DNA from: Pelagibacterales bacterium SAG-MED31
GTDB taxonomy: Bacteria; Pseudomonadota; Alphaproteobacteria; HIMB59; GCA-002718135
DNA: 64,000 nucleotides
Direction of reading: 5' to 3'
Assembly: GCA_014653715.1 (NCBI GenBank)
Contig: JACWEB010000001.1
Coordinates: forward strand, 84,798 to 148,797
Below are positions 1-64,000 of this stretch, one piece after another; within the stretch, counting starts at the first letter, position 1; the number at the start of each line of letters is the position of its first letter. The notes under the pieces were generated by a model. It was not told the DNA's origin and did no database searches. It saw only the letters and a program-made list of their open reading frames with translations. The position numbers and the translations under genes are program-made.

Positions 1-1269
1 TATAACTGCAGATATTCCATTATTTGAAACTCTTACTAAAAGCTTATTTGAAACTAAGGCACGCATTCTTGAATGGTAAAAATGCTGATAAGGACCAACT
101 CTATTTCCAAACCAAGAATCATTTGTTATATTTATTAATATATCTATTTTATTTGTATTTATTTTTTTAAAAATTTTATTAAAAATTATTTCATAACAAA
201 TAATGGGAAGAATATTAATATTGTTATCTCTAACTAATCTTTTTTTGTTTCCTGATGAAAAATCTGTACTTCCAGTAATTTCTTCCATAAATTTTAAATA
301 TTTACGAAAAGGTAAAAATTCTCCAAAAGGCACAAGAATTTCTTTATCAAAAATTTGGATATTATTTTTTTCTAAAAAAAGGAAAGAATTGAAGTATTTT
401 CCATTATTCAGTCTAGACGAACCAATTATTACTTTTTGTTTATCCTTGATAAATTTGACTATATTTAAAAGATTAAAATCTTGGATCAAAAAAGGATAAT
501 TATTTTCACCAAAGACAAGGTATTCTGCATCTGAATTTTTAATTTTTCTAATTATTTCTTTTTCAATTAAAATTTTGTCAGGTTTATTTATGGGTGATAA
601 AATTTGAACAAGCTCTAAACTAATTATTTTACTTTGTTCTTTTTTATTTGGATTAATAATTAAAAATAAAATAACTACTATCAAAAAAGGAAGGTGAATA
701 ATGAAAATTAAAACTTTTTTATACTCTAATTTTGTTAAATTTATAAATAGAAAAGGTGAAATGAAAAAAAATAAAACTAGATAACTAGATACATAAATAC
801 CAAAAAATTTTAATAAATAAAAACCTAATAAATTGTTTGATAGTACTAAAGAATACGTAACCCATGGAAATCCATAAAATGTATTTGAAATAAAAAATTC
901 AATAAATAAAAATATAAAAGGTGTAAAAATTAATAAATAATAAACTTTAGTTATATATTTATAAGCATAAAATCCTAAACCAAAAAATAAAGAAAGAAAT
1001 ATTGGCAATACAATTCCTATTATTGCAAAATTTTCTGTTTGCTGATTTATTAAAAAGGGATTTATAACCCATGACAGAAAAACAAATAAAAAACCTAGGC
1101 CATAAAAAAAACCTATAGAAAAATAGTAAAGAAAATTTTTATTAATATGTATTTTTGATAATAATATTATTATATAGGGAAAAATAATGAAACCCAATGG
1201 TAACATAAAAAAAGGTGGGAATACTAATGCCGATAAGACACCTAAAATAAAAAATTTCAGTAAAATCAA
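1..1269 (-). CDS. lnt: Apolipoprotein N-acyltransferase (Lnt), C-terminus cut by window edge
   Basis: Absent from the ORF track because no stop lies in the window. Hand translation of the minus strand is open for all 423 codons from 1269 down to 1. It gives a multi-helix hydrophobic N-terminus, then LVPFGEFLPF, LPIICYEIIF (catalytic Cys context) and NITNDSWFG, which are CN-hydrolase/Lnt hallmarks. An in-frame TAA at 1272-1270 leaves TTG 1269-1267 as the first possible start, overlapping the corC TGA. This completes the conserved miaB-phoH-ybeY-corC-lnt order. Confidence 0.85.
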   Translation of the reverse strand, partial: MILLKFFILGVLSALVFPPFFMLPLGFIIFPYIIILLSKIHINKNFLYYFSIGFFYGLGFLFVFLSWVINPFLINQQTENFAIIGIVLPIFLSLFFGLGFYAYKYITKVYYLLIFTPFIFLFIEFFISNTFYGFPWVTYSLVLSNNLLGFYLLKFFGIYVSSYLVLFFFISPFLFINLTKLEYKKVLIFIIHLPFLIVVILFLIINPNKKEQSKIISLELVQILSPINKPDKILIEKEIIRKIKNSDAEYLVFGENNYPFLIQDFNLLNIVKFIKDKQKVIIGSSRLNNGKYFNSFLFLEKNNIQIFDKEILVPFGEFLPFRKYLKFMEEITGSTDFSSGNKKRLVRDNNINILPIICYEIIFNKIFKKINTNKIDILINITNDSWFGNRVGPYQHFYHSRMRALVSNKLLVRVSNNGISAVI

Positions 1270-2120
1270 TTAAGTATTTTTCTTATTTGAACAGTTAAGA
1301 TTTTTCTTTCATTTGCCCTCAAAACTTTAATCATAACTATATCATCAATATTAAACTCTTCATTATTTTTAGGTATTCTATTAATCTTAGAAAAAACAAG
1401 ACCTCCAACAGTTTCAACCTCATCTTCATCAGCAAAATCTAAATTTATACTAAAATGTTTTTCTAGATCATCAACTCTAAATGAGGCACTGACCTCCAAT
1501 AAATTTTCTTCTTTTTTAATAATTTCTTCATCTATATCTTCTGCATCATGCTCGTCTTCTATTTCTCCAACTATTTCCTCGACCAAATCTTCAATTGTCA
1601 CTAGACCATCAACTCCACCAATACCATCAACAACCAAGGCAATATGTATTCTGGAAGATCTCATTCTTTTTAATAACTCCAAAATTGGCGATTTTGGTGC
1701 GACATACAGAACTTCTCGAAGTATAGAAGTAAGATTGAAATGATTTTTATTTATTGTAATAAAATCTTTAACATGAAAAAACCCAATTATGTTATCAAGA
1801 TTTTTTTTGTAAACAGGTAATCTTGAATGAGACTCTTCTTTAATGATATTAAAAATCTGATCATAGTTTTGCTTAACATCAATCGATATTATTTCCCCTC
1901 TCGGGACCATTACATCCTCAACACTTTTACTTTCTAATTGAAGTATATTTTTAATTAAATTTTTTTCGTTATTATCATCCAGATTTTCTAATGTATCGTT
2001 ATTAACTTCTTCATTAGCTATAATATTTAAAATTTCTTCTTTAGATGAATTATCAATTACTAATTTTTTTATTAACCAACTTTTCCAAGCACTAAGTTTA
2101 TCTTGATTTTGTTCACTCAT
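1266..2120 (-). CDS. corC: CorC/YbeX-family CBS-domain protein with transporter-associated C-terminal domain
   Basis: 284-aa ORF. It has a CBS-pair region (VEDVMVPRGEI..., IIGFFHVKDF...) followed by a CorC_HlyC-like C-terminal domain. It sits directly after ybeY with an 8-nt overlap. Confidence 0.85.
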   Translation of the reverse strand: MSEQNQDKLSAWKSWLIKKLVIDNSSKEEILNIIANEEVNNDTLENLDDNNEKNLIKNILQLESKSVEDVMVPRGEIISIDVKQNYDQIFNIIKEESHSRLPVYKKNLDNIIGFFHVKDFITINKNHFNLTSILREVLYVAPKSPILELLKRMRSSRIHIALVVDGIGGVDGLVTIEDLVEEIVGEIEDEHDAEDIDEEIIKKEENLLEVSASFRVDDLEKHFSINLDFADEDEVETVGGLVFSKINRIPKNNEEFNIDDIVMIKVLRANERKILTVQIRKILN

Positions 2121-2598
2121 ACAAATAAGGATCTTGTATACCTAAATTTTTTAATATTTTTTTTTCTAAATTTTTCATTTTCAAAAAATCTGAATTAACT
2201 TCATGCTCATATCCATTTATGTGCAAAAAACAATGAATTATTAAATGTGTCAAATGATCATAAAAATTTATTAAGTTTTTTTTTGCATCCTTTTTAATAA
2301 TTTCAGCAGAAAAGAAAATATCACAATATGACTCATTTTTTAATTTTTTATTATTAAAGGAAGAAACAAATGTTAAAACATCAGTTGACTTACTATTATT
2401 CCTATATTTTTTATTTATCATTTTAATTTTCTCATCATTAACAAAAATCAAATTTAAAAAATAAGAGTTACTTTTTTTAAAACCACAATCATCAATCAAA
2501 AGTATTGCTGAAACAATTTTTTTTATTTTTTTCATTCGTCTAGACCAATGATTTGATTTACAGAAAAAATTAGTTTCTATTTTTTTCTTCATAAGCAT
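2113..2598 (-). CDS. ybeY: rRNA maturation endoribonuclease YbeY
   Basis: Zinc motif HLIIHCFLHINGYEH has the same H-x3-H-x3-H-x5-H spacing as E. coli HMVVHGSLHLLGYDH. It lies between phoH and corC. The start is uncertain: an alternative ATG at 2535 would remove the 29-nt overlap with phoH. Confidence 0.85.
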   Translation of the reverse strand: MLMKKKIETNFFCKSNHWSRRMKKIKKIVSAILLIDDCGFKKSNSYFLNLIFVNDEKIKMINKKYRNNSKSTDVLTFVSSFNNKKLKNESYCDIFFSAEIIKKDAKKNLINFYDHLTHLIIHCFLHINGYEHEVNSDFLKMKNLEKKILKNLGIQDPYLYE

Positions 2599-3523
2599 TT
2601 ATTATTTTTCTAACAACTGTATGTCTTACAACATCACTTTGATCTAATTCAATAAAACCTATATCTTCAATATTTTTAAGTTTTTTTGATGCGTCAATCA
2701 AACCTGAATCAGTTTTAGATATTAAATCAATTTGAGTATTATCACCGACAATCACCATTTTACTATTTTTACCTAATCTTGTTAAAAACATTTTCATTTG
2801 AATTTTTGTAGTATTTTGTGCTTCATCTAAAATTATATAACAGTTTTCAAGAGTTCTTCCTCTCATAAAAGCTATCGGCGCAATTTCAATAATATTGTTA
2901 GTAATTTTTTTCTCTACCTGATCATAAGGCATCATTTCATATAAGGCATCATAAATTGGTCGCAAAAATGGATCAACTTTTTCTTTAAGATCTCCAGGCA
3001 AGAAGCCAAGTTTTTCACCAGCCTCAACAGCTGGTCTTGATAAAATAATTTTACTTACCGTGCCCTGCTGAAGTGAAGCAACAGCTTTGGCAACTGCCAA
3101 AAATGTTTTTCCTGTACCAGCAGGACCATAAGCAAATACAATATCTTTAGAATTAAGTAATTGAAAATAATCTTTTTGATTTTGAGTACGAGGTAATATT
3201 TTTCTTTTTTTTGTTTGAAAAAATAGATCCATTTGATCTTGTGAATTTATTTCTAAAATTTTCATGCTTCTAGTTTCCATAATTTTATCTTCATCTATAT
3301 CAATTCCTTTTTTTGCTTCTTCAAATAATAATAAAATTTCTTCTTTAGTATTTTTAATTGATGATTTGGCTCCAATAATTTTTATTTTATTACCTCTATA
3401 TTTAATTCTTACATTATTTACTTTTTCTATTATGTGAATATTTTTATCATCTATCCCAAAAAGATTAGGGATATAATTATTATCACTTAATTCAAAATCC
3501 AAAGAGTAATTTATATTACTCAA
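2570..3523 (-). CDS. phoH: PhoH-like ATPase (YbeZ)
   Basis: Walker A GPAGTGKTFLAVA and Walker B-like ILDEAQN. Canonical position between miaB and ybeY. Confidence 0.9.
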   Translation of the reverse strand: MSNINYSLDFELSDNNYIPNLFGIDDKNIHIIEKVNNVRIKYRGNKIKIIGAKSSIKNTKEEILLLFEEAKKGIDIDEDKIMETRSMKILEINSQDQMDLFFQTKKRKILPRTQNQKDYFQLLNSKDIVFAYGPAGTGKTFLAVAKAVASLQQGTVSKIILSRPAVEAGEKLGFLPGDLKEKVDPFLRPIYDALYEMMPYDQVEKKITNNIIEIAPIAFMRGRTLENCYIILDEAQNTTKIQMKMFLTRLGKNSKMVIVGDNTQIDLISKTDSGLIDASKKLKNIEDIGFIELDQSDVVRHTVVRKIINAYEEKNRN

Positions 3524-4827
3524 ATTGAGCTCTCCAAAGCAAAATCAGTGGAATTAAGTATCTTCACCTTTTTAATAGTATTAATAAGATTTTTATCATT
3601 TTTAGTAAAAACACTCTGATTATATATTGACCGACCAATATATTGATTTTGGTATCTGCCTTTTTTTTCAAATAATATTTCCATACTTGATCCTACAAAA
3701 GATTTATTAAACTTTTTTTGCTGTTCTTTTAAAAGTGATTGTAATGCACTTAATCTTGCTTTTTTATCTGCGAGTGGAACATTATCTTTTTTTTGTGCAG
3801 GAGTACCAGGCCTTTGGCTATACATGAACGAATAAGCAATGACAAACTCAACATCATCTACAAATTTCATAGTCTCTTCAAAATCTCTATCTGTTTCGCT
3901 TGGATAACCTACAATAAAATCTGATGAAAGGGCAATATCAGGCCTCTCATTTCTAAGTTTATTAACAATTTTTTTATAACTATCTACTGTATGTTTTCTG
4001 TTCATATCTTTCAAAATTTTATCTGACCCAGATTGAATTGGAAGGTGTAAAAAAGGCATTAATTTGTGGTTAGTTTTATGGACCTTTATAAGTGAGTCAT
4101 TCATATCTATTGGGTGTGATGTCATATATCTAATTCTTGAGAGATTTTCTATTTCACTAACTTTATTAACCAAATAGGCTAGATTTTTTGATTTACCATC
4201 TAGACCTATCCCGTGGTATGCATTTACATTTTGACCTAGAAAAATAATTTCTTTAACTCCTTGAGTAACATATTTTTCTACTTCAATTATAATATCACTT
4301 ACAGGACGAGAAAACTCTGGTCCTCTAGTGTAAGGTACAACACAAAAAGAGCAAAACTTATCACAACCTTCTTGAATTGAGACAAATTCTGACACACCAC
4401 CAGCTGAGTTATAAAGTAAATTTTTAAATTTTTCGTTTTGAGTAAACTCATCACTTATTATTTTATCACTTCTATCTAACATGTCTGGTAAATTGTGATA
4501 TGATTGAGGTCCAACAACAAAATCAACAGATGGTGCTCTTTTTTTTATTTCTTTACCTTCTGCTTGAGCTACGCAACCAGCAATAACAAGCTTAAAATCA
4601 TCTTTTGATTTATTTTTTTTAATTTTATTAATTCTCCCAATATCCGAATATACTTTTTCTGCTGCCTTCTCCCTAATGTGACAAGTGTTCAAAACTACAA
4701 GATTAGCATCCTTAGGGTCTTCAACTTTTTCATAATTTTTATTTTTAAATAAATCTAAAATTCTATTTGAATCATAAACGTTCATTTGACAGCCATAAGA
4801 TTTAATATAGATTTTATTTTTTTTCAT
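3520..4827 (-). CDS. miaB: tRNA-2-methylthio-N6-dimethylallyladenosine synthase MiaB
   Basis: N-terminal UPF0004 motif SYGCQMNVYDS, radical-SAM CDKFCSFCVVPYTRG (CxxxCxxC), and a C-terminal TRAM-like region. Confidence 0.9.
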   Translation of the reverse strand: MKKNKIYIKSYGCQMNVYDSNRILDLFKNKNYEKVEDPKDANLVVLNTCHIREKAAEKVYSDIGRINKIKKNKSKDDFKLVIAGCVAQAEGKEIKKRAPSVDFVVGPQSYHNLPDMLDRSDKIISDEFTQNEKFKNLLYNSAGGVSEFVSIQEGCDKFCSFCVVPYTRGPEFSRPVSDIIIEVEKYVTQGVKEIIFLGQNVNAYHGIGLDGKSKNLAYLVNKVSEIENLSRIRYMTSHPIDMNDSLIKVHKTNHKLMPFLHLPIQSGSDKILKDMNRKHTVDSYKKIVNKLRNERPDIALSSDFIVGYPSETDRDFEETMKFVDDVEFVIAYSFMYSQRPGTPAQKKDNVPLADKKARLSALQSLLKEQQKKFNKSFVGSSMEILFEKKGRYQNQYIGRSIYNQSVFTKNDKNLINTIKKVKILNSTDFALESSI

Positions 4828-4829
4828 AT

Positions 4830-5300
4830 CTAATAAGTTTTGACCATTACTAAAGCGTCAATGTATTTATTTTTTATAAAAAAATAATTCTTTCTTGTGC
4901 GTATTTTTATAAATTTCATTTTTGTATAAAATAATATTCCTTCAGAATTATTTTTAGAGACCTCAAGATAAATTTTTTTCAAACAAATATTATTTTCTTC
5001 AATTTTATTTAAAAGTTTTGTTCCTAAGCCTTTTTTTCTAAAATGCTTACTAACATATATTAGTAATATCTCATATTCTGACATTTTTTCAATATTAAAT
5101 AGATCACCTAATATAAAAGAGACAAGATTTTCATTATAAAAAGCTCCAAATGATAAATTAGTTTTTTTATTGATTTGATTGATAATCTGATTTTTAGACC
5201 AACCCATACTTAAAAAATCATCATAGTAATTTCCTTCGTAAGAAATAAGATTCTTAAAAAAATTATCATCGTTCTTAGTTAATTGTCTATAATTTATCAA
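4830..5300 (-). CDS. rimI: GNAT acetyltransferase, RimI-like
   Basis: Acetyl-CoA binding motif FRKKGLGTKLL. Typical tsaB-rimI pairing with a 4-nt overlap. Confidence 0.7.
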   Translation of the reverse strand: MINYRQLTKNDDNFFKNLISYEGNYYDDFLSMGWSKNQIINQINKKTNLSFGAFYNENLVSFILGDLFNIEKMSEYEILLIYVSKHFRKKGLGTKLLNKIEENNICLKKIYLEVSKNNSEGILFYTKMKFIKIRTRKNYFFIKNKYIDALVMVKTY

Positions 5301-5905
5301 TTTAGTATGGTGTTATTTGAAATATATATAGGCTTAATTATTAGGTTATTAACAAATTCTAATTTGTTTAAATTTTCTATTATATTAATTTTAATTGAAA
5401 ATATCTCAGATTCAATTTTAGTATTAATAAAATTAGGTAAAGTAAAATTATATAATAACTTAGAAATTGACTCGGGTATTATGTACGACATATCATCAAT
5501 TTTTTCATGAATAAATTGATTATTTTTTTGATAGGAAAAAAATTTTTGTTTGTTTGATGACTCAAAATATATACCTATATGATTACTTGGTTCCAATAAA
5601 TGATTATGTATATTTAAAGTTGACACAGTTGAAACAGGTAAATTCATTGACTGACTTAATCCTGCTATAAATGATGCACCGACTCTTAATGAAGTGTAAG
5701 AACCAGGACCAATGGTAATAATTAATTTTTTTAAGTTATTTGACAATTTATATGCAGTATCTATCTCAATATAGGTAGGAATTAATAGGTCACTAAGTTT
5801 TTGATTGTTATTATCTATGATTTTTATTGAATCTATTATTTTTTTATCATTAATTAAGTGAAATTCTGGTATTGGTGAAGCTACATCTAATAAAAGGAAC
5901 ATCAA
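5297..5905 (-). CDS. tsaB: tRNA threonylcarbamoyladenosine biosynthesis protein TsaB (YeaZ)
   Basis: The motif ITIGPGSYTSLRVGASF is characteristic of the TsaB/Kae1 fold. It is followed by rimI. Confidence 0.8.
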   Translation of the reverse strand: MMFLLLDVASPIPEFHLINDKKIIDSIKIIDNNNQKLSDLLIPTYIEIDTAYKLSNNLKKLIITIGPGSYTSLRVGASFIAGLSQSMNLPVSTVSTLNIHNHLLEPSNHIGIYFESSNKQKFFSYQKNNQFIHEKIDDMSYIIPESISKLLYNFTLPNFINTKIESEIFSIKINIIENLNKLEFVNNLIIKPIYISNNTILN

Positions 5906-6919
5906 GTGTTTATTTTAAGAATATTATTTATCTTTTTTATATGTTTAAACATATCTAGTTCCTATGCAAGCAACATTAAAAATTCCGCAGTTGTATTTAT
6001 GTACCATAAATTTGGAGTATCTAAATATCCATCAACTAGTGTTACGATAAACCAGTTTGATGCCCATTTAAAAGAATTTTCAAAATCAAAATATTCTGTG
6101 AAGTCAGTTGAATTCATAATGGATACGATAATTAATGATGGTGATCTTCCTAACAATACTATTGGCATAAGCGTCGACGATGCCGATAAATCATTTTATG
6201 AAGTTGGGTGGCCAAAGTTTAAAAAAATGGGATTTCCAGTTACACTTTTTGTTAATACATCAACAATTCATGAAAATAATAAAAACTATTTAAATTGGGA
6301 TCAGGTTAGAGAGTTAGTAAATGAAGGTGTGTCAATAGGTGCACATTCTCATAGTCATTATCATATGGCAGATTTATCAATTGAGAAAGTAAGAAATGAA
6401 ATAGAAATTTCAAATAATATTTTTCTCAAAGAATTAGGAAGTATACCTCCTCTTTTTGCTTTTCCTTATGGTGAAGCAAATGAAGAAATTATAAATTTAC
6501 TTAAAGAGTATAAATTTAAAGTTGCCTTTGGTCAGCACTCTGGGGTTATAAATGAAACTTCAAATCTATATTATTTACCTAGATTTTCTCTAAATGAAAA
6601 ATATGCAGAAATAGACAGAGTAAAATTTGCCGCAAATGCAAAGGGATTGGGTATTTATGATTTTATTCCAACAGACCCTAGTATATCTGAGAATCCTCCT
6701 TACATAGGTTTTTCCTTACTTGATGAAAAATTAGCTCTTTCTATTGATTGTTTTATTTTTGATAGCAAAGGACAAGTGGGAAAAGAATTATTCAAATTTA
6801 ATGAACGCATAGAAATTAGATTAAAAAGAAAACTAACAGAAGGTCGATCAAGAGTAAATTGTACAGCTAAGGGAAGTGATAACCAATGGAGATGGTTTGG
6901 CCACCAGTTATATTTATGA
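5906..6919 (+). CDS. Secreted polysaccharide deacetylase (NodB/CE4) family protein
   Basis: GTG start and a signal-like N-terminus MFILRILFIFFICLNISSSYA. Motifs SVDDADKSF (Asp-Asp), the AHSHSHYH His cluster, and FAFPYGE. Confidence 0.7.
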   Translation: MFILRILFIFFICLNISSSYASNIKNSAVVFMYHKFGVSKYPSTSVTINQFDAHLKEFSKSKYSVKSVEFIMDTIINDGDLPNNTIGISVDDADKSFYEVGWPKFKKMGFPVTLFVNTSTIHENNKNYLNWDQVRELVNEGVSIGAHSHSHYHMADLSIEKVRNEIEISNNIFLKELGSIPPLFAFPYGEANEEIINLLKEYKFKVAFGQHSGVINETSNLYYLPRFSLNEKYAEIDRVKFAANAKGLGIYDFIPTDPSISENPPYIGFSLLDEKLALSIDCFIFDSKGQVGKELFKFNERIEIRLKRKLTEGRSRVNCTAKGSDNQWRWFGHQLYL

Positions 6920-7915
6920 GTTATTTATTAAATAACTAAATGCATCAAACTGATCAAACTTATTAGCATCAATTATAGCATTAATTGTTTTAATATAATT
7001 AATATCGGCAGCATATGAATCAAGCTTCTCAACTAATAATTTTATATTACTAAAGTTATTTTTCTCTCTCATCATCTCTCTGACTTCTCTAAAATCTTCA
7101 TAAGCATAGTGCGAGTTAAGGTTATTAAAGTAGGACTGAACACTTTTATCCACTGAGGTGAATGTCTTAACCATATGTTTTTCTCCTTTTTCTCTTAAAA
7201 GTGGGACAACCCCATCAGAATAATCATATGTGTATTCGCCAAATAATGCATTGAATTCTCTAGCAAATCTTGATGTTCCCCAACCGCTTTCATTTGCCGC
7301 CTGGGCGAGAACTATAGAATTAGGAATAATATCAACACGGTTTAGTAATTCATTTAATAAATCATATTTGTGTTTGTCAAAAGTCTTTATTCTATATTTC
7401 TTTGAAATCTTATTTAAAAATTTCAAATCAGTCTTAGATAAAGTATTTTTATCAATTAAAGAAATTCTCAATTCTTCAAGCTTTGATCTCTCTAATAAAA
7501 TATTTTGATTTTGGTATGAAATTAATGGCAGTAAAGTTTTAACAAAATCTTTTTTTGATTGAGATAAAAAATCTAAATTAATGTCATTAATATTTTGATT
7601 AACTATTTTTAATTCTAGCTCTTGATTTATTAGTTTAAATACATTTGGATTTAATGGTTTTTTCTTGAGGGAAACTAAAAATTTATTTGATTTATTAGTA
7701 TTGAATTTTTCATTTAAAATTTTCTTTTGGGAGTAAAGTCTATTAACCGTATATGAATCGTACGTAGTGCAATAATTTAATACAAGATCATCTAGATTTG
7801 CATTTAACTTATAAATGATTTTTTTATTATTTTTTGAGTCATCTTCAAATGCCGTTGTTGCAATAGAGGTCAAAAAAAAAGATAAAAAAGTAAATAAAAA
7901 TAAATTACGCATCAA
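6914..7915 (-). CDS. Bax-like protein with N-acetylglucosaminidase (glucosaminidase) domain
   Basis: Signal-like N-terminus. C-terminal LAQAANESGWGTSRFAREFNALFG matches the mannosyl-glycoprotein endo-beta-N-acetylglucosaminidase motif. Confidence 0.65.
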   Translation of the reverse strand: MMRNLFLFTFLSFFLTSIATTAFEDDSKNNKKIIYKLNANLDDLVLNYCTTYDSYTVNRLYSQKKILNEKFNTNKSNKFLVSLKKKPLNPNVFKLINQELELKIVNQNINDINLDFLSQSKKDFVKTLLPLISYQNQNILLERSKLEELRISLIDKNTLSKTDLKFLNKISKKYRIKTFDKHKYDLLNELLNRVDIIPNSIVLAQAANESGWGTSRFAREFNALFGEYTYDYSDGVVPLLREKGEKHMVKTFTSVDKSVQSYFNNLNSHYAYEDFREVREMMREKNNFSNIKLLVEKLDSYAADINYIKTINAIIDANKFDQFDAFSYLINNS

Positions 7916-8471
7916 CAGGTCTTACTTCTTGTACTTCTGGGATATAATGCTTTAACATATTTTCTATTCCCATTTTTAACGTAGCTGTAGAGCTAGGACA
8001 GCCTGAGCACGCTCCTTGCATCTTTAAAAAAACTACACCGTCTTCAAAGTCATCGTAAATAATATCTCCACCATCCATTGCGACAGCTGGTCGAACTCTT
8101 GTATCTAATAATTCTTTGATTTGTTTAACAATATCAGAGTCATCTTCATTTTTTTCAAGACTTTTTTCAGCTTCTTTTGCAGCAGTTTTTTCAACAGTTT
8201 TATCATCAGAATTAAAGTGATCAATAATTCCACCTAAAACTGAAGGTTTCATAACCTGCCATTCATAGGAATCACTTTTTGTTATTGTAATAAAATCGCT
8301 TCCAAAAAATACACCTTCTACTCCCTCAACAGCAAATAACCGTCTGGCAAATGGTGAATCATCAGCTTCATCAATATTTTGATAAAATGCCGTTCCTTCA
8401 CTCATAACCACTTTTCCAGGTAGAAACTTAAGGGTTTGTGGGTTTGGCGTTTGTTCAGTTTGTATAAACAT
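7905..8471 (-). CDS. Nfu/NifU-type Fe-S cluster scaffold protein
   Basis: Nfu_N start MFIQTEQTPNPQTLKFLPG and a C-terminal NifU domain with GACSGCPSS (CxxC). Confidence 0.85.
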   Translation of the reverse strand: MFIQTEQTPNPQTLKFLPGKVVMSEGTAFYQNIDEADDSPFARRLFAVEGVEGVFFGSDFITITKSDSYEWQVMKPSVLGGIIDHFNSDDKTVEKTAAKEAEKSLEKNEDDSDIVKQIKELLDTRVRPAVAMDGGDIIYDDFEDGVVFLKMQGACSGCPSSTATLKMGIENMLKHYIPEVQEVRPVDA

Positions 8472-8542
8472 GTGATTCTTATATAGTGATTAATGTGTCT
8501 TTAGTATGAAAATTGGTGAAAAAAATACAAAAATTTGGGATA

Positions 8543-9553
8543 TTAATCTCTAAAAAAACCAATTATTTCATAAATTTTTGATAATACAGGATCAGCAACA
8601 TTAATTGCCCGGTCTTTACCCTTACTAATAATAGAATCTAAATACTTTTCATCTTTCATTAATTTATTCATTTCAAGTGAAATGGGGGTTAATTTAGAAG
8701 ATGCAAGTTCCCCTAAATCTTTTTTAAATTGTGAAAATTCTTTTCCAGCATAATCAGCTACTGCCTTCTCAACTTCTAAATCATTTAAAGCGGCGTATAT
8801 AGTAAGTAAGTTTATTGCTTCTGGTCTTTTTTTTGCTTCCTCAATATTATCAGGCAAAGGCAAAGGGTCTGTTTTTGCTTTTCTAATCTTTTTTTGAATT
8901 TCTTCTTCACTATCAGATAACATAATTCTCGAATAATCTGATGGATCTGATTTACTCATTTTTTTTAAACCATCCCGCAGACTCATTACACGTGTTGCTG
9001 CTCCTAAAATTAGAGGTTCAGGAATAGAAAATATATCTGTCTTAAAATCACTATTAAATTTTTGCGCTATATCCCGTGTCAGCTCTAGGTGTTGTTTTTG
9101 ATCTTCTCCGACTGGAACATGAGTTGCTAAATAGATAAGTATATCTGCAGCCATTAAAGTTGGATAAGAAAATAAACCTACTGATACATTTTCACTGTTC
9201 TTCCCAGCCTTGTCCTTAAATTGTGTCATACGATTCAACCACCCCATACGCGCCACACAATTAAAAATCCATGCCAACTGGGCATGCTGAGGAACTTGCG
9301 ATTGAACAAACAAGGTATTTTTTTCTGGATCAATACCTGAAGCAATAAATGCTGCTGCAACCTCTCTTGTCTTTTGTTTTAAAATTTTTGGGTTTTGCCA
9401 AACGGTAATGGCGTGCAAATCAACTACACAGAAGAAACATTCAAATTCTTTTTGAAGAGAGACAAAGTTTTTAATTGCCCCCAAATAATTTCCTAAATGC
9501 AAATCCCCAGAAGGTTGAACACCTGATAAAATTCTTTTGCTTACTTTTTTCAT
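8543..9553 (-). CDS. trpS: Tryptophan--tRNA ligase
   Basis: Class I signatures: [17 protein letters not shown] (HIGH-type) and KMSKSD (KMSKS). Confidence 0.95.
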
Positions 9554-9554
9554 T

Positions 9555-11102
9555 TTATTTTTTTAGATAATTTTTAATATCAGTAATTGTTAGTATTTTT
9601 AATAAAAATATTAATATCCCATAAATAACGACCGTAAAAATAATTGTCAGTAATAAATAAAATATATTCGTCATAGTGTTCATCAAGTATACTTCAATAA
9701 AAAAGAAGTTTTTTAAATACCAAGTAAGAACTATTATGCCCAATGAACATATTAATAATTTAAGAACATTGCTTAAAAATTGACGGTCTAAATTTAATGT
9801 CTTTCTAATTATAAGTATTATAAAAAGTAAAATGGCATTAATCCAAGCACTAATGGCAGTTGCTAAAGCAATACCCATCTCTCTCATCGTACTTATCAGT
9901 ATAAGAGATAAAATAATATTCATTACCACACTCACTATGGAGATATACAAAGGTGTTTTGGTATCTTCCCTTGCAAAAAAACAAACAACTAAAACTTTAA
10001 TTAATACATAGGCTGGAAGACCAAGCGCAAAATATGCAAGAACGTTGGAAGTATATAGCGTGTCTTCTTGAGTAAAGGCTCCACGCTCAAATAAGATATG
10101 AACTATGGGTAAAGATAAAATATATAAACCAATTGCTGAGGGGATAGATATTAATAGAGCAAATTCTAAAGATTTATTTTGAAGTTTAGTGGCTATCTCA
10201 TCATCAGTGGACTTAATAGCTTTTGACAAACTTGGAAGTAACACAACGCCAAGCGCAATGCCAAATATAGCCAGGGGTAACTGATTTAATCTATCCGCAT
10301 AATATAAATGACTGATGGCTCCAATAGGAAGAAAGGAAGCTATAATAGTACCTATGATGATATTTAATTGAATTACTCCTGAACCAATTAAACCTGGAAA
10401 AAATAATCGGAAAAATTTTCTTATCTTATCATTAAGTTTAGGAAATATAATTTTAGGTTTATAGAAATTAAGAGTAGATCGGTACAAAAATAAAAACTGA
10501 CCAACCCCTCCTATTAAAACACCGATTGATAAAGCATGGCCAGCAGAACTTACATACGGTGTAATAATATAAAGAGAGAGAATAAAACTAATATTTAAAA
10601 TAGAAGGAGCAAATGCGCCTGCTGCAAATTTTTCATGAACATTTAAAATGGATGTGAAGTGTGCTGCCAAAGAAATAAAAATTAAATACGGAAATATTAT
10701 TTTTCCAAAAAACACTGCTAAATCAAATGCCTCACTGTTTATAGAAAATCCAGGGGCTAATATTTGAATAATATACGGCATTCCAAAAAAGAAAATGATC
10801 GTTAAACTCACCGTAACAAATAGTAAAAATGACATAGTGTTTTCAACAAAGTCAGCTGCTTCATGGTCATCTTTTGTGTCAATAACAATACCTGAGATAA
10901 CAGGGATTAGTGCAGCGCTATAGGCCCCTTCTGCTAAAACACGTCGAAAGAAATTGGGAATACGAAAAGCTACGAAGAACGCATCTGATGTTACGGTCGA
11001 TCCAAGAAAGCGAGCTATTAATATGTCACGAATAAAGCCTAAAATCCTACTTAGGAGGGTATAAAAACTAACAGTAAAAAATGACCTAAAGAGTGACTGC
11101 AT
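9555..11102 (-). CDS. murJ: Lipid II flippase MurJ (MviN)
   Basis: N-terminus [34 protein letters not shown] is typical of MurJ. About 14 hydrophobic helices, 515 aa. Confidence 0.9.
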
Positions 11103-11246
11103 TATCTAATTTTATATTGTGAAGAGTGATTTGTATAAATTTTATTTGTGTCCCAATTTAGTTGAAAAGTAGTAAATCTATTGTTTTTTATAAGGTTGTT
11201 CAAATATATCCTTGAAAATATAGATTTCATTAGTATTGAGAAAGTA

Positions 11247-11330
11247 ATGAAAAATGAAAATCCTAACCCACCTAAGTGTGGCTGTAGCTGTAGCTGTTGT
11301 TGTACTTGTGAAGGTGGAGGGTGTTGTTAG
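11247..11330 (+). CDS. Candidate 27-aa cysteine-rich (metallothionein-like) micro-protein
   Basis: Hand-translated: ATG 11247 to TAG 11328-11330 gives MKNENPNPPKCGCSCSCCCTCEGGGCC (9 Cys). It is too short for the ORF track. It forms a local G+C spike in the spacer, has purine-rich GAGAAAG at 11238-11244, and is followed by a plus-strand terminator. It competes with the overlapping frame at 11254..11343. Confidence 0.3.
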   Translation: MKNENPNPPKCGCSCSCCCTCEGGGCC

Positions 11331-11343
11331 ATTAACACCCTAA
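11254..11343 (+). CDS. Alternative-frame candidate 29-aa hydrophobic micro-protein
   Basis: ATG 11254 to TAA 11341-11343 gives MKILTHLSVAVAVAVVVLVKVEGVVRLTP, a single-helix-like peptide. GAGAAAG lies 9 nt upstream, which is better SD spacing than for 11247. Its codons end mostly in A/T, as elsewhere in the window. It is mutually exclusive with, or dual-coded with, the Cys-rich frame. Confidence 0.3.
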   Translation: MKILTHLSVAVAVAVVVLVKVEGVVRLTP

Positions 11344-11357
11344 AGTTCCACCTTTTT
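11313..11357 (+). terminator. Intrinsic terminator for a plus-strand transcript in the murJ/znuA spacer
   Basis: The stem is GGTGGAGGGTGTT (11313-11325), an 8-nt loop, AACACCC (11334-11340), a 6-nt bulge, then TCCACC (11347-11352). TTTTT follows at 11353-11357. On the minus strand no T-tract follows the stem. Confidence 0.55.
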
Positions 11358-11370
11358 ATATTATTTAATA

Positions 11371-12510
11371 TTAACAACTCTTAAGTTCATTACCTAAATT
11401 ACTTATCAATTTAAAGTAAAGATCTTTATCAGAATTAATATTTGCTCCTAGAGGATCAAAGACACCCGTTTTGATATTAGTGTCCTCTGCAATTGTTGAA
11501 ATTATCTTTGGATTAAATTGAGGTTCAGAGAAAATACAATTAATTCCTCTATCTTTAATTACATCCTGAATTTCATCAATTTGTTTAGCTCCAGGTAAAA
11601 CATCAGTATTTAATGTTAATGCTCCTGCTGCTCTGACACCAAAACGCTCTTCAAAATATTGATAAGCATCATGGAATACGACAAATTTTGCGTCCTTATT
11701 AATATCTTTACTGACATCTTTAATCAGTTGATCAAGTGCAATAATAGTTGCCTCAGCATTAGCTTCATATTTATCCTTATTCGCAGGATCTAAATCACCT
11801 AATTCGTGAGCAATTTCGTGAACCATTTCTTTGGCATTGCTTGGATCTAACCATATGTGAGCATCAAACTCTCCATGGTTGTGACCTTCATGTCCAGCAT
11901 GATCATCATGATCGTCGTGATCGTCGTGGTCATCATGGTCTTCATGGTCTTCATCATGATCGTCATGATCATCATGGTCTTCATCATGATCGTCATGATC
12001 ATCATGGTCTTCATCGTGGTCATCATGATCTTCATCATGATCGTCGTGATCATCGTGGTCATCATGATCATCATGGTCTTCGTCATGGTCTTCGTCGTGA
12101 TCATCATGATCATCATGGTCGTCATGATCACCATAGATACTTTCTTCTCTAAATTTTAACTTTTCAATGCTATCAACTTCCATAAACTCAACAACTTCAG
12201 CATTTTTAACAATTGACTCAAGAGGTCTTTCCATAAAAGTTTCAATGCCTTCACCAACCCAAAATATAATATCAGCTTCTTCTAGAAGTTTTGCATGAGA
12301 AGGTTTTAACGTAAAGCTATGTGGAGATGTGCTGCCTTCAATTATTAATGACGGCTCACCAACACCATCCATAACATTCGCAATTAATGAATGTAGAGGT
12401 TTTATAGTGGTAACAACTTTTATTTCTGCTCGTACAGGCGCTGTAGCAATAAGCAAAAAAGAGAAAATTGTTACTTTTAATAAGTTTAGTAGATAATTAT
12501 TCTGTTTCAT
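11371..12510 (-). CDS. znuA: Zinc ABC transporter substrate-binding protein ZnuA with hyper-extended His/Asp loop
   Basis: The ORF track gives 11371..12570. I prefer ATG 12510 (MKQNNYLLNLLKVTIFSFLLIATAPVRAE, signal-like) because the upstream 60 nt contain the Zur-box palindrome. The protein has the cluster A-I binding-protein layout. A loop of about 88 residues consists almost only of D/E/H. It is divergent from znuCB-zur. Confidence 0.9.
   Translation of the reverse strand: MKQNNYLLNLLKVTIFSFLLIATAPVRAEIKVVTTIKPLHSLIANVMDGVGEPSLIIEGSTSPHSFTLKPSHAKLLEEADIIFWVGEGIETFMERPLESIVKNAEVVEFMEVDSIEKLKFREESIYGDHDDHDDHDDHDEDHDEDHDDHDDHDDHDDHDEDHDDHDEDHDDHDDHDEDHDDHDDHDEDHEDHDDHDDHDDHDDHAGHEGHNHGEFDAHIWLDPSNAKEMVHEIAHELGDLDPANKDKYEANAEATIIALDQLIKDVSKDINKDAKFVVFHDAYQYFEERFGVRAAGALTLNTDVLPGAKQIDEIQDVIKDRGINCIFSEPQFNPKIISTIAEDTNIKTGVFDPLGANINSDKDLYFKLISNLGNELKSC
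11946..12005. repeat. Perfect 30-bp x2 tandem repeat inside the ZnuA His/Asp-loop coding region
   Basis: GGTCTTCATCATGATCGTCATGATCATCAT occurs at 11946-11975 and again at 11976-12005. A third copy diverges after 9 nt. Both sit in a longer imperfect GAT/CAT/GTC array at about 11880-12135. Confidence 0.9.
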
Positions 12511-12548
12511 ATTATTTTTTTTCAGATATAGGTTTGTTAAATTAAAAA

Positions 12549-12565
12549 ATGTTATAATATAACAT
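12549..12565. promoter_or_regulatory. Zur box in the divergent znuA / znuCB-zur promoter region
   Basis: ATGTTATA-A-TATAACAT is a perfect 8-1-8 palindrome. It matches the core of the enterobacterial and alphaproteobacterial Zur operator (..ATGTTATAxTATAACAT..). It lies 20 nt upstream of the znuC ATG and 39 nt upstream of the preferred znuA ATG. Confidence 0.8.
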
Positions 12566-12584
12566 ATCAAATTGTAAACAAAAA

Positions 12585-13325
12585 ATGGATCAAAATAAAT
12601 TACTTGTTAAATTAGAAAAAGCAGGTGTCTATAGGTCATCTAAATGGCTTGTGAGAGGTATTTCTCTTGAAATAAATCAAGGTCAAATTGTAACACTTAT
12701 TGGCCCCAATGGTTCTGGAAAAACAACAACAGCCAAAATGATATTAAATATTTTGAATACAGACGAAGGTTTTGTGACAGGAAATGCTAATAAGATGGCA
12801 TACGTTCCTCAGAAAATTAATATTGATTGGACAATGCCTCTGCGTGTCATTGATTTTATGAAAATCACAAGCAGCCTTAATAATACTGAGATCACTGAGT
12901 CCTTAGTTATGACAGGTGTTGATAAATTACTCTATAATCAGATCCATAGTTTGTCAGGTGGTGAATTTCAACGTGTTTTAATTGCAAGAGCGATAGCAAA
13001 AAAACCAGATCTATTAGTATTAGATGAACCTGTACAGGGAGTTGATTTTAATGGGGAGATAGCCCTCTATAATCTTATCAAAGATATTTCTGTTAACTTA
13101 AATTGTGGTATCTTATTAATTTCGCATGATATGCATTTTGTCATGTCTACTACCGATCATGTTATCTGTTTAAATGGACATATATGTTGTTCTGGATCAC
13201 CAAGCAATGTTGTAAAAAATCCAGAATATATAAAATTATTTGGTGAACATAACTCAGAGACCTTATCTTATTATCAACATCAACACGATCATTCACACGA
13301 TCATGATGGAAGTATATCTAAATAA
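12585..13325 (+). CDS. znuC: Zinc ABC transporter ATP-binding protein ZnuC
   Basis: Walker A GPNGSGKTT, signature LSGGEFQR, Walker B LLVLDEP. His-rich C-terminal tail HQHDHSHDHD. Confidence 0.9.
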   Translation: MDQNKLLVKLEKAGVYRSSKWLVRGISLEINQGQIVTLIGPNGSGKTTTAKMILNILNTDEGFVTGNANKMAYVPQKINIDWTMPLRVIDFMKITSSLNNTEITESLVMTGVDKLLYNQIHSLSGGEFQRVLIARAIAKKPDLLVLDEPVQGVDFNGEIALYNLIKDISVNLNCGILLISHDMHFVMSTTDHVICLNGHICCSGSPSNVVKNPEYIKLFGEHNSETLSYYQHQHDHSHDHDGSISK

Positions 13326-14128
13326 TGTTTGATGATTTTTTTATTCGCGCATTAATTGCAGGTATCGGCATTGCTATTGTAACTGGCCCGCTTGGTTGTC
13401 TAGTTATATGGCGAAGGCTTTCTTATTTCGGCGATACGTTATCACACTCAGCCTTACTCGGTGTGACACTAGCTTATGCTTTTAGTATTAATATATCTCT
13501 ATCCGTATTTATCATATCTGGAACAGTAGCATTACTTCTACTCAGTTTACAAAAAAGAACAAAGTTAGCGGGAGACTCTTTACTTGGACTGTTAGCGCAT
13601 TCAACTCTAGCAATTGGCCTGGTATTAATTGGTTTTCTATCCTCCATTCGTTTTGATTTAATGGGATTATTATTTGGAGATATATTGGCCGTCACTGTTG
13701 AAGATATTTTTATTATCTGGTTTGGTGGATTAATTATTTTAGGAATATTATTTTACATTTGGAAATCAATATTTGCCGCGACTGTTAATTATGATTTAGC
13801 AGCTGCTGAGGGAATGAAGCCAGATTTATCTAATTTTATTTTTACTCTACTCCTAGCTGGTGTAATTGCTATTTCGATAAAAATGATTGGGGCCTTACTT
13901 ATAACAGGCTTACTTTTAATACCTGCTGCTACGGCAAGAAGCTTAAGCAGCAATCCACGTCAAATGGTTATACTATCAATTTTAGTAGGAATTATCTCAG
14001 TAATATTGGGTTTATTTAGTTCGTTAGAGCTTAATACAGCCTCAGGTCCATCAATCATTGTTGCCGCATTAGTGTTATTTATTCTTTCATTAATATCATT
14101 TAAAAGAAGCGGCGCATTGCAAAAATGA
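13325..14128 (+). CDS. znuB: Zinc ABC transporter permease ZnuB
   Basis: 267-aa polytopic membrane protein of the ABC-3 type, start overlapping the znuC stop. Context: znuC upstream, zur downstream. Confidence 0.9.
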   Translation: MFDDFFIRALIAGIGIAIVTGPLGCLVIWRRLSYFGDTLSHSALLGVTLAYAFSINISLSVFIISGTVALLLLSLQKRTKLAGDSLLGLLAHSTLAIGLVLIGFLSSIRFDLMGLLFGDILAVTVEDIFIIWFGGLIILGILFYIWKSIFAATVNYDLAAAEGMKPDLSNFIFTLLLAGVIAISIKMIGALLITGLLLIPAATARSLSSNPRQMVILSILVGIISVILGLFSSLELNTASGPSIIVAALVLFILSLISFKRSGALQK

Positions 14129-14151
14129 AAACAATTTGATATCTAAATAGT

Positions 14152-14580
14152 ATGGCTCTTTCAGCAGAAAAATTAACAAATAACCAACAAACAGTTCTCG
14201 ATTTATTAGAAAAATCAAAAGAACCATTAAAAGCATATGCCATTCTTTATGATACGCAAAAAAAAGGAATTAAAGCGCCACTTCAAGTCTACCGTGCTTT
14301 AGATAAGCTCATTGAAATTGGTAAGGTTCATAAAATAGAGAGTCGAAATTCCTATATTGCATGCGAGCATAAAAACTGTAACTCATCGACATCTACTTCT
14401 TTTTTAATTTGTGAAACATGTGATCAGGTGAGTGAATTAACACAAAAGAACTTACCTTCCTATTTTGCAAAACAAAGTGAGCAGGCTGATTTTAAATACG
14501 CAAAACATAATTTAGAAATTTATGGTGTGTGTAAAGACTGCAGTAAATCCCTCGTGGTTGGTGGTAAAATAGATCACTAG
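14152..14580 (+). CDS. zur: Fur-family zinc uptake regulator Zur
   Basis: 142 aa with an N-terminal winged-helix region. The Cys pairs CEHKNC, CETC and CKDC are typical of Fur-family structural and sensing Zn sites. It is the last gene of znuCB-zur. Confidence 0.75.
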   Translation: MALSAEKLTNNQQTVLDLLEKSKEPLKAYAILYDTQKKGIKAPLQVYRALDKLIEIGKVHKIESRNSYIACEHKNCNSSTSTSFLICETCDQVSELTQKNLPSYFAKQSEQADFKYAKHNLEIYGVCKDCSKSLVVGGKIDH

Positions 14581-14582
14581 GC

Positions 14583-15011
14583 TTATTCACTAAAGTGAGA
14601 GTCGTATTTGGTTCTAATATTTTCTGGCCACATACTTTTAATATATTCAAGTATTGACCAAACATCATCTTCGCTAAGATCTTCATTACCCAACATCTTG
14701 CCTTTATAATTTGGATCAAATTTTTTGTACCCGTAACGGATGATTTGAAATAATTGATCAGGTGAATGATGCCATGTATGGGCTGTGCCATTTAATGGAG
14801 GTGGTAAACGTTGACCATCTTCATCAACTCCTGTTTTCCAATCAGGCTTTCCTGCTAAATTCATCATATGACAAGAAGAACAGTTTTTGTTGTACAATTC
14901 CATTCCTTTAAACAAATCAATATTTTTACTAATAGAAACTGTATTGAATAATAAAAAAATAATAAAAAATGTCCAAAAAATAACTAAATTACTAAATCTT
15001 GAATTGTTCAT
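14583..15011 (-). CDS. Periplasmic mono-haem c-type cytochrome
   Basis: N-terminal hydrophobic signal or anchor, and a single CSSCH haem-attachment motif. Confidence 0.6.
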   Translation of the reverse strand: MNNSRFSNLVIFWTFFIIFLLFNTVSISKNIDLFKGMELYNKNCSSCHMMNLAGKPDWKTGVDEDGQRLPPPLNGTAHTWHHSPDQLFQIIRYGYKKFDPNYKGKMLGNEDLSEDDVWSILEYIKSMWPENIRTKYDSHFSE

Positions 15012-15081
15012 ATTACACTTACATATTTATAATATATATAAAATCAAACAAATAGATGAGCAAAACTACTACTAAATAATC

Positions 15082-15765
15082 TTACAAACCAAAACTATAC
15101 CCAGCAGAACGCACTGTTCTTATATAATCTTCTTTAACATCATTATTAATTGCTTTTCGAAGTCTTCGTATATGCACGTCTACTGTTCTTGGCTCAACAA
15201 AAGCTTCATCTTTCCAAACGTGATTTAGTAATTGCTCTCTAGAAAATACTCTTCCGATATTCTCCATAAAAAAAACTAATAAATTAAATTCGGTTGGCCC
15301 AAGATGAATCGTTTCATTATCTCTATTGACACTATGAGATACTAAATCAACAACAATACCTTTGTATGATAATACTTCTTCGGCAAACATGGGACGAATT
15401 CTTCTTAGCACTGCTTTTACTCTTGCCATAAGTTCATTCACTGAAAAAGGTTTTGTTATATAATCATCAGCCCCTGTTTCTAATCCTCGTAAACGATCAT
15501 CTTCTTCTCCTCTTGCTGTTAACATAATAATAGGAAGATTTTTTATTTCTTTATTTTTTCGAATACGTCGACATAACTCAATTCCAGATAACTTTGGTAA
15601 CATCCAATCTAAAACTAAAAGATCAGGACCTTTATGTAAAATTTTTTCAAGCGCCGTTTCTCCATCCATTGCAGTATCAACTTTAAAACCATCTTTGGTA
15701 AAATTAAATTTTAATAGCTCTAGTAGAGAGTTTTCATCTTCAACGATTAAGACTTTTAATTTCAT
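15082..15765 (-). CDS. phoB: Phosphate regulon response regulator PhoB
   Basis: Receiver domain (LIVEDE..., DLLVLDWMLPKLSG) plus an OmpR/PhoB winged-helix output (RTVDVHIRRLRKAI). It is the terminal gene of the pst-phoU-phoB operon. Confidence 0.85.
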   Translation of the reverse strand: MKLKVLIVEDENSLLELLKFNFTKDGFKVDTAMDGETALEKILHKGPDLLVLDWMLPKLSGIELCRRIRKNKEIKNLPIIMLTARGEEDDRLRGLETGADDYITKPFSVNELMARVKAVLRRIRPMFAEEVLSYKGIVVDLVSHSVNRDNETIHLGPTEFNLLVFFMENIGRVFSREQLLNHVWKDEAFVEPRTVDVHIRRLRKAINNDVKEDYIRTVRSAGYSFGL

Positions 15766-15788
15766 TATTTATTTTTTAATAAATTTTT

Positions 15789-15806
15789 ATTACAATTTAA
15801 TTACAA
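15789..15806 (-). promoter_or_regulatory. Pho-box-like phased direct repeat upstream of phoB
   Basis: The minus strand reads TTGTAAT-TAAA-TTGTAAT (7+4+7, 11-bp phase). It fills the phoU-phoB spacer, abutting the phoU stop codon (15807-15809). It lies only 23 nt from the phoB ATG, so promoter geometry is tight. Confidence 0.45.
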
Positions 15807-16532
15807 TCATTTTTTTTTCTTTAGCGGTTTTATCGCTTCCCATTCTCTATCAGGTCCTTCATTGTATAGAGGTTCTCCTGATACCGCATAGTAAATATCT
15901 TCAGCAATATTCTGCACATAATCACCTGCTCTCTCTAAATCTTTAACCATATAGAGAAGATTTGTGCATGCAGAAATTCTCTTTGGATCTTCCATCATAT
16001 AGGTAAGAAGTTGTCTAAGAATACCAAGATATTCATCGTCTATTTCTTCATCCATTTTCCATACAACTTTAGCTTCTTCTGCAGAAAAATTAACAAATGA
16101 TTGTATCACTTTTCCGATCATAATCTGTACATGCTCACCCATTCTTAAGATATCACGGACAGGTTTTTCTGGTAAAACAAGTTCAATCATCGCTGTTCGC
16201 TTTGCAATATTTGTTGCGTGATCACCGAGCCTTTCAAGATCTTTATTCATTTTAATAGCTGAGAAAATTGTCCGTAAGTCCGTTGCCATAGGTTGTCTTT
16301 TACCCAAGATAAGAACAAGATTTTGATCAAGTTCTCTAAATTTTTCATCAATTAAATTATCATCTTCTGTCACTTTCTCTGCCAATTCTGTATCTTGATT
16401 TTTTAACGCACTTAAGGCTCTTTTTAATTGATTCTCCACTAAGCTTCCTATGTCTAAGATGTTATTATTAATTTCTTTCATCTCATCGTCATAAGATTTA
16501 ACGATATGTTTATCTTGTTCCATGTTATCCAA
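15807..16532 (-). CDS. phoU: Phosphate signalling complex protein PhoU
   Basis: 241 aa with two PhoU repeats carrying acidic metal-binding motifs ([18 protein letters not shown]). It follows pstB with an 8-nt overlap. Confidence 0.85.
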
Positions 16533-17286
16533 ACCTTCCTGTTATATATCCTTGTGTTTTTTCGTTTTCAGGATTTGTAAAAATTTTTTGTGTCTCTCCA
16601 GTCTCCACAAGTTCACCTAAATGAAAAAAACCTGTTCGTTGCGATACTCTTGCTGCTTGCTGCATTGAGTGTGTTACTATTACAATTGTATATTTGTTTT
16701 TAAGTTCATCAATTAATTCCTCTATTGTTGCTGTTGCAATTGGATCTAATGCTGAGCAAGGCTCATCCATTAAAATAATATCAGGATTAACTGCAATGGC
16801 ACGAGCGATGCATAACCGTTGTTGCTGACCGCCAGACAAACTAGTCCCTGGTTCATGCAAACGATCTTTTACTTCTTTTAACAGTCCTGCTCTTTTTAAA
16901 GATGAATGAACTATCTCTTCTAAATCTGTTTTAGTCTCGACGATTCCATGAATAGTTGGTCCGTAAGCTACATTATCAAAAATAGATTTTGGAAAAGGAT
17001 TTGGTTTTTGAAAAACCATACCAATTTTGGATCGAAGACTTACGACATCAACTTCATCCGAAATAATTTCTTCATTATCAACTGTAATAGATCCATCTAC
17101 TTTACAAATATCAATTAAATCATTCATTCTATTTATACATCTTAGAAAAGTAGATTTACCACAACCAGAAGGTCCAATCAGTGCTGTAACTTCCTTTTCA
17201 TTGATATCAAGTGTTACTCGATGAAGTGCTTGCTTAGTGCCGTAATGCACATTCACATTTTTGGTAGACACTTTTACATTGTTCAT
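16525..17286 (-). CDS. pstB: Phosphate ABC transporter ATP-binding protein PstB
   Basis: Walker [24 protein letters not shown]. The ORF track starts at TTG 17304. I prefer ATG 17286 (MNNVKV...), preceded by AGAGGAAG and placed 1 nt after the pstA TAA. Confidence 0.9.
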
Positions 17287-17287
17287 A

Positions 17288-18568
17288 TTACCACTTCCTC
17301 TCAAATCTACTTCGTAAGAATACTGCTATAGCATTCATTAAAAATAAAAAAATTAATATCATCATTATTGCGGCAGCTGTTTTTTCCTGAAAACCTCTTT
17401 CTGCACTTTCTACCCATAGATATATCTGAACAGGAAGAGCAGCTGAGGGTTCGGTGAAACCTGTTGGAATATTGGGAATAAAAGCAATCATACCAATCAT
17501 AATTAAAGGCGCCGTTTCTCCTAAGGCTTGAGCTAAACCAATTATTGTCCCCGTTAATGTACCCGGTAATGCTAAAGGAACTTGGTGATGGAAAACTGCC
17601 TGCATTTTTGAAGCTCCCATTGCTAAAGCGCCTTCTTTTATCGAAGGTGGAACCGCTTTGAGAGATGCTCGGCATGCTATAATAATCGTTGGGAGTGTCA
17701 TTAATGCCAAAACAGTTCCTCCTACTAAAGGAGTGCTTCTTGGAAATCCAAAAACATTTAACAGGATTCCCAATCCTAATAAACCAAACACAATAGAAGG
17801 GACTGCTGCTAAATTTGCAATATTGACTTCTATGAGTTCTGTAAATTTATTTTTTGGTGCAAATTCTTCCAAGTAAATTGACGCCCCAATGCCTATTGGA
17901 AACGCTAATAAAAAAACTGTGATTAAAGTAAATAAAGATCCTACAAAAGAGCCCGCAATACCCGCTAGCTCAGGATGTCTAGAATCCGCATTGGTGAAAA
18001 AGAAATTATTGAATTTTGATTTTAATCTTCCAGTAAAAACAAATTCATCGAAAAATTCCAACTGTCTATCATTCAATTTTCTTTTTTTCTCTTCAATATC
18101 ACGTTTAGCATTTCCTTTTAACATTTGATCTACATCACTATGCGCTGTAACTAAAAGCTTCTGCGTAGTGTTTAGGATATTTGGATTTTGTAAAAAATAC
18201 TCTTTAATTTCCTTATCAACATTTATTGAAAACATTTTTTTCATTAACTTAATATCCTTTTTACTTAAGTCAGGTAGCGCATTCGCTATGGCGTTTTTCT
18301 TTACTTTAAAAAATTTAGCTTCTACTTGTTCTTCATAAGTTGCGTTGGGTGTAATTTTTAACGTTTCCTGATCAAACGTTACGTCTAGTTCAATGACTGT
18401 TTTTTGAAAGGAAGAGTATCCCTTAGAAAAAATTGTAAATAATAAAAAAAATAAAATTGCCATTCCTATTACGGTGGCTATTAATCCATAGGTTTTAAAA
18501 CGACGATCAGCTGCGCTTCTTTTTTTTCGTAACTGAATTATTTTTTCATGTGAGAATTGATTACTCAT
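17288..18568 (-). CDS. pstA: Phosphate ABC transporter permease PstA (long form)
   Basis: 426 aa. One N-terminal helix, a large loop, then a permease core with an EAA-like region (ALGETAPL). It lies between pstC and pstB. Confidence 0.85.
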
Positions 18569-19934
18569 AGCGCTCTCTATATTTTTTCACAATTCTTAAA
18601 GCAAAAATATTAAGAATTAATGTAATGACAAATAATACTAATCCCAAAGCAAAAGCAGATAAAGTTCTTGGATCATCAAATTCTTGATCACCTATTAGGG
18701 CAATTACAATTTGGACGGTAACGGTAGTGACATTTTCAAAGGGATTGGCTGTTAAATTTGGAGCTGTTCCAGCCGCCACAACGACAATCATTGTCTCTCC
18801 TATAGCCCTTGAAACTCCTAATAAAAAAGCACCAACAATTCCAGGCAGTGCTGCTGGCAAGATGACTCTTTTAATTGTTTCCGCTTTATTTGCACCAATG
18901 CCCAAAGAGCCTTCTCTTAAACTTTGAGGAACAGAATTGATAACATCATCTGATAATGACGATATAAAAGGAATAATCATAATGCCCATCACTAACCCTG
19001 CTGCAAGAGCACTCGTGGGTGAAGCATCAATACCAATTGATTGCCCAAATGTTTTTACAAAAGGCGCAACAGTGACAAATGCAAAAAACCCATAAACTAT
19101 TGTCGGTACGCCAGCTAAAATTTCTAAAAGAGGTTTGATAATTCTTCTTACTCTTGGTGATGCATATTCTGCCAAGTAAATAGCAGTAAATAAACCAATA
19201 GGCGTAGCTACACACATGGCAACAATCATTATTAAAAATGTCCCAGCAAAAATTGGTACTGCACCAAATGATCCTTGTGATCCTGACTGTCCTTCGCGAA
19301 TTGGAATGTAAGGATACCACTTTGTTCCAAATAAAAATTCAAATACAGATACATCAGAAAAAAATCGTAAACTTTCAAATAATAATGAAAAGACGATTCC
19401 AACAGTTGTTAACACTGCAACAGAGGAGCAAAAAAATAAAAAATATTTAACATAATTTTCAATTGATTGTTGTGCACGAAAAGAAGGTTGCAGTTTTCTA
19501 GAAGCAAACATCACACCCAAAATCATAACAATTAAAATCGATAAATAAAAAGAAATTGAGCTTACATATTTAATTGAAGCGTAGTGTTCAGCAGCATTTA
19601 ATATTTCAATTGCCTTGCCTTCAGCAAACGAGTCACTAAGAGCGACATTTTTTATTTCTGCAATTAATAAGCTTGCATTAAGGGCAGGATTCAAATCAAA
19701 ATCAAAATTAGCAAGGACAAGATTTTGAATAATCTGATCTTCAAAAATAATCCAACCAAAATACACTATAAGAGCAGGGAGTAAGCACCAAACCATAATG
19801 TATTGCGCGTAATACGTTGGCAGGGAAGCTGTCTTAATTTCTAATTGTCTAGAATTTGAAGTTATGCGTGATTTGCCAAAAATATAAGCAGAGTAAATGC
19901 CAAGTAAAATGATTATTAGAGACCAGTAAAACAT
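18561..19934 (-). CDS. pstC: Phosphate ABC transporter permease PstC (long form)
   Basis: 457-aa polytopic protein with an EAA-like AIGETMIV. 8-nt overlap with pstA. Confidence 0.85.
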   Translation of the reverse strand: MFYWSLIIILLGIYSAYIFGKSRITSNSRQLEIKTASLPTYYAQYIMVWCLLPALIVYFGWIIFEDQIIQNLVLANFDFDLNPALNASLLIAEIKNVALSDSFAEGKAIEILNAAEHYASIKYVSSISFYLSILIVMILGVMFASRKLQPSFRAQQSIENYVKYFLFFCSSVAVLTTVGIVFSLLFESLRFFSDVSVFEFLFGTKWYPYIPIREGQSGSQGSFGAVPIFAGTFLIMIVAMCVATPIGLFTAIYLAEYASPRVRRIIKPLLEILAGVPTIVYGFFAFVTVAPFVKTFGQSIGIDASPTSALAAGLVMGIMIIPFISSLSDDVINSVPQSLREGSLGIGANKAETIKRVILPAALPGIVGAFLLGVSRAIGETMIVVVAAGTAPNLTANPFENVTTVTVQIVIALIGDQEFDDPRTLSAFALGLVLFVITLILNIFALRIVKKYRERYE

Positions 19935-19964
19935 GCAAATGAAAGAATGGAATACTAAAGTTTT

Positions 19965-19982
19965 ATTACAATTATATTACAA
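19965..19982 (-). promoter_or_regulatory. Pho-box-like phased direct repeat upstream of pstC
   Basis: The minus strand reads TTGTAAT-ATAA-TTGTAAT. It lies between the pstS terminator hairpin and the pstC ATG (30 nt away), with TAGTAT as a possible -10. Confidence 0.45.
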
Positions 19983-20003
19983 TAAAATTAAGATATAAAA
20001 AAA

Positions 20004-20022
20004 AGAGGGGAAAATCCCCTCT
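20004..20022 (-). terminator. Intrinsic terminator/attenuator after pstS
   Basis: AGAGGGGA-AAA-TCCCCTCT forms an 8-bp GC-rich stem flanked by an A-run and a T-run, so it is bidirectional. On the minus strand it follows the pstS stop by 21 nt and is followed by TTTTTTTT. Confidence 0.8.
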
Positions 20023-20043
20023 TTTTATTCAATTTAATTAAGA

Positions 20044-21039
20044 CTATTTGTAGTTCTTTAAATTAGCAATGTCATCTAGAACCTTAGCTCTATCAGCTGG
20101 GCTTAACTCAACCAAACCAGCATCTAAAAGATAACCTTCTGTTGCTTCTTCGCTTACAAATTCATTAACGTAATCCATTAAACCCGGGATTACACCTACA
20201 TGTGCTTTCTTGATATAGAAGAATAATGGTCTTGCAATTGGGTATGAATAATCTTGAATACCTTCCATTGAAATTTCAACACCATTAACTTTAGAAGCAG
20301 CTACTTTATCTTCGTTATTAGCTAAGAAACTATATCCAAAGATACCAAATGCACCTTGCTCTTTTGAAATGTGTTCGACGTACAATTCATCATTTTCACC
20401 ACCTTCAATAACATGACCATCTTCACGGTACGCTTTGCAGTCACCATCAGCAACTAACATATCCTTAACACAGCCTTTTTTCATAACAAGCGAGTCAAAA
20501 GCATCTCTGGTTCCTGAAGAAGGAGGAGGTGCCATAATAGATATTTCTACCTTTGGTAATCTTTTATCAATATCAAACCAAGTTTCTGGCGCATCTTTAT
20601 TATCTCTAGCCATTGCTTGCCAGATTTCTTCTTTGGAAAGATCAATACCACCAGCCATTGATGCACCGTTTGTATATTTCCATTCATAATCAGCAGAGTA
20701 AGCAAATGCTATACCATCATTTCCTACACGAACTTCAACGATATCAGTTACACCACCATCTTGGCAAAGTGCAAATTCTTTATCTTTCTGTGCTCTTGAA
20801 GAGTTTGTAATATCAGGGTGCTCTACACCAACACCTGCACAAAATAATTTATGCCCACCACCAGAACCAGTACTTTCAATAACTGGTGCTTTCATTCCTT
20901 CTGATGCCATCTTTTCTGCAACCAATGTTGCAAAAGGATACACCGTCGAAGATCCAACAATAGATATGTAATCTCTTGCAGAAGCTGAACTGGTTACTGC
21001 AAAAGAAAGAGTAATTAAACTAACAATAATTTTTTTCAT
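20044..21039 (-). CDS. pstS: Phosphate ABC transporter substrate-binding protein PstS
   Basis: Signal peptide MKKIIVSLITLSFAVTSSASA. The motif IVGSSTVYPFA is typical of PstS-family binding proteins. AAAGAGG Shine-Dalgarno sequence. Confidence 0.85.
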   Translation of the reverse strand: MKKIIVSLITLSFAVTSSASARDYISIVGSSTVYPFATLVAEKMASEGMKAPVIESTGSGGGHKLFCAGVGVEHPDITNSSRAQKDKEFALCQDGGVTDIVEVRVGNDGIAFAYSADYEWKYTNGASMAGGIDLSKEEIWQAMARDNKDAPETWFDIDKRLPKVEISIMAPPPSSGTRDAFDSLVMKKGCVKDMLVADGDCKAYREDGHVIEGGENDELYVEHISKEQGAFGIFGYSFLANNEDKVAASKVNGVEISMEGIQDYSYPIARPLFFYIKKAHVGVIPGLMDYVNEFVSEEATEGYLLDAGLVELSPADRAKVLDDIANLKNYK

Positions 21040-21084
21040 TCTAAACCTCTTTAAATAAATTTAAATTTTAAATAGAAGTCTATT

Positions 21085-21102
21085 GTTACAGAAATATTAA
21101 AG
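21085..21102 (-). promoter_or_regulatory. Pho-box-like element upstream of pstS
   Basis: The minus strand reads CTTTAAT-ATTT-CTGTAAC, 45 nt upstream of the pstS ATG. It is identical in 17 of 18 positions to the element at 45751-45768 upstream of the Ugp-like binding-protein gene. Confidence 0.5.
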
Positions 21103-21118
21103 ATTTATTTTTTATTAG

Positions 21119-22153
21119 TTAATTTAGTGCAGGTAAGTAAACACTAAAAATGCTCCCTTTTTCAAGCTCACTTTCAATTGTTAGTTTTCCATTATGACGA
21201 TTTATAATGTGTTTAACAATTGATAAGCCTAATCCTGTACCGCCTAAATCTCTAGAGCGGTTTTTATCAATTCTGTAAAATCGCTCTGTTAAACGGCCGA
21301 GGTGCTCACTTGAAATTCCTTCACCTTGATCTTTAATTTGCACTTGAACATATATATTGTCATCTACCATAGCCTCCTTAAGAGCAATATTTATATCACT
21401 GCCTTTCTGACAATATTTAATGGCATTATCGATGATATTAATAAATACTTGAATCATAGAATCACTGTTAAGAGAAATTATTTTTTTATTACAATCATCA
21501 TTTAAATTTACTTTTAAATTTTTATCTTCTATTTTTTTATTTAAGTTATCAATGGCGCTTTGAACAACTTTTACAATTTCTACTTCTTTAAACTGAAGAG
21601 GTTTATCTTCAGTTTCATATTTACTTAATAGCAATAAATCCTCAACCAACCTTGTCATCCGCCATGCTTGATCTTCCATAATATCCAAAAATTTATGAGT
21701 GGTCGTTTTATCAAGATTAATATCATTCTTTATAGTCTCAATATAACCTACAATAGAGGAGAGGGGTGTTCTTAATTCGTGACTAACATTGGCAACAAAA
21801 TCAGTTCGCATTTTTTCATAACTATAAAGCATTGTTTGATCTGTTAGCATGATAGTTAATTCAGAATCTGAGCCATCATTTTCATGAAAAAAAACAAGAT
21901 CAGCTATAAAATACCAATCTTCAAAATTAGATGGTTGAAATTCAACTTTAAAATCTTTTTTTTCACTAAACGCTTTATTAATAAAGGTATTTAGATCTGT
22001 AGATCTAATTACAGTATTGATATCCCTTCCTTCTTCAAGAAAAAGAAATTTTTGTTTAGCAAAATTATTATAGTAAGTGACATTCTTATCAATATCGATA
22101 ACAATTGTAATTAAAGGTGTTTTATCTAGTGCCCTTTTTATGTTTTTTTTCAT
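21119..22153 (-). CDS. phoR: Phosphate regulon sensor histidine kinase PhoR (no transmembrane segment)
   Basis: PAS-like N-terminus, H-box NVSHELRTPL, N-box NIIDNAIKY, G1 DQGEGI, G2 GGTGLGLSIV. No hydrophobic helix anywhere in the 344 aa. Confidence 0.8.
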   Translation of the reverse strand: MKKNIKRALDKTPLITIVIDIDKNVTYYNNFAKQKFLFLEEGRDINTVIRSTDLNTFINKAFSEKKDFKVEFQPSNFEDWYFIADLVFFHENDGSDSELTIMLTDQTMLYSYEKMRTDFVANVSHELRTPLSSIVGYIETIKNDINLDKTTTHKFLDIMEDQAWRMTRLVEDLLLLSKYETEDKPLQFKEVEIVKVVQSAIDNLNKKIEDKNLKVNLNDDCNKKIISLNSDSMIQVFINIIDNAIKYCQKGSDINIALKEAMVDDNIYVQVQIKDQGEGISSEHLGRLTERFYRIDKNRSRDLGGTGLGLSIVKHIINRHNGKLTIESELEKGSIFSVYLPALN

Positions 22154-22619
22154 ATTTTTTTAACTTGGGCCAATCATCATCACTTAAAATATATCCTACA
22201 CATTTTTTTGATCCACATTTACAAATATGATCCTCAAAATCACTATCAAAAGGATATCCATAATTATAAGTTAGCTCTGCATCTTTTTTAATATTCTTTA
22301 TCGCAGATATCCAGATTTGATTATCAGTAATTTCCACTTCACAATTTGGATTACAAGAATGATTAATGAATCTTGCATAATTCCGTAAAACACCCCCATC
22401 AATATCATATTTTTTATTGAGTTCAAAAACATACACCATGCCATTTTTCTTATTTTTTTCAGCCTTTTTTAACTGAATATCTGCACGGCGATCACCTTCT
22501 TTTTTTGTAACCTTGTCTCCAATATATTGGATGACTTGATCACCTTTTTTAATATTAGATAAAGCAAAAAGACCAGAACCATGTAGGTATGATTTTTTTT
22601 TATACCATACTTTTTGCAT
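22122..22619 (-). CDS. SET-domain protein (putative protein-lysine methyltransferase)
   Basis: SET signatures RFINHSCNPNCE and ELTYNYGY, plus a post-SET Cys cluster CKCGSKKC. It overlaps the phoR start by 32 nt. Confidence 0.8.
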   Translation of the reverse strand: MQKVWYKKKSYLHGSGLFALSNIKKGDQVIQYIGDKVTKKEGDRRADIQLKKAEKNKKNGMVYVFELNKKYDIDGGVLRNYARFINHSCNPNCEVEITDNQIWISAIKNIKKDAELTYNYGYPFDSDFEDHICKCGSKKCVGYILSDDDWPKLKKYEKKHKKGTR

Positions 22620-22714
22620 AGAGATTTATTAGATGTTTTTATTTGATATTCAAGAAATTACTGGTTATTTTTTAGATGAAATAAAAGTTTAACAAAATAA
22701 ATTTATTTTATGAT

Positions 22715-23425
22715 ATGAAAAATACTATCTTCAGTAAAGTTTTAGCTGAATTTATTGGCACATTCTTTCTTGTATTAACCGTTGTTGGTAGTGGGATCAT
22801 GGGAGAAAATTTATCTGATAATTTAGCGCTCACTCTTCTTGGTAATTCTATTGCAACTGGTGCAATTTTATTTGTTATAATTACAATGTTTATAAATATA
22901 TCAGGTGCATACTTTAATCCTGTTGTTATTATTAGTGATTATATTAATGGAAAAATATCTCTAAACATATCAACAATATTCATACTTGCTCAAATAATAG
23001 GAGGAGTTTTAGGATGCCTGCTTTCTAATATTTATTTTGAAAAAGAGATTTTTGAATGGTCAACTAATCAGCGCTATAGTTTTTCAACTTTTATATCTGA
23101 AATTGTAGCCACATTCGGTCTTATATTAACTATTATTATTATAGGCGCAAAAAATAAAGAAAAACTAGCTGTAGCGGTTGCATTGTACATAACAGCTGGC
23201 TATTGGTTTACATCTTCAACTAGTTTTGCAAATCCTGCAGTTACAATTGCAAGAATGTTTACAGATACTTTTACAGGTATTCATCCCGCGAGTGTTTTAT
23301 ACTTTATTCTAGCACAGGTAATTGGAGCATTAGTTGCATCATTTGTTGGAAAATTTTTTATAAATTCAAAAAATATTAAATCACTCACAACTATATCAAC
23401 AAAATATACGGCAGAAAAAGAATAG
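22715..23425 (+). CDS. MIP-family channel (aquaporin / aquaglyceroporin-like)
   Basis: Six hydrophobic helices. First box FNPVV (NPV instead of NPA), second box ANPAVTIAR. Convergent with arsC. Confidence 0.8.
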   Translation: MKNTIFSKVLAEFIGTFFLVLTVVGSGIMGENLSDNLALTLLGNSIATGAILFVIITMFINISGAYFNPVVIISDYINGKISLNISTIFILAQIIGGVLGCLLSNIYFEKEIFEWSTNQRYSFSTFISEIVATFGLILTIIIIGAKNKEKLAVAVALYITAGYWFTSSTSFANPAVTIARMFTDTFTGIHPASVLYFILAQVIGALVASFVGKFFINSKNIKSLTTISTKYTAEKE

Positions 23426-23522
23426 TGTGAGTGATGTGAATTTAATAATGATTTAATTTTACAAAAATATGAACAAAATATTATTATTTAAATTTTTATA
23501 AAATAAAATTATATATTTGAAA

Positions 23523-23936
23523 TTAATCTCCAAAATTAATTATTAATTCCTTTAATTTATATTTAATTAAATCTCTTACTTCTCTGAATTTATTTAATTG
23601 ATGATCAGAAAAATTTTCTGATGCAGGGTCTTCAAGTGGGATTGGGATAACAATAGCATCAGAATTTAATAAAGGGCATACTTCTTCTTTACATAAAGGA
23701 ATAACGTAATCTAAATTATTTATAAAATCATCATTCAAGCTTTCAAAATCTTTGGAAGAGTGATTAGAAATATCGATATTTATTTCCTTCATAACTTCAA
23801 TAGCAAGGGGGTTAACCCTTGACGGCATTGAACCTGCACTTTGAAATTCAATATTTGGGAAAAGTGCTCTTGCAATGCCCTCAGCCATTTGACTACGAGC
23901 TGAATTTGCAACACACATAAATAAAATTTTTTTCAT
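23523..23936 (-). CDS. arsC: Arsenate reductase, LMW-PTPase (thioredoxin-coupled) type
   Basis: P-loop MCVANSARSQMAEG (CX5R-S) and downstream Cys residues in CKEEVCP. I prefer ATG 23936 (MKKILFMC...) to the ORF-track start 23969, which removes the overlap with the upstream small ORF. Confidence 0.75.
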   Translation of the reverse strand: MKKILFMCVANSARSQMAEGIARALFPNIEFQSAGSMPSRVNPLAIEVMKEINIDISNHSSKDFESLNDDFINNLDYVIPLCKEEVCPLLNSDAIVIPIPLEDPASENFSDHQLNKFREVRDLIKYKLKELIINFGD

Positions 23937-23943
23937 TAATAAA

Positions 23944-24171
23944 TTATGACAAGTAGTAAGTGTATCCAATTATAAAAAGTGGAATTTGTAGGCCAAAGTT
24001 AGTCATCAACGCTCTGTCTTTAGTTATTAAGCCAGCAATAGACCAACCGATAGCCCCCAAACCATGAATAAAAATATTAAGAGGATAATTATTTAGATTG
24101 GTTAGAAGTATTCCAGTTAAAATTAAAATTGTACTTAACCACTTTAAATTGTTTGTTGTAATAAGACTCAT
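23944..24171 (-). CDS. 75-aa membrane protein of unknown function (about 3 helices)
   Basis: Hydrophobic ORF immediately upstream of arsC and co-oriented with it. No motif recognised. Confidence 0.4.
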   Translation of the reverse strand: MSLITTNNLKWLSTILILTGILLTNLNNYPLNIFIHGLGAIGWSIAGLITKDRALMTNFGLQIPLFIIGYTYYLS

Positions 24172-24236
24172 TGATGCTCCTAAAATTAATTTATTTATAT
24201 ATTTCTTATATTACAGTAATTTGAAATTTTGTTTAA

Positions 24237-24255
24237 ATGTAACAAATTTGTAACA
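24237..24255 (+). promoter_or_regulatory. Pho-box-like phased direct repeat upstream of the DUF47-PiT operon
   Basis: ATGTAAC-AAAT-TTGTAAC gives a TGTAACA perfect repeat at 24238 and 24249. TATAAG at 24282-24287 is a possible -10. The ATG is at 24294. Confidence 0.5.
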
Positions 24256-24293
24256 TTCCTTTATTTTTTTTTTAAAAGTTCTATAAGCCCCCG

Positions 24294-24956
24294 ATGTTTG
24301 GATTAAAAAGTAGCTCTTTATTTAGTGATACAAAAAAACTTGAGCGAGAAATTGATGGGTTTGTTGATATTCTCTCGGAGGTTGGCTTAGTATTTAAAAG
24401 TATTGTACCAACCTATCTCAACCATTCTGCCAATGGTAAATTTGATGAAATGGTTGAAAAAGTTAAAGAAATGGAGAGTAAAGCAGATAAAATAACAAAA
24501 GAAGTGGAACACACATTATATGAGGAAACGCTCATCCCTGATGCACGAAGTGATGTGTTACGTCTTCTAGAACATATGGATGAATTAATTGGTATGTACC
24601 AAGGTAATTGTTATCACTTCTCTATTCAAAAACCAAATTTTCCAAAAGAGTTTCATGAAGATCTTATCGAATTAACAGAAACCGTTGTGAATTGTGTAGA
24701 AGCTTTATGCTTAACAGTGCGTTCGTTTTTTCGTGATATTAAAAGTGTACGTGATAATGGACATAAAGTTACCTTTTATGAAAAAGAATCAGATATAAAA
24801 TTTAGTGCCTTAGCACGAAGAATTTTTGATTCCGAACTTCCTTTAGATCAAAAAATGCATCTTCGATATTTTGTTGAAAAAATTGATCGCATTTGTGATC
24901 AAGCAGAAGATATTGCTGATGAAGTTCAGATCTATGCAATTAAAAGATCCGTTTAA
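24294..24956 (+). CDS. DUF47 / PhoU-like Pit accessory protein
   Basis: 220-aa helical protein with paired acidic motifs. It sits directly upstream of a PiT transporter, the same pairing as orfA-pit in rhizobia. Confidence 0.7.
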   Translation: MFGLKSSSLFSDTKKLEREIDGFVDILSEVGLVFKSIVPTYLNHSANGKFDEMVEKVKEMESKADKITKEVEHTLYEETLIPDARSDVLRLLEHMDELIGMYQGNCYHFSIQKPNFPKEFHEDLIELTETVVNCVEALCLTVRSFFRDIKSVRDNGHKVTFYEKESDIKFSALARRIFDSELPLDQKMHLRYFVEKIDRICDQAEDIADEVQIYAIKRSV

Positions 24957-24962
24957 TAACTA

Positions 24963-26015
24963 ATGGACATCTCCATCATTATTTTTCTCTTAGGTGGATT
25001 ATTTCTTGGGTGGTCTTTAGGGGCAAATGATGCTGCTAATGTTTTTGGTACAGCGGTTGGAACACGCATGGTGCGTTTTAAAACTGCTGCTATCATCTGT
25101 AGTATCTTTGTTATATTGGGTGCGATCATTAGCGGTGCAGGAACTACCGAAACATTAGGGAAGCTTGGTGCCATCAATGCACTTCCCGGTGCTTTTGCTG
25201 CTTGTATTGCTGCAGGCATTTCAGTTTATCTAATGACGAAAGCAGGGCTTCCTGTGTCTACAACGCAAGCAATTGTTGGTGCTATTGTTGGATGGAATTT
25301 ATACACTGGATCAGCAACCAATATAAAAGTTCTCATTACAATTTTAGGCACGTGGGTATTATGTCCAGTCATTGCAGGACTAATCGCTATGGGTTTTTTT
25401 ACATTTACAAAAAATTTTATTTTAAAAAGAAAGCTTCATATTCTAAGACTGGATGCATACACACGAACAGCTCTGCTATTAGCAGGAGCCTTTGGTGCAT
25501 ACAGTTTAGGGGCAAACAATATTGCTAACGTTATGGGTGTATTTGTTCCTATATCGCCGTTTACAGATATTTCTATTTCTAGTTTTTTTGTTTTTAGCTC
25601 AAAGGAGCAATTATTTTTACTTGGGGGATTAGCTATTGCAGTTGGTGTTTTTACATATTCTAAAAAAGTTATGTTCACTGTGGGTAATGATTTATTAAAG
25701 ATGTCACCTGTTGCCGCTTTTATTGTTGTTATCTCCCACTCTATCGTTTTATTTTTATTTGCCTCTCAGGGTATTAGTAATTTTTTACAGTCAATTAATT
25801 TACCCTCTATTCCTCTTGTTCCCGTCTCCAGTTCTCAGGCTGTTGTTGGCGCTGTCATTGGAATTGGTTTATTAAAAGGAGGAAAAGAAGTGCAGTGGTC
25901 TATAGCGGGGAGAATTACAATTGGTTGGTTTACGCTTCCTGTAATTTCAGCATTAATATCAATAATACTTTTATTTATTCTCTCAAATATTTTTAACTTA
26001 ACAGTGTCGTTTTAA
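24963..26015 (+). CDS. pit: PiT-family inorganic phosphate transporter
   Basis: Duplicated PiT signature: GANDAANVFGTAVG near the N-terminus and GANNIANVMG in the second half. Polytopic, 350 aa. Confidence 0.85.
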   Translation: MDISIIIFLLGGLFLGWSLGANDAANVFGTAVGTRMVRFKTAAIICSIFVILGAIISGAGTTETLGKLGAINALPGAFAACIAAGISVYLMTKAGLPVSTTQAIVGAIVGWNLYTGSATNIKVLITILGTWVLCPVIAGLIAMGFFTFTKNFILKRKLHILRLDAYTRTALLLAGAFGAYSLGANNIANVMGVFVPISPFTDISISSFFVFSSKEQLFLLGGLAIAVGVFTYSKKVMFTVGNDLLKMSPVAAFIVVISHSIVLFLFASQGISNFLQSINLPSIPLVPVSSSQAVVGAVIGIGLLKGGKEVQWSIAGRITIGWFTLPVISALISIILLFILSNIFNLTVSF

Positions 26016-26533
26016 TTTACTGCTCGGTACGCAGTGATAAAATCTTCTTGAACTTTCGTTTCTATCGCACCTTTTCTTCTCTCTCTCACGATTTCAATTG
26101 CATCTTTTTTTTCATAGCCAAAATCGACTAACAATATTGCTGCAATTGTTCCTGCTCGTCCTTTGCCACCTCGACAATGAAATACAACGTTCGATCCCTC
26201 TATAAGTTCATTTTTAAGTAATACTTTTGTTGTCTCCCATTTGAATTTAAAATCCTGGTTGGGTGCTCCTAAATCTTGAATAGGTAAGTGATACCATTTT
26301 AAATGATGTCGATAAATTTTTTCAACAAACAATTTTTTATCACATAACTTTTCAAATTCTTTATCTTCTACAAAAGAAGTAATCGAGCTACATTGTTTTT
26401 TTGAAAATAATTCGAGTTGAGATGCAAGAATTTTGTCCTCAAATTTTCCTTCATCATTTAAGCCCGGAAAAGAAGTTAAAACTATTTTGCCATCAAATTT
26501 ATTTGAATCGATAAAATCATATGCATCGAACAT
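26012..26533 (-). CDS. Cys-based protein-tyrosine / dual-specificity phosphatase-like protein
   Basis: Active-site loop VVFHCRGGKGRAGT (HCX5R-S/T), with an upstream Asp loop IQDLGAP. It lies 2 nt downstream of the HD-domain gene. Confidence 0.6.
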   Translation of the reverse strand: MFDAYDFIDSNKFDGKIVLTSFPGLNDEGKFEDKILASQLELFSKKQCSSITSFVEDKEFEKLCDKKLFVEKIYRHHLKWYHLPIQDLGAPNQDFKFKWETTKVLLKNELIEGSNVVFHCRGGKGRAGTIAAILLVDFGYEKKDAIEIVRERRKGAIETKVQEDFITAYRAVN

Positions 26534-26535
26534 TA

Positions 26536-27096
26536 TTAGTTTGCAGATGCTTGAAATGAATTTTCTACGTATTTTCTGAAATGCTCCACAGACGGTGTTT
26601 CTTTATTAAGTATTTTTGCCTGATCATCATAACGACGCATTTCAACGGCTTCTTTCATCTGAGGTTTATTGATAAACTCCTCTGCTTCCTCTTTTGTGAA
26701 AATACCACCCTGTACTTTAAGTGACTCTTTTGATGCTTCAGATAGTTGATCATAGTACCCATCTTCTACAGCCGCCAAATATCGCTTTGATGCAACGTGT
26801 GCTCGAATAGGAAGTGTTACTTCTTCACCAAAATATTTTGACAAATAATCGGCCCCTAAATCTTCATGCACGCCATCTTTTCCCTCATGAATAGGATCTT
26901 TATCTTCATATATTAGATGACCAATATCATGAAGTAATGCAGCTGTAATAAATGCGTCTGATTTATTATTTTGCTCAGCTAATTCAGCACATTGAAGAGC
27001 GTGTTCTAACTGGGTAACATCTTCATTCCCATATTGAATATCAGCACCTTTTATCTTAAGTAAATTCAAAAGTTTATTAACGATATTGTTTTTCAT
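26536..27096 (-). CDS. HD-domain protein of the phosphonate-associated PhnZ/TmpB type (putative C-P cleaving diiron oxygenase)
   Basis: 186 aa. The ligand pattern is H32 ... H56-D57 ... H77 ... H100 ... D157, the H/HD/H/H/D series recalled for PhnZ. The Y22-x2-E25-x6-H32 spacing equals the Tyr/Glu/His spacing I recall for PhnZ. Phosphorus-gene context. Confidence 0.6.
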   Translation of the reverse strand: MKNNIVNKLLNLLKIKGADIQYGNEDVTQLEHALQCAELAEQNNKSDAFITAALLHDIGHLIYEDKDPIHEGKDGVHEDLGADYLSKYFGEEVTLPIRAHVASKRYLAAVEDGYYDQLSEASKESLKVQGGIFTKEEAEEFINKPQMKEAVEMRRYDDQAKILNKETPSVEHFRKYVENSFQASAN

Positions 27097-27140
27097 GAAT
27101 AATTAGTTAGTAAAATTATTTTATATCAAAACAATTACTA

Positions 27141-27983
27141 ATGACAAGTGCATCAATATATTTTCTAATTTTTTTTGCAGCTTTTTTACATGCTCTATGG
27201 AATATAATTATTAAATCTCTTGATAATTCTTTAGTTGGAATTGCTGTTAAGGTTTTCTTTCAAAGCATTATTTTTTTTCCACTTATTTTTTTTGTTCCTT
27301 TCCCAGAAGGTATAACTTGGCTTTACATCACTTGCTCATTTTTATTACATAGTCTTTATTTTATACTACTTGGAATTATGTATGATCGAGAAGATTTAAC
27401 TTTCATCTATCCGGTTGCAAGAGGTTGTGCTCCTGTTTTTGTAACAATTTTATCTTTTATTTTTCTTAAAGATATTATCCCTTTTTTTGGTTTTATTGGA
27501 ATTTTAATTATTTGTATTGCTTTGCTATTAATATCTGTAAGTAACTTTAATACAAAAATAGATTTTAAAACAATTGGTATTTCAATCTTTATAGCTTTTA
27601 TTATTTCTATTTATACATTCTCTGATGGAGCAGGTGTTAGATCAGTTAACAATAGTTTATCATTTATTGTGTGGAATTTTTTTTTAGGCGGTTGGATTTC
27701 TATAGGTTATGTATATCTAACAAGAAAACAGTCTTTATTTAGTTTAAAAATTAAAGAGTTATTTTTAATTTTATGTGCAACGGTAGTTTCATTTAGTGCA
27801 TATGCTATAATCATCTGGTCAATGAAATATGAGCCTTTTGGATTTGTTGCGTCAATGAGAGAGTCTAGTATTTTGTTTGCCTCACTAATTGGATTGGTTT
27901 TTTTAAAAGAAAAAATTGGGTATTTAAGAATAATATCAGGTATTTTATTCTTTATAGGCGTTAGTTTTATATTTAATGCTTAA
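27141..27983 (+). CDS. EamA/DMT-family transporter (280 aa), paralog of 51663..52505
   Basis: Ten hydrophobic helices. It shares the blocks FIYPVARG and SMRESSILFASLIGLVFLKE with the second copy. Confidence 0.7.
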   Translation: MTSASIYFLIFFAAFLHALWNIIIKSLDNSLVGIAVKVFFQSIIFFPLIFFVPFPEGITWLYITCSFLLHSLYFILLGIMYDREDLTFIYPVARGCAPVFVTILSFIFLKDIIPFFGFIGILIICIALLLISVSNFNTKIDFKTIGISIFIAFIISIYTFSDGAGVRSVNNSLSFIVWNFFLGGWISIGYVYLTRKQSLFSLKIKELFLILCATVVSFSAYAIIIWSMKYEPFGFVASMRESSILFASLIGLVFLKEKIGYLRIISGILFFIGVSFIFNA

Positions 27984-27995
27984 TTTTTCCATAAT

Positions 27996-28039
27996 TTGTA
28001 ATACTTTTGTAAAAAAAATGTAATTAAATCTCTTGTAAT
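27996..28039 (+). promoter_or_regulatory. Cluster of Pho-box-like repeats upstream of phnS
   Basis: TTGTAAT (27996), TTGTAAA (28007) and ATGTAAT (28018) are in exact 11-bp phase. A fourth TTGTAAT lies at 28033. The phnS ATG is at 28097, preceded by GGGAGG. Confidence 0.55.
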
Positions 28040-28096
28040 ACATAATTTTTTATCTTTAATGAGGTAAATAGATAACTTTTATAAACGGGAGGTAAT

Positions 28097-29116
28097 ATGA
28101 AAAAAATAACTACTATAATAAGTTTTATAAGTGTATTTTTTTTAAATTTAGTAAATGCTAATGCTGGCTCTTTAACAGTGTACACAGCAATTGAAGCAGA
28201 AGATTTAAAAAGATATGCTGCGACTTTTAATGAGGATCATCCAGATATAGAAATTAATTGGGTTCGTGACTCAACTGGAATTGTTACTGCTAAATTATTA
28301 GCAGAAAAAAATAATCCGCAAGCAGATATTATTTGGGGATTAGCCGGAACAAGTCTTATGCTAATGAAAGGTGAAGGAATGTTTGAGCCTTACTCTCCAA
28401 AAGGCATAGACAAACTTGATCCAAAATTCCGTGATGGTGATGAGCCTGCTTCATGGACAGGTATTGATGCTTGGGTTGCTGCTGTATGTGTGAATACTGT
28501 TGAGATGGCAAAACATGGTTTCTCAATGCCTTCTTCTTGGGAAGATTTGACTAAACCTGAATATGCAGGACATGTAGCAATGCCAAATCCAAATTCATCA
28601 GGAACAGGTTTTTTAGATGTTTCAAGTTGGTTACAAATTTTTGGTGAAGATGGTGGTTGGGACTTTATGGATAGACTTCATAATAATATTTCTCACTACA
28701 CTCACTCAGGTTCAAAACCTTGTAAGCAAGCTGCTTCAGGAGAAGTTCCAATAGGAGTATCTTTCGCATTTAGAGGTGCAAGATCTAAAGCAAAAGGTGC
28801 GCCAATTGAAATTATTGTTCCATCAGAAGGTGTTGGATGGGAAATGGAAGCTAACGCAATACTTAAAGGTACTGATAACTTAGAGGATGCTAAAACTTTA
28901 GCAGACTGGGCTATTTCTAAAAAAGCAATGGAGATGTATAATGTGGCATATGCTGTTGTTGGAATGCCTGGGGTTGCAAAACCCGTTGAGCATTTTCCTC
29001 CAGCATTGTTAGGCGCAATGATCAAAAATGATTTTGAGTTTGCAGCAACAAATAGAAAGGCTATCCTTGCTGAATGGCAAAGTAGATACGATTCTAAATC
29101 AGAGCCAAAAAGCTAA
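28097..29116 (+). CDS. phnS: Putative 2-aminoethylphosphonate ABC transporter substrate-binding protein (PhnS2-like)
   Basis: Signal peptide, and an Fbp-like binding-protein fold. The block WVRDSTGIVTAKLLAEKNNPQADIIWGLAGTSL resembles the AEP-binding subfamily as I recall it. It is followed by the matching ATPase, fused permease and aminophosphonate oxidoreductase. Confidence 0.7.
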   Translation: MKKITTIISFISVFFLNLVNANAGSLTVYTAIEAEDLKRYAATFNEDHPDIEINWVRDSTGIVTAKLLAEKNNPQADIIWGLAGTSLMLMKGEGMFEPYSPKGIDKLDPKFRDGDEPASWTGIDAWVAAVCVNTVEMAKHGFSMPSSWEDLTKPEYAGHVAMPNPNSSGTGFLDVSSWLQIFGEDGGWDFMDRLHNNISHYTHSGSKPCKQAASGEVPIGVSFAFRGARSKAKGAPIEIIVPSEGVGWEMEANAILKGTDNLEDAKTLADWAISKKAMEMYNVAYAVVGMPGVAKPVEHFPPALLGAMIKNDFEFAATNRKAILAEWQSRYDSKSEPKS

Positions 29117-29131
29117 TTTAATCTAGAAAAT

Positions 29132-29164
29132 AAAAAGCTTACAATTAATTTTGTAAGCTTTTTA
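29132..29164 (+). terminator. Hairpin terminator/attenuator after phnS
   Basis: AAAAAGCTTACAA-TTAATT-TTGTAAGCTTTTT forms a 13-bp stem including A/T ends, followed by a T-run. It starts 16 nt after the phnS stop. Confidence 0.7.
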
Positions 29165-29177
29165 TTAATGTAATTTT

Positions 29178-30239
29178 ATGGAACAATATTTATCAGTAAA
29201 AAATATCAATAAGTACTTTGGGGATTTCCAAGCACTTAAAAATGTAAGTTTTGATGTTAAAGAAGGTGAGTTTGTATGCATACTAGGTCCTTCAGGATGT
29301 GGAAAAACAACTCTACTAAGAGTAATTGCAGGGCTAGAGAGTCAATCAGAGGGATTAATTAATCAAAACAATAAAGACATATCTTTACTTCCTCCTGATC
29401 AAAGAGACTTTGGAATTGTATTTCAATCTTATGCTTTATTTCCAAACTTAAGCGTAAAAAATAATATATCCTTTGGATTAAAAACAAGAAAAAAAAATAA
29501 AGAAACAATTGATAAAAGGGTTGATGAATTATTAGAATTAGTTGGTTTAAGTGATCATATAAATAAGTTTTCCGCTCAATTATCCGGTGGCGAACAACAA
29601 CGTGTTGCATTAGCAAGAGCTTTAGCGCCTTCCCCAGGATTATTACTTTTAGATGAACCTCTTTCAGCATTAGATGCAAAAGTAAGACAGCATTTACGGT
29701 TAGAAATAAAAAATCTTCAAAGACAGTTAGGCGTGACTACAATTATGGTTACTCATGATCAAGAAGAGGCATTAACTATGGCGGATAGAATCATATTAAT
29801 GAATAATGGAGTTATTGAACAAGAAGGATCACCTCAAGATCTGTATTCAAAACCAGAAACTGCGTTTTCTGCAAATTTTATAGGAACAACAAATTTATTT
29901 AAAGCTAAAAGAATTTCTGAAAATAGTCTTGAAATTAATGGATCAATATTAGAATGTAATGAAAATATAAAAGATGATTTATTAACAATAACAATCAGAC
30001 CAGAGGATATTAAGATTTGTGAAACTGGTAGTGAAAAAAATATTTTAAAAGGGACAATAAAAGAGCTTGAGTTTTTAGGGTCAAATATTAGAGGGCATAT
30101 AGAAGTAGACTTCAAATCAGAAAAGACAAATGTTATTTGTAATTTTGCCTCTGAATATATTTTAAATAATAATATTCAAAATAATTCTTCTGTTAGCATT
30201 TCACTACAACCGCATGCACTTAAAGTTGTTAAGGCATAG
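29178..30239 (+). CDS. phnT: Putative AEP ABC transporter ATP-binding protein (PhnT2-like)
   Basis: GPSGCGKTT, LSGGEQQRVALARAL, LLLDEP, and a C-terminal TOBE-like regulatory domain. Confidence 0.7.
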   Translation: MEQYLSVKNINKYFGDFQALKNVSFDVKEGEFVCILGPSGCGKTTLLRVIAGLESQSEGLINQNNKDISLLPPDQRDFGIVFQSYALFPNLSVKNNISFGLKTRKKNKETIDKRVDELLELVGLSDHINKFSAQLSGGEQQRVALARALAPSPGLLLLDEPLSALDAKVRQHLRLEIKNLQRQLGVTTIMVTHDQEEALTMADRIILMNNGVIEQEGSPQDLYSKPETAFSANFIGTTNLFKAKRISENSLEINGSILECNENIKDDLLTITIRPEDIKICETGSEKNILKGTIKELEFLGSNIRGHIEVDFKSEKTNVICNFASEYILNNNIQNNSSVSISLQPHALKVVKA

Positions 30240-30247
30240 ATTTAACT

Positions 30248-31915
30248 ATGAAAAAAAGTAGAGACGATTATCTAACCATATTTTTTATATCAATTATAGG
30301 TATTTATATTTTGATAGCGCTTGCTTTTCCGATGTATGCAATATTATCAAAAAGTGTTGAAAATAAAGATGGTATTTTTATAGGTTTTGAAAACTATCAA
30401 AGTTATTTTTCAAATCCTGCCTTAGTATATTCAATATATAACAGTTTATTTATTTCCATTATTACAATGGTTATAACAATATCTTTAGCATTTGTTTTTG
30501 CCTATGCACTTACAAAGAGTTGCATGATAGGAAAAAGTGTATTTCGATCAATCGCAATGATCCCTATTTTAGTGCCATCTCTTTTATCTGGTATTTCTCT
30601 TATTTATCTCTTTGGCAAACAAGGAATATTTAGAGATTTAATGATGGGTTACGATATCTATGGTCCTATTGGTATCATTATAGCTGAAGTTTTTTATACC
30701 TTCCCACATGCATTGCTTATTATTATTACAGCATTATCAATAGGGGATGCAAGGTTATACGAAGCAGCAAAAGTTTTACGATCAAAATCTATTCGGACTT
30801 TTTTTACTGTTACCCTTCCTTCAGCAAAATATGGTGTTATCAGTGCAGCATTTGTGGTTTTCACTTTAGTTATTACAGACTTTGGAATTCCTAAAGTTAT
30901 AGGCGGGCAATTTAATGTTCTTGCAGTTGATGTATACAAGCAAGTAATAGGGCAACAAAATTTTGAAATGGGAGCTGTTGTAAGTGTTGTGCTTATTTTT
31001 CCCGCTCTTTTAGCTTTTGTAGTCGATCGTATTGTTCAAAGAAAACAAGTAGCTATATTAACCTCTCGCTCCGTTGTGCATGAACCAAATAAAAGTAAAA
31101 AATTTGATTTAATTATGCTTATTTATTGTTCTGTTATATCCGTGTTTATTCTTACTATTATAGGGATGTGTTTATACGCAAGTCTAGTTACGTTTTGGCC
31201 CTACAATTTATCTCTTTCATTAGATAACTATCAATTTGATTTAATGGATGGAGGAGGATGGGATTCATATTACAACTCAATTCGTATGGCTTGTTACACA
31301 GCTTTTTTTGGAACAATTGTTGTCTTTACTGGAGCATATTTTGTAGAAAAATCACGAAGTGTTAAGACAGGACGCTCAATTCTTCATTTATTATCTATGA
31401 TGCCTATGGCTATTCCAGGTTTAGTGCTAGGACTTGCTTACATTTTCTTTTTTAATCATCCTGATAATCCATTAAATTTTATATACGGCACAATGGCAAT
31501 ATTAGTAATTTGTACAATCACTCACTTTTATACTGTATCTCATTTAACAGCACTAACATCATTAAAACAAATAGATAATGAATTTGAGCATGTATCGTCT
31601 TCACTTAAACAGCCTTTTTATAAAACTTTTTTTCGTGTAACAGTACCAATTAGTCTTCCAGCAATTTTTGAAATTGGTATTTATTTCTTTGTAAATGCAA
31701 TGACTACAGTATCAGCTGTTGTTTTTCTTTATAGCTCTAAAACAAATTTAGCATCGGTTGCCGTTTTAAATATGGATGATGCTGGAGACATTGCGCCTGC
31801 TGCTGCTATGGGAATGATGATTTTTTATACAAATGCTGCAGTTAGAATTATTTATGTACTGATAACTAAGAAAATATTAGTTAGATTTCAAAAATGGCGA
31901 ACAAAAACTGTATAA
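30248..31915 (+). CDS. phnU: Putative AEP ABC transporter fused two-domain permease (PhnU2-like)
   Basis: 555 aa with two six-helix permease modules, as in the fused iron(III)/AEP-type permeases. Confidence 0.7.
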   Translation: MKKSRDDYLTIFFISIIGIYILIALAFPMYAILSKSVENKDGIFIGFENYQSYFSNPALVYSIYNSLFISIITMVITISLAFVFAYALTKSCMIGKSVFRSIAMIPILVPSLLSGISLIYLFGKQGIFRDLMMGYDIYGPIGIIIAEVFYTFPHALLIIITALSIGDARLYEAAKVLRSKSIRTFFTVTLPSAKYGVISAAFVVFTLVITDFGIPKVIGGQFNVLAVDVYKQVIGQQNFEMGAVVSVVLIFPALLAFVVDRIVQRKQVAILTSRSVVHEPNKSKKFDLIMLIYCSVISVFILTIIGMCLYASLVTFWPYNLSLSLDNYQFDLMDGGGWDSYYNSIRMACYTAFFGTIVVFTGAYFVEKSRSVKTGRSILHLLSMMPMAIPGLVLGLAYIFFFNHPDNPLNFIYGTMAILVICTITHFYTVSHLTALTSLKQIDNEFEHVSSSLKQPFYKTFFRVTVPISLPAIFEIGIYFFVNAMTTVSAVVFLYSSKTNLASVAVLNMDDAGDIAPAAAMGMMIFYTNAAVRIIYVLITKKILVRFQKWRTKTV

Positions 31916-31928
31916 TTATATTACTTTA

Positions 31929-33344
31929 ATGGATTTACATTATCAATCACCTTGGTTTAATGAAGCTTTAGCAAAAGAAGAAAATTTAAAAATTAGTGAA
32001 TTAAATTTAAATCTTTCTTGTGACGTTTGTATTATTGGGGGTGGGTTCACAGGTCTGTGGACTGCAATTAAAATTAAAGAAAAAAAACCCAAACTAAATA
32101 TTATTTTAATTGAAAAAGATTTATGTGGAAGTGGTGCTTCAGGAAGAAACGGTGGTTGTATGATACCTCAATCAACAAAATTTCAAGGAATAAGAGATGT
32201 GGTTGGTGTTAATGATGCAAAAAAAATGGTTTTGTCAACTGAAGCTGCAGTAAAAAATATAAAAGATTTTTGTTCTGAAAATAAGATTAATGCAGAAATA
32301 AGAGATGATGGCGTTTTATACGGTGCTACAAATAAATTCCATCAAGGGGCTTTTGAAAATCTTATAAGAGATTTAAATCAACATAATATAAATAGCTGGG
32401 AAAGATTATCAAAAGAAAAAGTCCAAGACTTAACAAAATCAAAAAAATTTATTGATGGTTATTTTTCACCAATAGGCGGAAGTTTACAGCCAGCTATTCT
32501 TGTAAGAGGTCTGAAAAAATTAGCTGAAAATATTGGCATTAAAATTTTTGAAAAAAGTACTGTAACTTCTTATAATTATAAAAAAGAGATACTTGTAAAA
32601 ACTAAGAATGGATCAGTATCTTGTGAGAAATTAGTGTTCGCAATCAATGCATGGACTCCAAAATTTTTACCTTTTTTATCAAGAAGCGTAGTTTTAGTTT
32701 CTTCCGATATGATAATTAGTGAACCAATAAAACACCAATTACAAAATATCGGTTTAACTAATGGGCTTGTAATATTAGACTCTAATTTATTTACTCATTA
32801 TTCTAGAACAACTCCAGATGGAAAAATTATCTTAGGCAAGGGAGGAAATACTTTTTCTTTTAGAAATAAAGTTATTGATTCATTTGATGGTCCGAGCACT
32901 ATTGAAAAATATTTAAAAAAATCACTAGTGAGTTTCTATCCTTCGCTCAAAGAAGCAAAAATTACTGCATCTTGGAATGGTCCTTCTGAGAGAACAAAAA
33001 CTGGATTTCCTTTTTTTGGATACCATCCAAAAAATAAAAATATTTCATATGCTTTTGGTTATTCAGGAAATGGCGTTCTTACGTGTCATGTTGGTGGAGA
33101 AATATTAAGCAGTATGACTCTTGATGAAAATAATAAGTGGACTGATAGTAATTTTTGTAAAGGACCATTAAAAAACTTTCCTCCTGAACCATTTAGATGG
33201 TTAGGCGCCATGATAATAAGAAATGCTGTACGAAGAAAGGAAAATGCTCAGGAAAAAGAGATAAATCCAAATTGGATTGATAAACAGCTTGCAAAACTTG
33301 CTGCTTCTGTTGGAAGAGTCGATCTTAAGAAGAATAAAAATTAA
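31929..33344 (+). CDS. FAD-dependent aminophosphonate oxidoreductase (DAO family)
   Basis: Dinucleotide fold VCIIGGGFTGLWTA, 471 aa. It sits directly after phnS/T/U, the context of the family annotated as putative aminophosphonate oxidoreductase (PbfC/PbfD-like). Confidence 0.65.
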   Translation: MDLHYQSPWFNEALAKEENLKISELNLNLSCDVCIIGGGFTGLWTAIKIKEKKPKLNIILIEKDLCGSGASGRNGGCMIPQSTKFQGIRDVVGVNDAKKMVLSTEAAVKNIKDFCSENKINAEIRDDGVLYGATNKFHQGAFENLIRDLNQHNINSWERLSKEKVQDLTKSKKFIDGYFSPIGGSLQPAILVRGLKKLAENIGIKIFEKSTVTSYNYKKEILVKTKNGSVSCEKLVFAINAWTPKFLPFLSRSVVLVSSDMIISEPIKHQLQNIGLTNGLVILDSNLFTHYSRTTPDGKIILGKGGNTFSFRNKVIDSFDGPSTIEKYLKKSLVSFYPSLKEAKITASWNGPSERTKTGFPFFGYHPKNKNISYAFGYSGNGVLTCHVGGEILSSMTLDENNKWTDSNFCKGPLKNFPPEPFRWLGAMIIRNAVRRKENAQEKEINPNWIDKQLAKLAASVGRVDLKKNKN

Positions 33345-33559
33345 TTCTTATTTTTTTTAATAGCACTTATGTGTTGATTAAAGTCAGGATTTTGCATCAA
33401 TAATTTACAGCGTTCAAAATGCTCTATTATTTAAACACAAAAACCTTTTAAACCTTCAACTTTCTAAAATATATTTTGTAAATATATTTGATATTAATTT
33501 TTTTATAATATTTTTTTGTTGACCATTAGCTATTATAATTATTAAACATAAATATTAAA

Positions 33560-34324
33560 ATGAAATTAAAAAATAAAAAAGTAATTATTACAGGTGGTGC
33601 TTCTGGAATGGGAAAAGCTACTGCAGAATTATTTTGTCGTGAAGGCGCAATAGTTGCCATCATGGATATTAATAAAGCTGAAGGGGAAAAAACAATTAGT
33701 CAAATTAATTCAAATATTGAAAAGGCATTTTTCTTTCATACTGATTTAACAAAATCTAAAGAAGTCAAAAAATCAATTAATCAAATTATAGATTTGTTTG
33801 GGACAATTAATATTCTATTTAACCATGCTGGAACAATAATAGTTAAGCCCCTTCATGAATCTTCTGAAGAAGACTATGATTATTTAATGAATATTAACGT
33901 AAGATCTGCTTTTCTTGTGTGTAACGAAATAATTCCTTCAATGTTAAAAAATAAAGGAGGTAATATAATTATTACTTCATCAATTGGGGGAGAAAAAGGT
34001 TTTGCTTTGGAATCTTTATACTGCATGACAAAGGGGGCTGTTTTACAATTAGCTAGATCAATTGCTGTTGAATATAGAGATCAGGGAATTAGATGTAATG
34101 CAATTTGCCCAGGATTTGTTAAAACTAATCACGGATTAAGAGAAATAAAAGAATTAGATGAGCAAGGACAAAATTGGAATGAAAACGATTTGCATTCTGT
34201 TCAGGGGAGAATATGTAAACCAGAAGAGGTTGCATCTGCAGTTTTATACTTAGCGTCTGATGATTCTAGTTTTGTTAATGGAACTGCTTTGTATGTTGAT
34301 AATGGTTGGTATGCTAAAGGATAA
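33560..34324 (+). CDS. Short-chain dehydrogenase/reductase (SDR)
   Basis: TGGASGMGKA cofactor motif, catalytic YCMTKGA (YxxxK), NAICPG. Confidence 0.8.
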   Translation: MKLKNKKVIITGGASGMGKATAELFCREGAIVAIMDINKAEGEKTISQINSNIEKAFFFHTDLTKSKEVKKSINQIIDLFGTINILFNHAGTIIVKPLHESSEEDYDYLMNINVRSAFLVCNEIIPSMLKNKGGNIIITSSIGGEKGFALESLYCMTKGAVLQLARSIAVEYRDQGIRCNAICPGFVKTNHGLREIKELDEQGQNWNENDLHSVQGRICKPEEVASAVLYLASDDSSFVNGTALYVDNGWYAKG

Positions 34325-34327
34325 TAA

Positions 34328-35338
34328 GTGAATCAAACACCTAAACTAATTTGTAAAAATGTTTGGAAATTATACGGAGATAATCCAAAAGAATTTTTAC
34401 AAAGTCACAATAATAATCCTAATAAAGAAATAATAAAAACAGGTGGTTATATTCAGGCAATTAGAAATGCTTCTTTAGAAGTTTATGAAAATGAGATTCT
34501 TGTAATAATGGGACTAAGTGGATCAGGAAAATCAACTTTAGTAAGGTGTATGTCAAGATTAGTTGAGCCAACCATTGGAGAAATATTTTTTGAAAATATT
34601 GATATGGGAAAATTATCAAAAAATGAATTAATTGAAATTAGAAGACATAAGATGGGAATGGTGTTTCAGCACTTTGCACTTTTCCCTCATAGAACTGTCA
34701 TTGAAAATATTGCTTTCCCTTTAGAGATTCAAGGTATAAGCAGAAGAGATAGAGAAAAATCTGCTTTAGAAATAATTGAGTTAGTAGGCTTACAAGGAAG
34801 AGAAAATTATTTTCCTAAAGAGCTTTCAGGTGGACAGCAGCAAAGAGTTGGTATTGGACGTTCATTAGCTGTCAAACCAGAGTTATGGTTTTTAGATGAA
34901 CCTTTTTCTGCTCTTGATCCCTTAATAAGAAAAGAGATGCAAAATGAATTTTTAAAAATTCAAAACACATTAAAAAAAACTATTATTTTTATTACTCATG
35001 ATTTTGATGAAGCAATTAAATTGGCAGATAGAATAATAATTATGAACGAAGGCAGAATAGTTCAAATTGGAAGTCCTGAAGATTTAATTATGAAGCCTGC
35101 AGATGATTATGTAAAGGAATTTACTGAAGATCTTCCAAGAGAAAGATTATTGTCTGTAAAAAGTATAATGAGTAATGAAAAAGATCTTAATAACTCAACA
35201 AAAGTAAATGAGGATGAAAAAATATTTTCAATTCTTGAAAAAGTTCTCTCAAAAGGTTCAGTTTCAGTAATCGATAAATCAAATAATGTTGTAGGCTCAT
35301 TAAGCAAAGAGACGGTTTCAAAATTTATTAATAACTAA
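34328..35338 (+). CDS. Quaternary-amine (ProV/OpuAA-type) ABC transporter ATP-binding protein
   Basis: GTG start 4 nt after the SDR stop. [27 protein letters not shown]. The N-terminal extension before Walker A is typical of ProV. Confidence 0.75.
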   Translation: MNQTPKLICKNVWKLYGDNPKEFLQSHNNNPNKEIIKTGGYIQAIRNASLEVYENEILVIMGLSGSGKSTLVRCMSRLVEPTIGEIFFENIDMGKLSKNELIEIRRHKMGMVFQHFALFPHRTVIENIAFPLEIQGISRRDREKSALEIIELVGLQGRENYFPKELSGGQQQRVGIGRSLAVKPELWFLDEPFSALDPLIRKEMQNEFLKIQNTLKKTIIFITHDFDEAIKLADRIIIMNEGRIVQIGSPEDLIMKPADDYVKEFTEDLPRERLLSVKSIMSNEKDLNNSTKVNEDEKIFSILEKVLSKGSVSVIDKSNNVVGSLSKETVSKFINN

Positions 35339-35464
35339 TTAAAGCAGTAATATTTATAAAATCTATATATTATTAATATAATTTATATTTTATTAGTTTT
35401 TTTTAGTAGTTTTATACAATAGTTTTATTTAGTATTTTTATATAATTAAATACTGGGAGGTAAA

Positions 35465-36412
35465 ATGATAATTCTTAAAAAGAAATTAAGTGTTTTAATT
35501 AGTTTAATTTTTATTTTATTTGCACAAAATGTATATGCAGTAGAATCAAAAGATCCTATCAAGCTCACTTTACATGATTGGACTGGTCAATTGATTACAA
35601 CGAATATTATGGCTGAAGTTCTAAAGGAAGCAGGCTACAATGTAGAACTTGTTCCAGCTGATTATATTGCACAATTTGCAGGTCTTCAAACAGGAGATCT
35701 TCATGTTGCAATGGAAATGTGGGAAACAACTGGTCGTGATGCAATTGATGAATATACTGCTGATGGAAGAGTAGTCAATGTAGGTAGTACAGGAATGGAT
35801 GCAATAGAGGAGTGGTGGTACCCTTCATATATGAAAGAAAAATGTCCAGGATTGCCAAATTGGGAAGCGCTGAATGATTGCGCAGAAGCTTTTTCTACAC
35901 CTGAAACATCTCCAAAAGGAAGATACTTAGGTGGACCTGTAACCTGGGGTGGTTATGATGATGAACGTGTTGAAGCTCTTGAGTTAGATTGGGAAGTAAT
36001 TCATGCAGGAACTGATGGAGCCCTTTTTGGCGAATTAGAATCTGCATATCAAAGAAAAGCTCCAATAATGCTTTGGGTTTATGCACCTCATTGGGCACCT
36101 TCTAAATATGATGGAGAATTTGTAGATTTTCCACCTTACACAACTGAATGTTATACTAATCCATCTTGGGGTATAAATAAAAATGCTGCTTATGATTGTG
36201 GTAAACCAAGAGGACCTATTTGGAAAGTTGCATCCAGTATGCTGAAAGATAAATGGCCCGGTGCTTATGATGCTGTAGAATCATTTACACTTGATAGTAA
36301 TGAAATGGGTAATCTTGTAGCAGCTGTTGACCTAGACGGTAATACTGTGGAAGCAGTAGTAGCTGATTGGATGTCTAATAATAAAGATAGATGGAGTTCT
36401 TGGATTAACTAA
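35465..36412 (+). CDS. Glycine-betaine-type (ProX/OpuAC-like) substrate-binding protein
   Basis: Signal peptide. The blocks LHDWTGQ, MEMWETTG and EEWWYPSY are typical of the betaine-binding family and provide Trp candidates for an aromatic cage. Confidence 0.7.
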   Translation: MIILKKKLSVLISLIFILFAQNVYAVESKDPIKLTLHDWTGQLITTNIMAEVLKEAGYNVELVPADYIAQFAGLQTGDLHVAMEMWETTGRDAIDEYTADGRVVNVGSTGMDAIEEWWYPSYMKEKCPGLPNWEALNDCAEAFSTPETSPKGRYLGGPVTWGGYDDERVEALELDWEVIHAGTDGALFGELESAYQRKAPIMLWVYAPHWAPSKYDGEFVDFPPYTTECYTNPSWGINKNAAYDCGKPRGPIWKVASSMLKDKWPGAYDAVESFTLDSNEMGNLVAAVDLDGNTVEAVVADWMSNNKDRWSSWIN

Positions 36413-36432
36413 ACCTTATAAATTTATTCTTT

Positions 36433-36460
36433 AGGGGGATATAAATCCCCCTTTTATTTT
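36433..36460 (+). terminator. Hairpin terminator/attenuator after the ProX-like gene
   Basis: AGGGGGAT-ATAA-ATCCCCCT followed by TTTTATTTT. It starts 21 nt after the stop. Confidence 0.8.
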
Positions 36461-36466
36461 TAAAAC

Positions 36467-38455
36467 ATGAAGAAAAATAAAATATCAAATAAAATTATTT
36501 TTATTTCTCTAACTATCTTAACATTTCTTTTTTATTTGTATGGTAAAGAAATAGCAAACTACTTTGACAGTAAGTGGCTAATAAAATACCCAAAACACTA
36601 TTCTTTTCCTTTTGCAATTTATACTTCATCTTTTGTCAAATGGTTAATAAATGATGCTAGTTTTGGTTTATTTTCTTTTAATGATCTTACCCGTTTTTTT
36701 GCTTGGATTATTGAGCAACCCTATAACGTAGTCTTAGCTATTTTTTCTAAAGGAATTTTAAAAGGTCAAGGTCAAGACGCGATTCAAATAATGGAACCAT
36801 TAAGTTGGATTTCAGTTGTAGGTATTTTTTTTACACTTGCACTTTATACAAGGGATAAATTTTTAATTTTACTTGTAGTTCTCTCAATTGTTTATTTAGC
36901 TGTTTTTGATCAATGGCAAAGTTCAATGATTACACTATCATCAATTATTATAGCGGTGCCAATAGGGGTGGTTTTGGGAATATTATTTGGAATATTATCC
37001 TATAAGTCAAAAATTTTAGAACAAATAATAACCCCTATTTTAGATCTTATGCAAACAGTGCCTGTGTTTGCTTACTTAGTTCCCATATTAGTTATGTTTG
37101 GGTTTGGGCCAGTATCAGCATTAATTGCTACAATAATATATGCAATGCCTCCAATGGTGAGGACGACTCTTCTCGCATTAAACAACATTGATCCGCAACT
37201 AAAGGAAAGTGGAATAATGTCAGGTTGTACAGATAGACAATTAATGTGGAAGGTGCTTATCCCTGTGTCAAAACCTACTTTACTAATAGGGGTTAATCAA
37301 GTCATTATGCTATCACTTAATATGGTTATCATAGCTTCTATGATAGGTGCTGGAGGATTAGGTTATGATGTATTAGCCTCTCTTAGAAGATTAGATATTG
37401 GAGGAGGTATAGAATCAGGTATAGCTATTGTTGTTATTGCGATAGCTTTAGATCGCTTGAGTCAATCATTCGCAAATTTACCTACTCTCTCAAAAAAAAC
37501 ACAGGAAAAATTTTTTACTAAATATAAAAAAATAATTTTCCTAGTTTTTTATATAATTGGAATTTATATATTAGGAGCTTTTTTTAATTTTTTTAAATTA
37601 TTTCCTAAAGAGTTAATGATTGATACTTCATTATTTTGGGAAGAATTAGTTAAGTATATAAATATAAATTATTTTGATAATCTAGAGAGCTTTAAAATAA
37701 CTTTGTTAACTTTTTTCATGCTTCCAATAAAAAAATTCTTTTTAGGAATTCCATGGCCATGGTTTATTTTTATTATTACAATTATTGGATGGTATTTTGG
37801 AAAAATTAAATTAGCATTACTTTGTTTAATGATGTCAATTTTTATAGTGACAACTGGTCTTTGGGAAAAAGCAATGATTACACTTTATTTATGTGGTTCA
37901 AGTGTAATAATAGCATCGATTATAGGAATTCCTCTAGGGATATGGGCCGGTTTAAGCAGAAGAGCAAATAAAATATTAACTGCTTTTATTGATACTCTTC
38001 AAACTTTACCAAGTTTTGTTTACTTAATACCTGTTGTAATGCTTTTTCGTGTAGGTGACTTTACAGCAATGATTGCTGTTATACTTTATGCGCTAGCTCC
38101 TGCAGTCAGATATACCGCTCATGGAGTAAAAAATATAAATAATCAAATTGTTGAGGCAGCATTAATAAGTGGATGTTCTCAAAGACAGTTATTATTTAAA
38201 ATTAGATTGCCCTTAGCCTTGCCAGAAATTTTACTAGGTATTAACCAAACCATAATGCTTGCTTTATCTATGCTAGTTATTACTGCATTGGTTGGAACTA
38301 GAGACCTTGGACAAGAAGTATATATAGGTTTAACTAAAGCAGATATAGGAAGGGGCTTAGTTGCTGGATTATGTGTAGCTTTTATATCTATAATTGCAGA
38401 TAGAATAATTAAGGCTGGAAGCAATAATCTTAAAAATAAATATGGAATCAAATAA
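36467..38455 (+). CDS. Fused two-domain ProW-type ABC permease
   Basis: 662 aa with two permease modules, each carrying an EAA-like region (LKESGIMSGCTDRQ and VEAALISGCSQRQ). Confidence 0.75.
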   Translation: MKKNKISNKIIFISLTILTFLFYLYGKEIANYFDSKWLIKYPKHYSFPFAIYTSSFVKWLINDASFGLFSFNDLTRFFAWIIEQPYNVVLAIFSKGILKGQGQDAIQIMEPLSWISVVGIFFTLALYTRDKFLILLVVLSIVYLAVFDQWQSSMITLSSIIIAVPIGVVLGILFGILSYKSKILEQIITPILDLMQTVPVFAYLVPILVMFGFGPVSALIATIIYAMPPMVRTTLLALNNIDPQLKESGIMSGCTDRQLMWKVLIPVSKPTLLIGVNQVIMLSLNMVIIASMIGAGGLGYDVLASLRRLDIGGGIESGIAIVVIAIALDRLSQSFANLPTLSKKTQEKFFTKYKKIIFLVFYIIGIYILGAFFNFFKLFPKELMIDTSLFWEELVKYININYFDNLESFKITLLTFFMLPIKKFFLGIPWPWFIFIITIIGWYFGKIKLALLCLMMSIFIVTTGLWEKAMITLYLCGSSVIIASIIGIPLGIWAGLSRRANKILTAFIDTLQTLPSFVYLIPVVMLFRVGDFTAMIAVILYALAPAVRYTAHGVKNINNQIVEAALISGCSQRQLLFKIRLPLALPEILLGINQTIMLALSMLVITALVGTRDLGQEVYIGLTKADIGRGLVAGLCVAFISIIADRIIKAGSNNLKNKYGIK

Positions 38456-38467
38456 ATATTACTTTAT

Positions 38468-39580
38468 TTGATCAATATGGATAAAAAGTTATTAACACCT
38501 GGACCTCTTACTACTTCACTCAGCACTAAAGAAGCAATGCTTCATGATTGGGGATCACGAGATCAAAAATTTATAGATTTAAATCAATCTATTCGCGACT
38601 CTTTAATAAAATTAATTGATGGAGAAGATAATTATCAATGTGTACCTATGCAAGGCAGTGGAACATTTGCTGTAGAGTCCATGATAAGTTCACTCACACC
38701 TAAAAATGCTCAAATTTTAATTTTAATTAATGGCGCGTATGGACAAAGAATGAAGAAAATGTGCTCCTATTTAAACAGAAATACTATTGAATATGAGGTT
38801 CCTGAACATAAACCTCATGACATAAAAAAATTAGAAGAAATAATTGATGCTAATAAAAAACTAACCCATGTTTTTGCTGTTTACTGTGAAACTACATCAG
38901 GAATCCTAAATCCAATAAATGATATTGCTAAAATAGTTGCAAAAAAAAACTTATCTTTATTTATTGACGCAATGAGTGCATTTGGCGCACTTCCACTTAG
39001 TAGTAAAAATGTTACTTTTGATGCTGTTGCCGCCTCATCAAATAAATGCCTTGAGGGTGTTCCTGGTGTTGGATTTATTTTGATGAAAAATGAAGTGATT
39101 GAAAAGGCAAAAGGAAATTGTCATTCTTTAAGCTTAGATTTGTATGATCAATGGGCAACAATGGAAAAAAATAAACAATGGCGCTTTACACCTCCAACAC
39201 ATGTTTTAGCAGCATTCAATCAAGCAATTAAAGAACATGAAAAAGAAGGTGGAATTGAGGGTCGTAACAATAGGTATAAAAATAATTGTAAGATAATATG
39301 TGAGGGAATGAAAGAAATTGGCTTTGAACAACTTTTACCAGATGAGTTGCAAGCACCTATAATTATAACTTTTAAACAGCCAAATGATCCAAACTTTAAT
39401 TTTACAGCATTTTATAATGCTCTAAGTGATAAAGACTTTCTTATTTATCCAGGTAAATTAACCGTTGCAGATACCTTTCGTATTGGATGTATTGGTAATT
39501 TAAATGATCAAGATATGAGAGATACGCTTACGTCTGTTAAAGAGGTGGTCAGCGATTTAAACATAAATTTAAAAAATTAA
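38468..39580 (+). CDS. phnW: 2-aminoethylphosphonate--pyruvate transaminase PhnW
   Basis: Close block-by-block resemblance to Salmonella PhnW as I recall it: LLTPGPLTTS..KEAML, SSNKCLEGVPG (PLP Lys), SLSLDLYDQW, KQWRFTPPTH, FRIGCIGN. The track start is TTG 38468; ATG 38477 is an alternative. Confidence 0.9.
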   Translation: MINMDKKLLTPGPLTTSLSTKEAMLHDWGSRDQKFIDLNQSIRDSLIKLIDGEDNYQCVPMQGSGTFAVESMISSLTPKNAQILILINGAYGQRMKKMCSYLNRNTIEYEVPEHKPHDIKKLEEIIDANKKLTHVFAVYCETTSGILNPINDIAKIVAKKNLSLFIDAMSAFGALPLSSKNVTFDAVAASSNKCLEGVPGVGFILMKNEVIEKAKGNCHSLSLDLYDQWATMEKNKQWRFTPPTHVLAAFNQAIKEHEKEGGIEGRNNRYKNNCKIICEGMKEIGFEQLLPDELQAPIIITFKQPNDPNFNFTAFYNALSDKDFLIYPGKLTVADTFRIGCIGNLNDQDMRDTLTSVKEVVSDLNINLKN

Positions 39581-39590
39581 AGGTAAGCTT

Positions 39591-40229
39591 ATGAGTAATT
39601 CAGATGCCGTTGAAATTCCTTTAATTAAAGCAACTAATGAATCACTAAAAGGTTATGGATATTTAATTGACTCGTATGAAGGCAGTAACATTGAAATTGT
39701 AACTTGGCCTAAACAAGGATGGCGTGAGATTGATAAAGGCACAGGCAATGAAGGTGGGAGTACAGAAGGATCCTTTGATACCTGGTGGGAAGGTAGTACT
39801 TTATGGGGGCAAAATAATGCTGTTCAACATAATAATAATGATTATGAAGTAGATGGAAAATATATACTTGGGCATGCCTTGCCTCCTGAAAGTAACACAA
39901 CTTTAGAATATTCACTTCCAGAACATATTTATATATGGCATGTTAACTATCATCCTGATGGAGGACAACTTTTCTATCCCTCAATAAAAAGTGCTTTTAT
40001 CTCTCCTTTAGCTTTACCGGGTGATGATGTGCAAGTTGGAGATTTTAAAGCTTTTTATTTTGATGGTTCACAAGGATTATATATTCATCCTAACGTATGG
40101 CATGAAGGAGTCTTTCCAATTAAAGAAAAAAGTTCATTTCAAGGTCGCCAAGGGAAAGTACATGCAAGAGTAAGTATAGACTTACAAAAAGAATTTAAAA
40201 AATATATTTATTTTAAAACTAAACTTTAA
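39591..40229 (+). CDS. Ureidoglycolate-lyase (AllA)-like cupin-fold protein, function unknown here
   Basis: 212 aa. The blocks HVNYHPDGGQLFYP and GLYIHPNVWHEGVFP resemble AllA blocks (HP.GSQ.F.P and GV.H...). Sandwiched between phnW and the metallophosphoesterase with 10-16 nt spacers. Confidence 0.45.
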   Translation: MSNSDAVEIPLIKATNESLKGYGYLIDSYEGSNIEIVTWPKQGWREIDKGTGNEGGSTEGSFDTWWEGSTLWGQNNAVQHNNNDYEVDGKYILGHALPPESNTTLEYSLPEHIYIWHVNYHPDGGQLFYPSIKSAFISPLALPGDDVQVGDFKAFYFDGSQGLYIHPNVWHEGVFPIKEKSSFQGRQGKVHARVSIDLQKEFKKYIYFKTKL

Positions 40230-40245
40230 ATTTAATTTAATTAAA

Positions 40246-41079
40246 ATGAAAATTGCACATTTCTCAGATACACATATTCATTCACAAAAAATATTAGGTT
40301 ATAATCCAGTAGAACGATTTCACTTTGCACTTGAGCATTTAAAAAAAAATCATTCTGACTCAGATATGCTAATTATATCTGGCGATATTTCACATCATGG
40401 GGTTCTAGATTCATATAAAAAATTTGATGAAATTATAGAAAAAGTTAAACTACCTAAGCATCTTTACCCTAAACTGATATTAGGTAATCATGATAATCGT
40501 GAAATTTTTAAAAATTATTTTACCAATGTTCCTATTGATGAAAATGGATTTGTTCAATATGATATTGAAATTGAAGATAAAAGATTGATTTTTTTAGATA
40601 CGAATATTCCTAAATCACATCAAGGCAGGTTCTGTGAAAAAAGACAAGCCTGGCTTAGAAAAAAAATAGAAAAAAGTATTATAAAAAATCAAAAAGTTTT
40701 TATATTCATGCATCATAATCCATTTCCACTGGTAGAATTAGACAGTGATTACATTGGGTTATTAGATAGAGATCAATTTAAGTTGATAATTAATGAGTAC
40801 AAAAATATAATAAAGCATATTTTCTTTGGACACCAACACCTAACTGTCTCTGGTAATTATTTAGGAATTTCTTTTTCTTCTCCGAGAAGCATAAATCACC
40901 CACTTGTAACTAATTTCTCAAAAGATTATAGGTTAGGGTCAGCTGATACAGATCCTAATTACAATATTATTCTAATAAATAATGATTCTATTATTGTGCA
41001 CAATGAAGATTTTTTAAAAGTCAAAATTAATTGGTTTGAAACAACACAATCAGGATGGCTAGAAGAAAATGAAGATTAA
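40246..41079 (+). CDS. Calcineurin-like metallophosphoesterase (CpdA/GpdQ/PlcP-like)
   Basis: Motifs in canonical order: FSDTHIH (DxH), SGDISHHG (GDxxxxG), LGNHDN (GNHD/E), FMHHNP, FGHQH. Confidence 0.8.
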   Translation: MKIAHFSDTHIHSQKILGYNPVERFHFALEHLKKNHSDSDMLIISGDISHHGVLDSYKKFDEIIEKVKLPKHLYPKLILGNHDNREIFKNYFTNVPIDENGFVQYDIEIEDKRLIFLDTNIPKSHQGRFCEKRQAWLRKKIEKSIIKNQKVFIFMHHNPFPLVELDSDYIGLLDRDQFKLIINEYKNIIKHIFFGHQHLTVSGNYLGISFSSPRSINHPLVTNFSKDYRLGSADTDPNYNIILINNDSIIVHNEDFLKVKINWFETTQSGWLEENED

Positions 41080-42185
41080 CCTGTCCTTTGAATTACAAAA
41101 ATTTCATTATTAAAATATAATCCATTATTTTTATTTATAATGTCTGATACAATCTTTTGATATTTTTGTAACTTCTCTGCATCAAAAACTTTGGAATCAT
41201 CTATTTGATTTACATAAATTGCAACATTCCATGCTGAAAATATGACAGAGGTTGCTATACCTCCTCTAATTTCATTAGGAAGTGCACGCAACTTACATCG
41301 AATTATTTTTTTATCTAAAAATTTTAATTTTTTTAAATCTTCTAGAGATAAGTTTGACTTTAGATATCTAATAATTTCATAAGCAAGAGCAGGGTATGGA
41401 TTTTCTTTTGGCCAAATTTTTTTAATTATTTGATTAGTAGGATCTTTCCCAGCAGCATGAACGATAATTAATTTACCTTTAGGTGAAAGCGCCTTGATCA
41501 TTGGATTAATAACGTATTTTGCCTTTTTCTCTGCTGAAATTCTAGATCGATATGGTTGAGAGGCAATAATTAAATCGAATTTGTTAGTAGCCTTTGCTTT
41601 TGTTGGAATTATATCATTTAAAACAAACTCTTGATCACCTCGATAAATAACTAGAACTGAAGGAATTTTATATGTTGGATTTCCTGTTTTAGCCGCTCTT
41701 TCTATTTGCCAGTTTTTTTCTAAAAAAGGATTAAGGGTTCTTAGTTGGTTTGCAAAGTCAATAGACGAATTACCTTTTAATTTTATATGCTTCCAATTAA
41801 TTTTTTTTTGTTTTGTGGAATTTTTAGATCGTAGATCTGCTGCTTCTGCATAATGAAGATTTGAAATTATAAAAACTGTATTTTTATGTTCAACAAATCT
41901 ATCAGGCAATTTTTCTAAGCCCAATCGCACATCCTCCATGCTAATTTCTTTTGTCGAAACCAAAAGAGGAATGTTTGGATGTTCTTGATGTGATTGTCTC
42001 ATTACATTCATTAACAATGAACCATCACCCATTCCTGCATCAAATATTTTAAGAGCAGGTTTAGTTGGTTTAATTTTTTTTATATGTGGATGAATATTAT
42101 CTGCAATTACATTCTTTTCATTGGTAGTTGTGACAAATAATAAATACTTTTGTCTATTATCAAAAAATCTAAAATTTTTTTTCAT
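41076..42185 (-). CDS. Class I SAM-methyltransferase-like protein with large insertion, unknown function
   Basis: Motif I-like IFDAGMGDGSLL, later DLIIASQPY and LSPKGKLIIV. 369 aa. Abuts the Fe-ADH stop with zero spacer. Confidence 0.4.
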   Translation of the reverse strand: MKKNFRFFDNRQKYLLFVTTTNEKNVIADNIHPHIKKIKPTKPALKIFDAGMGDGSLLMNVMRQSHQEHPNIPLLVSTKEISMEDVRLGLEKLPDRFVEHKNTVFIISNLHYAEAADLRSKNSTKQKKINWKHIKLKGNSSIDFANQLRTLNPFLEKNWQIERAAKTGNPTYKIPSVLVIYRGDQEFVLNDIIPTKAKATNKFDLIIASQPYRSRISAEKKAKYVINPMIKALSPKGKLIIVHAAGKDPTNQIIKKIWPKENPYPALAYEIIRYLKSNLSLEDLKKLKFLDKKIIRCKLRALPNEIRGGIATSVIFSAWNVAIYVNQIDDSKVFDAEKLQKYQKIVSDIINKNNGLYFNNEIFVIQRTG

Positions 42186-43295
42186 TTAAAAAACTCTCAA
42201 TTCTTCACAAGCTTTATTAAACGCTTTTTTATTACCTAAAAAATTTTTTCCTCTTTCCCCTTCAAAAGCATCAGAAACAATAATATCCCAATCTTGTTTA
42301 GCAATTTTTAATTCATTTAAATTCAAGGGGATTTCTAAATTTCGAAGTTCTTCTAAAAGCATAATTGATGAGTTATCTAAATCATCATTCAAAATTTTTT
42401 CTAATCTTTCTTCAGCAACTTTATTTACCCCTTTCATACTGCGCATAACAAATGGAAGACTGAAAGAGCAGGCAATGCCATGCTGAATACCGTGCTGTAT
42501 TGTAATTGGATATGAAATATTATGTGCAATAGCTGTTTTAGTGTTTGAAAAAGCAAGACCTGCGTGAACACAAGCCATAGCTAAATTAGTTCTGAGCTCA
42601 AGGTTTTGTAGGTCACTCACTAATTTTGGTAAATTTTCTAAAATCATTTTTGCTCCAGCAATTCCATGCATAGCCGATATTGGATTTGCATTTATATTCC
42701 AAATACTTTCCATCGAGTGGGATAATGCATCTAAACCTGTTGAGATCGTCAATCCTTTTGGTTTATCTAACATGATTGAAGGATCGATAATCGCTATTTT
42801 GGGATATAAATCTTTATGTGCTAATGATAGTTTACTATCCATCTCCTTATCCCAAATTGTTGCCCAACATGTAAATTCACTGGATGTTCCTGATGTTGTT
42901 GGTATAGCAATAATATCAATTGGCTGCTCAACTTGAGGGGCTTGTTTATTTCTAACAAATTCAGTTAAGAGATTTTTATTATCTTTAAAAGAAGCTAATG
43001 CCTTTGCAGTATCGGTAACAGAGCCTCCTCCAATAGCAACTATACAATCAATTTCTTTCACTGCTGAAAATTTTTCAAGAAGCAATAAGATGTTATTATA
43101 GTCAGGATTAGGTTGTACTTCAGTAATAATCATTTGAGGTGGGTTATGAAAGCCAGACAAAACATCTGTGTATTTTTTAAAAATATCTTCAGGATGAGTT
43201 ACAATTACATATTTTTTATTATTTAATATTGAAGACAGCTCATTAAACTTATTTGCTCCAAAAACAATATCAACAGGATTATAATATTTCCACAT
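42186..43295 (-). CDS. Iron-containing (group III) alcohol dehydrogenase
   Basis: YYNPVDIVFG start, GGGSVTDTAKA NAD motif, and a His cluster (LSHSMES, AIAHNISY, HGIQHGIA) for metal binding. Confidence 0.8.
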   Translation of the reverse strand: MWKYYNPVDIVFGANKFNELSSILNNKKYVIVTHPEDIFKKYTDVLSGFHNPPQMIITEVQPNPDYNNILLLLEKFSAVKEIDCIVAIGGGSVTDTAKALASFKDNKNLLTEFVRNKQAPQVEQPIDIIAIPTTSGTSSEFTCWATIWDKEMDSKLSLAHKDLYPKIAIIDPSIMLDKPKGLTISTGLDALSHSMESIWNINANPISAMHGIAGAKMILENLPKLVSDLQNLELRTNLAMACVHAGLAFSNTKTAIAHNISYPITIQHGIQHGIACSFSLPFVMRSMKGVNKVAEERLEKILNDDLDNSSIMLLEELRNLEIPLNLNELKIAKQDWDIIVSDAFEGERGKNFLGNKKAFNKACEELRVF

Positions 43296-43307
43296 GCTAA
43301 AAAATAA

Positions 43308-44387
43308 TTAAATAGATTTTGCTGCCTTGGACATAATTGTCATTTTTTCTATAGCCTGCTCTCTTGTAAAAAAACCTAAACCACAATCTGGTGCTGCAAT
43401 CAATCTGTCTTCATCAATATGATTGAGAGCAAATATTATACGCTCTCTTACTTCTTCAATACTTTCCATTCTACTTTTGGCAATATCAACAATACCAAGT
43501 ATAATTTTAGTATTATTAAATTTTTCTAATAGGCTTAAATCATTATGACGATGCGCATCTTCTAATGATACTTCATCTAGAGATGATTGATCGATTAAAT
43601 CTGCAATCTTATCATATGCGTCTTTGTCTGCTTTTTTATATCCTTCTGAATCAAGAGAGTTTGGATAACCACAACAAATGTGACAAACACGTTGGACCTC
43701 ATCTGGAATACCATGCATCGTTCTTTCTAAATTTTCCATACCATACTCAATAGCCTCATCAGGCTTTCTTGCAAAAACAGGTTCATCAACTTGAATATAT
43801 TTACAGCCAGCCTCTACTAAAGCTAAAACTTCTTTATTCAAAGCTTGAGCGAAATCAAAACCCATCTTTTTAGGATCGTCATAATAATTATTTGCTATTG
43901 AGTCTGATATTGTCATAGGTCCTGGCAATGTTATTTTAAGGGGGTTATTAGTAAACTGTTGTGCGCTTTTCCAATCCTTATCTAATTGAATTTCTTTACT
44001 TGAAATAGGTCCAACTATCGTCGGTAAATCAGCTTCAAAAGCACCTTGCCTTACAGATTTATGAGTTACTTCTTCAAAACTTATCCCATTTAAAAAACGA
44101 CATTGATAAAGTACATAACTCTCTCGTCTAATTTCTCCATCAGTTGGGACATCTATACCTGCGTTAACTTGATCAGTGACTGCTTGCTGGATTGATTCTA
44201 AAAATAAATTTTCAACATTGTCGCCAGCTTTTTTAATTGATTTTTCATAAGCTCCGGGAGACCAATTGGCTAAAAGCCCCTTCGAAGCTTTTCTTTCTTC
44301 TTCTGATTTTGTGCTTAAAAACCAATCTTGAATTGGTGTTTCTTTTGGCTTTGGAAATGCTCCAATAGTAGTAGTTTTCAAAGTCAT
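43308..44387 (-). CDS. Core MetE-like (cobalamin-independent methionine synthase C-terminal domain family) Zn alkyltransferase
   Basis: TTIGAFPKP, VPTDGEIRR, ITLPGPMT, IQVDEP. Candidate Zn ligands are retained: CHICCGY (H-x-C), SLEDAH (E), APDCGLG (C). 359 aa, that is single-domain. Confidence 0.7.
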   Translation of the reverse strand: MTLKTTTIGAFPKPKETPIQDWFLSTKSEEERKASKGLLANWSPGAYEKSIKKAGDNVENLFLESIQQAVTDQVNAGIDVPTDGEIRRESYVLYQCRFLNGISFEEVTHKSVRQGAFEADLPTIVGPISSKEIQLDKDWKSAQQFTNNPLKITLPGPMTISDSIANNYYDDPKKMGFDFAQALNKEVLALVEAGCKYIQVDEPVFARKPDEAIEYGMENLERTMHGIPDEVQRVCHICCGYPNSLDSEGYKKADKDAYDKIADLIDQSSLDEVSLEDAHRHNDLSLLEKFNNTKIILGIVDIAKSRMESIEEVRERIIFALNHIDEDRLIAAPDCGLGFFTREQAIEKMTIMSKAAKSI

Positions 44388-44412
44388 TGATAATTCCTTT
44401 TGGTAAAAACAA

Positions 44413-44430
44413 CGGCCAGTATACTGGCCG
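44413..44430 (-). terminator. Hairpin terminator/attenuator after the Ugp-like binding-protein gene
   Basis: CGGCCAG-TATA-CTGGCCG forms a 7-bp GC stem. On the minus strand it is followed by TTGTTTTTAC. Only 25 nt remain before the MetE-like ATG. Confidence 0.7.
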
Positions 44431-44465
44431 CTGGAATAAAATTCTAATAAAAATGTAATATTAAA

Positions 44466-45701
44466 TTACATTAAGTCTTCAATTTCCTCCATCATCTCTT
44501 CTTGTAAAGCAGCCATATCAGTTGCTTCACCAGTAACTATCATTTCTGTATAGTCATAGATAACCTGAGTAATTGCTAATCCATTTTGACCTGGATATGC
44601 AAACCAATCAGCTAATAATGGAAGCTGATCTACCGCAGTCAGTTTATTAGGATTAGCATCATAGAAATCTCCTAAGAGTTCATTAGCTGCTTTATTAGGT
44701 GGAACATATCCGGTTGTTTCTGCAACTGCTGCTGCACCAACACCTGAAGTAATGAACTTCAAGAACGTCCAAGCTGCTTGAATTCTTTCTGGATCATCAG
44801 AAGTAGAAACAAACATTGCTGCATTACCACCAGCAGGTAATGCTGTTGGGGTACCTCCATTTACACCAGGCATTCCTGGAAATGGTTCAGTGTCAAGAAC
44901 CCAATCACCTTTTGCTGCCTCAACTGAACCTAAACTAGAAGTAGACCAAAAGAACATTGGTAATTTACCAGCATTAAAAGCTGCAAGTCCATCTGCGTTA
45001 GAATAATTATTCATGTCACAGCCATCAAAAATTGCTTTCATTTGATTTAATGCATTAAGACCTGCCTGACCTCCAATATTAACCTTACCATCTTTTACCA
45101 TTGGCTCTCCTTGTGAATGCATTAATGCTTGGAAGAACCAGTTACCAGTTATACTCCATCCCCACCACATTGGGTCATGTCCAGCTGCAGAAAGTTTACC
45201 ACACGCATCAATAACTTCATCCCAAGTACTTGGAAGATCAATGATACCAACAGAAGACATTAAATCTACATTGTAGTATCCTATTGGTGTTGAAACAGAA
45301 AATGGAAGTCCATAAACTTCACCTCCAAAAGTTGATAAGCTTAACATTGCAGAATGATAACCATCTTTTTCAAAGTCAGCCTCATTTGCAATAAACGGCT
45401 CTAAAGATTTTGCAATACCTTTGTCAACTAGTGGAGCCTGTCTATTAAGACCTTGCATAGTTACATCAGGTAAGTTTCCTGAAGTAGCTTCACGTAATAT
45501 TGTACTAGTAGCATCTTCATAATTTTCATAAGTTGCTCTAAATTTTACTTTAATATCAGGATGCGCAGCTTCAAACTGAGGCATTATTCTTTGATATGTT
45601 ACATCAAAAAGACCTGAGTATGGATAAGCAAACTCAATTTCAACTGCATTTGCAGTACTAAAAATAAAAGTTGCTAAAATTCCAGTTATAAATTTTTTCA
45701 T
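44466..45701 (-). CDS. Family-1 (UgpB/sugar-type) ABC substrate-binding protein
   Basis: Signal peptide MKKFITGILATFIFSTANA. 411 aa of the carbohydrate/glycerol-3-phosphate binding-protein type. The cognate UgpC/A/E-like genes lie on the opposite strand at 48649-51639. Confidence 0.6.
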   Translation of the reverse strand: MKKFITGILATFIFSTANAVEIEFAYPYSGLFDVTYQRIMPQFEAAHPDIKVKFRATYENYEDATSTILREATSGNLPDVTMQGLNRQAPLVDKGIAKSLEPFIANEADFEKDGYHSAMLSLSTFGGEVYGLPFSVSTPIGYYNVDLMSSVGIIDLPSTWDEVIDACGKLSAAGHDPMWWGWSITGNWFFQALMHSQGEPMVKDGKVNIGGQAGLNALNQMKAIFDGCDMNNYSNADGLAAFNAGKLPMFFWSTSSLGSVEAAKGDWVLDTEPFPGMPGVNGGTPTALPAGGNAAMFVSTSDDPERIQAAWTFLKFITSGVGAAAVAETTGYVPPNKAANELLGDFYDANPNKLTAVDQLPLLADWFAYPGQNGLAITQVIYDYTEMIVTGEATDMAALQEEMMEEIEDLM

Positions 45702-45750
45702 TAATCCTCCCTTTTATAATTCAGAATTATATTATTTTTAAAATACTTAG

Positions 45751-45768
45751 GTTACATAAATATTAAAG
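45751..45768 (-). promoter_or_regulatory. Pho-box-like element upstream of the Ugp-like binding-protein gene
   Basis: The minus strand reads CTTTAAT-ATTT-ATGTAAC, 49 nt upstream of the ATG. It matches the pstS element at 21085-21102 in 17 of 18 positions. Confidence 0.5.
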
Positions 45769-45842
45769 TATTATTTCAAATAATTTGTTAAAAATATTAG
45801 TTGATTTGTATAAGTTTATAGAAAACTAAGTATTTTTTCAAA

Positions 45843-47282
45843 TTACCAAGGAAGTGAAAAGGTTTTTACATTTGTAAAACTTTTCATGGCTTCTATAACA
45901 CCTTCTTTATATCCAAGCCCAGAATCCTTAATACCACCAAATGGCGACATCTCAATTCGGTAACCTGGAACTTCCCATATATTTACAGTTCCTACATCCA
46001 AGTTCTGGATATAATTTTTTGCTCGCATAAAATTATTTGTACAAACACCTGAAGATAAACCAAAGGCGGTAGAGTTTGATATTTTAATTACTTCTTCATC
46101 TTCATCAGGCACACGTATAATTGGTATTATTGGTCCAAAAGTTTCTTCTAAAACTAATTCACTTTTTGGATTTACATTATCAACAACTATAGGGGGGAGC
46201 AGTGCGCCCTCTCTCCCAGGATGATATAAAATTTTTGCTCCTTCTTCTTCAGCCATAGAAACTCTTTTATCAAAAAACTCAGCTGCTTCAGCATTCACAA
46301 CAGTACCAAGATCAGTTGATAAATCCATAGGATCGCCAAACTTAATTTTCTTTGCTCTTACAAGAGCCATTTCAACAAATTTATCAGCAATTTTATTTTG
46401 ACATAAAATTCTTTTAACTGCTGTACATCGTTGCCCAGAATTTTTTGTTGCTCCAGTTACAGCTAACTCTACTGCTTTTTTAAGATCATCATCATTCAAA
46501 TCATTTAAAACAATTAAAGGATCATTCCCACCTAATTCTAAAACTGTCCTCTTGTAACCAGCCTGTTCTGCAATATATTTTCCAACCCCAACACTTCCTG
46601 TAAATGTTATCAGGTCAATATTTGGATTTTGTATCATCTCTAATCCAATATCTTTAGGCCATCCTGTAACAACAGAAAACATTTCTGGAGGAAGACCTGC
46701 TTCATACAATACATCTGCCAATAGCATAGCAGTCATAGGTGTTAATTCAGTTTGTTTACATACAGTGCAATTATTCGTTGCAATTGAAGGAGCAATTTTA
46801 TGAGCAACCATATTGAGTGGATGATTAAAAGGAGTGATTGCAGAAATAGCTCTTAAAGGTTCACGAATTGTAAATATTTTTCTTGCTTTTCCATGAGGTG
46901 TTAAATCACAAGAAAATATTTCTCCATCATCATAAATGCATAGCTGGGCTGTAAGAGAAAATACATCAAAAGCTCTTCCAACTTCATAAAGAGAATCTTG
47001 TTTTGATATACCAAGTTCATAAGTAATCACATCAGAGATTTCTTCTTTTCTTTTAACAAGAGCTTCAGCAGTATTTTGAAGTATTTTTTGACGCTCATAG
47101 CGTGTTAGATTAGGTTTATAGTTTGTTGCAATATCTAAAGCTTGTTTTGCATGTTCAGCTGTCCCTGCAGGAACAGTTCCTATTACTTCTTTTGTATAAG
47201 GATATTCAACATTGATAACTGTATCAGTGTTTACTTTTTTACCAGCAATTCTCATTGATTCATTAATAATTTTTTTATTCAT
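45843..47282 (-). CDS. phnY: Phosphonoacetaldehyde dehydrogenase (aldehyde dehydrogenase family)
   Basis: ALDH motifs ELGGNDP and catalytic Cys in SGQRCTA. 8-nt overlap with phnA upstream, the same pairing as the rhizobial phnW-phnA-phnY pathway. Confidence 0.75.
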
Positions 47283-48519
47283 GACTTGCTCCTAATATTG
47301 CATAATAAAATGCATCATAGTTATACAATTGCGTATCTTTATTAATTGGTATTTTTTTATTAACTATAAATGGCACTTCACGTTCATGCAATCCACCATG
47401 TGAGCGAAGAGGTTCGTTTAAACCGCTAAGATTATGTTTTTCTTCTGAAGAGCCAATAGTCATAAACTCAGAAGACATACAAACAATATCACCCATTCTA
47501 TCTGAAGGAAGATTATATTCTTTACATGCATCACTGTTATTTAAAACCACTTCAATTTCTTTAATTTTTTTAATTTCATTCATCACATCTTCTGTTTTGT
47601 TTTTATCCTCTAAGTAGATAGTTGCAAAGGAACCAAGTGATCCATGGTGGACCACATAAGGATCAGTAATAGGTAAAATAACTTTAGTTTCGTTTTCTCT
47701 AAAAATATTATTTAAATAGTCTTGTAAGAAAATTGCATTGGGAGAACCATCCTCTTTTGATTTTGGTTTCATACCATGATCTGCTGTAATAATTATTGTT
47801 GCTCCCATTTCATCTAATTGACCTATATAGTTATCAAACATTTCGTAAAACTTATTTGCAACTTCATGACCTGGTGCATATTTATGTTGGATATAATCAG
47901 TAGTGGAGAGATACAAAATATTTGGATTAAACTCTTTTAACAACTTTACACCAGACGCCATAACAAACTCTGATAAATCCTGCGAATACACTTCAGGGAC
48001 TGGTCTATTTATCCAGTCATTTACATTTTCAATGCCATTTTCTTCTTTAGTAGCTAGATTTGATTTTTCTGCAGAAAAACAAATAGCTCTACCTTCATTA
48101 AATTTTAGACCATTTCCAAGAAGTGTTCGCAATTTATCTTTTGCTGTTACGACGGCAATTTTTGCACCACTATCATAGAATTTTTCAAAAATAGTTGGAG
48201 CACGCAGATATTGAGGATCGTTCATCATCACTTCTTTACTTGTTGATGGTGTATAAAAAAAATTACCACAAATGCCATGAACAGAACTAGGTCTCCCAGT
48301 GACTATGGATATATTGTTCGGATTAGTGAAGCTTGGAATAGCGCTATGTGCCATTAAATATTCACCAGCTTTAGTAATTCTGTCTAAATTTGTTGTTAAG
48401 CCTAACTTTGAAGCTTCATCTAAATATTCTTTCTGACTTCCATCAAGGCATATTACTACCGAAGTAGTCTTAAAAGAATTAGGATAATTTCTTTCATTAA
48501 CAGAAATCATATCAGACAT
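47275..48519 (-). CDS. phnA: Phosphonoacetate hydrolase PhnA (alkaline-phosphatase superfamily)
   Basis: Long collinear blocks match Pseudomonas PhnA as I recall it: [96 protein letters not shown]. Confidence 0.9.
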
Positions 48520-48558
48520 TGATGCCTATATATTGATAAACCCTAATAAAGCAACATG

Positions 48559-48587
48559 AGATAACAAATCTGTAACATTTATTTAAT
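48559..48587 (+). promoter_or_regulatory. Pho-box-like phased repeats upstream of the ugpC-like operon
   Basis: AGATAAC-AAAT-CTGTAAC-ATTT-ATTTAAT gives three half-sites in 11-bp phase. It is oriented toward the plus-strand operon whose ATG is 61 nt downstream. Confidence 0.45.
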
Positions 48588-48648
48588 AAAAGTATGGAAA
48601 AAAACTTTTAATTCTTTTTAATATTAGTATCTTAATTTTTTATAATTT

Positions 48649-49785
48649 ATGGGAACAATCAAATTACAAAATATAAATAAATCTTTTGGAAAAACAGAAG
48701 TTCTTAATGATCTTAATTTAGAAATAGAAGATGGTGAGTTTCTTACTTTAGTTGGTCCAAGTGGTTGTGGAAAATCAACATTATTAAGAATCATTGCTGG
48801 ATTAGAACAACAAACTTCTGGAGATGTTTTTATAGATGATAAAAATGTAAATAAAACTAGAGCAAGCGAACGTGATCTTGCCATGGTGTTTCAATCCTAT
48901 GCACTGTACCCTCATTTGACTGTAAGACGAAATTTAGAAACACCACTTAGACTTAGAGATTATTCCAGTTTAGAAAGGTTTCCAATTTTAGGTAACTTGT
49001 TTCCTAATAAAAAAAATAAAACAAAAAAAATACATGACCTAGTTCAAAAAACATCAGAGACTTTAAAAATTACTGAACTTCTAGATCGAAAGCCAGGGCA
49101 ACTATCAGGTGGTCAGCGTCAAAGAGCAGCTTTGGGTAGAGCGATGGTTAGGGAACCTGTGGCTTTTTTAATGGATGAGCCGCTATCAAATCTAGATGCA
49201 GCTCTTCGTGTACATATGCGCTCAGAACTATCTGAGTTACATGCAAATCTCAAAACAACTTTTATTTATGTGACTCATGATCAAGCAGAAGCATTAACAA
49301 TGTCAACAAGAATGGCAGTAATGATTGATGGAAAACTTCTTCAGTTAGATACTCCTCAACAAGTTTATGATAATCCTTTATCGTTAGCAGTTGCTCAATT
49401 TGTAGGAAGTCCAAAAATTAATACAATAAAAGGATCTACTAATTCTGATGGAACAATAAAATTTTTGAATTTAGAATTACAAAGAAAAACATCAATTACA
49501 AATACTGATATTATAATAGGTATTAGGCCAGAGCATCTTGAAATCTCTAAAGATCATTCAAATAATTCGATAGAAGGTGTGGTAAGTTATAGAGAAAATT
49601 TGGGCTCTGATATGTTTTTCCATATTGAAATAGGTGGTGATAATAAAAAATTAATAGCAAGAGGAGCACCACAATTAACCAGCTCAATAAGTATTGGCTC
49701 TAAAGTGTTTGTTACTAGGTTAAAAGGGGAAGCATTGTTATTTGATCAAAACGGTTCTCGAATAAAATTTACAAGCGATAATTAG
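48649..49785 (+). CDS. UgpC/MalK-type ABC ATP-binding protein
   Basis: [30 protein letters not shown], and a C-terminal TOBE-like domain. There is an unusual insertion of about 30 aa after the Q-loop (YSSLERFPILGNLFPNKKNKTKK). Confidence 0.75.
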   Translation: MGTIKLQNINKSFGKTEVLNDLNLEIEDGEFLTLVGPSGCGKSTLLRIIAGLEQQTSGDVFIDDKNVNKTRASERDLAMVFQSYALYPHLTVRRNLETPLRLRDYSSLERFPILGNLFPNKKNKTKKIHDLVQKTSETLKITELLDRKPGQLSGGQRQRAALGRAMVREPVAFLMDEPLSNLDAALRVHMRSELSELHANLKTTFIYVTHDQAEALTMSTRMAVMIDGKLLQLDTPQQVYDNPLSLAVAQFVGSPKINTIKGSTNSDGTIKFLNLELQRKTSITNTDIIIGIRPEHLEISKDHSNNSIEGVVSYRENLGSDMFFHIEIGGDNKKLIARGAPQLTSSISIGSKVFVTRLKGEALLFDQNGSRIKFTSDN

Positions 49786-49789
49786 AGGG

Positions 49790-50746
49790 ATGCATTACTC
49801 AAGAGCACATATATGGTTTGTTGGTCCAGCAGTGTTGTTAATGTTTATTATTCTTATCTTTCCAATACTTCTTGCAGGAGGAATTTCTTTTACAAATTAT
49901 AATTTAGGTAATTCATCATTTGAATGGATAGGTCTAGAAAACTATGAAAAAATGTTTTCTAGAAAAACATATATAAAAATGATCTGGGCAACAGCAACAT
50001 ATGTTTTAATCGTTGTTCCTTTTTCAGTAGTAATAGGTTTATGTGCGGCCATGCTGCTTAACTCTCTTCGTTTTGGCGCAGACATATACAAAACAATTTT
50101 CTTTTTACCTGTTATGGCAACTTTATTAGCTATGGCTATTGCATGGGAATTTACTCTTCACCCAACAATGGGTTTAGTTAATTCATTTTTAGCAAATGGA
50201 TGCGGTGGTATTAGAGAATTTATCTTAGGGTTTCATTGGTTGCCTTGGGTTAACTCTAATGAAAGCTGGTATCATATTGCATGTGAGAATAATAACGACT
50301 TTCCTTTTTGGTTAAAAGACAGAGGATATGCAATTTGGACAGTTTGTTTTATTGGAGTTTGGCAAGCTTTTGGTTTTAATATGGTTTTATATCTTGCTGG
50401 TTTAACAAGTATACCAAGAGAGCTATATCACGCTGCTGAAATGGATGGTGCCAAATCAACATGGGAGCAATTTAAGTTAGTTACTTGGCCAATGCTTGGA
50501 CCAACGACTCTATTTGTCATTACAATCACTACTATTCGATCATTTCAAGTTTTTGATACAATTGAAGTGCTTACTAAAGGTGGTCCATCTAAATCAACTT
50601 ATGTAATGATGTATGCAATTTTTGAAAAAGGTATTCAACAAAACTTAACAGCTATAGCTGCAGCAATTACTGTTGTGTTTATTATATTTGTTATACTGCT
50701 GACTTTCTTCCAACGATATGTCATTGAAAAACGAGTTCATTATTAA
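49790..50746 (+). CDS. UgpA/MalF-type ABC permease
   Basis: Six-helix permease with the EAA motif HAAEMDGAKSTWEQF. Confidence 0.75.
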   Translation: MHYSRAHIWFVGPAVLLMFIILIFPILLAGGISFTNYNLGNSSFEWIGLENYEKMFSRKTYIKMIWATATYVLIVVPFSVVIGLCAAMLLNSLRFGADIYKTIFFLPVMATLLAMAIAWEFTLHPTMGLVNSFLANGCGGIREFILGFHWLPWVNSNESWYHIACENNNDFPFWLKDRGYAIWTVCFIGVWQAFGFNMVLYLAGLTSIPRELYHAAEMDGAKSTWEQFKLVTWPMLGPTTLFVITITTIRSFQVFDTIEVLTKGGPSKSTYVMMYAIFEKGIQQNLTAIAAAITVVFIIFVILLTFFQRYVIEKRVHY

Positions 50747-51639
50747 TGAAAAATAATCAGTATATTGGGGAAGGGTGGAAACATGCCATACTTATTATTG
50801 GTGCTCTAGTCGTTTTATTACCATTTTATATGGTTGTTTCTATTTCTTTAAAATCACAACAAGAAATTCAATCAATTTCTGGCGGATTGATAGGGGCCCA
50901 AGAGGTACAAACTTTTCCAGTGTGTACAAAAATGGGGATGTCGGAAAAAACGTGTACAATGAAACCTTATGTATACAATTATTGGTTTGCTTTTAAAAAG
51001 GCACCTATTGCAAGATACTTATTAAATGGATTGTTTGTTACTGTTTCAATATTTTTAATTCAGATACTAATTGCATTACCGTGTGCCTATGCTTTATCGA
51101 AATTGAGATTTTATGGAAGAGAATTTATTTTTTCTATGGTTCTATTTTGTTTATTAATACCTGTTCATGCAATTGCATTACCTCTTTATGTTATGCTAGC
51201 AAAAGTAGGATTGGTTGATACCTACGCCGCCTTAATCATACCCTGGACGATATCTGTTTTTGGTATATTTTTAATGCGGCAATTTTTTATGACAGTCCCC
51301 GATGAATTAATCGATGCCGCTAGGATGGATGGTATGGGAGAATATTCAATCGTTTGGAAAGTCATGTTACCAACTGCTATTCCTGCTCTTTTAGCTTTTG
51401 CTATTTTCTCAGTTGTTGCCCATTGGAATGATTATTTCTGGCCACGAATTGTTATTACTGGAAATAGAGATTTATTTACACCTCCACTAGGTATACGAGA
51501 ATTTAGAGGAGGGGTTGATAGTGATGAATTTGGTCCAATGATGGCATCAATCGTTACTATTACAGTGCCGTTAGTTGTTGCTTTTATTATTGCTCAAAAA
51601 AGATTTATTGAAGGTATTACAATGACAGGTATGAAGTAA
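50746..51639 (+). CDS. UgpE/MalG-type ABC permease
   Basis: The start overlaps the previous stop. EAA motif DAARMDGMGEYSIVW. Confidence 0.75.
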   Translation: MKNNQYIGEGWKHAILIIGALVVLLPFYMVVSISLKSQQEIQSISGGLIGAQEVQTFPVCTKMGMSEKTCTMKPYVYNYWFAFKKAPIARYLLNGLFVTVSIFLIQILIALPCAYALSKLRFYGREFIFSMVLFCLLIPVHAIALPLYVMLAKVGLVDTYAALIIPWTISVFGIFLMRQFFMTVPDELIDAARMDGMGEYSIVWKVMLPTAIPALLAFAIFSVVAHWNDYFWPRIVITGNRDLFTPPLGIREFRGGVDSDEFGPMMASIVTITVPLVVAFIIAQKRFIEGITMTGMK

Positions 51640-51662
51640 AATAGATTATCTAACTTTACCTC

Positions 51663-52505
51663 ATGCCGGATTATTTTTTATTTTTACTTTTATTAATCGC
51701 TGCCCTATCACACGCTATTTGTCATAGTATTCTTAAATATAATAAAAACCCTCTTGGAATTTTAGGTATAACCTCAATTTTTGAAATAATTATTTTTACT
51801 CCTTTTGTATTACATGTTCCTTTTCCCACTCCTTATATTTGGGCTTTAATTATTACATCTGCATTGCTTCATGGTTTGTATAGATTGCTTGTAATTTTTT
51901 CATATAATTATGGTGACCTTTCATTTATCTATCCCATAGCCAGAGGGAGCTCATCTTTATTGTTGGCAATAATAAGTTTAATTTATTTAACTGATAAAAT
52001 TTCTTTATTAGGATTTATCGCAATCATTATTGTATGTATGGGTTTGTTTTTAATTTCTTATAATGACAGAGTAAAATTTAATTATTCTGCTTTTAGTTTG
52101 GGTTTTTTAACAGCTATTATGATAACAGCCTATACATTAGTAGATGGTATTGGTGTTAGACACTCAGCAAATCCTTACAGCTTTTTATATTGGATGCTTT
52201 TATTAAACGGAACCCCGGCACTAATTGCTGCTTTCTTTTTTAAAAACAATGGCCTTCGCATAGTAAATAAAAATCTTATTTTGACAGGAGTGATATTTGG
52301 TATTCTTGCTCCTTTAGCATATGGTTTAGCCGTTTGGTGTATGCAATTTTTGCCTATTGCCTATGTATCCTCAATGCGTGAAACTAGTATCATATTTGCT
52401 ACAATAATTGGTTTACTGCTTTTAAAAGAAACTACAGCTTCTAAAAGAATAATACCATCAATATTTATAGTTATAGGTATATCTCTTCTATATTTCCAAA
52501 TTTAA
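51663..52505 (+). CDS. EamA/DMT-family transporter (280 aa), paralog of 27141..27983
   Basis: Same length and helix layout as the first copy. Shared blocks FIYPIARG and SMRETSIIFATIIGLLLLKE. Confidence 0.7.
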   Translation: MPDYFLFLLLLIAALSHAICHSILKYNKNPLGILGITSIFEIIIFTPFVLHVPFPTPYIWALIITSALLHGLYRLLVIFSYNYGDLSFIYPIARGSSSLLLAIISLIYLTDKISLLGFIAIIIVCMGLFLISYNDRVKFNYSAFSLGFLTAIMITAYTLVDGIGVRHSANPYSFLYWMLLLNGTPALIAAFFFKNNGLRIVNKNLILTGVIFGILAPLAYGLAVWCMQFLPIAYVSSMRETSIIFATIIGLLLLKETTASKRIIPSIFIVIGISLLYFQI

Positions 52506-52563
52506 GGCTGGATCTTAAATATTATTGGACATCAAATCATAAATTTTCTATAGAACTCTAAAG

Positions 52564-52722
52564 ATGGAAGAAATAGAAAAAGTGCCCGCAAATACTGAAA
52601 CTATTTGTTGCGATGGTGGTCAAGATGGTTTAGGACACCCCGCAGTTTATTATAGTTTTGATAATCAAGATAAAGTTATCTGTGGTTATTGTGACAAGAT
52701 TTACATTAAAAAAGAAGAGTAA
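52564..52722 (+). CDS. 52-aa zinc-finger (zf-CHCC / NDUFS6 C-terminal-like) protein
   Basis: Below the ORF-track size cutoff, so hand-translated: MEEIEKVPANTETICCDGGQDGLGHPAVYYSFDNQDKVICGYCDKIYIKKEE. The C..GHP.V......CxYC pattern is that of the small alphaproteobacterial zinc-finger proteins. Confidence 0.65.
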   Translation: MEEIEKVPANTETICCDGGQDGLGHPAVYYSFDNQDKVICGYCDKIYIKKEE

Positions 52723-52727
52723 TTAAT

Positions 52728-53084
52728 ATGCATAAAGAATCTTGGGGAGAAAAAAGAATTTGTCCAATGTGTAGTAAACAATACTACGACTTAGGAAGAA
52801 CCGAATTAGAATGTCCAGAATGTGGTAAAGAAATTGAAGTTACTACAATGTCTAGACCTAGGCGAGGAAGAAAACCTGGTAGTACAAATGCGGCTCCTTT
52901 AGTAAATCCAATCCCACCAAAAACCAAAGAAAAAGACGATGAGTTAGATATCGAAAATTTGGATATTGACAATAATGAAGATAATTTGGAAGATGATACT
53001 GTGCTTCTTGAAGATGAAACTGATATTGACCCAGCTGCTGATGCAGGCATTGTTACACCTGATGAAGGTGAAGAAGAATATTAA
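52728..53084 (+). CDS. FYDLN_acid-family protein (zinc ribbon plus acidic tail)
   Basis: CPMCSKQYYDLGR...CPECG zinc ribbon, a basic patch RPRRGRKPG, then a long D/E-rich tail. This is the family architecture (TIGR02300 as I recall). Confidence 0.7.
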   Translation: MHKESWGEKRICPMCSKQYYDLGRTELECPECGKEIEVTTMSRPRRGRKPGSTNAAPLVNPIPPKTKEKDDELDIENLDIDNNEDNLEDDTVLLEDETDIDPAADAGIVTPDEGEEEY

Positions 53085-53107
53085 TTTTTAAACTATAATA
53101 AATTAAA

Positions 53108-54346
53108 ATGTTAAATGTCCTACGCAACACTTGGGCCCTTTTTTTTGGCTTTGGAATCATTAGTTTAGCTCATGGCTTGCAAGGAACATTAATTGGTGTT
53201 CGATCTATCATTGAGGGATTTAGTTTTATTTCAGCAGGATTAGTTATTGCAGGATATTATGTTGGTTATCTAACGGGTTCTATTATTATTCCTATCTTTT
53301 TAAAACGCGTTGGTCATATAAGAGTCTTCGCTGCCCTAGCATCTTTGGCATCAATCGCAATATTGCTACACTCCATATTTCTAGATCCATATTCTTGGTT
53401 TTTAATTAGAATTTTTACTGGGATCAGTTTGTCTGGAATTTTTATTATTATGGAGAGTTGGCTAAATGATAAATCAACCAACCAAACACGTGGTAAATTA
53501 CTTTCTATATATATGATCATAACTTTTGTTTTTGTTGGGTTAGGTCAATTACTTTTAAATATAAGCGATCCATCTAAAGTTGATTTATTTATTTTAGTAT
53601 CAATTTTATTATCATTTGCTTTGCTTCCTATACTTCTCACAAATACTGAACAACCAAATACATCTGATACAAAAAGTCTAACTCTTTCAGAGTTTTATGC
53701 AATCTCTCCTTTAGGGTTTGTAGGAGCTTTATTTACAGGTTTGGCCCATAGTGCAGTATTTGGATATGGTGCTGTTTATGCTACTTCAAAAGGATTGAGT
53801 GTTTTAGAAGTTTCCATCTTTATGGTTATTATAACTTCCTTTGGTGCACTTTCTCAATGGCCAATTGGTTATCTGTCAGACAAAATGGATAGAAGATTAA
53901 TTTTAATTGGTGTTACTTTCGCAGCATCTGGGTTATGTATTTTAATAGTTCTTTCCTCTTATATTTCTCTAACTTTATTTTTTATCTTAACTGCACTTTA
54001 TTCCTGCATGTCTCTACCAATGTATTCTTTAGCTATTGCGCATACAAATGACTTTCTTGAACAAAATGAAATTGTTGCTGCTAGTTCTGCTTTTGCTAAA
54101 CTCTTAGGGATAGGATCTATTCTTGGTCCACTTTTAGTTTCAGGAATGATGAGTATAACTGGCCCTAACGGATATCATGTATATTTATTATTAATTCACG
54201 GATTGCTTGGTTTATTTGGTTTATATCGTATGACAAAAAGAGCTGTTCCTGTTGATAGTGAATCACAATATGTTCCTCTTCCTCGCAACATTACACCTGC
54301 GGGTATGGAGCTTAATCCTATTACCGAGCCAATTGAGGAAGAATAA
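53108..54346 (+). CDS. MFS transporter
   Basis: 412 aa, about 12 helices, with an MFS-like loop motif between helices 2 and 3 (FLKRVGHIR). Confidence 0.7.
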   Translation: MLNVLRNTWALFFGFGIISLAHGLQGTLIGVRSIIEGFSFISAGLVIAGYYVGYLTGSIIIPIFLKRVGHIRVFAALASLASIAILLHSIFLDPYSWFLIRIFTGISLSGIFIIMESWLNDKSTNQTRGKLLSIYMIITFVFVGLGQLLLNISDPSKVDLFILVSILLSFALLPILLTNTEQPNTSDTKSLTLSEFYAISPLGFVGALFTGLAHSAVFGYGAVYATSKGLSVLEVSIFMVIITSFGALSQWPIGYLSDKMDRRLILIGVTFAASGLCILIVLSSYISLTLFFILTALYSCMSLPMYSLAIAHTNDFLEQNEIVAASSAFAKLLGIGSILGPLLVSGMMSITGPNGYHVYLLLIHGLLGLFGLYRMTKRAVPVDSESQYVPLPRNITPAGMELNPITEPIEEE

Positions 54347-54926
54347 TCTTAAAGTATAGTCTGTAAAGTAATAATAATAAAATTAAAAAAATATAAATTG
54401 CTGGTTCAATTTTATTTGCTCTAACCAACATATAAAAGTGAACACTTGATAAAATTGCAGCAGGATAAATTAAATAATGAATTTTTTTCCAAATTTTAAA
54501 CCCTAATTTTCTTAACATTATTTTTGGTGAAGTAATAGCGAGGGGGATTAAAAAAATAAAACTAATAAATCCAAAAGTTATAAAGGGTCTCTTTATAATA
54601 TCCTTAATAATAAAGGTCAGATCAAAAAAATGATCAAGGGCTATATAGGTTAAAAAATGACAAGAGACATAAAAGAAGGCAAATAAGCCAATCATTCTTC
54701 TCGCTTCAATTAAAAAACGAAATTTTTTGAATTCACTTAAAGAAGAAATAAATAATGTTAATACGATTAAGCGTAAAGCCATCTCTCCCATATTATCCAT
54801 GAATTTCTCAATTGGATTTACACCTAAAGAGCCATTAATAAATTGATATGACCAAAAAAGACTTGGTAAAATTATGGTTAAAAATATTAAAGGTTTAATT
54901 TTTTTAAATGATGGTGTGGATATCAT
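54321..54926 (-). CDS. msrQ: Methionine-sulfoxide reductase haem-binding subunit MsrQ (YedZ)
   Basis: Six-helix ferric-reductase-like membrane protein with conserved His in helices. It lies directly downstream of msrP. Confidence 0.75.
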   Translation of the reverse strand: MISTPSFKKIKPLIFLTIILPSLFWSYQFINGSLGVNPIEKFMDNMGEMALRLIVLTLFISSLSEFKKFRFLIEARRMIGLFAFFYVSCHFLTYIALDHFFDLTFIIKDIIKRPFITFGFISFIFLIPLAITSPKIMLRKLGFKIWKKIHYLIYPAAILSSVHFYMLVRANKIEPAIYIFLILLLLLYRLYFKIILPQLAR

Positions 54927-54929
54927 TAA

Positions 54930-55847
54930 TTAATAGTATTTTTTTAAATCCATTCCTTCATATAAATAACTAACCTCTTCTTCATATCCATTATATATCA
55001 ATGTCTCTCGTCTTTTAAATTCACCAATACGTCTTTCTGTGCCCTGACTCCATCTAGGGTGATCAACAAGATTATTTACATTAGAATAAAAACCATATTC
55101 ACTAGGAGCCAGCATTGACCAAGTAGCCTCAGGTTGCTTATCAACAAACCTAATAGAAGAAATAGACTTAATAGATTTAAAGCCATACTTCCACGGGACA
55201 ACTAATCGAAGAGGTGCACCACTTTGATTGAGTAAATCATGTCCATATAATCCTGTTGATAATATAGTTAAGGGATGCATCGCCTCATCCATTCGCAAGC
55301 CTTCTACGTATGGCCAGGGGAGCAATCTTCTTTTTTGACCAGGCATTTCCTCTGGTCTAAAAACTGTTATAAATTGAATAAATTTTGCTGATGATAGAGG
55401 GTCTGCAATATTTATTAATTCCGATAAAGGAAAACCTTGCCAAGGAATTACCATAGACCATGCCTCAACACATCGTAATCTATATACTCTATCTTCAATA
55501 GTTACTTTTTCTAATACTTTTTCCAAATCAATTACTTGAGGATTATTAATTAAACCTTCAAGGGATATTGACCATGGCTTAGGTTTAAAATTTTTAGAAT
55601 TTTCAGAGGGGTCTGTCTTGCCCATACCAAACTCATAAAAATTGTTATAAGTGGTGATTTCCTCATAGCTGTTTAAAGAATCATTTTCATCAAGTTGATC
55701 AGTATAAATGTTTGCATTAGATAAGTGGTTTGCCTTAAGTCCTGTTGATGTTCCTAAAACAAAACCAGTTGCTACAGAAGATTTAATAAACTTTCTCCTA
55801 TTCAAATAATTTTTGTAAGGAGTGATTTCTGATGGTAAAATTTTCAT
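54930..55847 (-). CDS. msrP: Periplasmic methionine-sulfoxide reductase molybdopterin subunit MsrP (YedY)
   Basis: Tat-like NRRKFIKS signal. YNNFYEFG and RLRCVEAWSMVIPW blocks are typical of YedY. Confidence 0.85.
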   Translation of the reverse strand: MKILPSEITPYKNYLNRRKFIKSSVATGFVLGTSTGLKANHLSNANIYTDQLDENDSLNSYEEITTYNNFYEFGMGKTDPSENSKNFKPKPWSISLEGLINNPQVIDLEKVLEKVTIEDRVYRLRCVEAWSMVIPWQGFPLSELINIADPLSSAKFIQFITVFRPEEMPGQKRRLLPWPYVEGLRMDEAMHPLTILSTGLYGHDLLNQSGAPLRLVVPWKYGFKSIKSISSIRFVDKQPEATWSMLAPSEYGFYSNVNNLVDHPRWSQGTERRIGEFKRRETLIYNGYEEEVSYLYEGMDLKKYY

Positions 55848-55936
55848 CTTTTTTCTATATATATCGTAAATAGAAAAAGAGTAGTTTCAAAGAACTTCCT
55901 CTTCAAAATACCTTATTTAGTTGATACAAACTTTCA

Positions 55937-57739
55937 ATGAATCTTAAATTTTTCTTAATTGTTAGTATATTTCTTACGTTTTATACTTCTGCTTTATTTG
56001 CTGAGAAAACACATGGGATTGCTATGCATGGAAAACCAAAATATGAAAAAGATTTTACTCATCTAAATTATGTTAATCCAAATGCTCCAAAAGGAGGTAT
56101 TGTTCGTTTTGGTGTTTATGGAACTTTTGATAATTTAAATAGAGTAGCCTTTAAAGGATCTAAAGCTGCTGGTCTTGGATACATAAATGATACGTTAATG
56201 AGAAGAGTATGGGATGAAGCATTTACCTTATATGGTTTAATTGCAGAATATGCTGACATGCCAGAAGATAGATCATCAATTACATTTTATATTAACCCAA
56301 AAGCAAAATTTCATGATGGTTCATCCATTACCAGGGAAGATGTATTATTTAGTCTAGAGACTTTTCAGACAAAAGGAACACCAAATCAAAAAAAAACTTA
56401 TGGGAAAGTAACCTCTACTGAAATGGTTGGTTTAAATGGAATTAAAATGAATTTTATTAGTAACGATGATAAAGAACTGCCCCTGATTGTTGCTGGCTTT
56501 CTGCCCATTATCTCAAAAAAATATTATAGCAAGATTGATGTTACTAAAACTTTCCTCGACATTCCTCTTGGAAGTGGTCCTTATCGTATTGAAAGCTTAG
56601 AGCCGGGTCGTCAAATAAAATATCAAAGAGTAAAAAATTACTGGGCAAAAGATTTACTTATTCATAAAGGACAATATAACTTTGATCAAATAATTTATGA
56701 TTATTACAAAGATTCTAATGTGCTTGTAGAAGCTTTTAAGGTTGGAGAGTATGATTATCGTCGTGAGTATAATGCCAAAAAATGGTTTACTGAATATAAT
56801 TTCAATGCTGTCTCAAATGGTGATGTTATTTTAAATGAAATGAAAAATGACAGACCCTCTGGAATGAATGCATTAATTTTTAATTCACGAAAAGATATAT
56901 TTAGTAATCCAAGAGTTAGGTATGCTCTTTCTTTTGCTTATGATCATGAATGGATTAATAAAGTTTTGTACAACAATGCCTATGTTAGAACTGATAGTTA
57001 TTTTGATAATTCACCTTTAGCCTCAACTGGTTTACCGTCTGAACAAGAATTACAATTATTAGACCCTTTCAAAGATGAACTACCTACAGAAATTTTTACC
57101 ACAACATATGCACCACCAAAGACTGATGGAAGTGGTAACCCTAGAGATAACCTAAGAATAGCCAAAAAAATATTAGAAGAAGAAGGGTGGTTTGTCATTG
57201 ATGGAAAACTCATGAAAGATGGAAAACATTTTGAATTTGAGTTTTTAATTCTCAGTCCTTCAGTGGAAAGAATAGCGTTGGCTTTTCAGAAAACATTAGA
57301 AATATTAGGAATAACAATGAATGTACGCACTATAGATTCTTCACAATACCAAGCACGCTTGTTAAATTATGATTTTGATATGATTAAAGCATCGTGGAAT
57401 GTTAGTCTCAGTCCAGGCAATGAACAACAGTTTTACTATGGTTCAGAAGTAGGTAAAAAAGAAGGAAGCAGAAACTATGCTGGTGTTGACAGTGAGGTTG
57501 TTGATTTTCTAATAGAAAAATTAGTGGGAGCCAAAACAAGAGAAGAACTAACAACTGCAATTCATGCTTTAGACCGTGTTCTTTTATGGAATCATTATGT
57601 TATCCCTTTGTATCATAGTAATACTGATAGAATTGCTTATTGGAATATGTTTGAGTTCCCTGAAACAATTCCACTATACGGTATTGTGATTGAGTCTTGG
57701 TGGGTTGATCAAGAAAAAGTAAAAAAACTAAATAGATAG
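55937..57739 (+). CDS. Family-5 (peptide/opine/YejA-type) ABC substrate-binding protein
   Basis: 600 aa with a signal peptide. Overall layout of cluster C binding proteins. No cognate permease or ATPase genes are adjacent. Confidence 0.7.
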   Translation: MNLKFFLIVSIFLTFYTSALFAEKTHGIAMHGKPKYEKDFTHLNYVNPNAPKGGIVRFGVYGTFDNLNRVAFKGSKAAGLGYINDTLMRRVWDEAFTLYGLIAEYADMPEDRSSITFYINPKAKFHDGSSITREDVLFSLETFQTKGTPNQKKTYGKVTSTEMVGLNGIKMNFISNDDKELPLIVAGFLPIISKKYYSKIDVTKTFLDIPLGSGPYRIESLEPGRQIKYQRVKNYWAKDLLIHKGQYNFDQIIYDYYKDSNVLVEAFKVGEYDYRREYNAKKWFTEYNFNAVSNGDVILNEMKNDRPSGMNALIFNSRKDIFSNPRVRYALSFAYDHEWINKVLYNNAYVRTDSYFDNSPLASTGLPSEQELQLLDPFKDELPTEIFTTTYAPPKTDGSGNPRDNLRIAKKILEEEGWFVIDGKLMKDGKHFEFEFLILSPSVERIALAFQKTLEILGITMNVRTIDSSQYQARLLNYDFDMIKASWNVSLSPGNEQQFYYGSEVGKKEGSRNYAGVDSEVVDFLIEKLVGAKTREELTTAIHALDRVLLWNHYVIPLYHSNTDRIAYWNMFEFPETIPLYGIVIESWWVDQEKVKKLNR

Positions 57740-57746
57740 TTTTTTC

Positions 57747-58631
57747 ATGTCACAAACTCGCGCAAATATTTTAATGCTCATTGCTACCCTGATATGGGGG
57801 ACGGCATTTGTGTCCCAAACAACAGGCATGGGTGCAATTGGTCCTTTTACATTTAGTTTTTCGCGATTTTTTTTTGCTACGATAACAGTATTGCCCTTAG
57901 CTCTATATTTTGAAAGAAATAATTTTGCTAAAATTTTTTCTAACTCAAAATTATTAATTTTAACAATTGCTACAGGTATTTTTCTTTTTCTAGGAATGGG
58001 ATTGCAGCAATACGCACTTCAAGTTTCTCAAATTTCTACCGTTGCATTTATTACAACACTGTATGTTCCTATTGTAGGAATTATTTCACGCTTTGTTTTT
58101 AGATCTCAACTACCTTGGATAATTTGGATTGCAATACTGTTATGTGTTTTTGGCTCATATTTATTATCATCAAATCAAAGTATTGAGATACAGCAATCTG
58201 ACTCATTAATATTTATTGCAGCTTTTTGTTTCGCTGTTCATATAATCCTAATTGATGTTTTTATGAAACAATTCAACTCACCTTTTACTTATGGAAGTAT
58301 TCAATATTTTATTGTCTTTCTTATTTCTCTTTTTGTTGCAGGGATTTATGAAAGTCCAACTTTAAAAAATATTTCGATTGAATGGTTTGAAATATTGTAC
58401 ACAGGAGTTCTATCTGCTGGTTTAGGATACACATTACAAATAATTGCACAACGAAAAGCAAGTCCTGCTCCTGCAGCTATTATTTTATCTATGGAAGGTG
58501 TCTTTGCTACAATCGCAGGATGGTTACTTATTAATCAAACTTTAGATTTAAATAAATTTCTTGGATGTATTGCAATTTTTATAGGCGTCATTATAGTACA
58601 ATTATTACCAATTATAAAAAAAAACAAATGA
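57747..58631 (+). CDS. EamA/DMT-family transporter
   Basis: 294 aa, ten helices, two EamA repeats. Confidence 0.7.
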   Translation: MSQTRANILMLIATLIWGTAFVSQTTGMGAIGPFTFSFSRFFFATITVLPLALYFERNNFAKIFSNSKLLILTIATGIFLFLGMGLQQYALQVSQISTVAFITTLYVPIVGIISRFVFRSQLPWIIWIAILLCVFGSYLLSSNQSIEIQQSDSLIFIAAFCFAVHIILIDVFMKQFNSPFTYGSIQYFIVFLISLFVAGIYESPTLKNISIEWFEILYTGVLSAGLGYTLQIIAQRKASPAPAAIILSMEGVFATIAGWLLINQTLDLNKFLGCIAIFIGVIIVQLLPIIKKNK

Positions 58632-59602
58632 CAGATAAATTAGATATTGTTGGCATTGGAAACGCTATGGTGGATGCTATCATCCCCTCAAATAAAAATG
58701 AGGTTGAAAAAAATAACTTAAATCGTGACTCCATGAATTTAATCGATGAAGGTTTAAAAAGTTCTCTTCATAATAACTATTCTATTAAAGAAATGGCTGG
58801 TGGAGGATCTCTTGGAAATTCGATGTTCGGTATCACTTCTTTTGGTGGCAATGGTAGCTTTATTGGTAAAATTAAAAATGATGAAGTAGGAATATTTCTT
58901 CAGAAAGATATGGTCAGAGAAGGTCTACAATTCCCTCTTGGTTTTACTTCACCTGATATTTCTACTGGTTGTTGTACTATTTTTGTTGAAGATGATGGAA
59001 CAAGAACTATGTGTACTTTTCTGGGGGCAGGTACTTTAATTGGACCTGATGATATTCAACCAGCTCATATAACTAATCATAAGATTGCTTATCTAGAAGG
59101 TTATTTGTGGGATAATCAAGATGCCAAAATGGCAATGAAAAAAATGGTTGATATATGTAAGTCAGATAATCAAAAAATTGCCTTTACTTTATCAGACTTG
59201 TTTTGTGTTGATAGACATAGAGATTCCTTCAAAGAACTTATAGAAAATGATGTAGATATTTTATTTGCCAATGAAGATGAAATTAAAGCGCAGTGTGAAA
59301 CTGATAGTTTTGAGAAAGCTGTAGAATATGCAAAATCATTAAATATGATTGTTGCTATCACAAGATCCGCTGATGGTTCTGTTATTGTAAACAATAATGA
59401 GGTGATCGAAATCAATCCTGTGCAAGTTGATAGAGTCGTGGATACAACTGGGGCAGGAGATTTGTATGCGGGTGGTTTTTTATTTGGTATGGCAAAAGGA
59501 AAAGATCTTACTACTTGTGGAAACTATGCATCTATCGCAGCAGCAGAGATAATATCTCATTATGGTGCAAGACCATTAGTAAAGTTATCTAATCTAATTT
59601 AG
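58628..59602 (+). CDS. PfkB-family kinase (adenosine-kinase-like)
   Basis: I prefer ATG 58628 (MTDKLDIVGIGNAMVD...), which overlaps the EamA stop as ATGA. The ORF-track start 58565 lies inside EamA. C-terminal motif DTTGAGDLYAGGF. Confidence 0.75.
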   Translation: MTDKLDIVGIGNAMVDAIIPSNKNEVEKNNLNRDSMNLIDEGLKSSLHNNYSIKEMAGGGSLGNSMFGITSFGGNGSFIGKIKNDEVGIFLQKDMVREGLQFPLGFTSPDISTGCCTIFVEDDGTRTMCTFLGAGTLIGPDDIQPAHITNHKIAYLEGYLWDNQDAKMAMKKMVDICKSDNQKIAFTLSDLFCVDRHRDSFKELIENDVDILFANEDEIKAQCETDSFEKAVEYAKSLNMIVAITRSADGSVIVNNNEVIEINPVQVDRVVDTTGAGDLYAGGFLFGMAKGKDLTTCGNYASIAAAEIISHYGARPLVKLSNLI

Positions 59603-60569
59603 TTAAAATTTTATTTTTTTTATCCTCTTCTAAAAAAGAAGACTCGATAGCATTGCGTGTCATGGATACAAGTTCATTTTCAGCAAAACCAATACCCACC
59701 ATGGCTTCGTATTCACCTTGAATTGTTGCATTAAAAAAAGGAGGGTCATCCGAATTAACAGTTACTCTTACACCTAAATCATGCAATTTTTTTACAGGAT
59801 GCATTTCATAATTTTCATAAATCTTTGTTGCAATATTACTTGTAGGACATGTTTCTAAAACAATGTCTTTGTCGATAATTTCTTTTACTAAATCTAAATC
59901 TTCAATGGAACGAACGCCGTGACCTAATCGAGTTGGATGTAAAAGATGAATGGCATTACGTATATTTTCTGGTCCATCCCATTCACCAGCATGAACTGTT
60001 ATGGGATATGATTCTTGCTTTAACATGTCAAAAGTTTTGGTAAATAAATGTGGTGGAAAATGTAATTCATCACCTGCTAAACCAAAACCTACAAGAGCTG
60101 GGTGAGGATTACTAAGAACTTCTTCGGCTGTTCCTTGGACAGACTCAGCTCCCAAATGCCGTATTCCATTCATTAAATATCTTGAAACAATACCAAAATC
60201 TCTTTCCGCATCTTGAGATGCTTGATGAACACTATCTAAAAAAGAATGGTAAGTCATCCCTTTTGCTTTGGCATGTGTTGAGGAAACCATCGCCTCAACA
60301 TAAAGCACATTGTAGGAAGCGCATTCTTTTAAATATTCATAAGTTAATTCATAATAATCTTCTGGGGTATAAATAACACCAGTCACAATATCGTATCTTT
60401 TAATAAAATCATAAAAATCCTCCCATTGATATGCATACTCAGAGCCAAAAATGTCGGCAGATAACTTAACTTTATTTCGTTCAGCAAATTTTCTACATAA
60501 AGATGGTGTTATTGTTGCCTCAAGATGGACATGAATTTCTGCTTTTGGTATATGGAGAGTTGAGTTCAT
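59589..60569 (-). CDS. add: Adenosine/adenine deaminase family metallohydrolase
   Basis: AEIHVHLEA (HxH), HAGE, and NSDDPPFF signatures. Confidence 0.8.
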   Translation of the reverse strand: MNSTLHIPKAEIHVHLEATITPSLCRKFAERNKVKLSADIFGSEYAYQWEDFYDFIKRYDIVTGVIYTPEDYYELTYEYLKECASYNVLYVEAMVSSTHAKAKGMTYHSFLDSVHQASQDAERDFGIVSRYLMNGIRHLGAESVQGTAEEVLSNPHPALVGFGLAGDELHFPPHLFTKTFDMLKQESYPITVHAGEWDGPENIRNAIHLLHPTRLGHGVRSIEDLDLVKEIIDKDIVLETCPTSNIATKIYENYEMHPVKKLHDLGVRVTVNSDDPPFFNATIQGEYEAMVGIGFAENELVSMTRNAIESSFLEEDKKNKILTKLD

Positions 60570-60595
60570 TATGTGTTTTTTATATTTAGAAATTA

Positions 60596-61420
60596 ATGTC
60601 AGTTTTTAATAACATATCAAGAAGAAAATTTGTTTATGGATGTTCTTGTGTTTGTGCATCATCCATAATTCTTCCATCTTGTACTGAAGTTGCATTATCT
60701 GAAAGAAAACAAATTAACATCATGTCGGATGATTTTTTATATTCAAGAACTTTTCCTGCATACAACAATTTTAAATCTCAATCAAAATTAATAACTGGCA
60801 CTTCAGAGTATAATCAAATTGTTGATATTGGATTTAAAATTCGTGATGCAATTAATATTTATTATGAAACAAATAGAGAAGAAAACCCAACTTCAAACTT
60901 TCAATGGGAATTTATTTTAGTCGATGATGATCAAACAAAAAATGCATGGTGTATGCCTGGAGGTAAAATTGCTTTTTACTCAGGCATTTTACCCATCTTA
61001 AAAAATGCTGATGGTGTGGCTTCTGTTATGGGACATGAAATAGCACACGCAGTAGCAAGACACTCAGCTGAAAGAGCAAGTACTGCTATGGTAACAGATC
61101 TTGGAATCATAGCCTTAGAACGGTTAGTTTTGGGGCAGAGACTCCCTAAAGCAGCTGGTTATGTTCGTCAATTTGGATTAGATCTCCCCTTTAATAGAAA
61201 GCAAGAATCAGAAGCAGACTATCTGGGTTTAATTTTTTCTAGTTTAGCAGGTTATGATATTAATGAGTCGTATAAAGTGTGGGAACGTATGAAAGAAGAT
61301 ATGGGTGACTCCGGGCGTTCAGAATTTTTCAGCACGCATCCTTCTCCTGATAATAGAATCAATAATTTAAAAGGATGGATACCTCTTGTTAATGCAAAGT
61401 ACCCTGCTATAAGCGCTTAA
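60596..61420 (+). CDS. M48-family zinc metallopeptidase, probable lipoprotein
   Basis: Lipobox-like ILPSC. HEIAHAVARH (HExxH) with a downstream E in ESEADYLG. Confidence 0.75.
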   Translation: MSVFNNISRRKFVYGCSCVCASSIILPSCTEVALSERKQINIMSDDFLYSRTFPAYNNFKSQSKLITGTSEYNQIVDIGFKIRDAINIYYETNREENPTSNFQWEFILVDDDQTKNAWCMPGGKIAFYSGILPILKNADGVASVMGHEIAHAVARHSAERASTAMVTDLGIIALERLVLGQRLPKAAGYVRQFGLDLPFNRKQESEADYLGLIFSSLAGYDINESYKVWERMKEDMGDSGRSEFFSTHPSPDNRINNLKGWIPLVNAKYPAISA

Positions 61421-62466
61421 TGTTGGCAGTAAATATAAAAAATCTTAGCCATAAAATTAACAATAAATCTATTTTAAATAATGTTAATTTTGAGCTTAAA
61501 AAAGATTCTATAGCTTGTATTCTTGGACCATCAGGGAGTGGCAAAACTACACTTCTGAAATTAATTGCTGGTTTAGATAAAGTTCAAAATGGATACATAC
61601 TGATAAATGATCAAGAGGTAAGTTCAGCAAATAAACATTTACCAACTGAAAAAAGAAGAATTGGTTTTCTCTTTCAGGATTATGCTCTCTTTCCACATTT
61701 AACGGTAAAAGAAAATCTTAAATACCCAATTAATTTTAAGAACTCTATATATAAGATTGATGATATCATTGATGTTGTCAAGCTTCCTGACTCATTAGAT
61801 AAATATCCACATGAATTAAGTGGTGGTGAACAGCAACGAGTTGCTCTCGCAAGATCAATAATTTCCAATCCTGCTTTATTGTTACTAGATGAACCTTTTT
61901 CAAGTTTAGATTTAAACTTAAGGGAGGAGATACGTGATGACACACTTCATTTATTACAAAGCTCTAATGTCTCCACAATAATAGTTACACATGACCCATT
62001 TGAAGCAATGTTTATTTCTAATCAAATAAATATAATGGATGATAAAGGCTCAATCATTCAATCTGGCGCTCCAGCTGATTTATATAATACCCCCAAAAAT
62101 GAATATGTGACAAGGTTTTTTGGTGAAACAAATGTCTTTAAAGGAAATGCAAATAACTCTATTGTTACTACTCCAGTTGGTGATGTAAAAGTAGACTCTA
62201 AGTATGAAAACAAAAATGTAACTGTTCACATCAGGCCTCAAGGAATAAAATTAAGTGAACAACCTACACCTGTTAATGGAATTAAAGGAACTGTTATGGC
62301 TTCAAAATTAATGGGATCATTTAGTTTTATACATTTATCAGTATTGAATAATGATAATGAAATTGTTCATGTCCATAGCCATATGCCTCCAGAATTTAAT
62401 CCTAAACAATCTTCAGCAGTCGAAATTTCAGTAGATGAAAAACATACTTTTGTTTTTGAAAATTAA
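61420..62466 (+). CDS. Fe(3+)/polyamine-type ABC ATP-binding protein (FbpC/PotA-like)
   Basis: GPSGSGKTT, LSGGEQQRVALARS, LLLDEP, and a TOBE-like C-terminus. Confidence 0.75.
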   Translation: MLAVNIKNLSHKINNKSILNNVNFELKKDSIACILGPSGSGKTTLLKLIAGLDKVQNGYILINDQEVSSANKHLPTEKRRIGFLFQDYALFPHLTVKENLKYPINFKNSIYKIDDIIDVVKLPDSLDKYPHELSGGEQQRVALARSIISNPALLLLDEPFSSLDLNLREEIRDDTLHLLQSSNVSTIIVTHDPFEAMFISNQINIMDDKGSIIQSGAPADLYNTPKNEYVTRFFGETNVFKGNANNSIVTTPVGDVKVDSKYENKNVTVHIRPQGIKLSEQPTPVNGIKGTVMASKLMGSFSFIHLSVLNNDNEIVHVHSHMPPEFNPKQSSAVEISVDEKHTFVFEN

Positions 62467-64000
62467 ATACTTTCTTTTTTTTGTGATACTCTTTGTAATG
62501 CTGAATTCAAAAATATTATTGGCCCTAAACCTACTACAACAATAATAAGAGCAGCAAATGAAGACTCTTGTAAAAGCTCATCAGAAGCATATTGATAAAC
62601 ATATGTGGCCAAGGTTTCAAAATTAAATGGACGTAACAAAAGAGTAATAGGAAGTTCTTTCAATATATCTACAAAAACTAATATTCCTCCAATTAATATG
62701 TTGGATAATATTAAAGGCATAATTACAATTTTTACCCCTCTAAAAAATCCAGCACCCATCGTTAAAGATGCATCCATAGCATTTGGATGAATTTTTAAAA
62801 TTCCTGATCTGATAGATGCATTACCTACCGCTAAGAATCTAACTATGTAAGCAAATATTAAAACAATAAATCCACCTGCAAAATAACTAAGGTGAAAATG
62901 TAGATATTCATTAATCCACCCTAAAAAAATTACCATTCCAACAGCCAAAATTGTTCCTGGTAATGCATAACCGCATGATGCTAAAAAGATTATCGATTTT
63001 TGTAAATTATTTGATTTATAATTAGAAATTATAATTAAAAAAATTGAGACAAGCATTACAAAAAAAGCACCTGTGAAAGCTAAAGTAATGCTAAAAAAAG
63101 ATGTGTAAAAAATTTGTTTAAAATCAATAATAGAAAAACCACTGAGTATAAAATTTAATAATACAGACACAGGGATCACAAATCCAATTATAATAGGGAT
63201 TAGGCAAATAAAAAAACATATTATTTTATGAATATTTGATGATGACTTTGACTCTATCATATTTTGGCCGCTACTTTTTTCGTGAAATCTTTGGTTCCTT
63301 CTTGCAAGATATTCAATGGTTAACAAGACAACAACAAAAACAAATAAGACAGAAGATATTTGGGAAGCTCCTGATAAACTATTCATTCCAAGCCACACAT
63401 TAAAAACTCCTAATGTTAATGTCTCAAGAGCAAAATACTCAACTGTTCCAAAGTCTGATACAGTCTCCATTAAAACCAAAGCTAAACCTGCTATAATGCC
63501 TGGCCTTGCAAGAGGTAAAGCAACACTAAAAAAAGTATTTCTTCCATATATCATACTTGTTTGAAAAAAAGAGATTGGGACGGTTAAAAAAGAAGCTCTA
63601 GTTGTCATGTAAATATAGGGATACAAAACAAATGACATTACAAATATTGCACCTTCCATTGATCGTATTTCTGGGAACCAGTATTCTTCTGCATTTTGAA
63701 AATTAAAAAATTCTCTTATAATTTTTTGTACAGGGCCAGCATACTCTAAAAAATCTGTGTATGTATAAGCAATAATATAAGCAGGCACCGCAGCTGGTAA
63801 TAATAAAGCCCACTCAAAAAAACTTCTTCCAAAAAAATTATACCTTGTTACTACCCATGCTGTAGATACACCCAATAAAGAACTTAATATTCCAACTCCT
63901 ATCATCAAGATAACAGTATTTGAAATATAACGTGGTAATACCGTAGAAAATAAATGAGGCCATAAAGAAGTATCTCCTAGAAGAGCTGAATAAAAGATTG
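62463..64000 (-). CDS. Two-domain iron(III)-type ABC permease (FbpB-like), N-terminus beyond window
   Basis: The ORF track starts it at TTG 63908. The same frame stays open to the window end (..SALLGDTSLWPHLFSTVLPRYISNTVILMIGVG..), a typical FbpB N-terminal block, so the gene is 5'-truncated here. Confidence 0.7.
   Translation of the reverse strand, partial: IFYSALLGDTSLWPHLFSTVLPRYISNTVILMIGVGILSSLLGVSTAWVVTRYNFFGRSFFEWALLLPAAVPAYIIAYTYTDFLEYAGPVQKIIREFFNFQNAEEYWFPEIRSMEGAIFVMSFVLYPYIYMTTRASFLTVPISFFQTSMIYGRNTFFSVALPLARPGIIAGLALVLMETVSDFGTVEYFALETLTLGVFNVWLGMNSLSGASQISSVLFVFVVVLLTIEYLARRNQRFHEKSSGQNMIESKSSSNIHKIICFFICLIPIIIGFVIPVSVLLNFILSGFSIIDFKQIFYTSFFSITLAFTGAFFVMLVSIFLIIISNYKSNNLQKSIIFLASCGYALPGTILAVGMVIFLGWINEYLHFHLSYFAGGFIVLIFAYIVRFLAVGNASIRSGILKIHPNAMDASLTMGAGFFRGVKIVIMPLILSNILIGGILVFVDILKELPITLLLRPFNFETLATYVYQYASDELLQESSFAALIIVVVGLGPIIFLNSALQRVSQKKESI

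What the first reader, a model, noticed from the sequence alone, without database searches (positions are those of the whole stretch)
41076..44387. Uncharacterised three-gene module (core-MetE-like Zn alkyltransferase, Fe-alcohol dehydrogenase, atypical SAM-MTase-like protein) transcriptionally tied to a Pho-box-driven transporter gene
The three minus-strand genes are packed with 12-nt and 0-nt spacers. They follow the Ugp-like binding-protein gene, separated from it only by a hairpin. Just 25 nt lie between the hairpin and the MetE-like ATG, so there is no room for a separate promoter. Expression must therefore come by read-through from the binding-protein promoter, which carries a pstS-like Pho box (45751-45768). 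This places a single-domain MetE homolog in the P-starvation response; it has intact His-x-Cys / Glu / Cys zinc ligands. An iron-type ADH and a 369-aa methyltransferase-fold protein with an insertion are placed there too. The ADH could oxidise 2-hydroxyethylphosphonate to phosphonoacetaldehyde and so feed the adjacent PhnY-PhnA route. The ADH family includes phosphonoacetaldehyde reductases that run the reverse reaction in biosynthesis. The two methyl or alkyl-transfer proteins have no role in any phosphonate pathway I know. Folate-independent core-MetE systems with accessory proteins were described recently, so an alternative is P-regulated methionine synthesis.
Basis: inference. Interest (0 to 1): 0.65.

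Follow-up and report, generated by a model that had tools for sequence, protein, structure and literature searches.

The report
Methionine-synthase-like gene in phosphonate island
In a SAR11-type marine bacterium, three tightly packed genes sit inside a phosphate-starvation gene island: a stripped-down methionine-synthase-like enzyme, a 2-hydroxyethylphosphonate dehydrogenase and an unnamed methyltransferase-fold protein. Comparison with other bacteria shows that the methionine-synthase-like enzyme travels with a specific nutrient importer and with phosphonate-degrading genes, a link that the papers read here do not describe.

Summary
Three minus-strand ORFs (41076-44387) have 0- and 12-nt spacers and lie 78 nt behind a binding-protein (SBP) gene, across a strong hairpin. 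The hairpin looks like a conserved intrinsic terminator or attenuator.

The Pho box is well supported. The same direct repeat precedes pstS, phoB, PHO4 and other P genes in the window.

The trio is a mosaic, not one obligate module:
- **ADH:** a PhpC-type 2-hydroxyethylphosphonate (HEP) dehydrogenase, a function published in 2026. It keeps all reported HEP-binding residues.
- **MetE-like protein ("MetEc"):** a distinct core-MetE clade, 31% identical to MesD and with no DUF1852 partner. Its orthologs in many non-SAR11 marine bacteria sit next to the orthologous ABC importer. They often also sit next to phnA/phnY/phnW, one of three unrelated dehydrogenase types, MetK, or a SAM methyltransferase.
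- **369-aa protein ("X369"):** a histamine-N-methyltransferase-like fold with no Pfam family. Elsewhere it heads SAM-cycle operons, and its SAR11 orthologs sit next to metY or fhs.

Best reading: a Pho-regulated importer brings in a methylated organophosphonate. MetEc passes its methyl group to homocysteine. The ADH, PhnY and PhnA then mineralise the phosphonate. The substrate is unknown.

The parts
41076..42185 (-). X369: 369-aa class-I methyltransferase-fold protein of an unnamed family. SAM motif I is FDAGMGDG at residue 48 and motif IV-like DLIIASQPY at residue 204.
   Evidence: No Pfam or NCBIfam family. AlphaFold pLDDT 91; best fold match is histamine N-methyltransferase, E 5e-11. More than 566 genomes carry relatives. 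Contexts.
42186..43295 (-). PhpC-type iron-family alcohol dehydrogenase; predicted 2-hydroxyethylphosphonate dehydrogenase.
   Evidence: TIGR03405 at 364 bits (cut-off 423.7), next best family 171 bits. Metal ligands D189/H193/H258/H272 and the HEP-binding equivalents K155/T254/Y262/R348 are conserved (against PMC13576164).
43308..44387 (-). MetEc: single-domain Meth_synt_2 protein, a distinct clade of core methionine synthases.
   Evidence: PF01717 at 122 bits. Best NCBIfam hits are PRK09121 at 196 bits (cut-off 392) and PRK04326 at 191 bits (cut-off 406). 31% identical to MesD, and no DUF1852 nearby. Zinc ligands H236/C238/E276/C335. Orthologs and contexts.
44410..44433 (-). Terminator/attenuator-like hairpin followed by a U-run, between the binding-protein gene and MetEc.
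   Evidence: The structure is kept with a different stem sequence in SAR11 relatives (GGCCAG/CTGGCC versus GCGGCTTT/AAAGCCGC), always followed by T-rich sequence.
44466..45701 (-). Periplasmic binding protein of the sugar/glycerol-phosphate (UgpB-like) ABC class. It is the conserved partner of MetEc.
   Evidence: SBP_bac_1/8. Weak UgpB similarity. Orthologs 62-68% identical lie beside MetEc orthologs in other bacteria.
45751..45767 (-). Pho-box-like direct repeat upstream of the binding-protein gene.
   Evidence: One base different from the repeat upstream of pstS. Related repeats with 11-nt spacing occur in SAR11 relatives.
45843..47282 (-). phnY, phosphonoacetaldehyde dehydrogenase.
   Evidence: TIGR03250 at 784.6 bits, above the 635.65 cut-off.
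47275..48519 (-). phnA, phosphonoacetate hydrolase.
   Evidence: TIGR02335 at 470.3 bits, above the 407.55 cut-off.
48571..48587 (+). Second Pho-box-like repeat, in the divergent phnA / ABC-ATPase promoter region.
48649..51639 (+). ATPase and two permeases of the same ABC importer.
   Evidence: Orthologs (52-76% identical) are co-operonic with the binding protein and MetEc in other bacteria.
38468..41079 (+). phnW, a cupin (ureidoglycolate-lyase-like) protein and a metallophosphoesterase, convergent on X369.
   Evidence: Conserved in SAR11 relatives.

Best explanation
The three genes lie at the distal end of a Pho-regulated, phosphonate-scavenging transcription unit in a SAR11-type genome. They are three separable parts, not one machine.

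1. PhoB-type boxes drive the binding-protein gene and the divergent phnA/ABC promoters. A conserved terminator-like hairpin after the binding-protein gene lets only part of the transcripts continue into MetEc-ADH-X369 (inferred).
2. The UgpB-like ABC importer and MetEc are the evolutionarily conserved pair. MetEc is a zinc-dependent homocysteine S-methyltransferase with no folate domain. It takes a methyl group from the imported compound and makes methionine. The donor is most plausibly a methylated organophosphonate, such as N,N,N-trimethyl-2-aminoethylphosphonate or a phosphonate methyl ester (inferred; substrate unknown).
3. The PhpC-type ADH oxidises 2-hydroxyethylphosphonate to phosphonoacetaldehyde. 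PhnY and PhnA then convert this to acetate and phosphate. This step rests on a published activity of the family and on conserved residues.
4. X369 is a SAM-binding methyltransferase-fold protein of the methionine/SAM cycle. In this setting it most likely consumes the SAM made from that methionine, which regenerates homocysteine, or else it senses SAM/SAH (inferred; the weakest step).
For: **Pho control**
- The repeat is enriched, 12 matches against 2.7 expected. It lies upstream of pstS, pstC, phoB, PhoU_div-PHO4, phnS2, this binding-protein gene and the phnA/ABC region.

**Hairpin**
- It is strong and structurally conserved, with different stem sequences in relatives.

**ADH**
- TIGR03405 is by far the best family.
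- K/T/Y/R HEP-binding residues and D/H/H/H metal ligands are conserved.
- No PEP mutase appeared among the 63 ORFs of at least 120 aa that were Pfam-scanned; four (12585-15011) were not scanned. A catabolic role is therefore more likely than a biosynthetic one.

**MetEc as a homocysteine methyltransferase**
- Zinc ligands are present, and two of the three MetE homocysteine-binding residues are kept.
- MetK lies 42-76 nt from MetEc in L107, L121 and L133.
- A PF02574 homocysteine methyltransferase lies just after ADH-X369 in L001, which has no MetEc.

**MetEc tied to the importer**
- The orthologous binding protein is present in 23 of 38 non-SAR11 MetEc loci with at least 5 kb of flank. It is usually directly upstream in one operon.

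**Tie to phosphonates**
- 17 of the 38 loci carry phosphonate genes.
- The adjacent dehydrogenase is Fe-ADH, a Zn-ADH of TIGR03366 (phosphonate-catabolism associated; the family PbfG resembles) or a HIBADH-like enzyme.

**X369**
- The fold and the SAM motifs.
- X369 - MTHFR-like - MetK - adenosine kinase - AhcY - Fhs operons in other bacteria.
- X369, or a Methyltransf_11 enzyme, sits at the head of ABC-MetEc operons in L109, L122, L103 and L108.

**Island content**
- A choline/betaine-type ABC importer is co-operonic with phnW, and an aminophosphonate oxidoreductase is present. Both are consistent with N-methylated aminophosphonates as substrates (PMC10590968).
Against: - No substrate was tested, and the binding protein's ligand is unknown.
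- One MetEc lineage (Magnetovibrio-like, 69-70% identical) has no importer or phosphonate gene nearby. It sits beside a succinate-semialdehyde-dehydrogenase-like gene.
- X369 orthologs in sister SAR11 clades lie beside metY or fhs with no phosphorus genes. SAR11 variants exist with MetEc-ADH but no X369, with X369 but neither MetEc nor ADH, and with MetEc-X369 but no ADH. X369 may therefore be only a neighbour.
- A trimethyl-aminophosphonate donor does not explain the recurring alcohol dehydrogenase. A methyl-ester donor has no known natural source in seawater.
- The hairpin could fully terminate, and an unseen promoter could drive the trio independently of phosphate.
Confidence: 0.45

Rival explanations
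1. P-regulated, folate-independent methionine synthesis with X369 as the accessory partner, as MesX is for MesD. Under this reading MetEc plus X369 make methionine from an endogenous, non-phosphonate methyl source. Their place in the phosphonate island reflects regulation only.
For: X369 relatives sit directly beside core-MetE-like genes of two different subfamilies: L164 with MetEc, and L062, L085 and L056 with PRK06520-type proteins. X369 is embedded in SAM-cycle operons. MetK is adjacent to MetEc.
Against: X369 has a class-I SAM-methyltransferase fold with intact SAM motifs. Supplying methyl groups from SAM to a methionine synthase would be futile. X369 is absent from most MetEc loci (present in 5 of 38) and from SAR11 variants L131, L137 and L147. 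By contrast the importer is the constant partner.
Confidence: 0.17
2. Mosaic by neighbourhood only. The ADH belongs to the HEP/PhnY/PhnA route, the importer plus MetEc are an independent methionine-salvage unit, and X369 is a relocated housekeeping gene. There is no shared pathway.
For: Each gene is independently present or absent among SAR11 relatives. The X369 tree follows SAR11 subclades, with different neighbours in each. The island gathers many unrelated P-acquisition systems.
Against: MetEc is linked again and again with three non-homologous dehydrogenases, with phnA/phnY/phnW and with methyltransferases, in distant lineages. Chance neighbourhood explains this poorly.
Confidence: 0.2
3. 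Glycerophosphocholine/choline route. The UgpB-like importer takes up glycerophosphocholine, the metallophosphoesterase releases choline, the ADH and an aldehyde dehydrogenase make glycine betaine, and MetEc acts as a betaine-homocysteine methyltransferase analogue.
For: UgpB-like binding protein. A metallophosphoesterase lies in the operon in L116, L127 and L132. Betaine-aldehyde-dehydrogenase-like genes occur in 9 loci. A BCCT transporter lies beside MetEc in L086.
Against: The window's ADH keeps the Lys/Arg/Tyr clamp reported for the phosphonate group of HEP. It scores 364 bits on the phosphonate family against 122 on choline dehydrogenase. The Zn-ADH partners match the phosphonate-associated family TIGR03366. 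The only aldehyde dehydrogenase here is a clear PhnY.
Confidence: 0.08
4. MetEc is a thiol alkyl-transferase rather than a methyltransferase, like the MetE-related epoxyalkane:coenzyme M transferase (recalled from my own knowledge). It would join a thiol to an electrophilic phosphonate, and the dehydrogenase would oxidise the hydroxy-thioether product.
For: A dehydrogenase is the most constant enzymatic neighbour after the importer. The Ser-to-Ala change at the first homocysteine-contact position is conserved in the clade.
Against: Two homocysteine-binding residues are kept. MetK adjacency and the PF02574 gene that accompanies ADH-X369 in L001, where MetEc is absent, point to methionine formation. 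No candidate electrophilic marine phosphonate is known.
Confidence: 0.05

Closest known systems
PhpC-type phosphonoacetaldehyde reductase / HEP dehydrogenase (TIGR03405; degradative PhpC of Paraburkholderia fungorum, PMC13576164)
   Same: Iron-ADH fold, the same metal ligands, the same predicted HEP-binding Lys/Thr/Tyr/Arg, and a position next to phnY-phnA.
   Different: Scores below the curated cut-off (364 against 423.7). Only 44% identical to a near-cut-off member (L088). Here it is flanked by a MetE-like gene and X369, a combination not mentioned in the main text of that paper (its supplementary tables were not available).
Core (folate-independent) methionine synthases MesA-MesD, especially MesD/MesX (PMC7857596)
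   Same: Single Meth_synt_2 domain of about 360 aa, no folate-binding domain, His-x-Cys/Glu/Cys zinc site, and the closest solved structure is MesD 3RPD.
   Different: 31% identical to MesD. Half the family cut-off score. No DUF1852 in the window or in any of about 170 related loci. A clade-specific insertion of about 45 aa near the N-terminus (TPxxDWF...GLLxxW...YE). Its constant partner is an ABC importer, not an accessory enzyme or a corrinoid protein.
Transporter-plus-homocysteine-methyltransferase pairs such as E. coli mmuP-mmuM, and betaine-homocysteine methyltransferase (PF02574); recalled from my own knowledge
   Same: The logic is the same: import an onium methyl donor and pass one methyl to homocysteine. 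A PF02574 gene follows ADH-X369 in locus L001, which lacks MetEc.
   Different: Different fold (MetE barrel, not PF02574), a different transporter class, Pho-box control and phosphonate neighbours.
SahR/SamR, regulators with a methyltransferase-like SAH/SAM-sensing domain (PMC4239095)
   Same: X369 relatives sit at the head of metK-ahcY-metF-type operons, and most non-SAR11 forms carry an extra N-terminal domain of about 60 aa.
   Different: That N-terminal domain is not ArsR-type and gave no significant fold match. The window's X369 has no such domain at all.
Histamine N-methyltransferase (structural neighbour of X369)
   Same: Class-I SAM methyltransferase core with an inserted lid domain.
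   Different: 11-13% identity, TM-score only 0.5-0.66, substrate unknown.

Membership tests
PhpC-type HEP dehydrogenase (TIGR03405) | Score at or above the curated family cut-off | tested here: not met
   364.4 bits against a cut-off of 423.7. It is still the best family by more than 190 bits.
PhpC-type HEP dehydrogenase (TIGR03405) | Metal ligands Asp/His/His/His, and HEP-binding Lys157, Thr256, Tyr264 and Arg349 (P. fungorum numbering) | tested here: met
   D189, H193, H258, H272; K155, T254, Y262, R348. Positions were mapped by a fixed offset, and the window ADH was also aligned with the L088 homologue (residues from PMC13576164). The reference sequence itself was not available, so the mapping is by offset only.
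PhpC-type HEP dehydrogenase (TIGR03405) | Gene clustered with phnX or phnY-phnA, without pepM | tested here: met
   phnY and phnA lie 2.5 kb upstream. No PEP-mutase hit appeared in the window ORFs that were scanned.
PhpC-type HEP dehydrogenase (TIGR03405) | NAD-dependent oxidation of HEP | not testable with these tools
   Needs an enzyme assay.
MetE (TIGR01371) | N-terminal folate-binding Meth_synt_1 domain; about 750 aa | tested here: not met
   359 aa, with only PF01717 matched; TIGR01371 at 95 bits against a cut-off of 930.
MesD/MesX | Close similarity to MesD (family cut-off) | tested here: not met
   PRK09121 at 196 bits against 392. 31% identical to Rahnella MesD.
MesD/MesX | Adjacent DUF1852 (MesX) gene | tested here: not met
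   tblastn with MesX found it only in the two plasmid MesD loci. It was absent from the window and from every MetEc or X369 locus.
Core methionine synthase (any family) | Zinc ligands His-x-Cys, Glu/Asp, Cys | tested here: met
   H236, C238, E276 and C335, invariant in 10 orthologs.
Core methionine synthase (any family) | Homocysteine-binding residues equivalent to MetE Ser433, Glu484 and Asp599 | tested here: inconclusive
   The Glu (DGE, E85) and the Asp (VDEP, D201) are present. The Ser position is Ala in 9 of 10 orthologs.
MesA/MesB/MesC | Occurrence in methanogens or in Wood-Ljungdahl anaerobes with corrinoid donor proteins | tested here: not met
   The host is an aerobic SAR11-type bacterium. 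PRK04326 scores 191 bits against 406. One locus (L086) has a URO-D/B12-binding gene 5 kb away; none was seen in the other loci whose genes were listed with Pfam annotation.
Class-I SAM-dependent methyltransferase (X369) | Rossmann-like methyltransferase fold with the Gly-rich motif I and an acidic residue after strand 2 | tested here: met
   pLDDT 91; 173 PDB matches at E<=0.001, the listed ones methyltransferases or methyltransferase-fold proteins; FDAGMGDG and K79-E80 are conserved.
Class-I SAM-dependent methyltransferase (X369) | Membership of a described sequence family | tested here: not met
   Best Pfam hit is E 0.0099, below the cut-off. No NCBIfam hit. All named relatives are called 'hypothetical protein'.
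SahR-like regulator (X369) | DNA-binding domain fused to the methyltransferase-like domain | tested here: not met
   The window protein starts directly at the methyltransferase core. The extra domain of distant relatives gave no DNA-binding fold match.
PhoB regulon (Pho box) | Direct repeats at 11-nt spacing, shared with pstS and other P genes of the same genome | tested here: met
PhoB regulon (Pho box) | Induction by phosphate starvation | not testable with these tools
   Needs expression data.
Intrinsic terminator | G+C-rich stem followed by a U-tract, conserved as a structure | tested here: met

The most novel reading that the evidence does not exclude
MetEc founds a fifth family of folate-independent methionine synthases. 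Its methyl donor would be an imported methylated organophosphonate, for example N,N,N-trimethyl-2-aminoethylphosphonate demethylated to the dimethyl form. The island's aminophosphonate oxidoreductase, PhnY and PhnA would then mineralise that product. Abundant ocean bacteria that cannot reduce sulfate would thereby obtain methionine methyl groups and phosphate from the same molecule. X369 and MetK would turn homocysteine over catalytically.
Probability: 0.25. Interest if true: 0.8.

Novelty: new variant of a known kind. Interest (0 to 1): 0.62.

Why it matters
Phosphonates hold a large share of marine dissolved organic phosphorus, and SAR11 is among the most abundant ocean bacteria.

The ADH step is already known. 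The new observation concerns the MetE-like enzyme. It is distinct from MetE and from MesA-MesD, and it is repeatedly wired to one specific ABC importer, to phosphonate hydrolase genes and to SAM-cycle genes in SAR11 and in other marine bacteria. None of the papers read here describes this.

If the imported compound is the methyl donor, two things would follow:
- It would be a new entry point for methylated phosphonates. The only route reported for the trimethyl compound is oxygenase-based (PMC10590968).
- It would link phosphorus scavenging to methionine supply in organisms that depend on external reduced sulfur (own knowledge).

Separately, X369 defines a widespread, unnamed methyltransferase-fold family. 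It sits at the head of SAM-cycle operons in hundreds of genomes and deserves characterisation in its own right.

Tried and rejected
- **Binding protein as AepX:** rejected. AepX is pfam13343 (PMC8316502), whereas this protein is SBP_bac_1/8. A true phnS2/AepX-type gene lies at 28097-29116.
- **MesD/MesX membership:** rejected.
- **Riboswitch or other RNA upstream of MetEc or its Magnetovibrio ortholog:** no Rfam match at gathering scores in the window or in L002.
- **Magnetovibrio aldehyde dehydrogenase as PhnY:** rejected. It is 29% identical and is a succinate-semialdehyde-dehydrogenase type.
- **Plasmid search with MetEc:** returned only proteins of about 31% identity; the two inspected are MesD with an adjacent DUF1852 gene.
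- **Profile search of X369 against solved structures and Pfam:** nothing usable.
- **Fold of the N-terminal domain of long X369 forms:** single-sequence model with pLDDT 71 and no match below E 0.1. The regulator idea stays open.
- **The 19-sequence X369 alignment:** too diverse for the locus scan, so it was repeated with 10 sequences.
- **Exact look-up of the window's MetEc:** not on record.
- **Biosynthetic role for the ADH:** judged unlikely, because no PEP mutase was found among the window ORFs that were scanned.
- **Supplementary tables of PMC13576164:** not held.

Full report
**1. What is in the sequence**

The window has about 30% G+C. Its closest relatives are single-cell genomes labelled Pelagibacteraceae or uncultured Alphaproteobacteria, so it is a SAR11-type genome.

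The three minus-strand ORFs are exactly as described:
- X369, 41076-42185
- an iron-type ADH, 42186-43295
- a MetE-like protein ("MetEc"), 43308-44387

The spacers are 0 and 12 nt. MetEc starts 78 nt after the stop of a binding-protein gene (44466-45701).

The spacer holds a 10-bp hairpin with 7 G-C pairs at 44433-44410. It has dG -18.3 kcal/mol and z -4.7, and it is followed by UUUUU. Then come 22 nt containing a ribosome-binding site. The consensus scan found no promoter-like site on that strand in the spacer.

SAR11 relatives keep the hairpin but with different stem sequences: GGCCAG/CTGGCC in some and GCGGCTTT/AAAGCCGC in others, always followed by T-rich sequence. This is the anatomy of an intrinsic terminator or attenuator placed after a highly expressed binding-protein gene. 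Read-through into the trio is plausible but has not been shown.

**2. The Pho box**

With its neighbours, that gene forms phoR-pstSCAB-phoU-phoB at 15082-22153.

The pattern TGTAAYN5TGTAAY with up to one mismatch occurs 12 times, against 2.7 expected, and none of 100 shuffles reached 12. Eight of the 12 matches lie in intergenic regions just upstream of P-acquisition genes:
- pstS
- pstC
- phoB
- PhoU_div-PHO4
- the phnS2-type aminoethylphosphonate binding protein (two overlapping matches)
- the binding protein of this finding
- the divergent phnA/ABC-ATPase region

Most SAR11 relatives carry two or three such repeats at 11-nt spacing upstream of the orthologous binding-protein gene. Membership of the Pho regulon is therefore well supported at the sequence level.

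**3. The surrounding island**

From 15 to 52 kb the window is a phosphorus-acquisition island. It contains:
- the pst/pho genes and PHO4
- a PhnZ-like HD oxygenase
- a phnS2-type ABC importer, followed by a putative aminophosphonate oxidoreductase (TIGR03329, 585 bits) and an SDR
- a choline/betaine-type ABC importer, tightly co-directional with phnW, a cupin and a metallophosphoesterase (34328-41079)
- convergent on that, phnA-phnY, the binding protein, MetEc, the ADH and X369
- finally the ATPase and two permeases of the binding protein's importer

No PEP mutase appeared among the ORFs scanned. The context is therefore catabolic.

**4. The ADH**

Its best family is TIGR03405, the phosphonate-associated iron ADH. 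It scores 364 bits against a cut-off of 423.7, and the next family scores 171 bits.

A 2026 paper shows that degradative PhpC enzymes of this family oxidise 2-hydroxyethylphosphonate (HEP) to phosphonoacetaldehyde. It names the predicted HEP contacts as Lys157, Thr256, Tyr264 and Arg349, with Tyr264 specific to PhpC (PMC13576164). The window protein has the equivalents: K155, T254, Y262 and R348, plus the four metal ligands.

An earlier survey had suggested the same (PMC9381506).

**5. MetEc**

It has only the catalytic Meth_synt_2 domain. It scores about half the cut-off of the nearest curated families: PRK09121 at 196 bits (cut-off 392) and PRK04326 at 191 bits (cut-off 406).

PRK09121-type proteins on plasmids are MesD, each with an adjacent DUF1852 gene. 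MetEc is 31% identical to them, and DUF1852 is absent from the window and from all related loci. The closest solved structure is MesD 3RPD.

The zinc ligands are invariant, as are the Glu and Asp that contact homocysteine in MetE. The Ser position is Ala. The clade is tight, with 73% mean column identity over orthologs of 55-100% identity. It has its own conserved insertion near the N-terminus, rich in aromatic and acidic residues.

**6. Where MetEc lives elsewhere**

I inspected nine look-ups of orthologs on long contigs and 80 metagenome loci.

Among 38 non-SAR11 loci (54-75% identity, at least 5 kb of flank):
- 23 carry the orthologous binding protein (62-68% identical). It usually forms ATPase-permease-permease-binding protein-MetEc in one operon, sometimes with a divergent LysR gene.
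- 17 carry phosphonate genes (phnA, phnY, phnW, a PhnD-type transporter or phosphonate-type ADHs).
- 15 carry a dehydrogenase next to or near MetEc. Three unrelated types occur: Fe-ADH, a Zn-ADH best matching TIGR03366 ("phosphonate catabolism associated"; 295-300 bits against a cut-off of 328; the family that PbfG resembles), or a HIBADH-like enzyme 25-169 nt downstream.
- In 3 loci MetK lies 42-76 nt from MetEc.
- 7 carry a SAM methyltransferase, either X369 or a Methyltransf_11 protein.

One lineage (Magnetovibrio-like, 69-70% identical) has none of these.

In SAR11 locus L001, phnA-phnY-ADH-X369 is followed by a PF02574 homocysteine methyltransferase, and there is no MetEc.

Taken together:
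- MetEc forms methionine. The evidence is the MetK adjacency, the PF02574 gene that accompanies ADH-X369 in L001 where MetEc is absent, and the conserved residues.
- Its constant partner is this importer.
- The pair is recurrently embedded in phosphonate catabolism.

**7. X369**

It has no Pfam or NCBIfam family, and all named relatives are "hypothetical protein". The AlphaFold model is confident (pLDDT 91). It is a class-I methyltransferase with an inserted lid, closest to histamine N-methyltransferase. The SAM motifs and many polar residues are conserved.

Relatives occur in more than 566 genomes. In Gamma- and Alphaproteobacteria the gene opens operons of the form X369 - divergent MTHFR-like - MetK - adenosine kinase - AhcY - formate-THF ligase, often with a MetE-like gene nearby. 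Most of these forms carry an extra N-terminal domain (AESTFGRxAVNDGK...) whose fold I could not assign. The same long form heads ABC-MetEc operons in L109 and L122.

Within SAR11 the copies are monophyletic. The phosphonate-linked ones form one subclade. Sister subclades have the gene beside metY or fhs, with no phosphorus genes. No genome yielded two copies. The gene therefore looks like one ortholog that sits in different places.

SAR11 variants exist with every combination:
- MetEc-ADH without X369 (L131, L137, L147)
- MetEc-X369 without ADH (L172)
- X369 alone after phnY (L006, L016)

**8. Mechanism**

*Shown or strongly supported*
- Pho-box control of the binding-protein gene.
- A conserved attenuator-like hairpin.
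- The ADH as an HEP dehydrogenase.
- MetEc as a member of a new core-MetE clade tied to the importer and to phosphonate genes.
- X369 as a SAM-cycle-linked methyltransferase-fold protein.

*Inferred*
- The importer delivers a methylated organophosphorus compound.
- MetEc moves one methyl group to homocysteine.
- The remaining phosphonate is degraded through phosphonoacetaldehyde.

Two donor candidates fit parts of the evidence.

The first is N,N,N-trimethyl-2-aminoethylphosphonate. It is a frequent natural analogue. The FAD oxidoreductases do not attack it, and its only described route is oxygenase-based. Its dimethyl product, however, is oxidised to phosphonoacetaldehyde by a PbfD enzyme (PMC10590968). 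The island also has an aminophosphonate oxidoreductase and a choline-type importer beside phnW. This candidate does not explain the dehydrogenase partner.

The second is a phosphonate methyl ester. It resembles the phosphodiesters that UgpB-type proteins bind, and it would yield HEP for the ADH. No natural source is known.

X369 (or MetK, or a Methyltransf_11 enzyme) next to MetEc suggests that the methionine is cycled through SAM to regenerate homocysteine. This is the least secure step.

**9. Verdict**

The ADH part is already known. The MetEc-importer-phosphonate association and the X369 family appear undescribed in the papers I could search. The finding is a new variant of known kinds, with a testable and potentially important novel reading.

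Noticed in passing
window 15082-29116: Complete phoB-phoU-pstBACS-phoR cluster, PhoU_div-PHO4 and a phnS2-type binding protein. Most of these units are preceded by the same TGTAAY-N5-TGTAAY direct repeat, which gives a usable SAR11 Pho-box consensus (12 sites against 2.7 expected).
   Followed up: partly
window 34328-41079: A choline/betaine-type ABC importer (ProV-like ATPase, weakly choline-like binding protein, fused 662-aa ChoW-like permease) is tightly co-directional with phnW, a cupin and a metallophosphoesterase. This hints that it carries a quaternary or N-methylated aminophosphonate rather than an osmolyte.
   Followed up: partly
window 39591-41079: A 212-aa ureidoglycolate-lyase-like cupin and a SpdA/CpdA-like metallophosphoesterase always follow phnW in SAR11 relatives. 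A 50%-identical cupin lies beside a MetEc ortholog in L153, and metallophosphoesterases sit inside ABC-MetEc operons (L116, L127, L132). Their roles are unknown.
   Followed up: partly
window 26012-27096: A PhnZ-like HD-domain oxygenase (TIGR03276, 207 bits against a cut-off of 215; also similar to TmpB) lies next to a dual-specificity-phosphatase-like protein. No obvious partner dioxygenase was seen.
   Followed up: no
window 31929-34324: A putative aminophosphonate oxidoreductase (TIGR03329, 585 bits; the PF01266 family to which PbfB/C/D belong) and an SDR follow the phnS2-type importer.
   Followed up: no
window 44443-44459 (+): A Pho-box-like repeat with one mismatch lies in inverted orientation inside the binding-protein/MetEc spacer, just upstream of the hairpin. 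It is only weakly conserved in relatives.
   Followed up: partly
window 41076-41079: The stop codons of the convergent X369 and metallophosphoesterase genes overlap by 4 nt, so there is no terminator between the two convergent units.
   Followed up: no
window 58565-60569: A PfkB-family kinase and an adenosine deaminase lie a few kb from the island. A PfkB-family kinase, read here as adenosine kinase, is part of the X369-headed SAM-cycle operons in other bacteria.
   Followed up: no
loci L038-L085 (e.g. L041 9629-19213, L077 9764-13937): X369 relatives open operons with a divergent MTHFR-like protein (46 bits on TIGR00676), MetK, adenosine kinase, AhcY and formate-THF ligase. Most carry a conserved N-terminal domain of about 60 aa of unknown fold. 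Some long forms (P0274, P0263) have degenerate SAM motifs.
   Followed up: partly
locus L001 11318-19248: In this SAR11 relative a PF02574 homocysteine methyltransferase follows ADH-X369 and there is no MetEc. A second UgpB-like ABC importer plus a GDPD glycerophosphodiesterase is inserted between the metallophosphoesterase and the cupin.
   Followed up: partly
loci L086/L087 14976-16925 and L094 1-146: A URO-D/B12-binding fusion protein (L086) and an MttB-family gene (L094) lie within 9 kb of MetEc orthologs. These are possible corrinoid-linked methyl donors in those lineages.
   Followed up: no
window 1-6000: G+C drops to 24-25% over housekeeping genes (ybeY, phoH-like, miaB-like), lower than the 30-35% seen across most of the island.
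   Followed up: no
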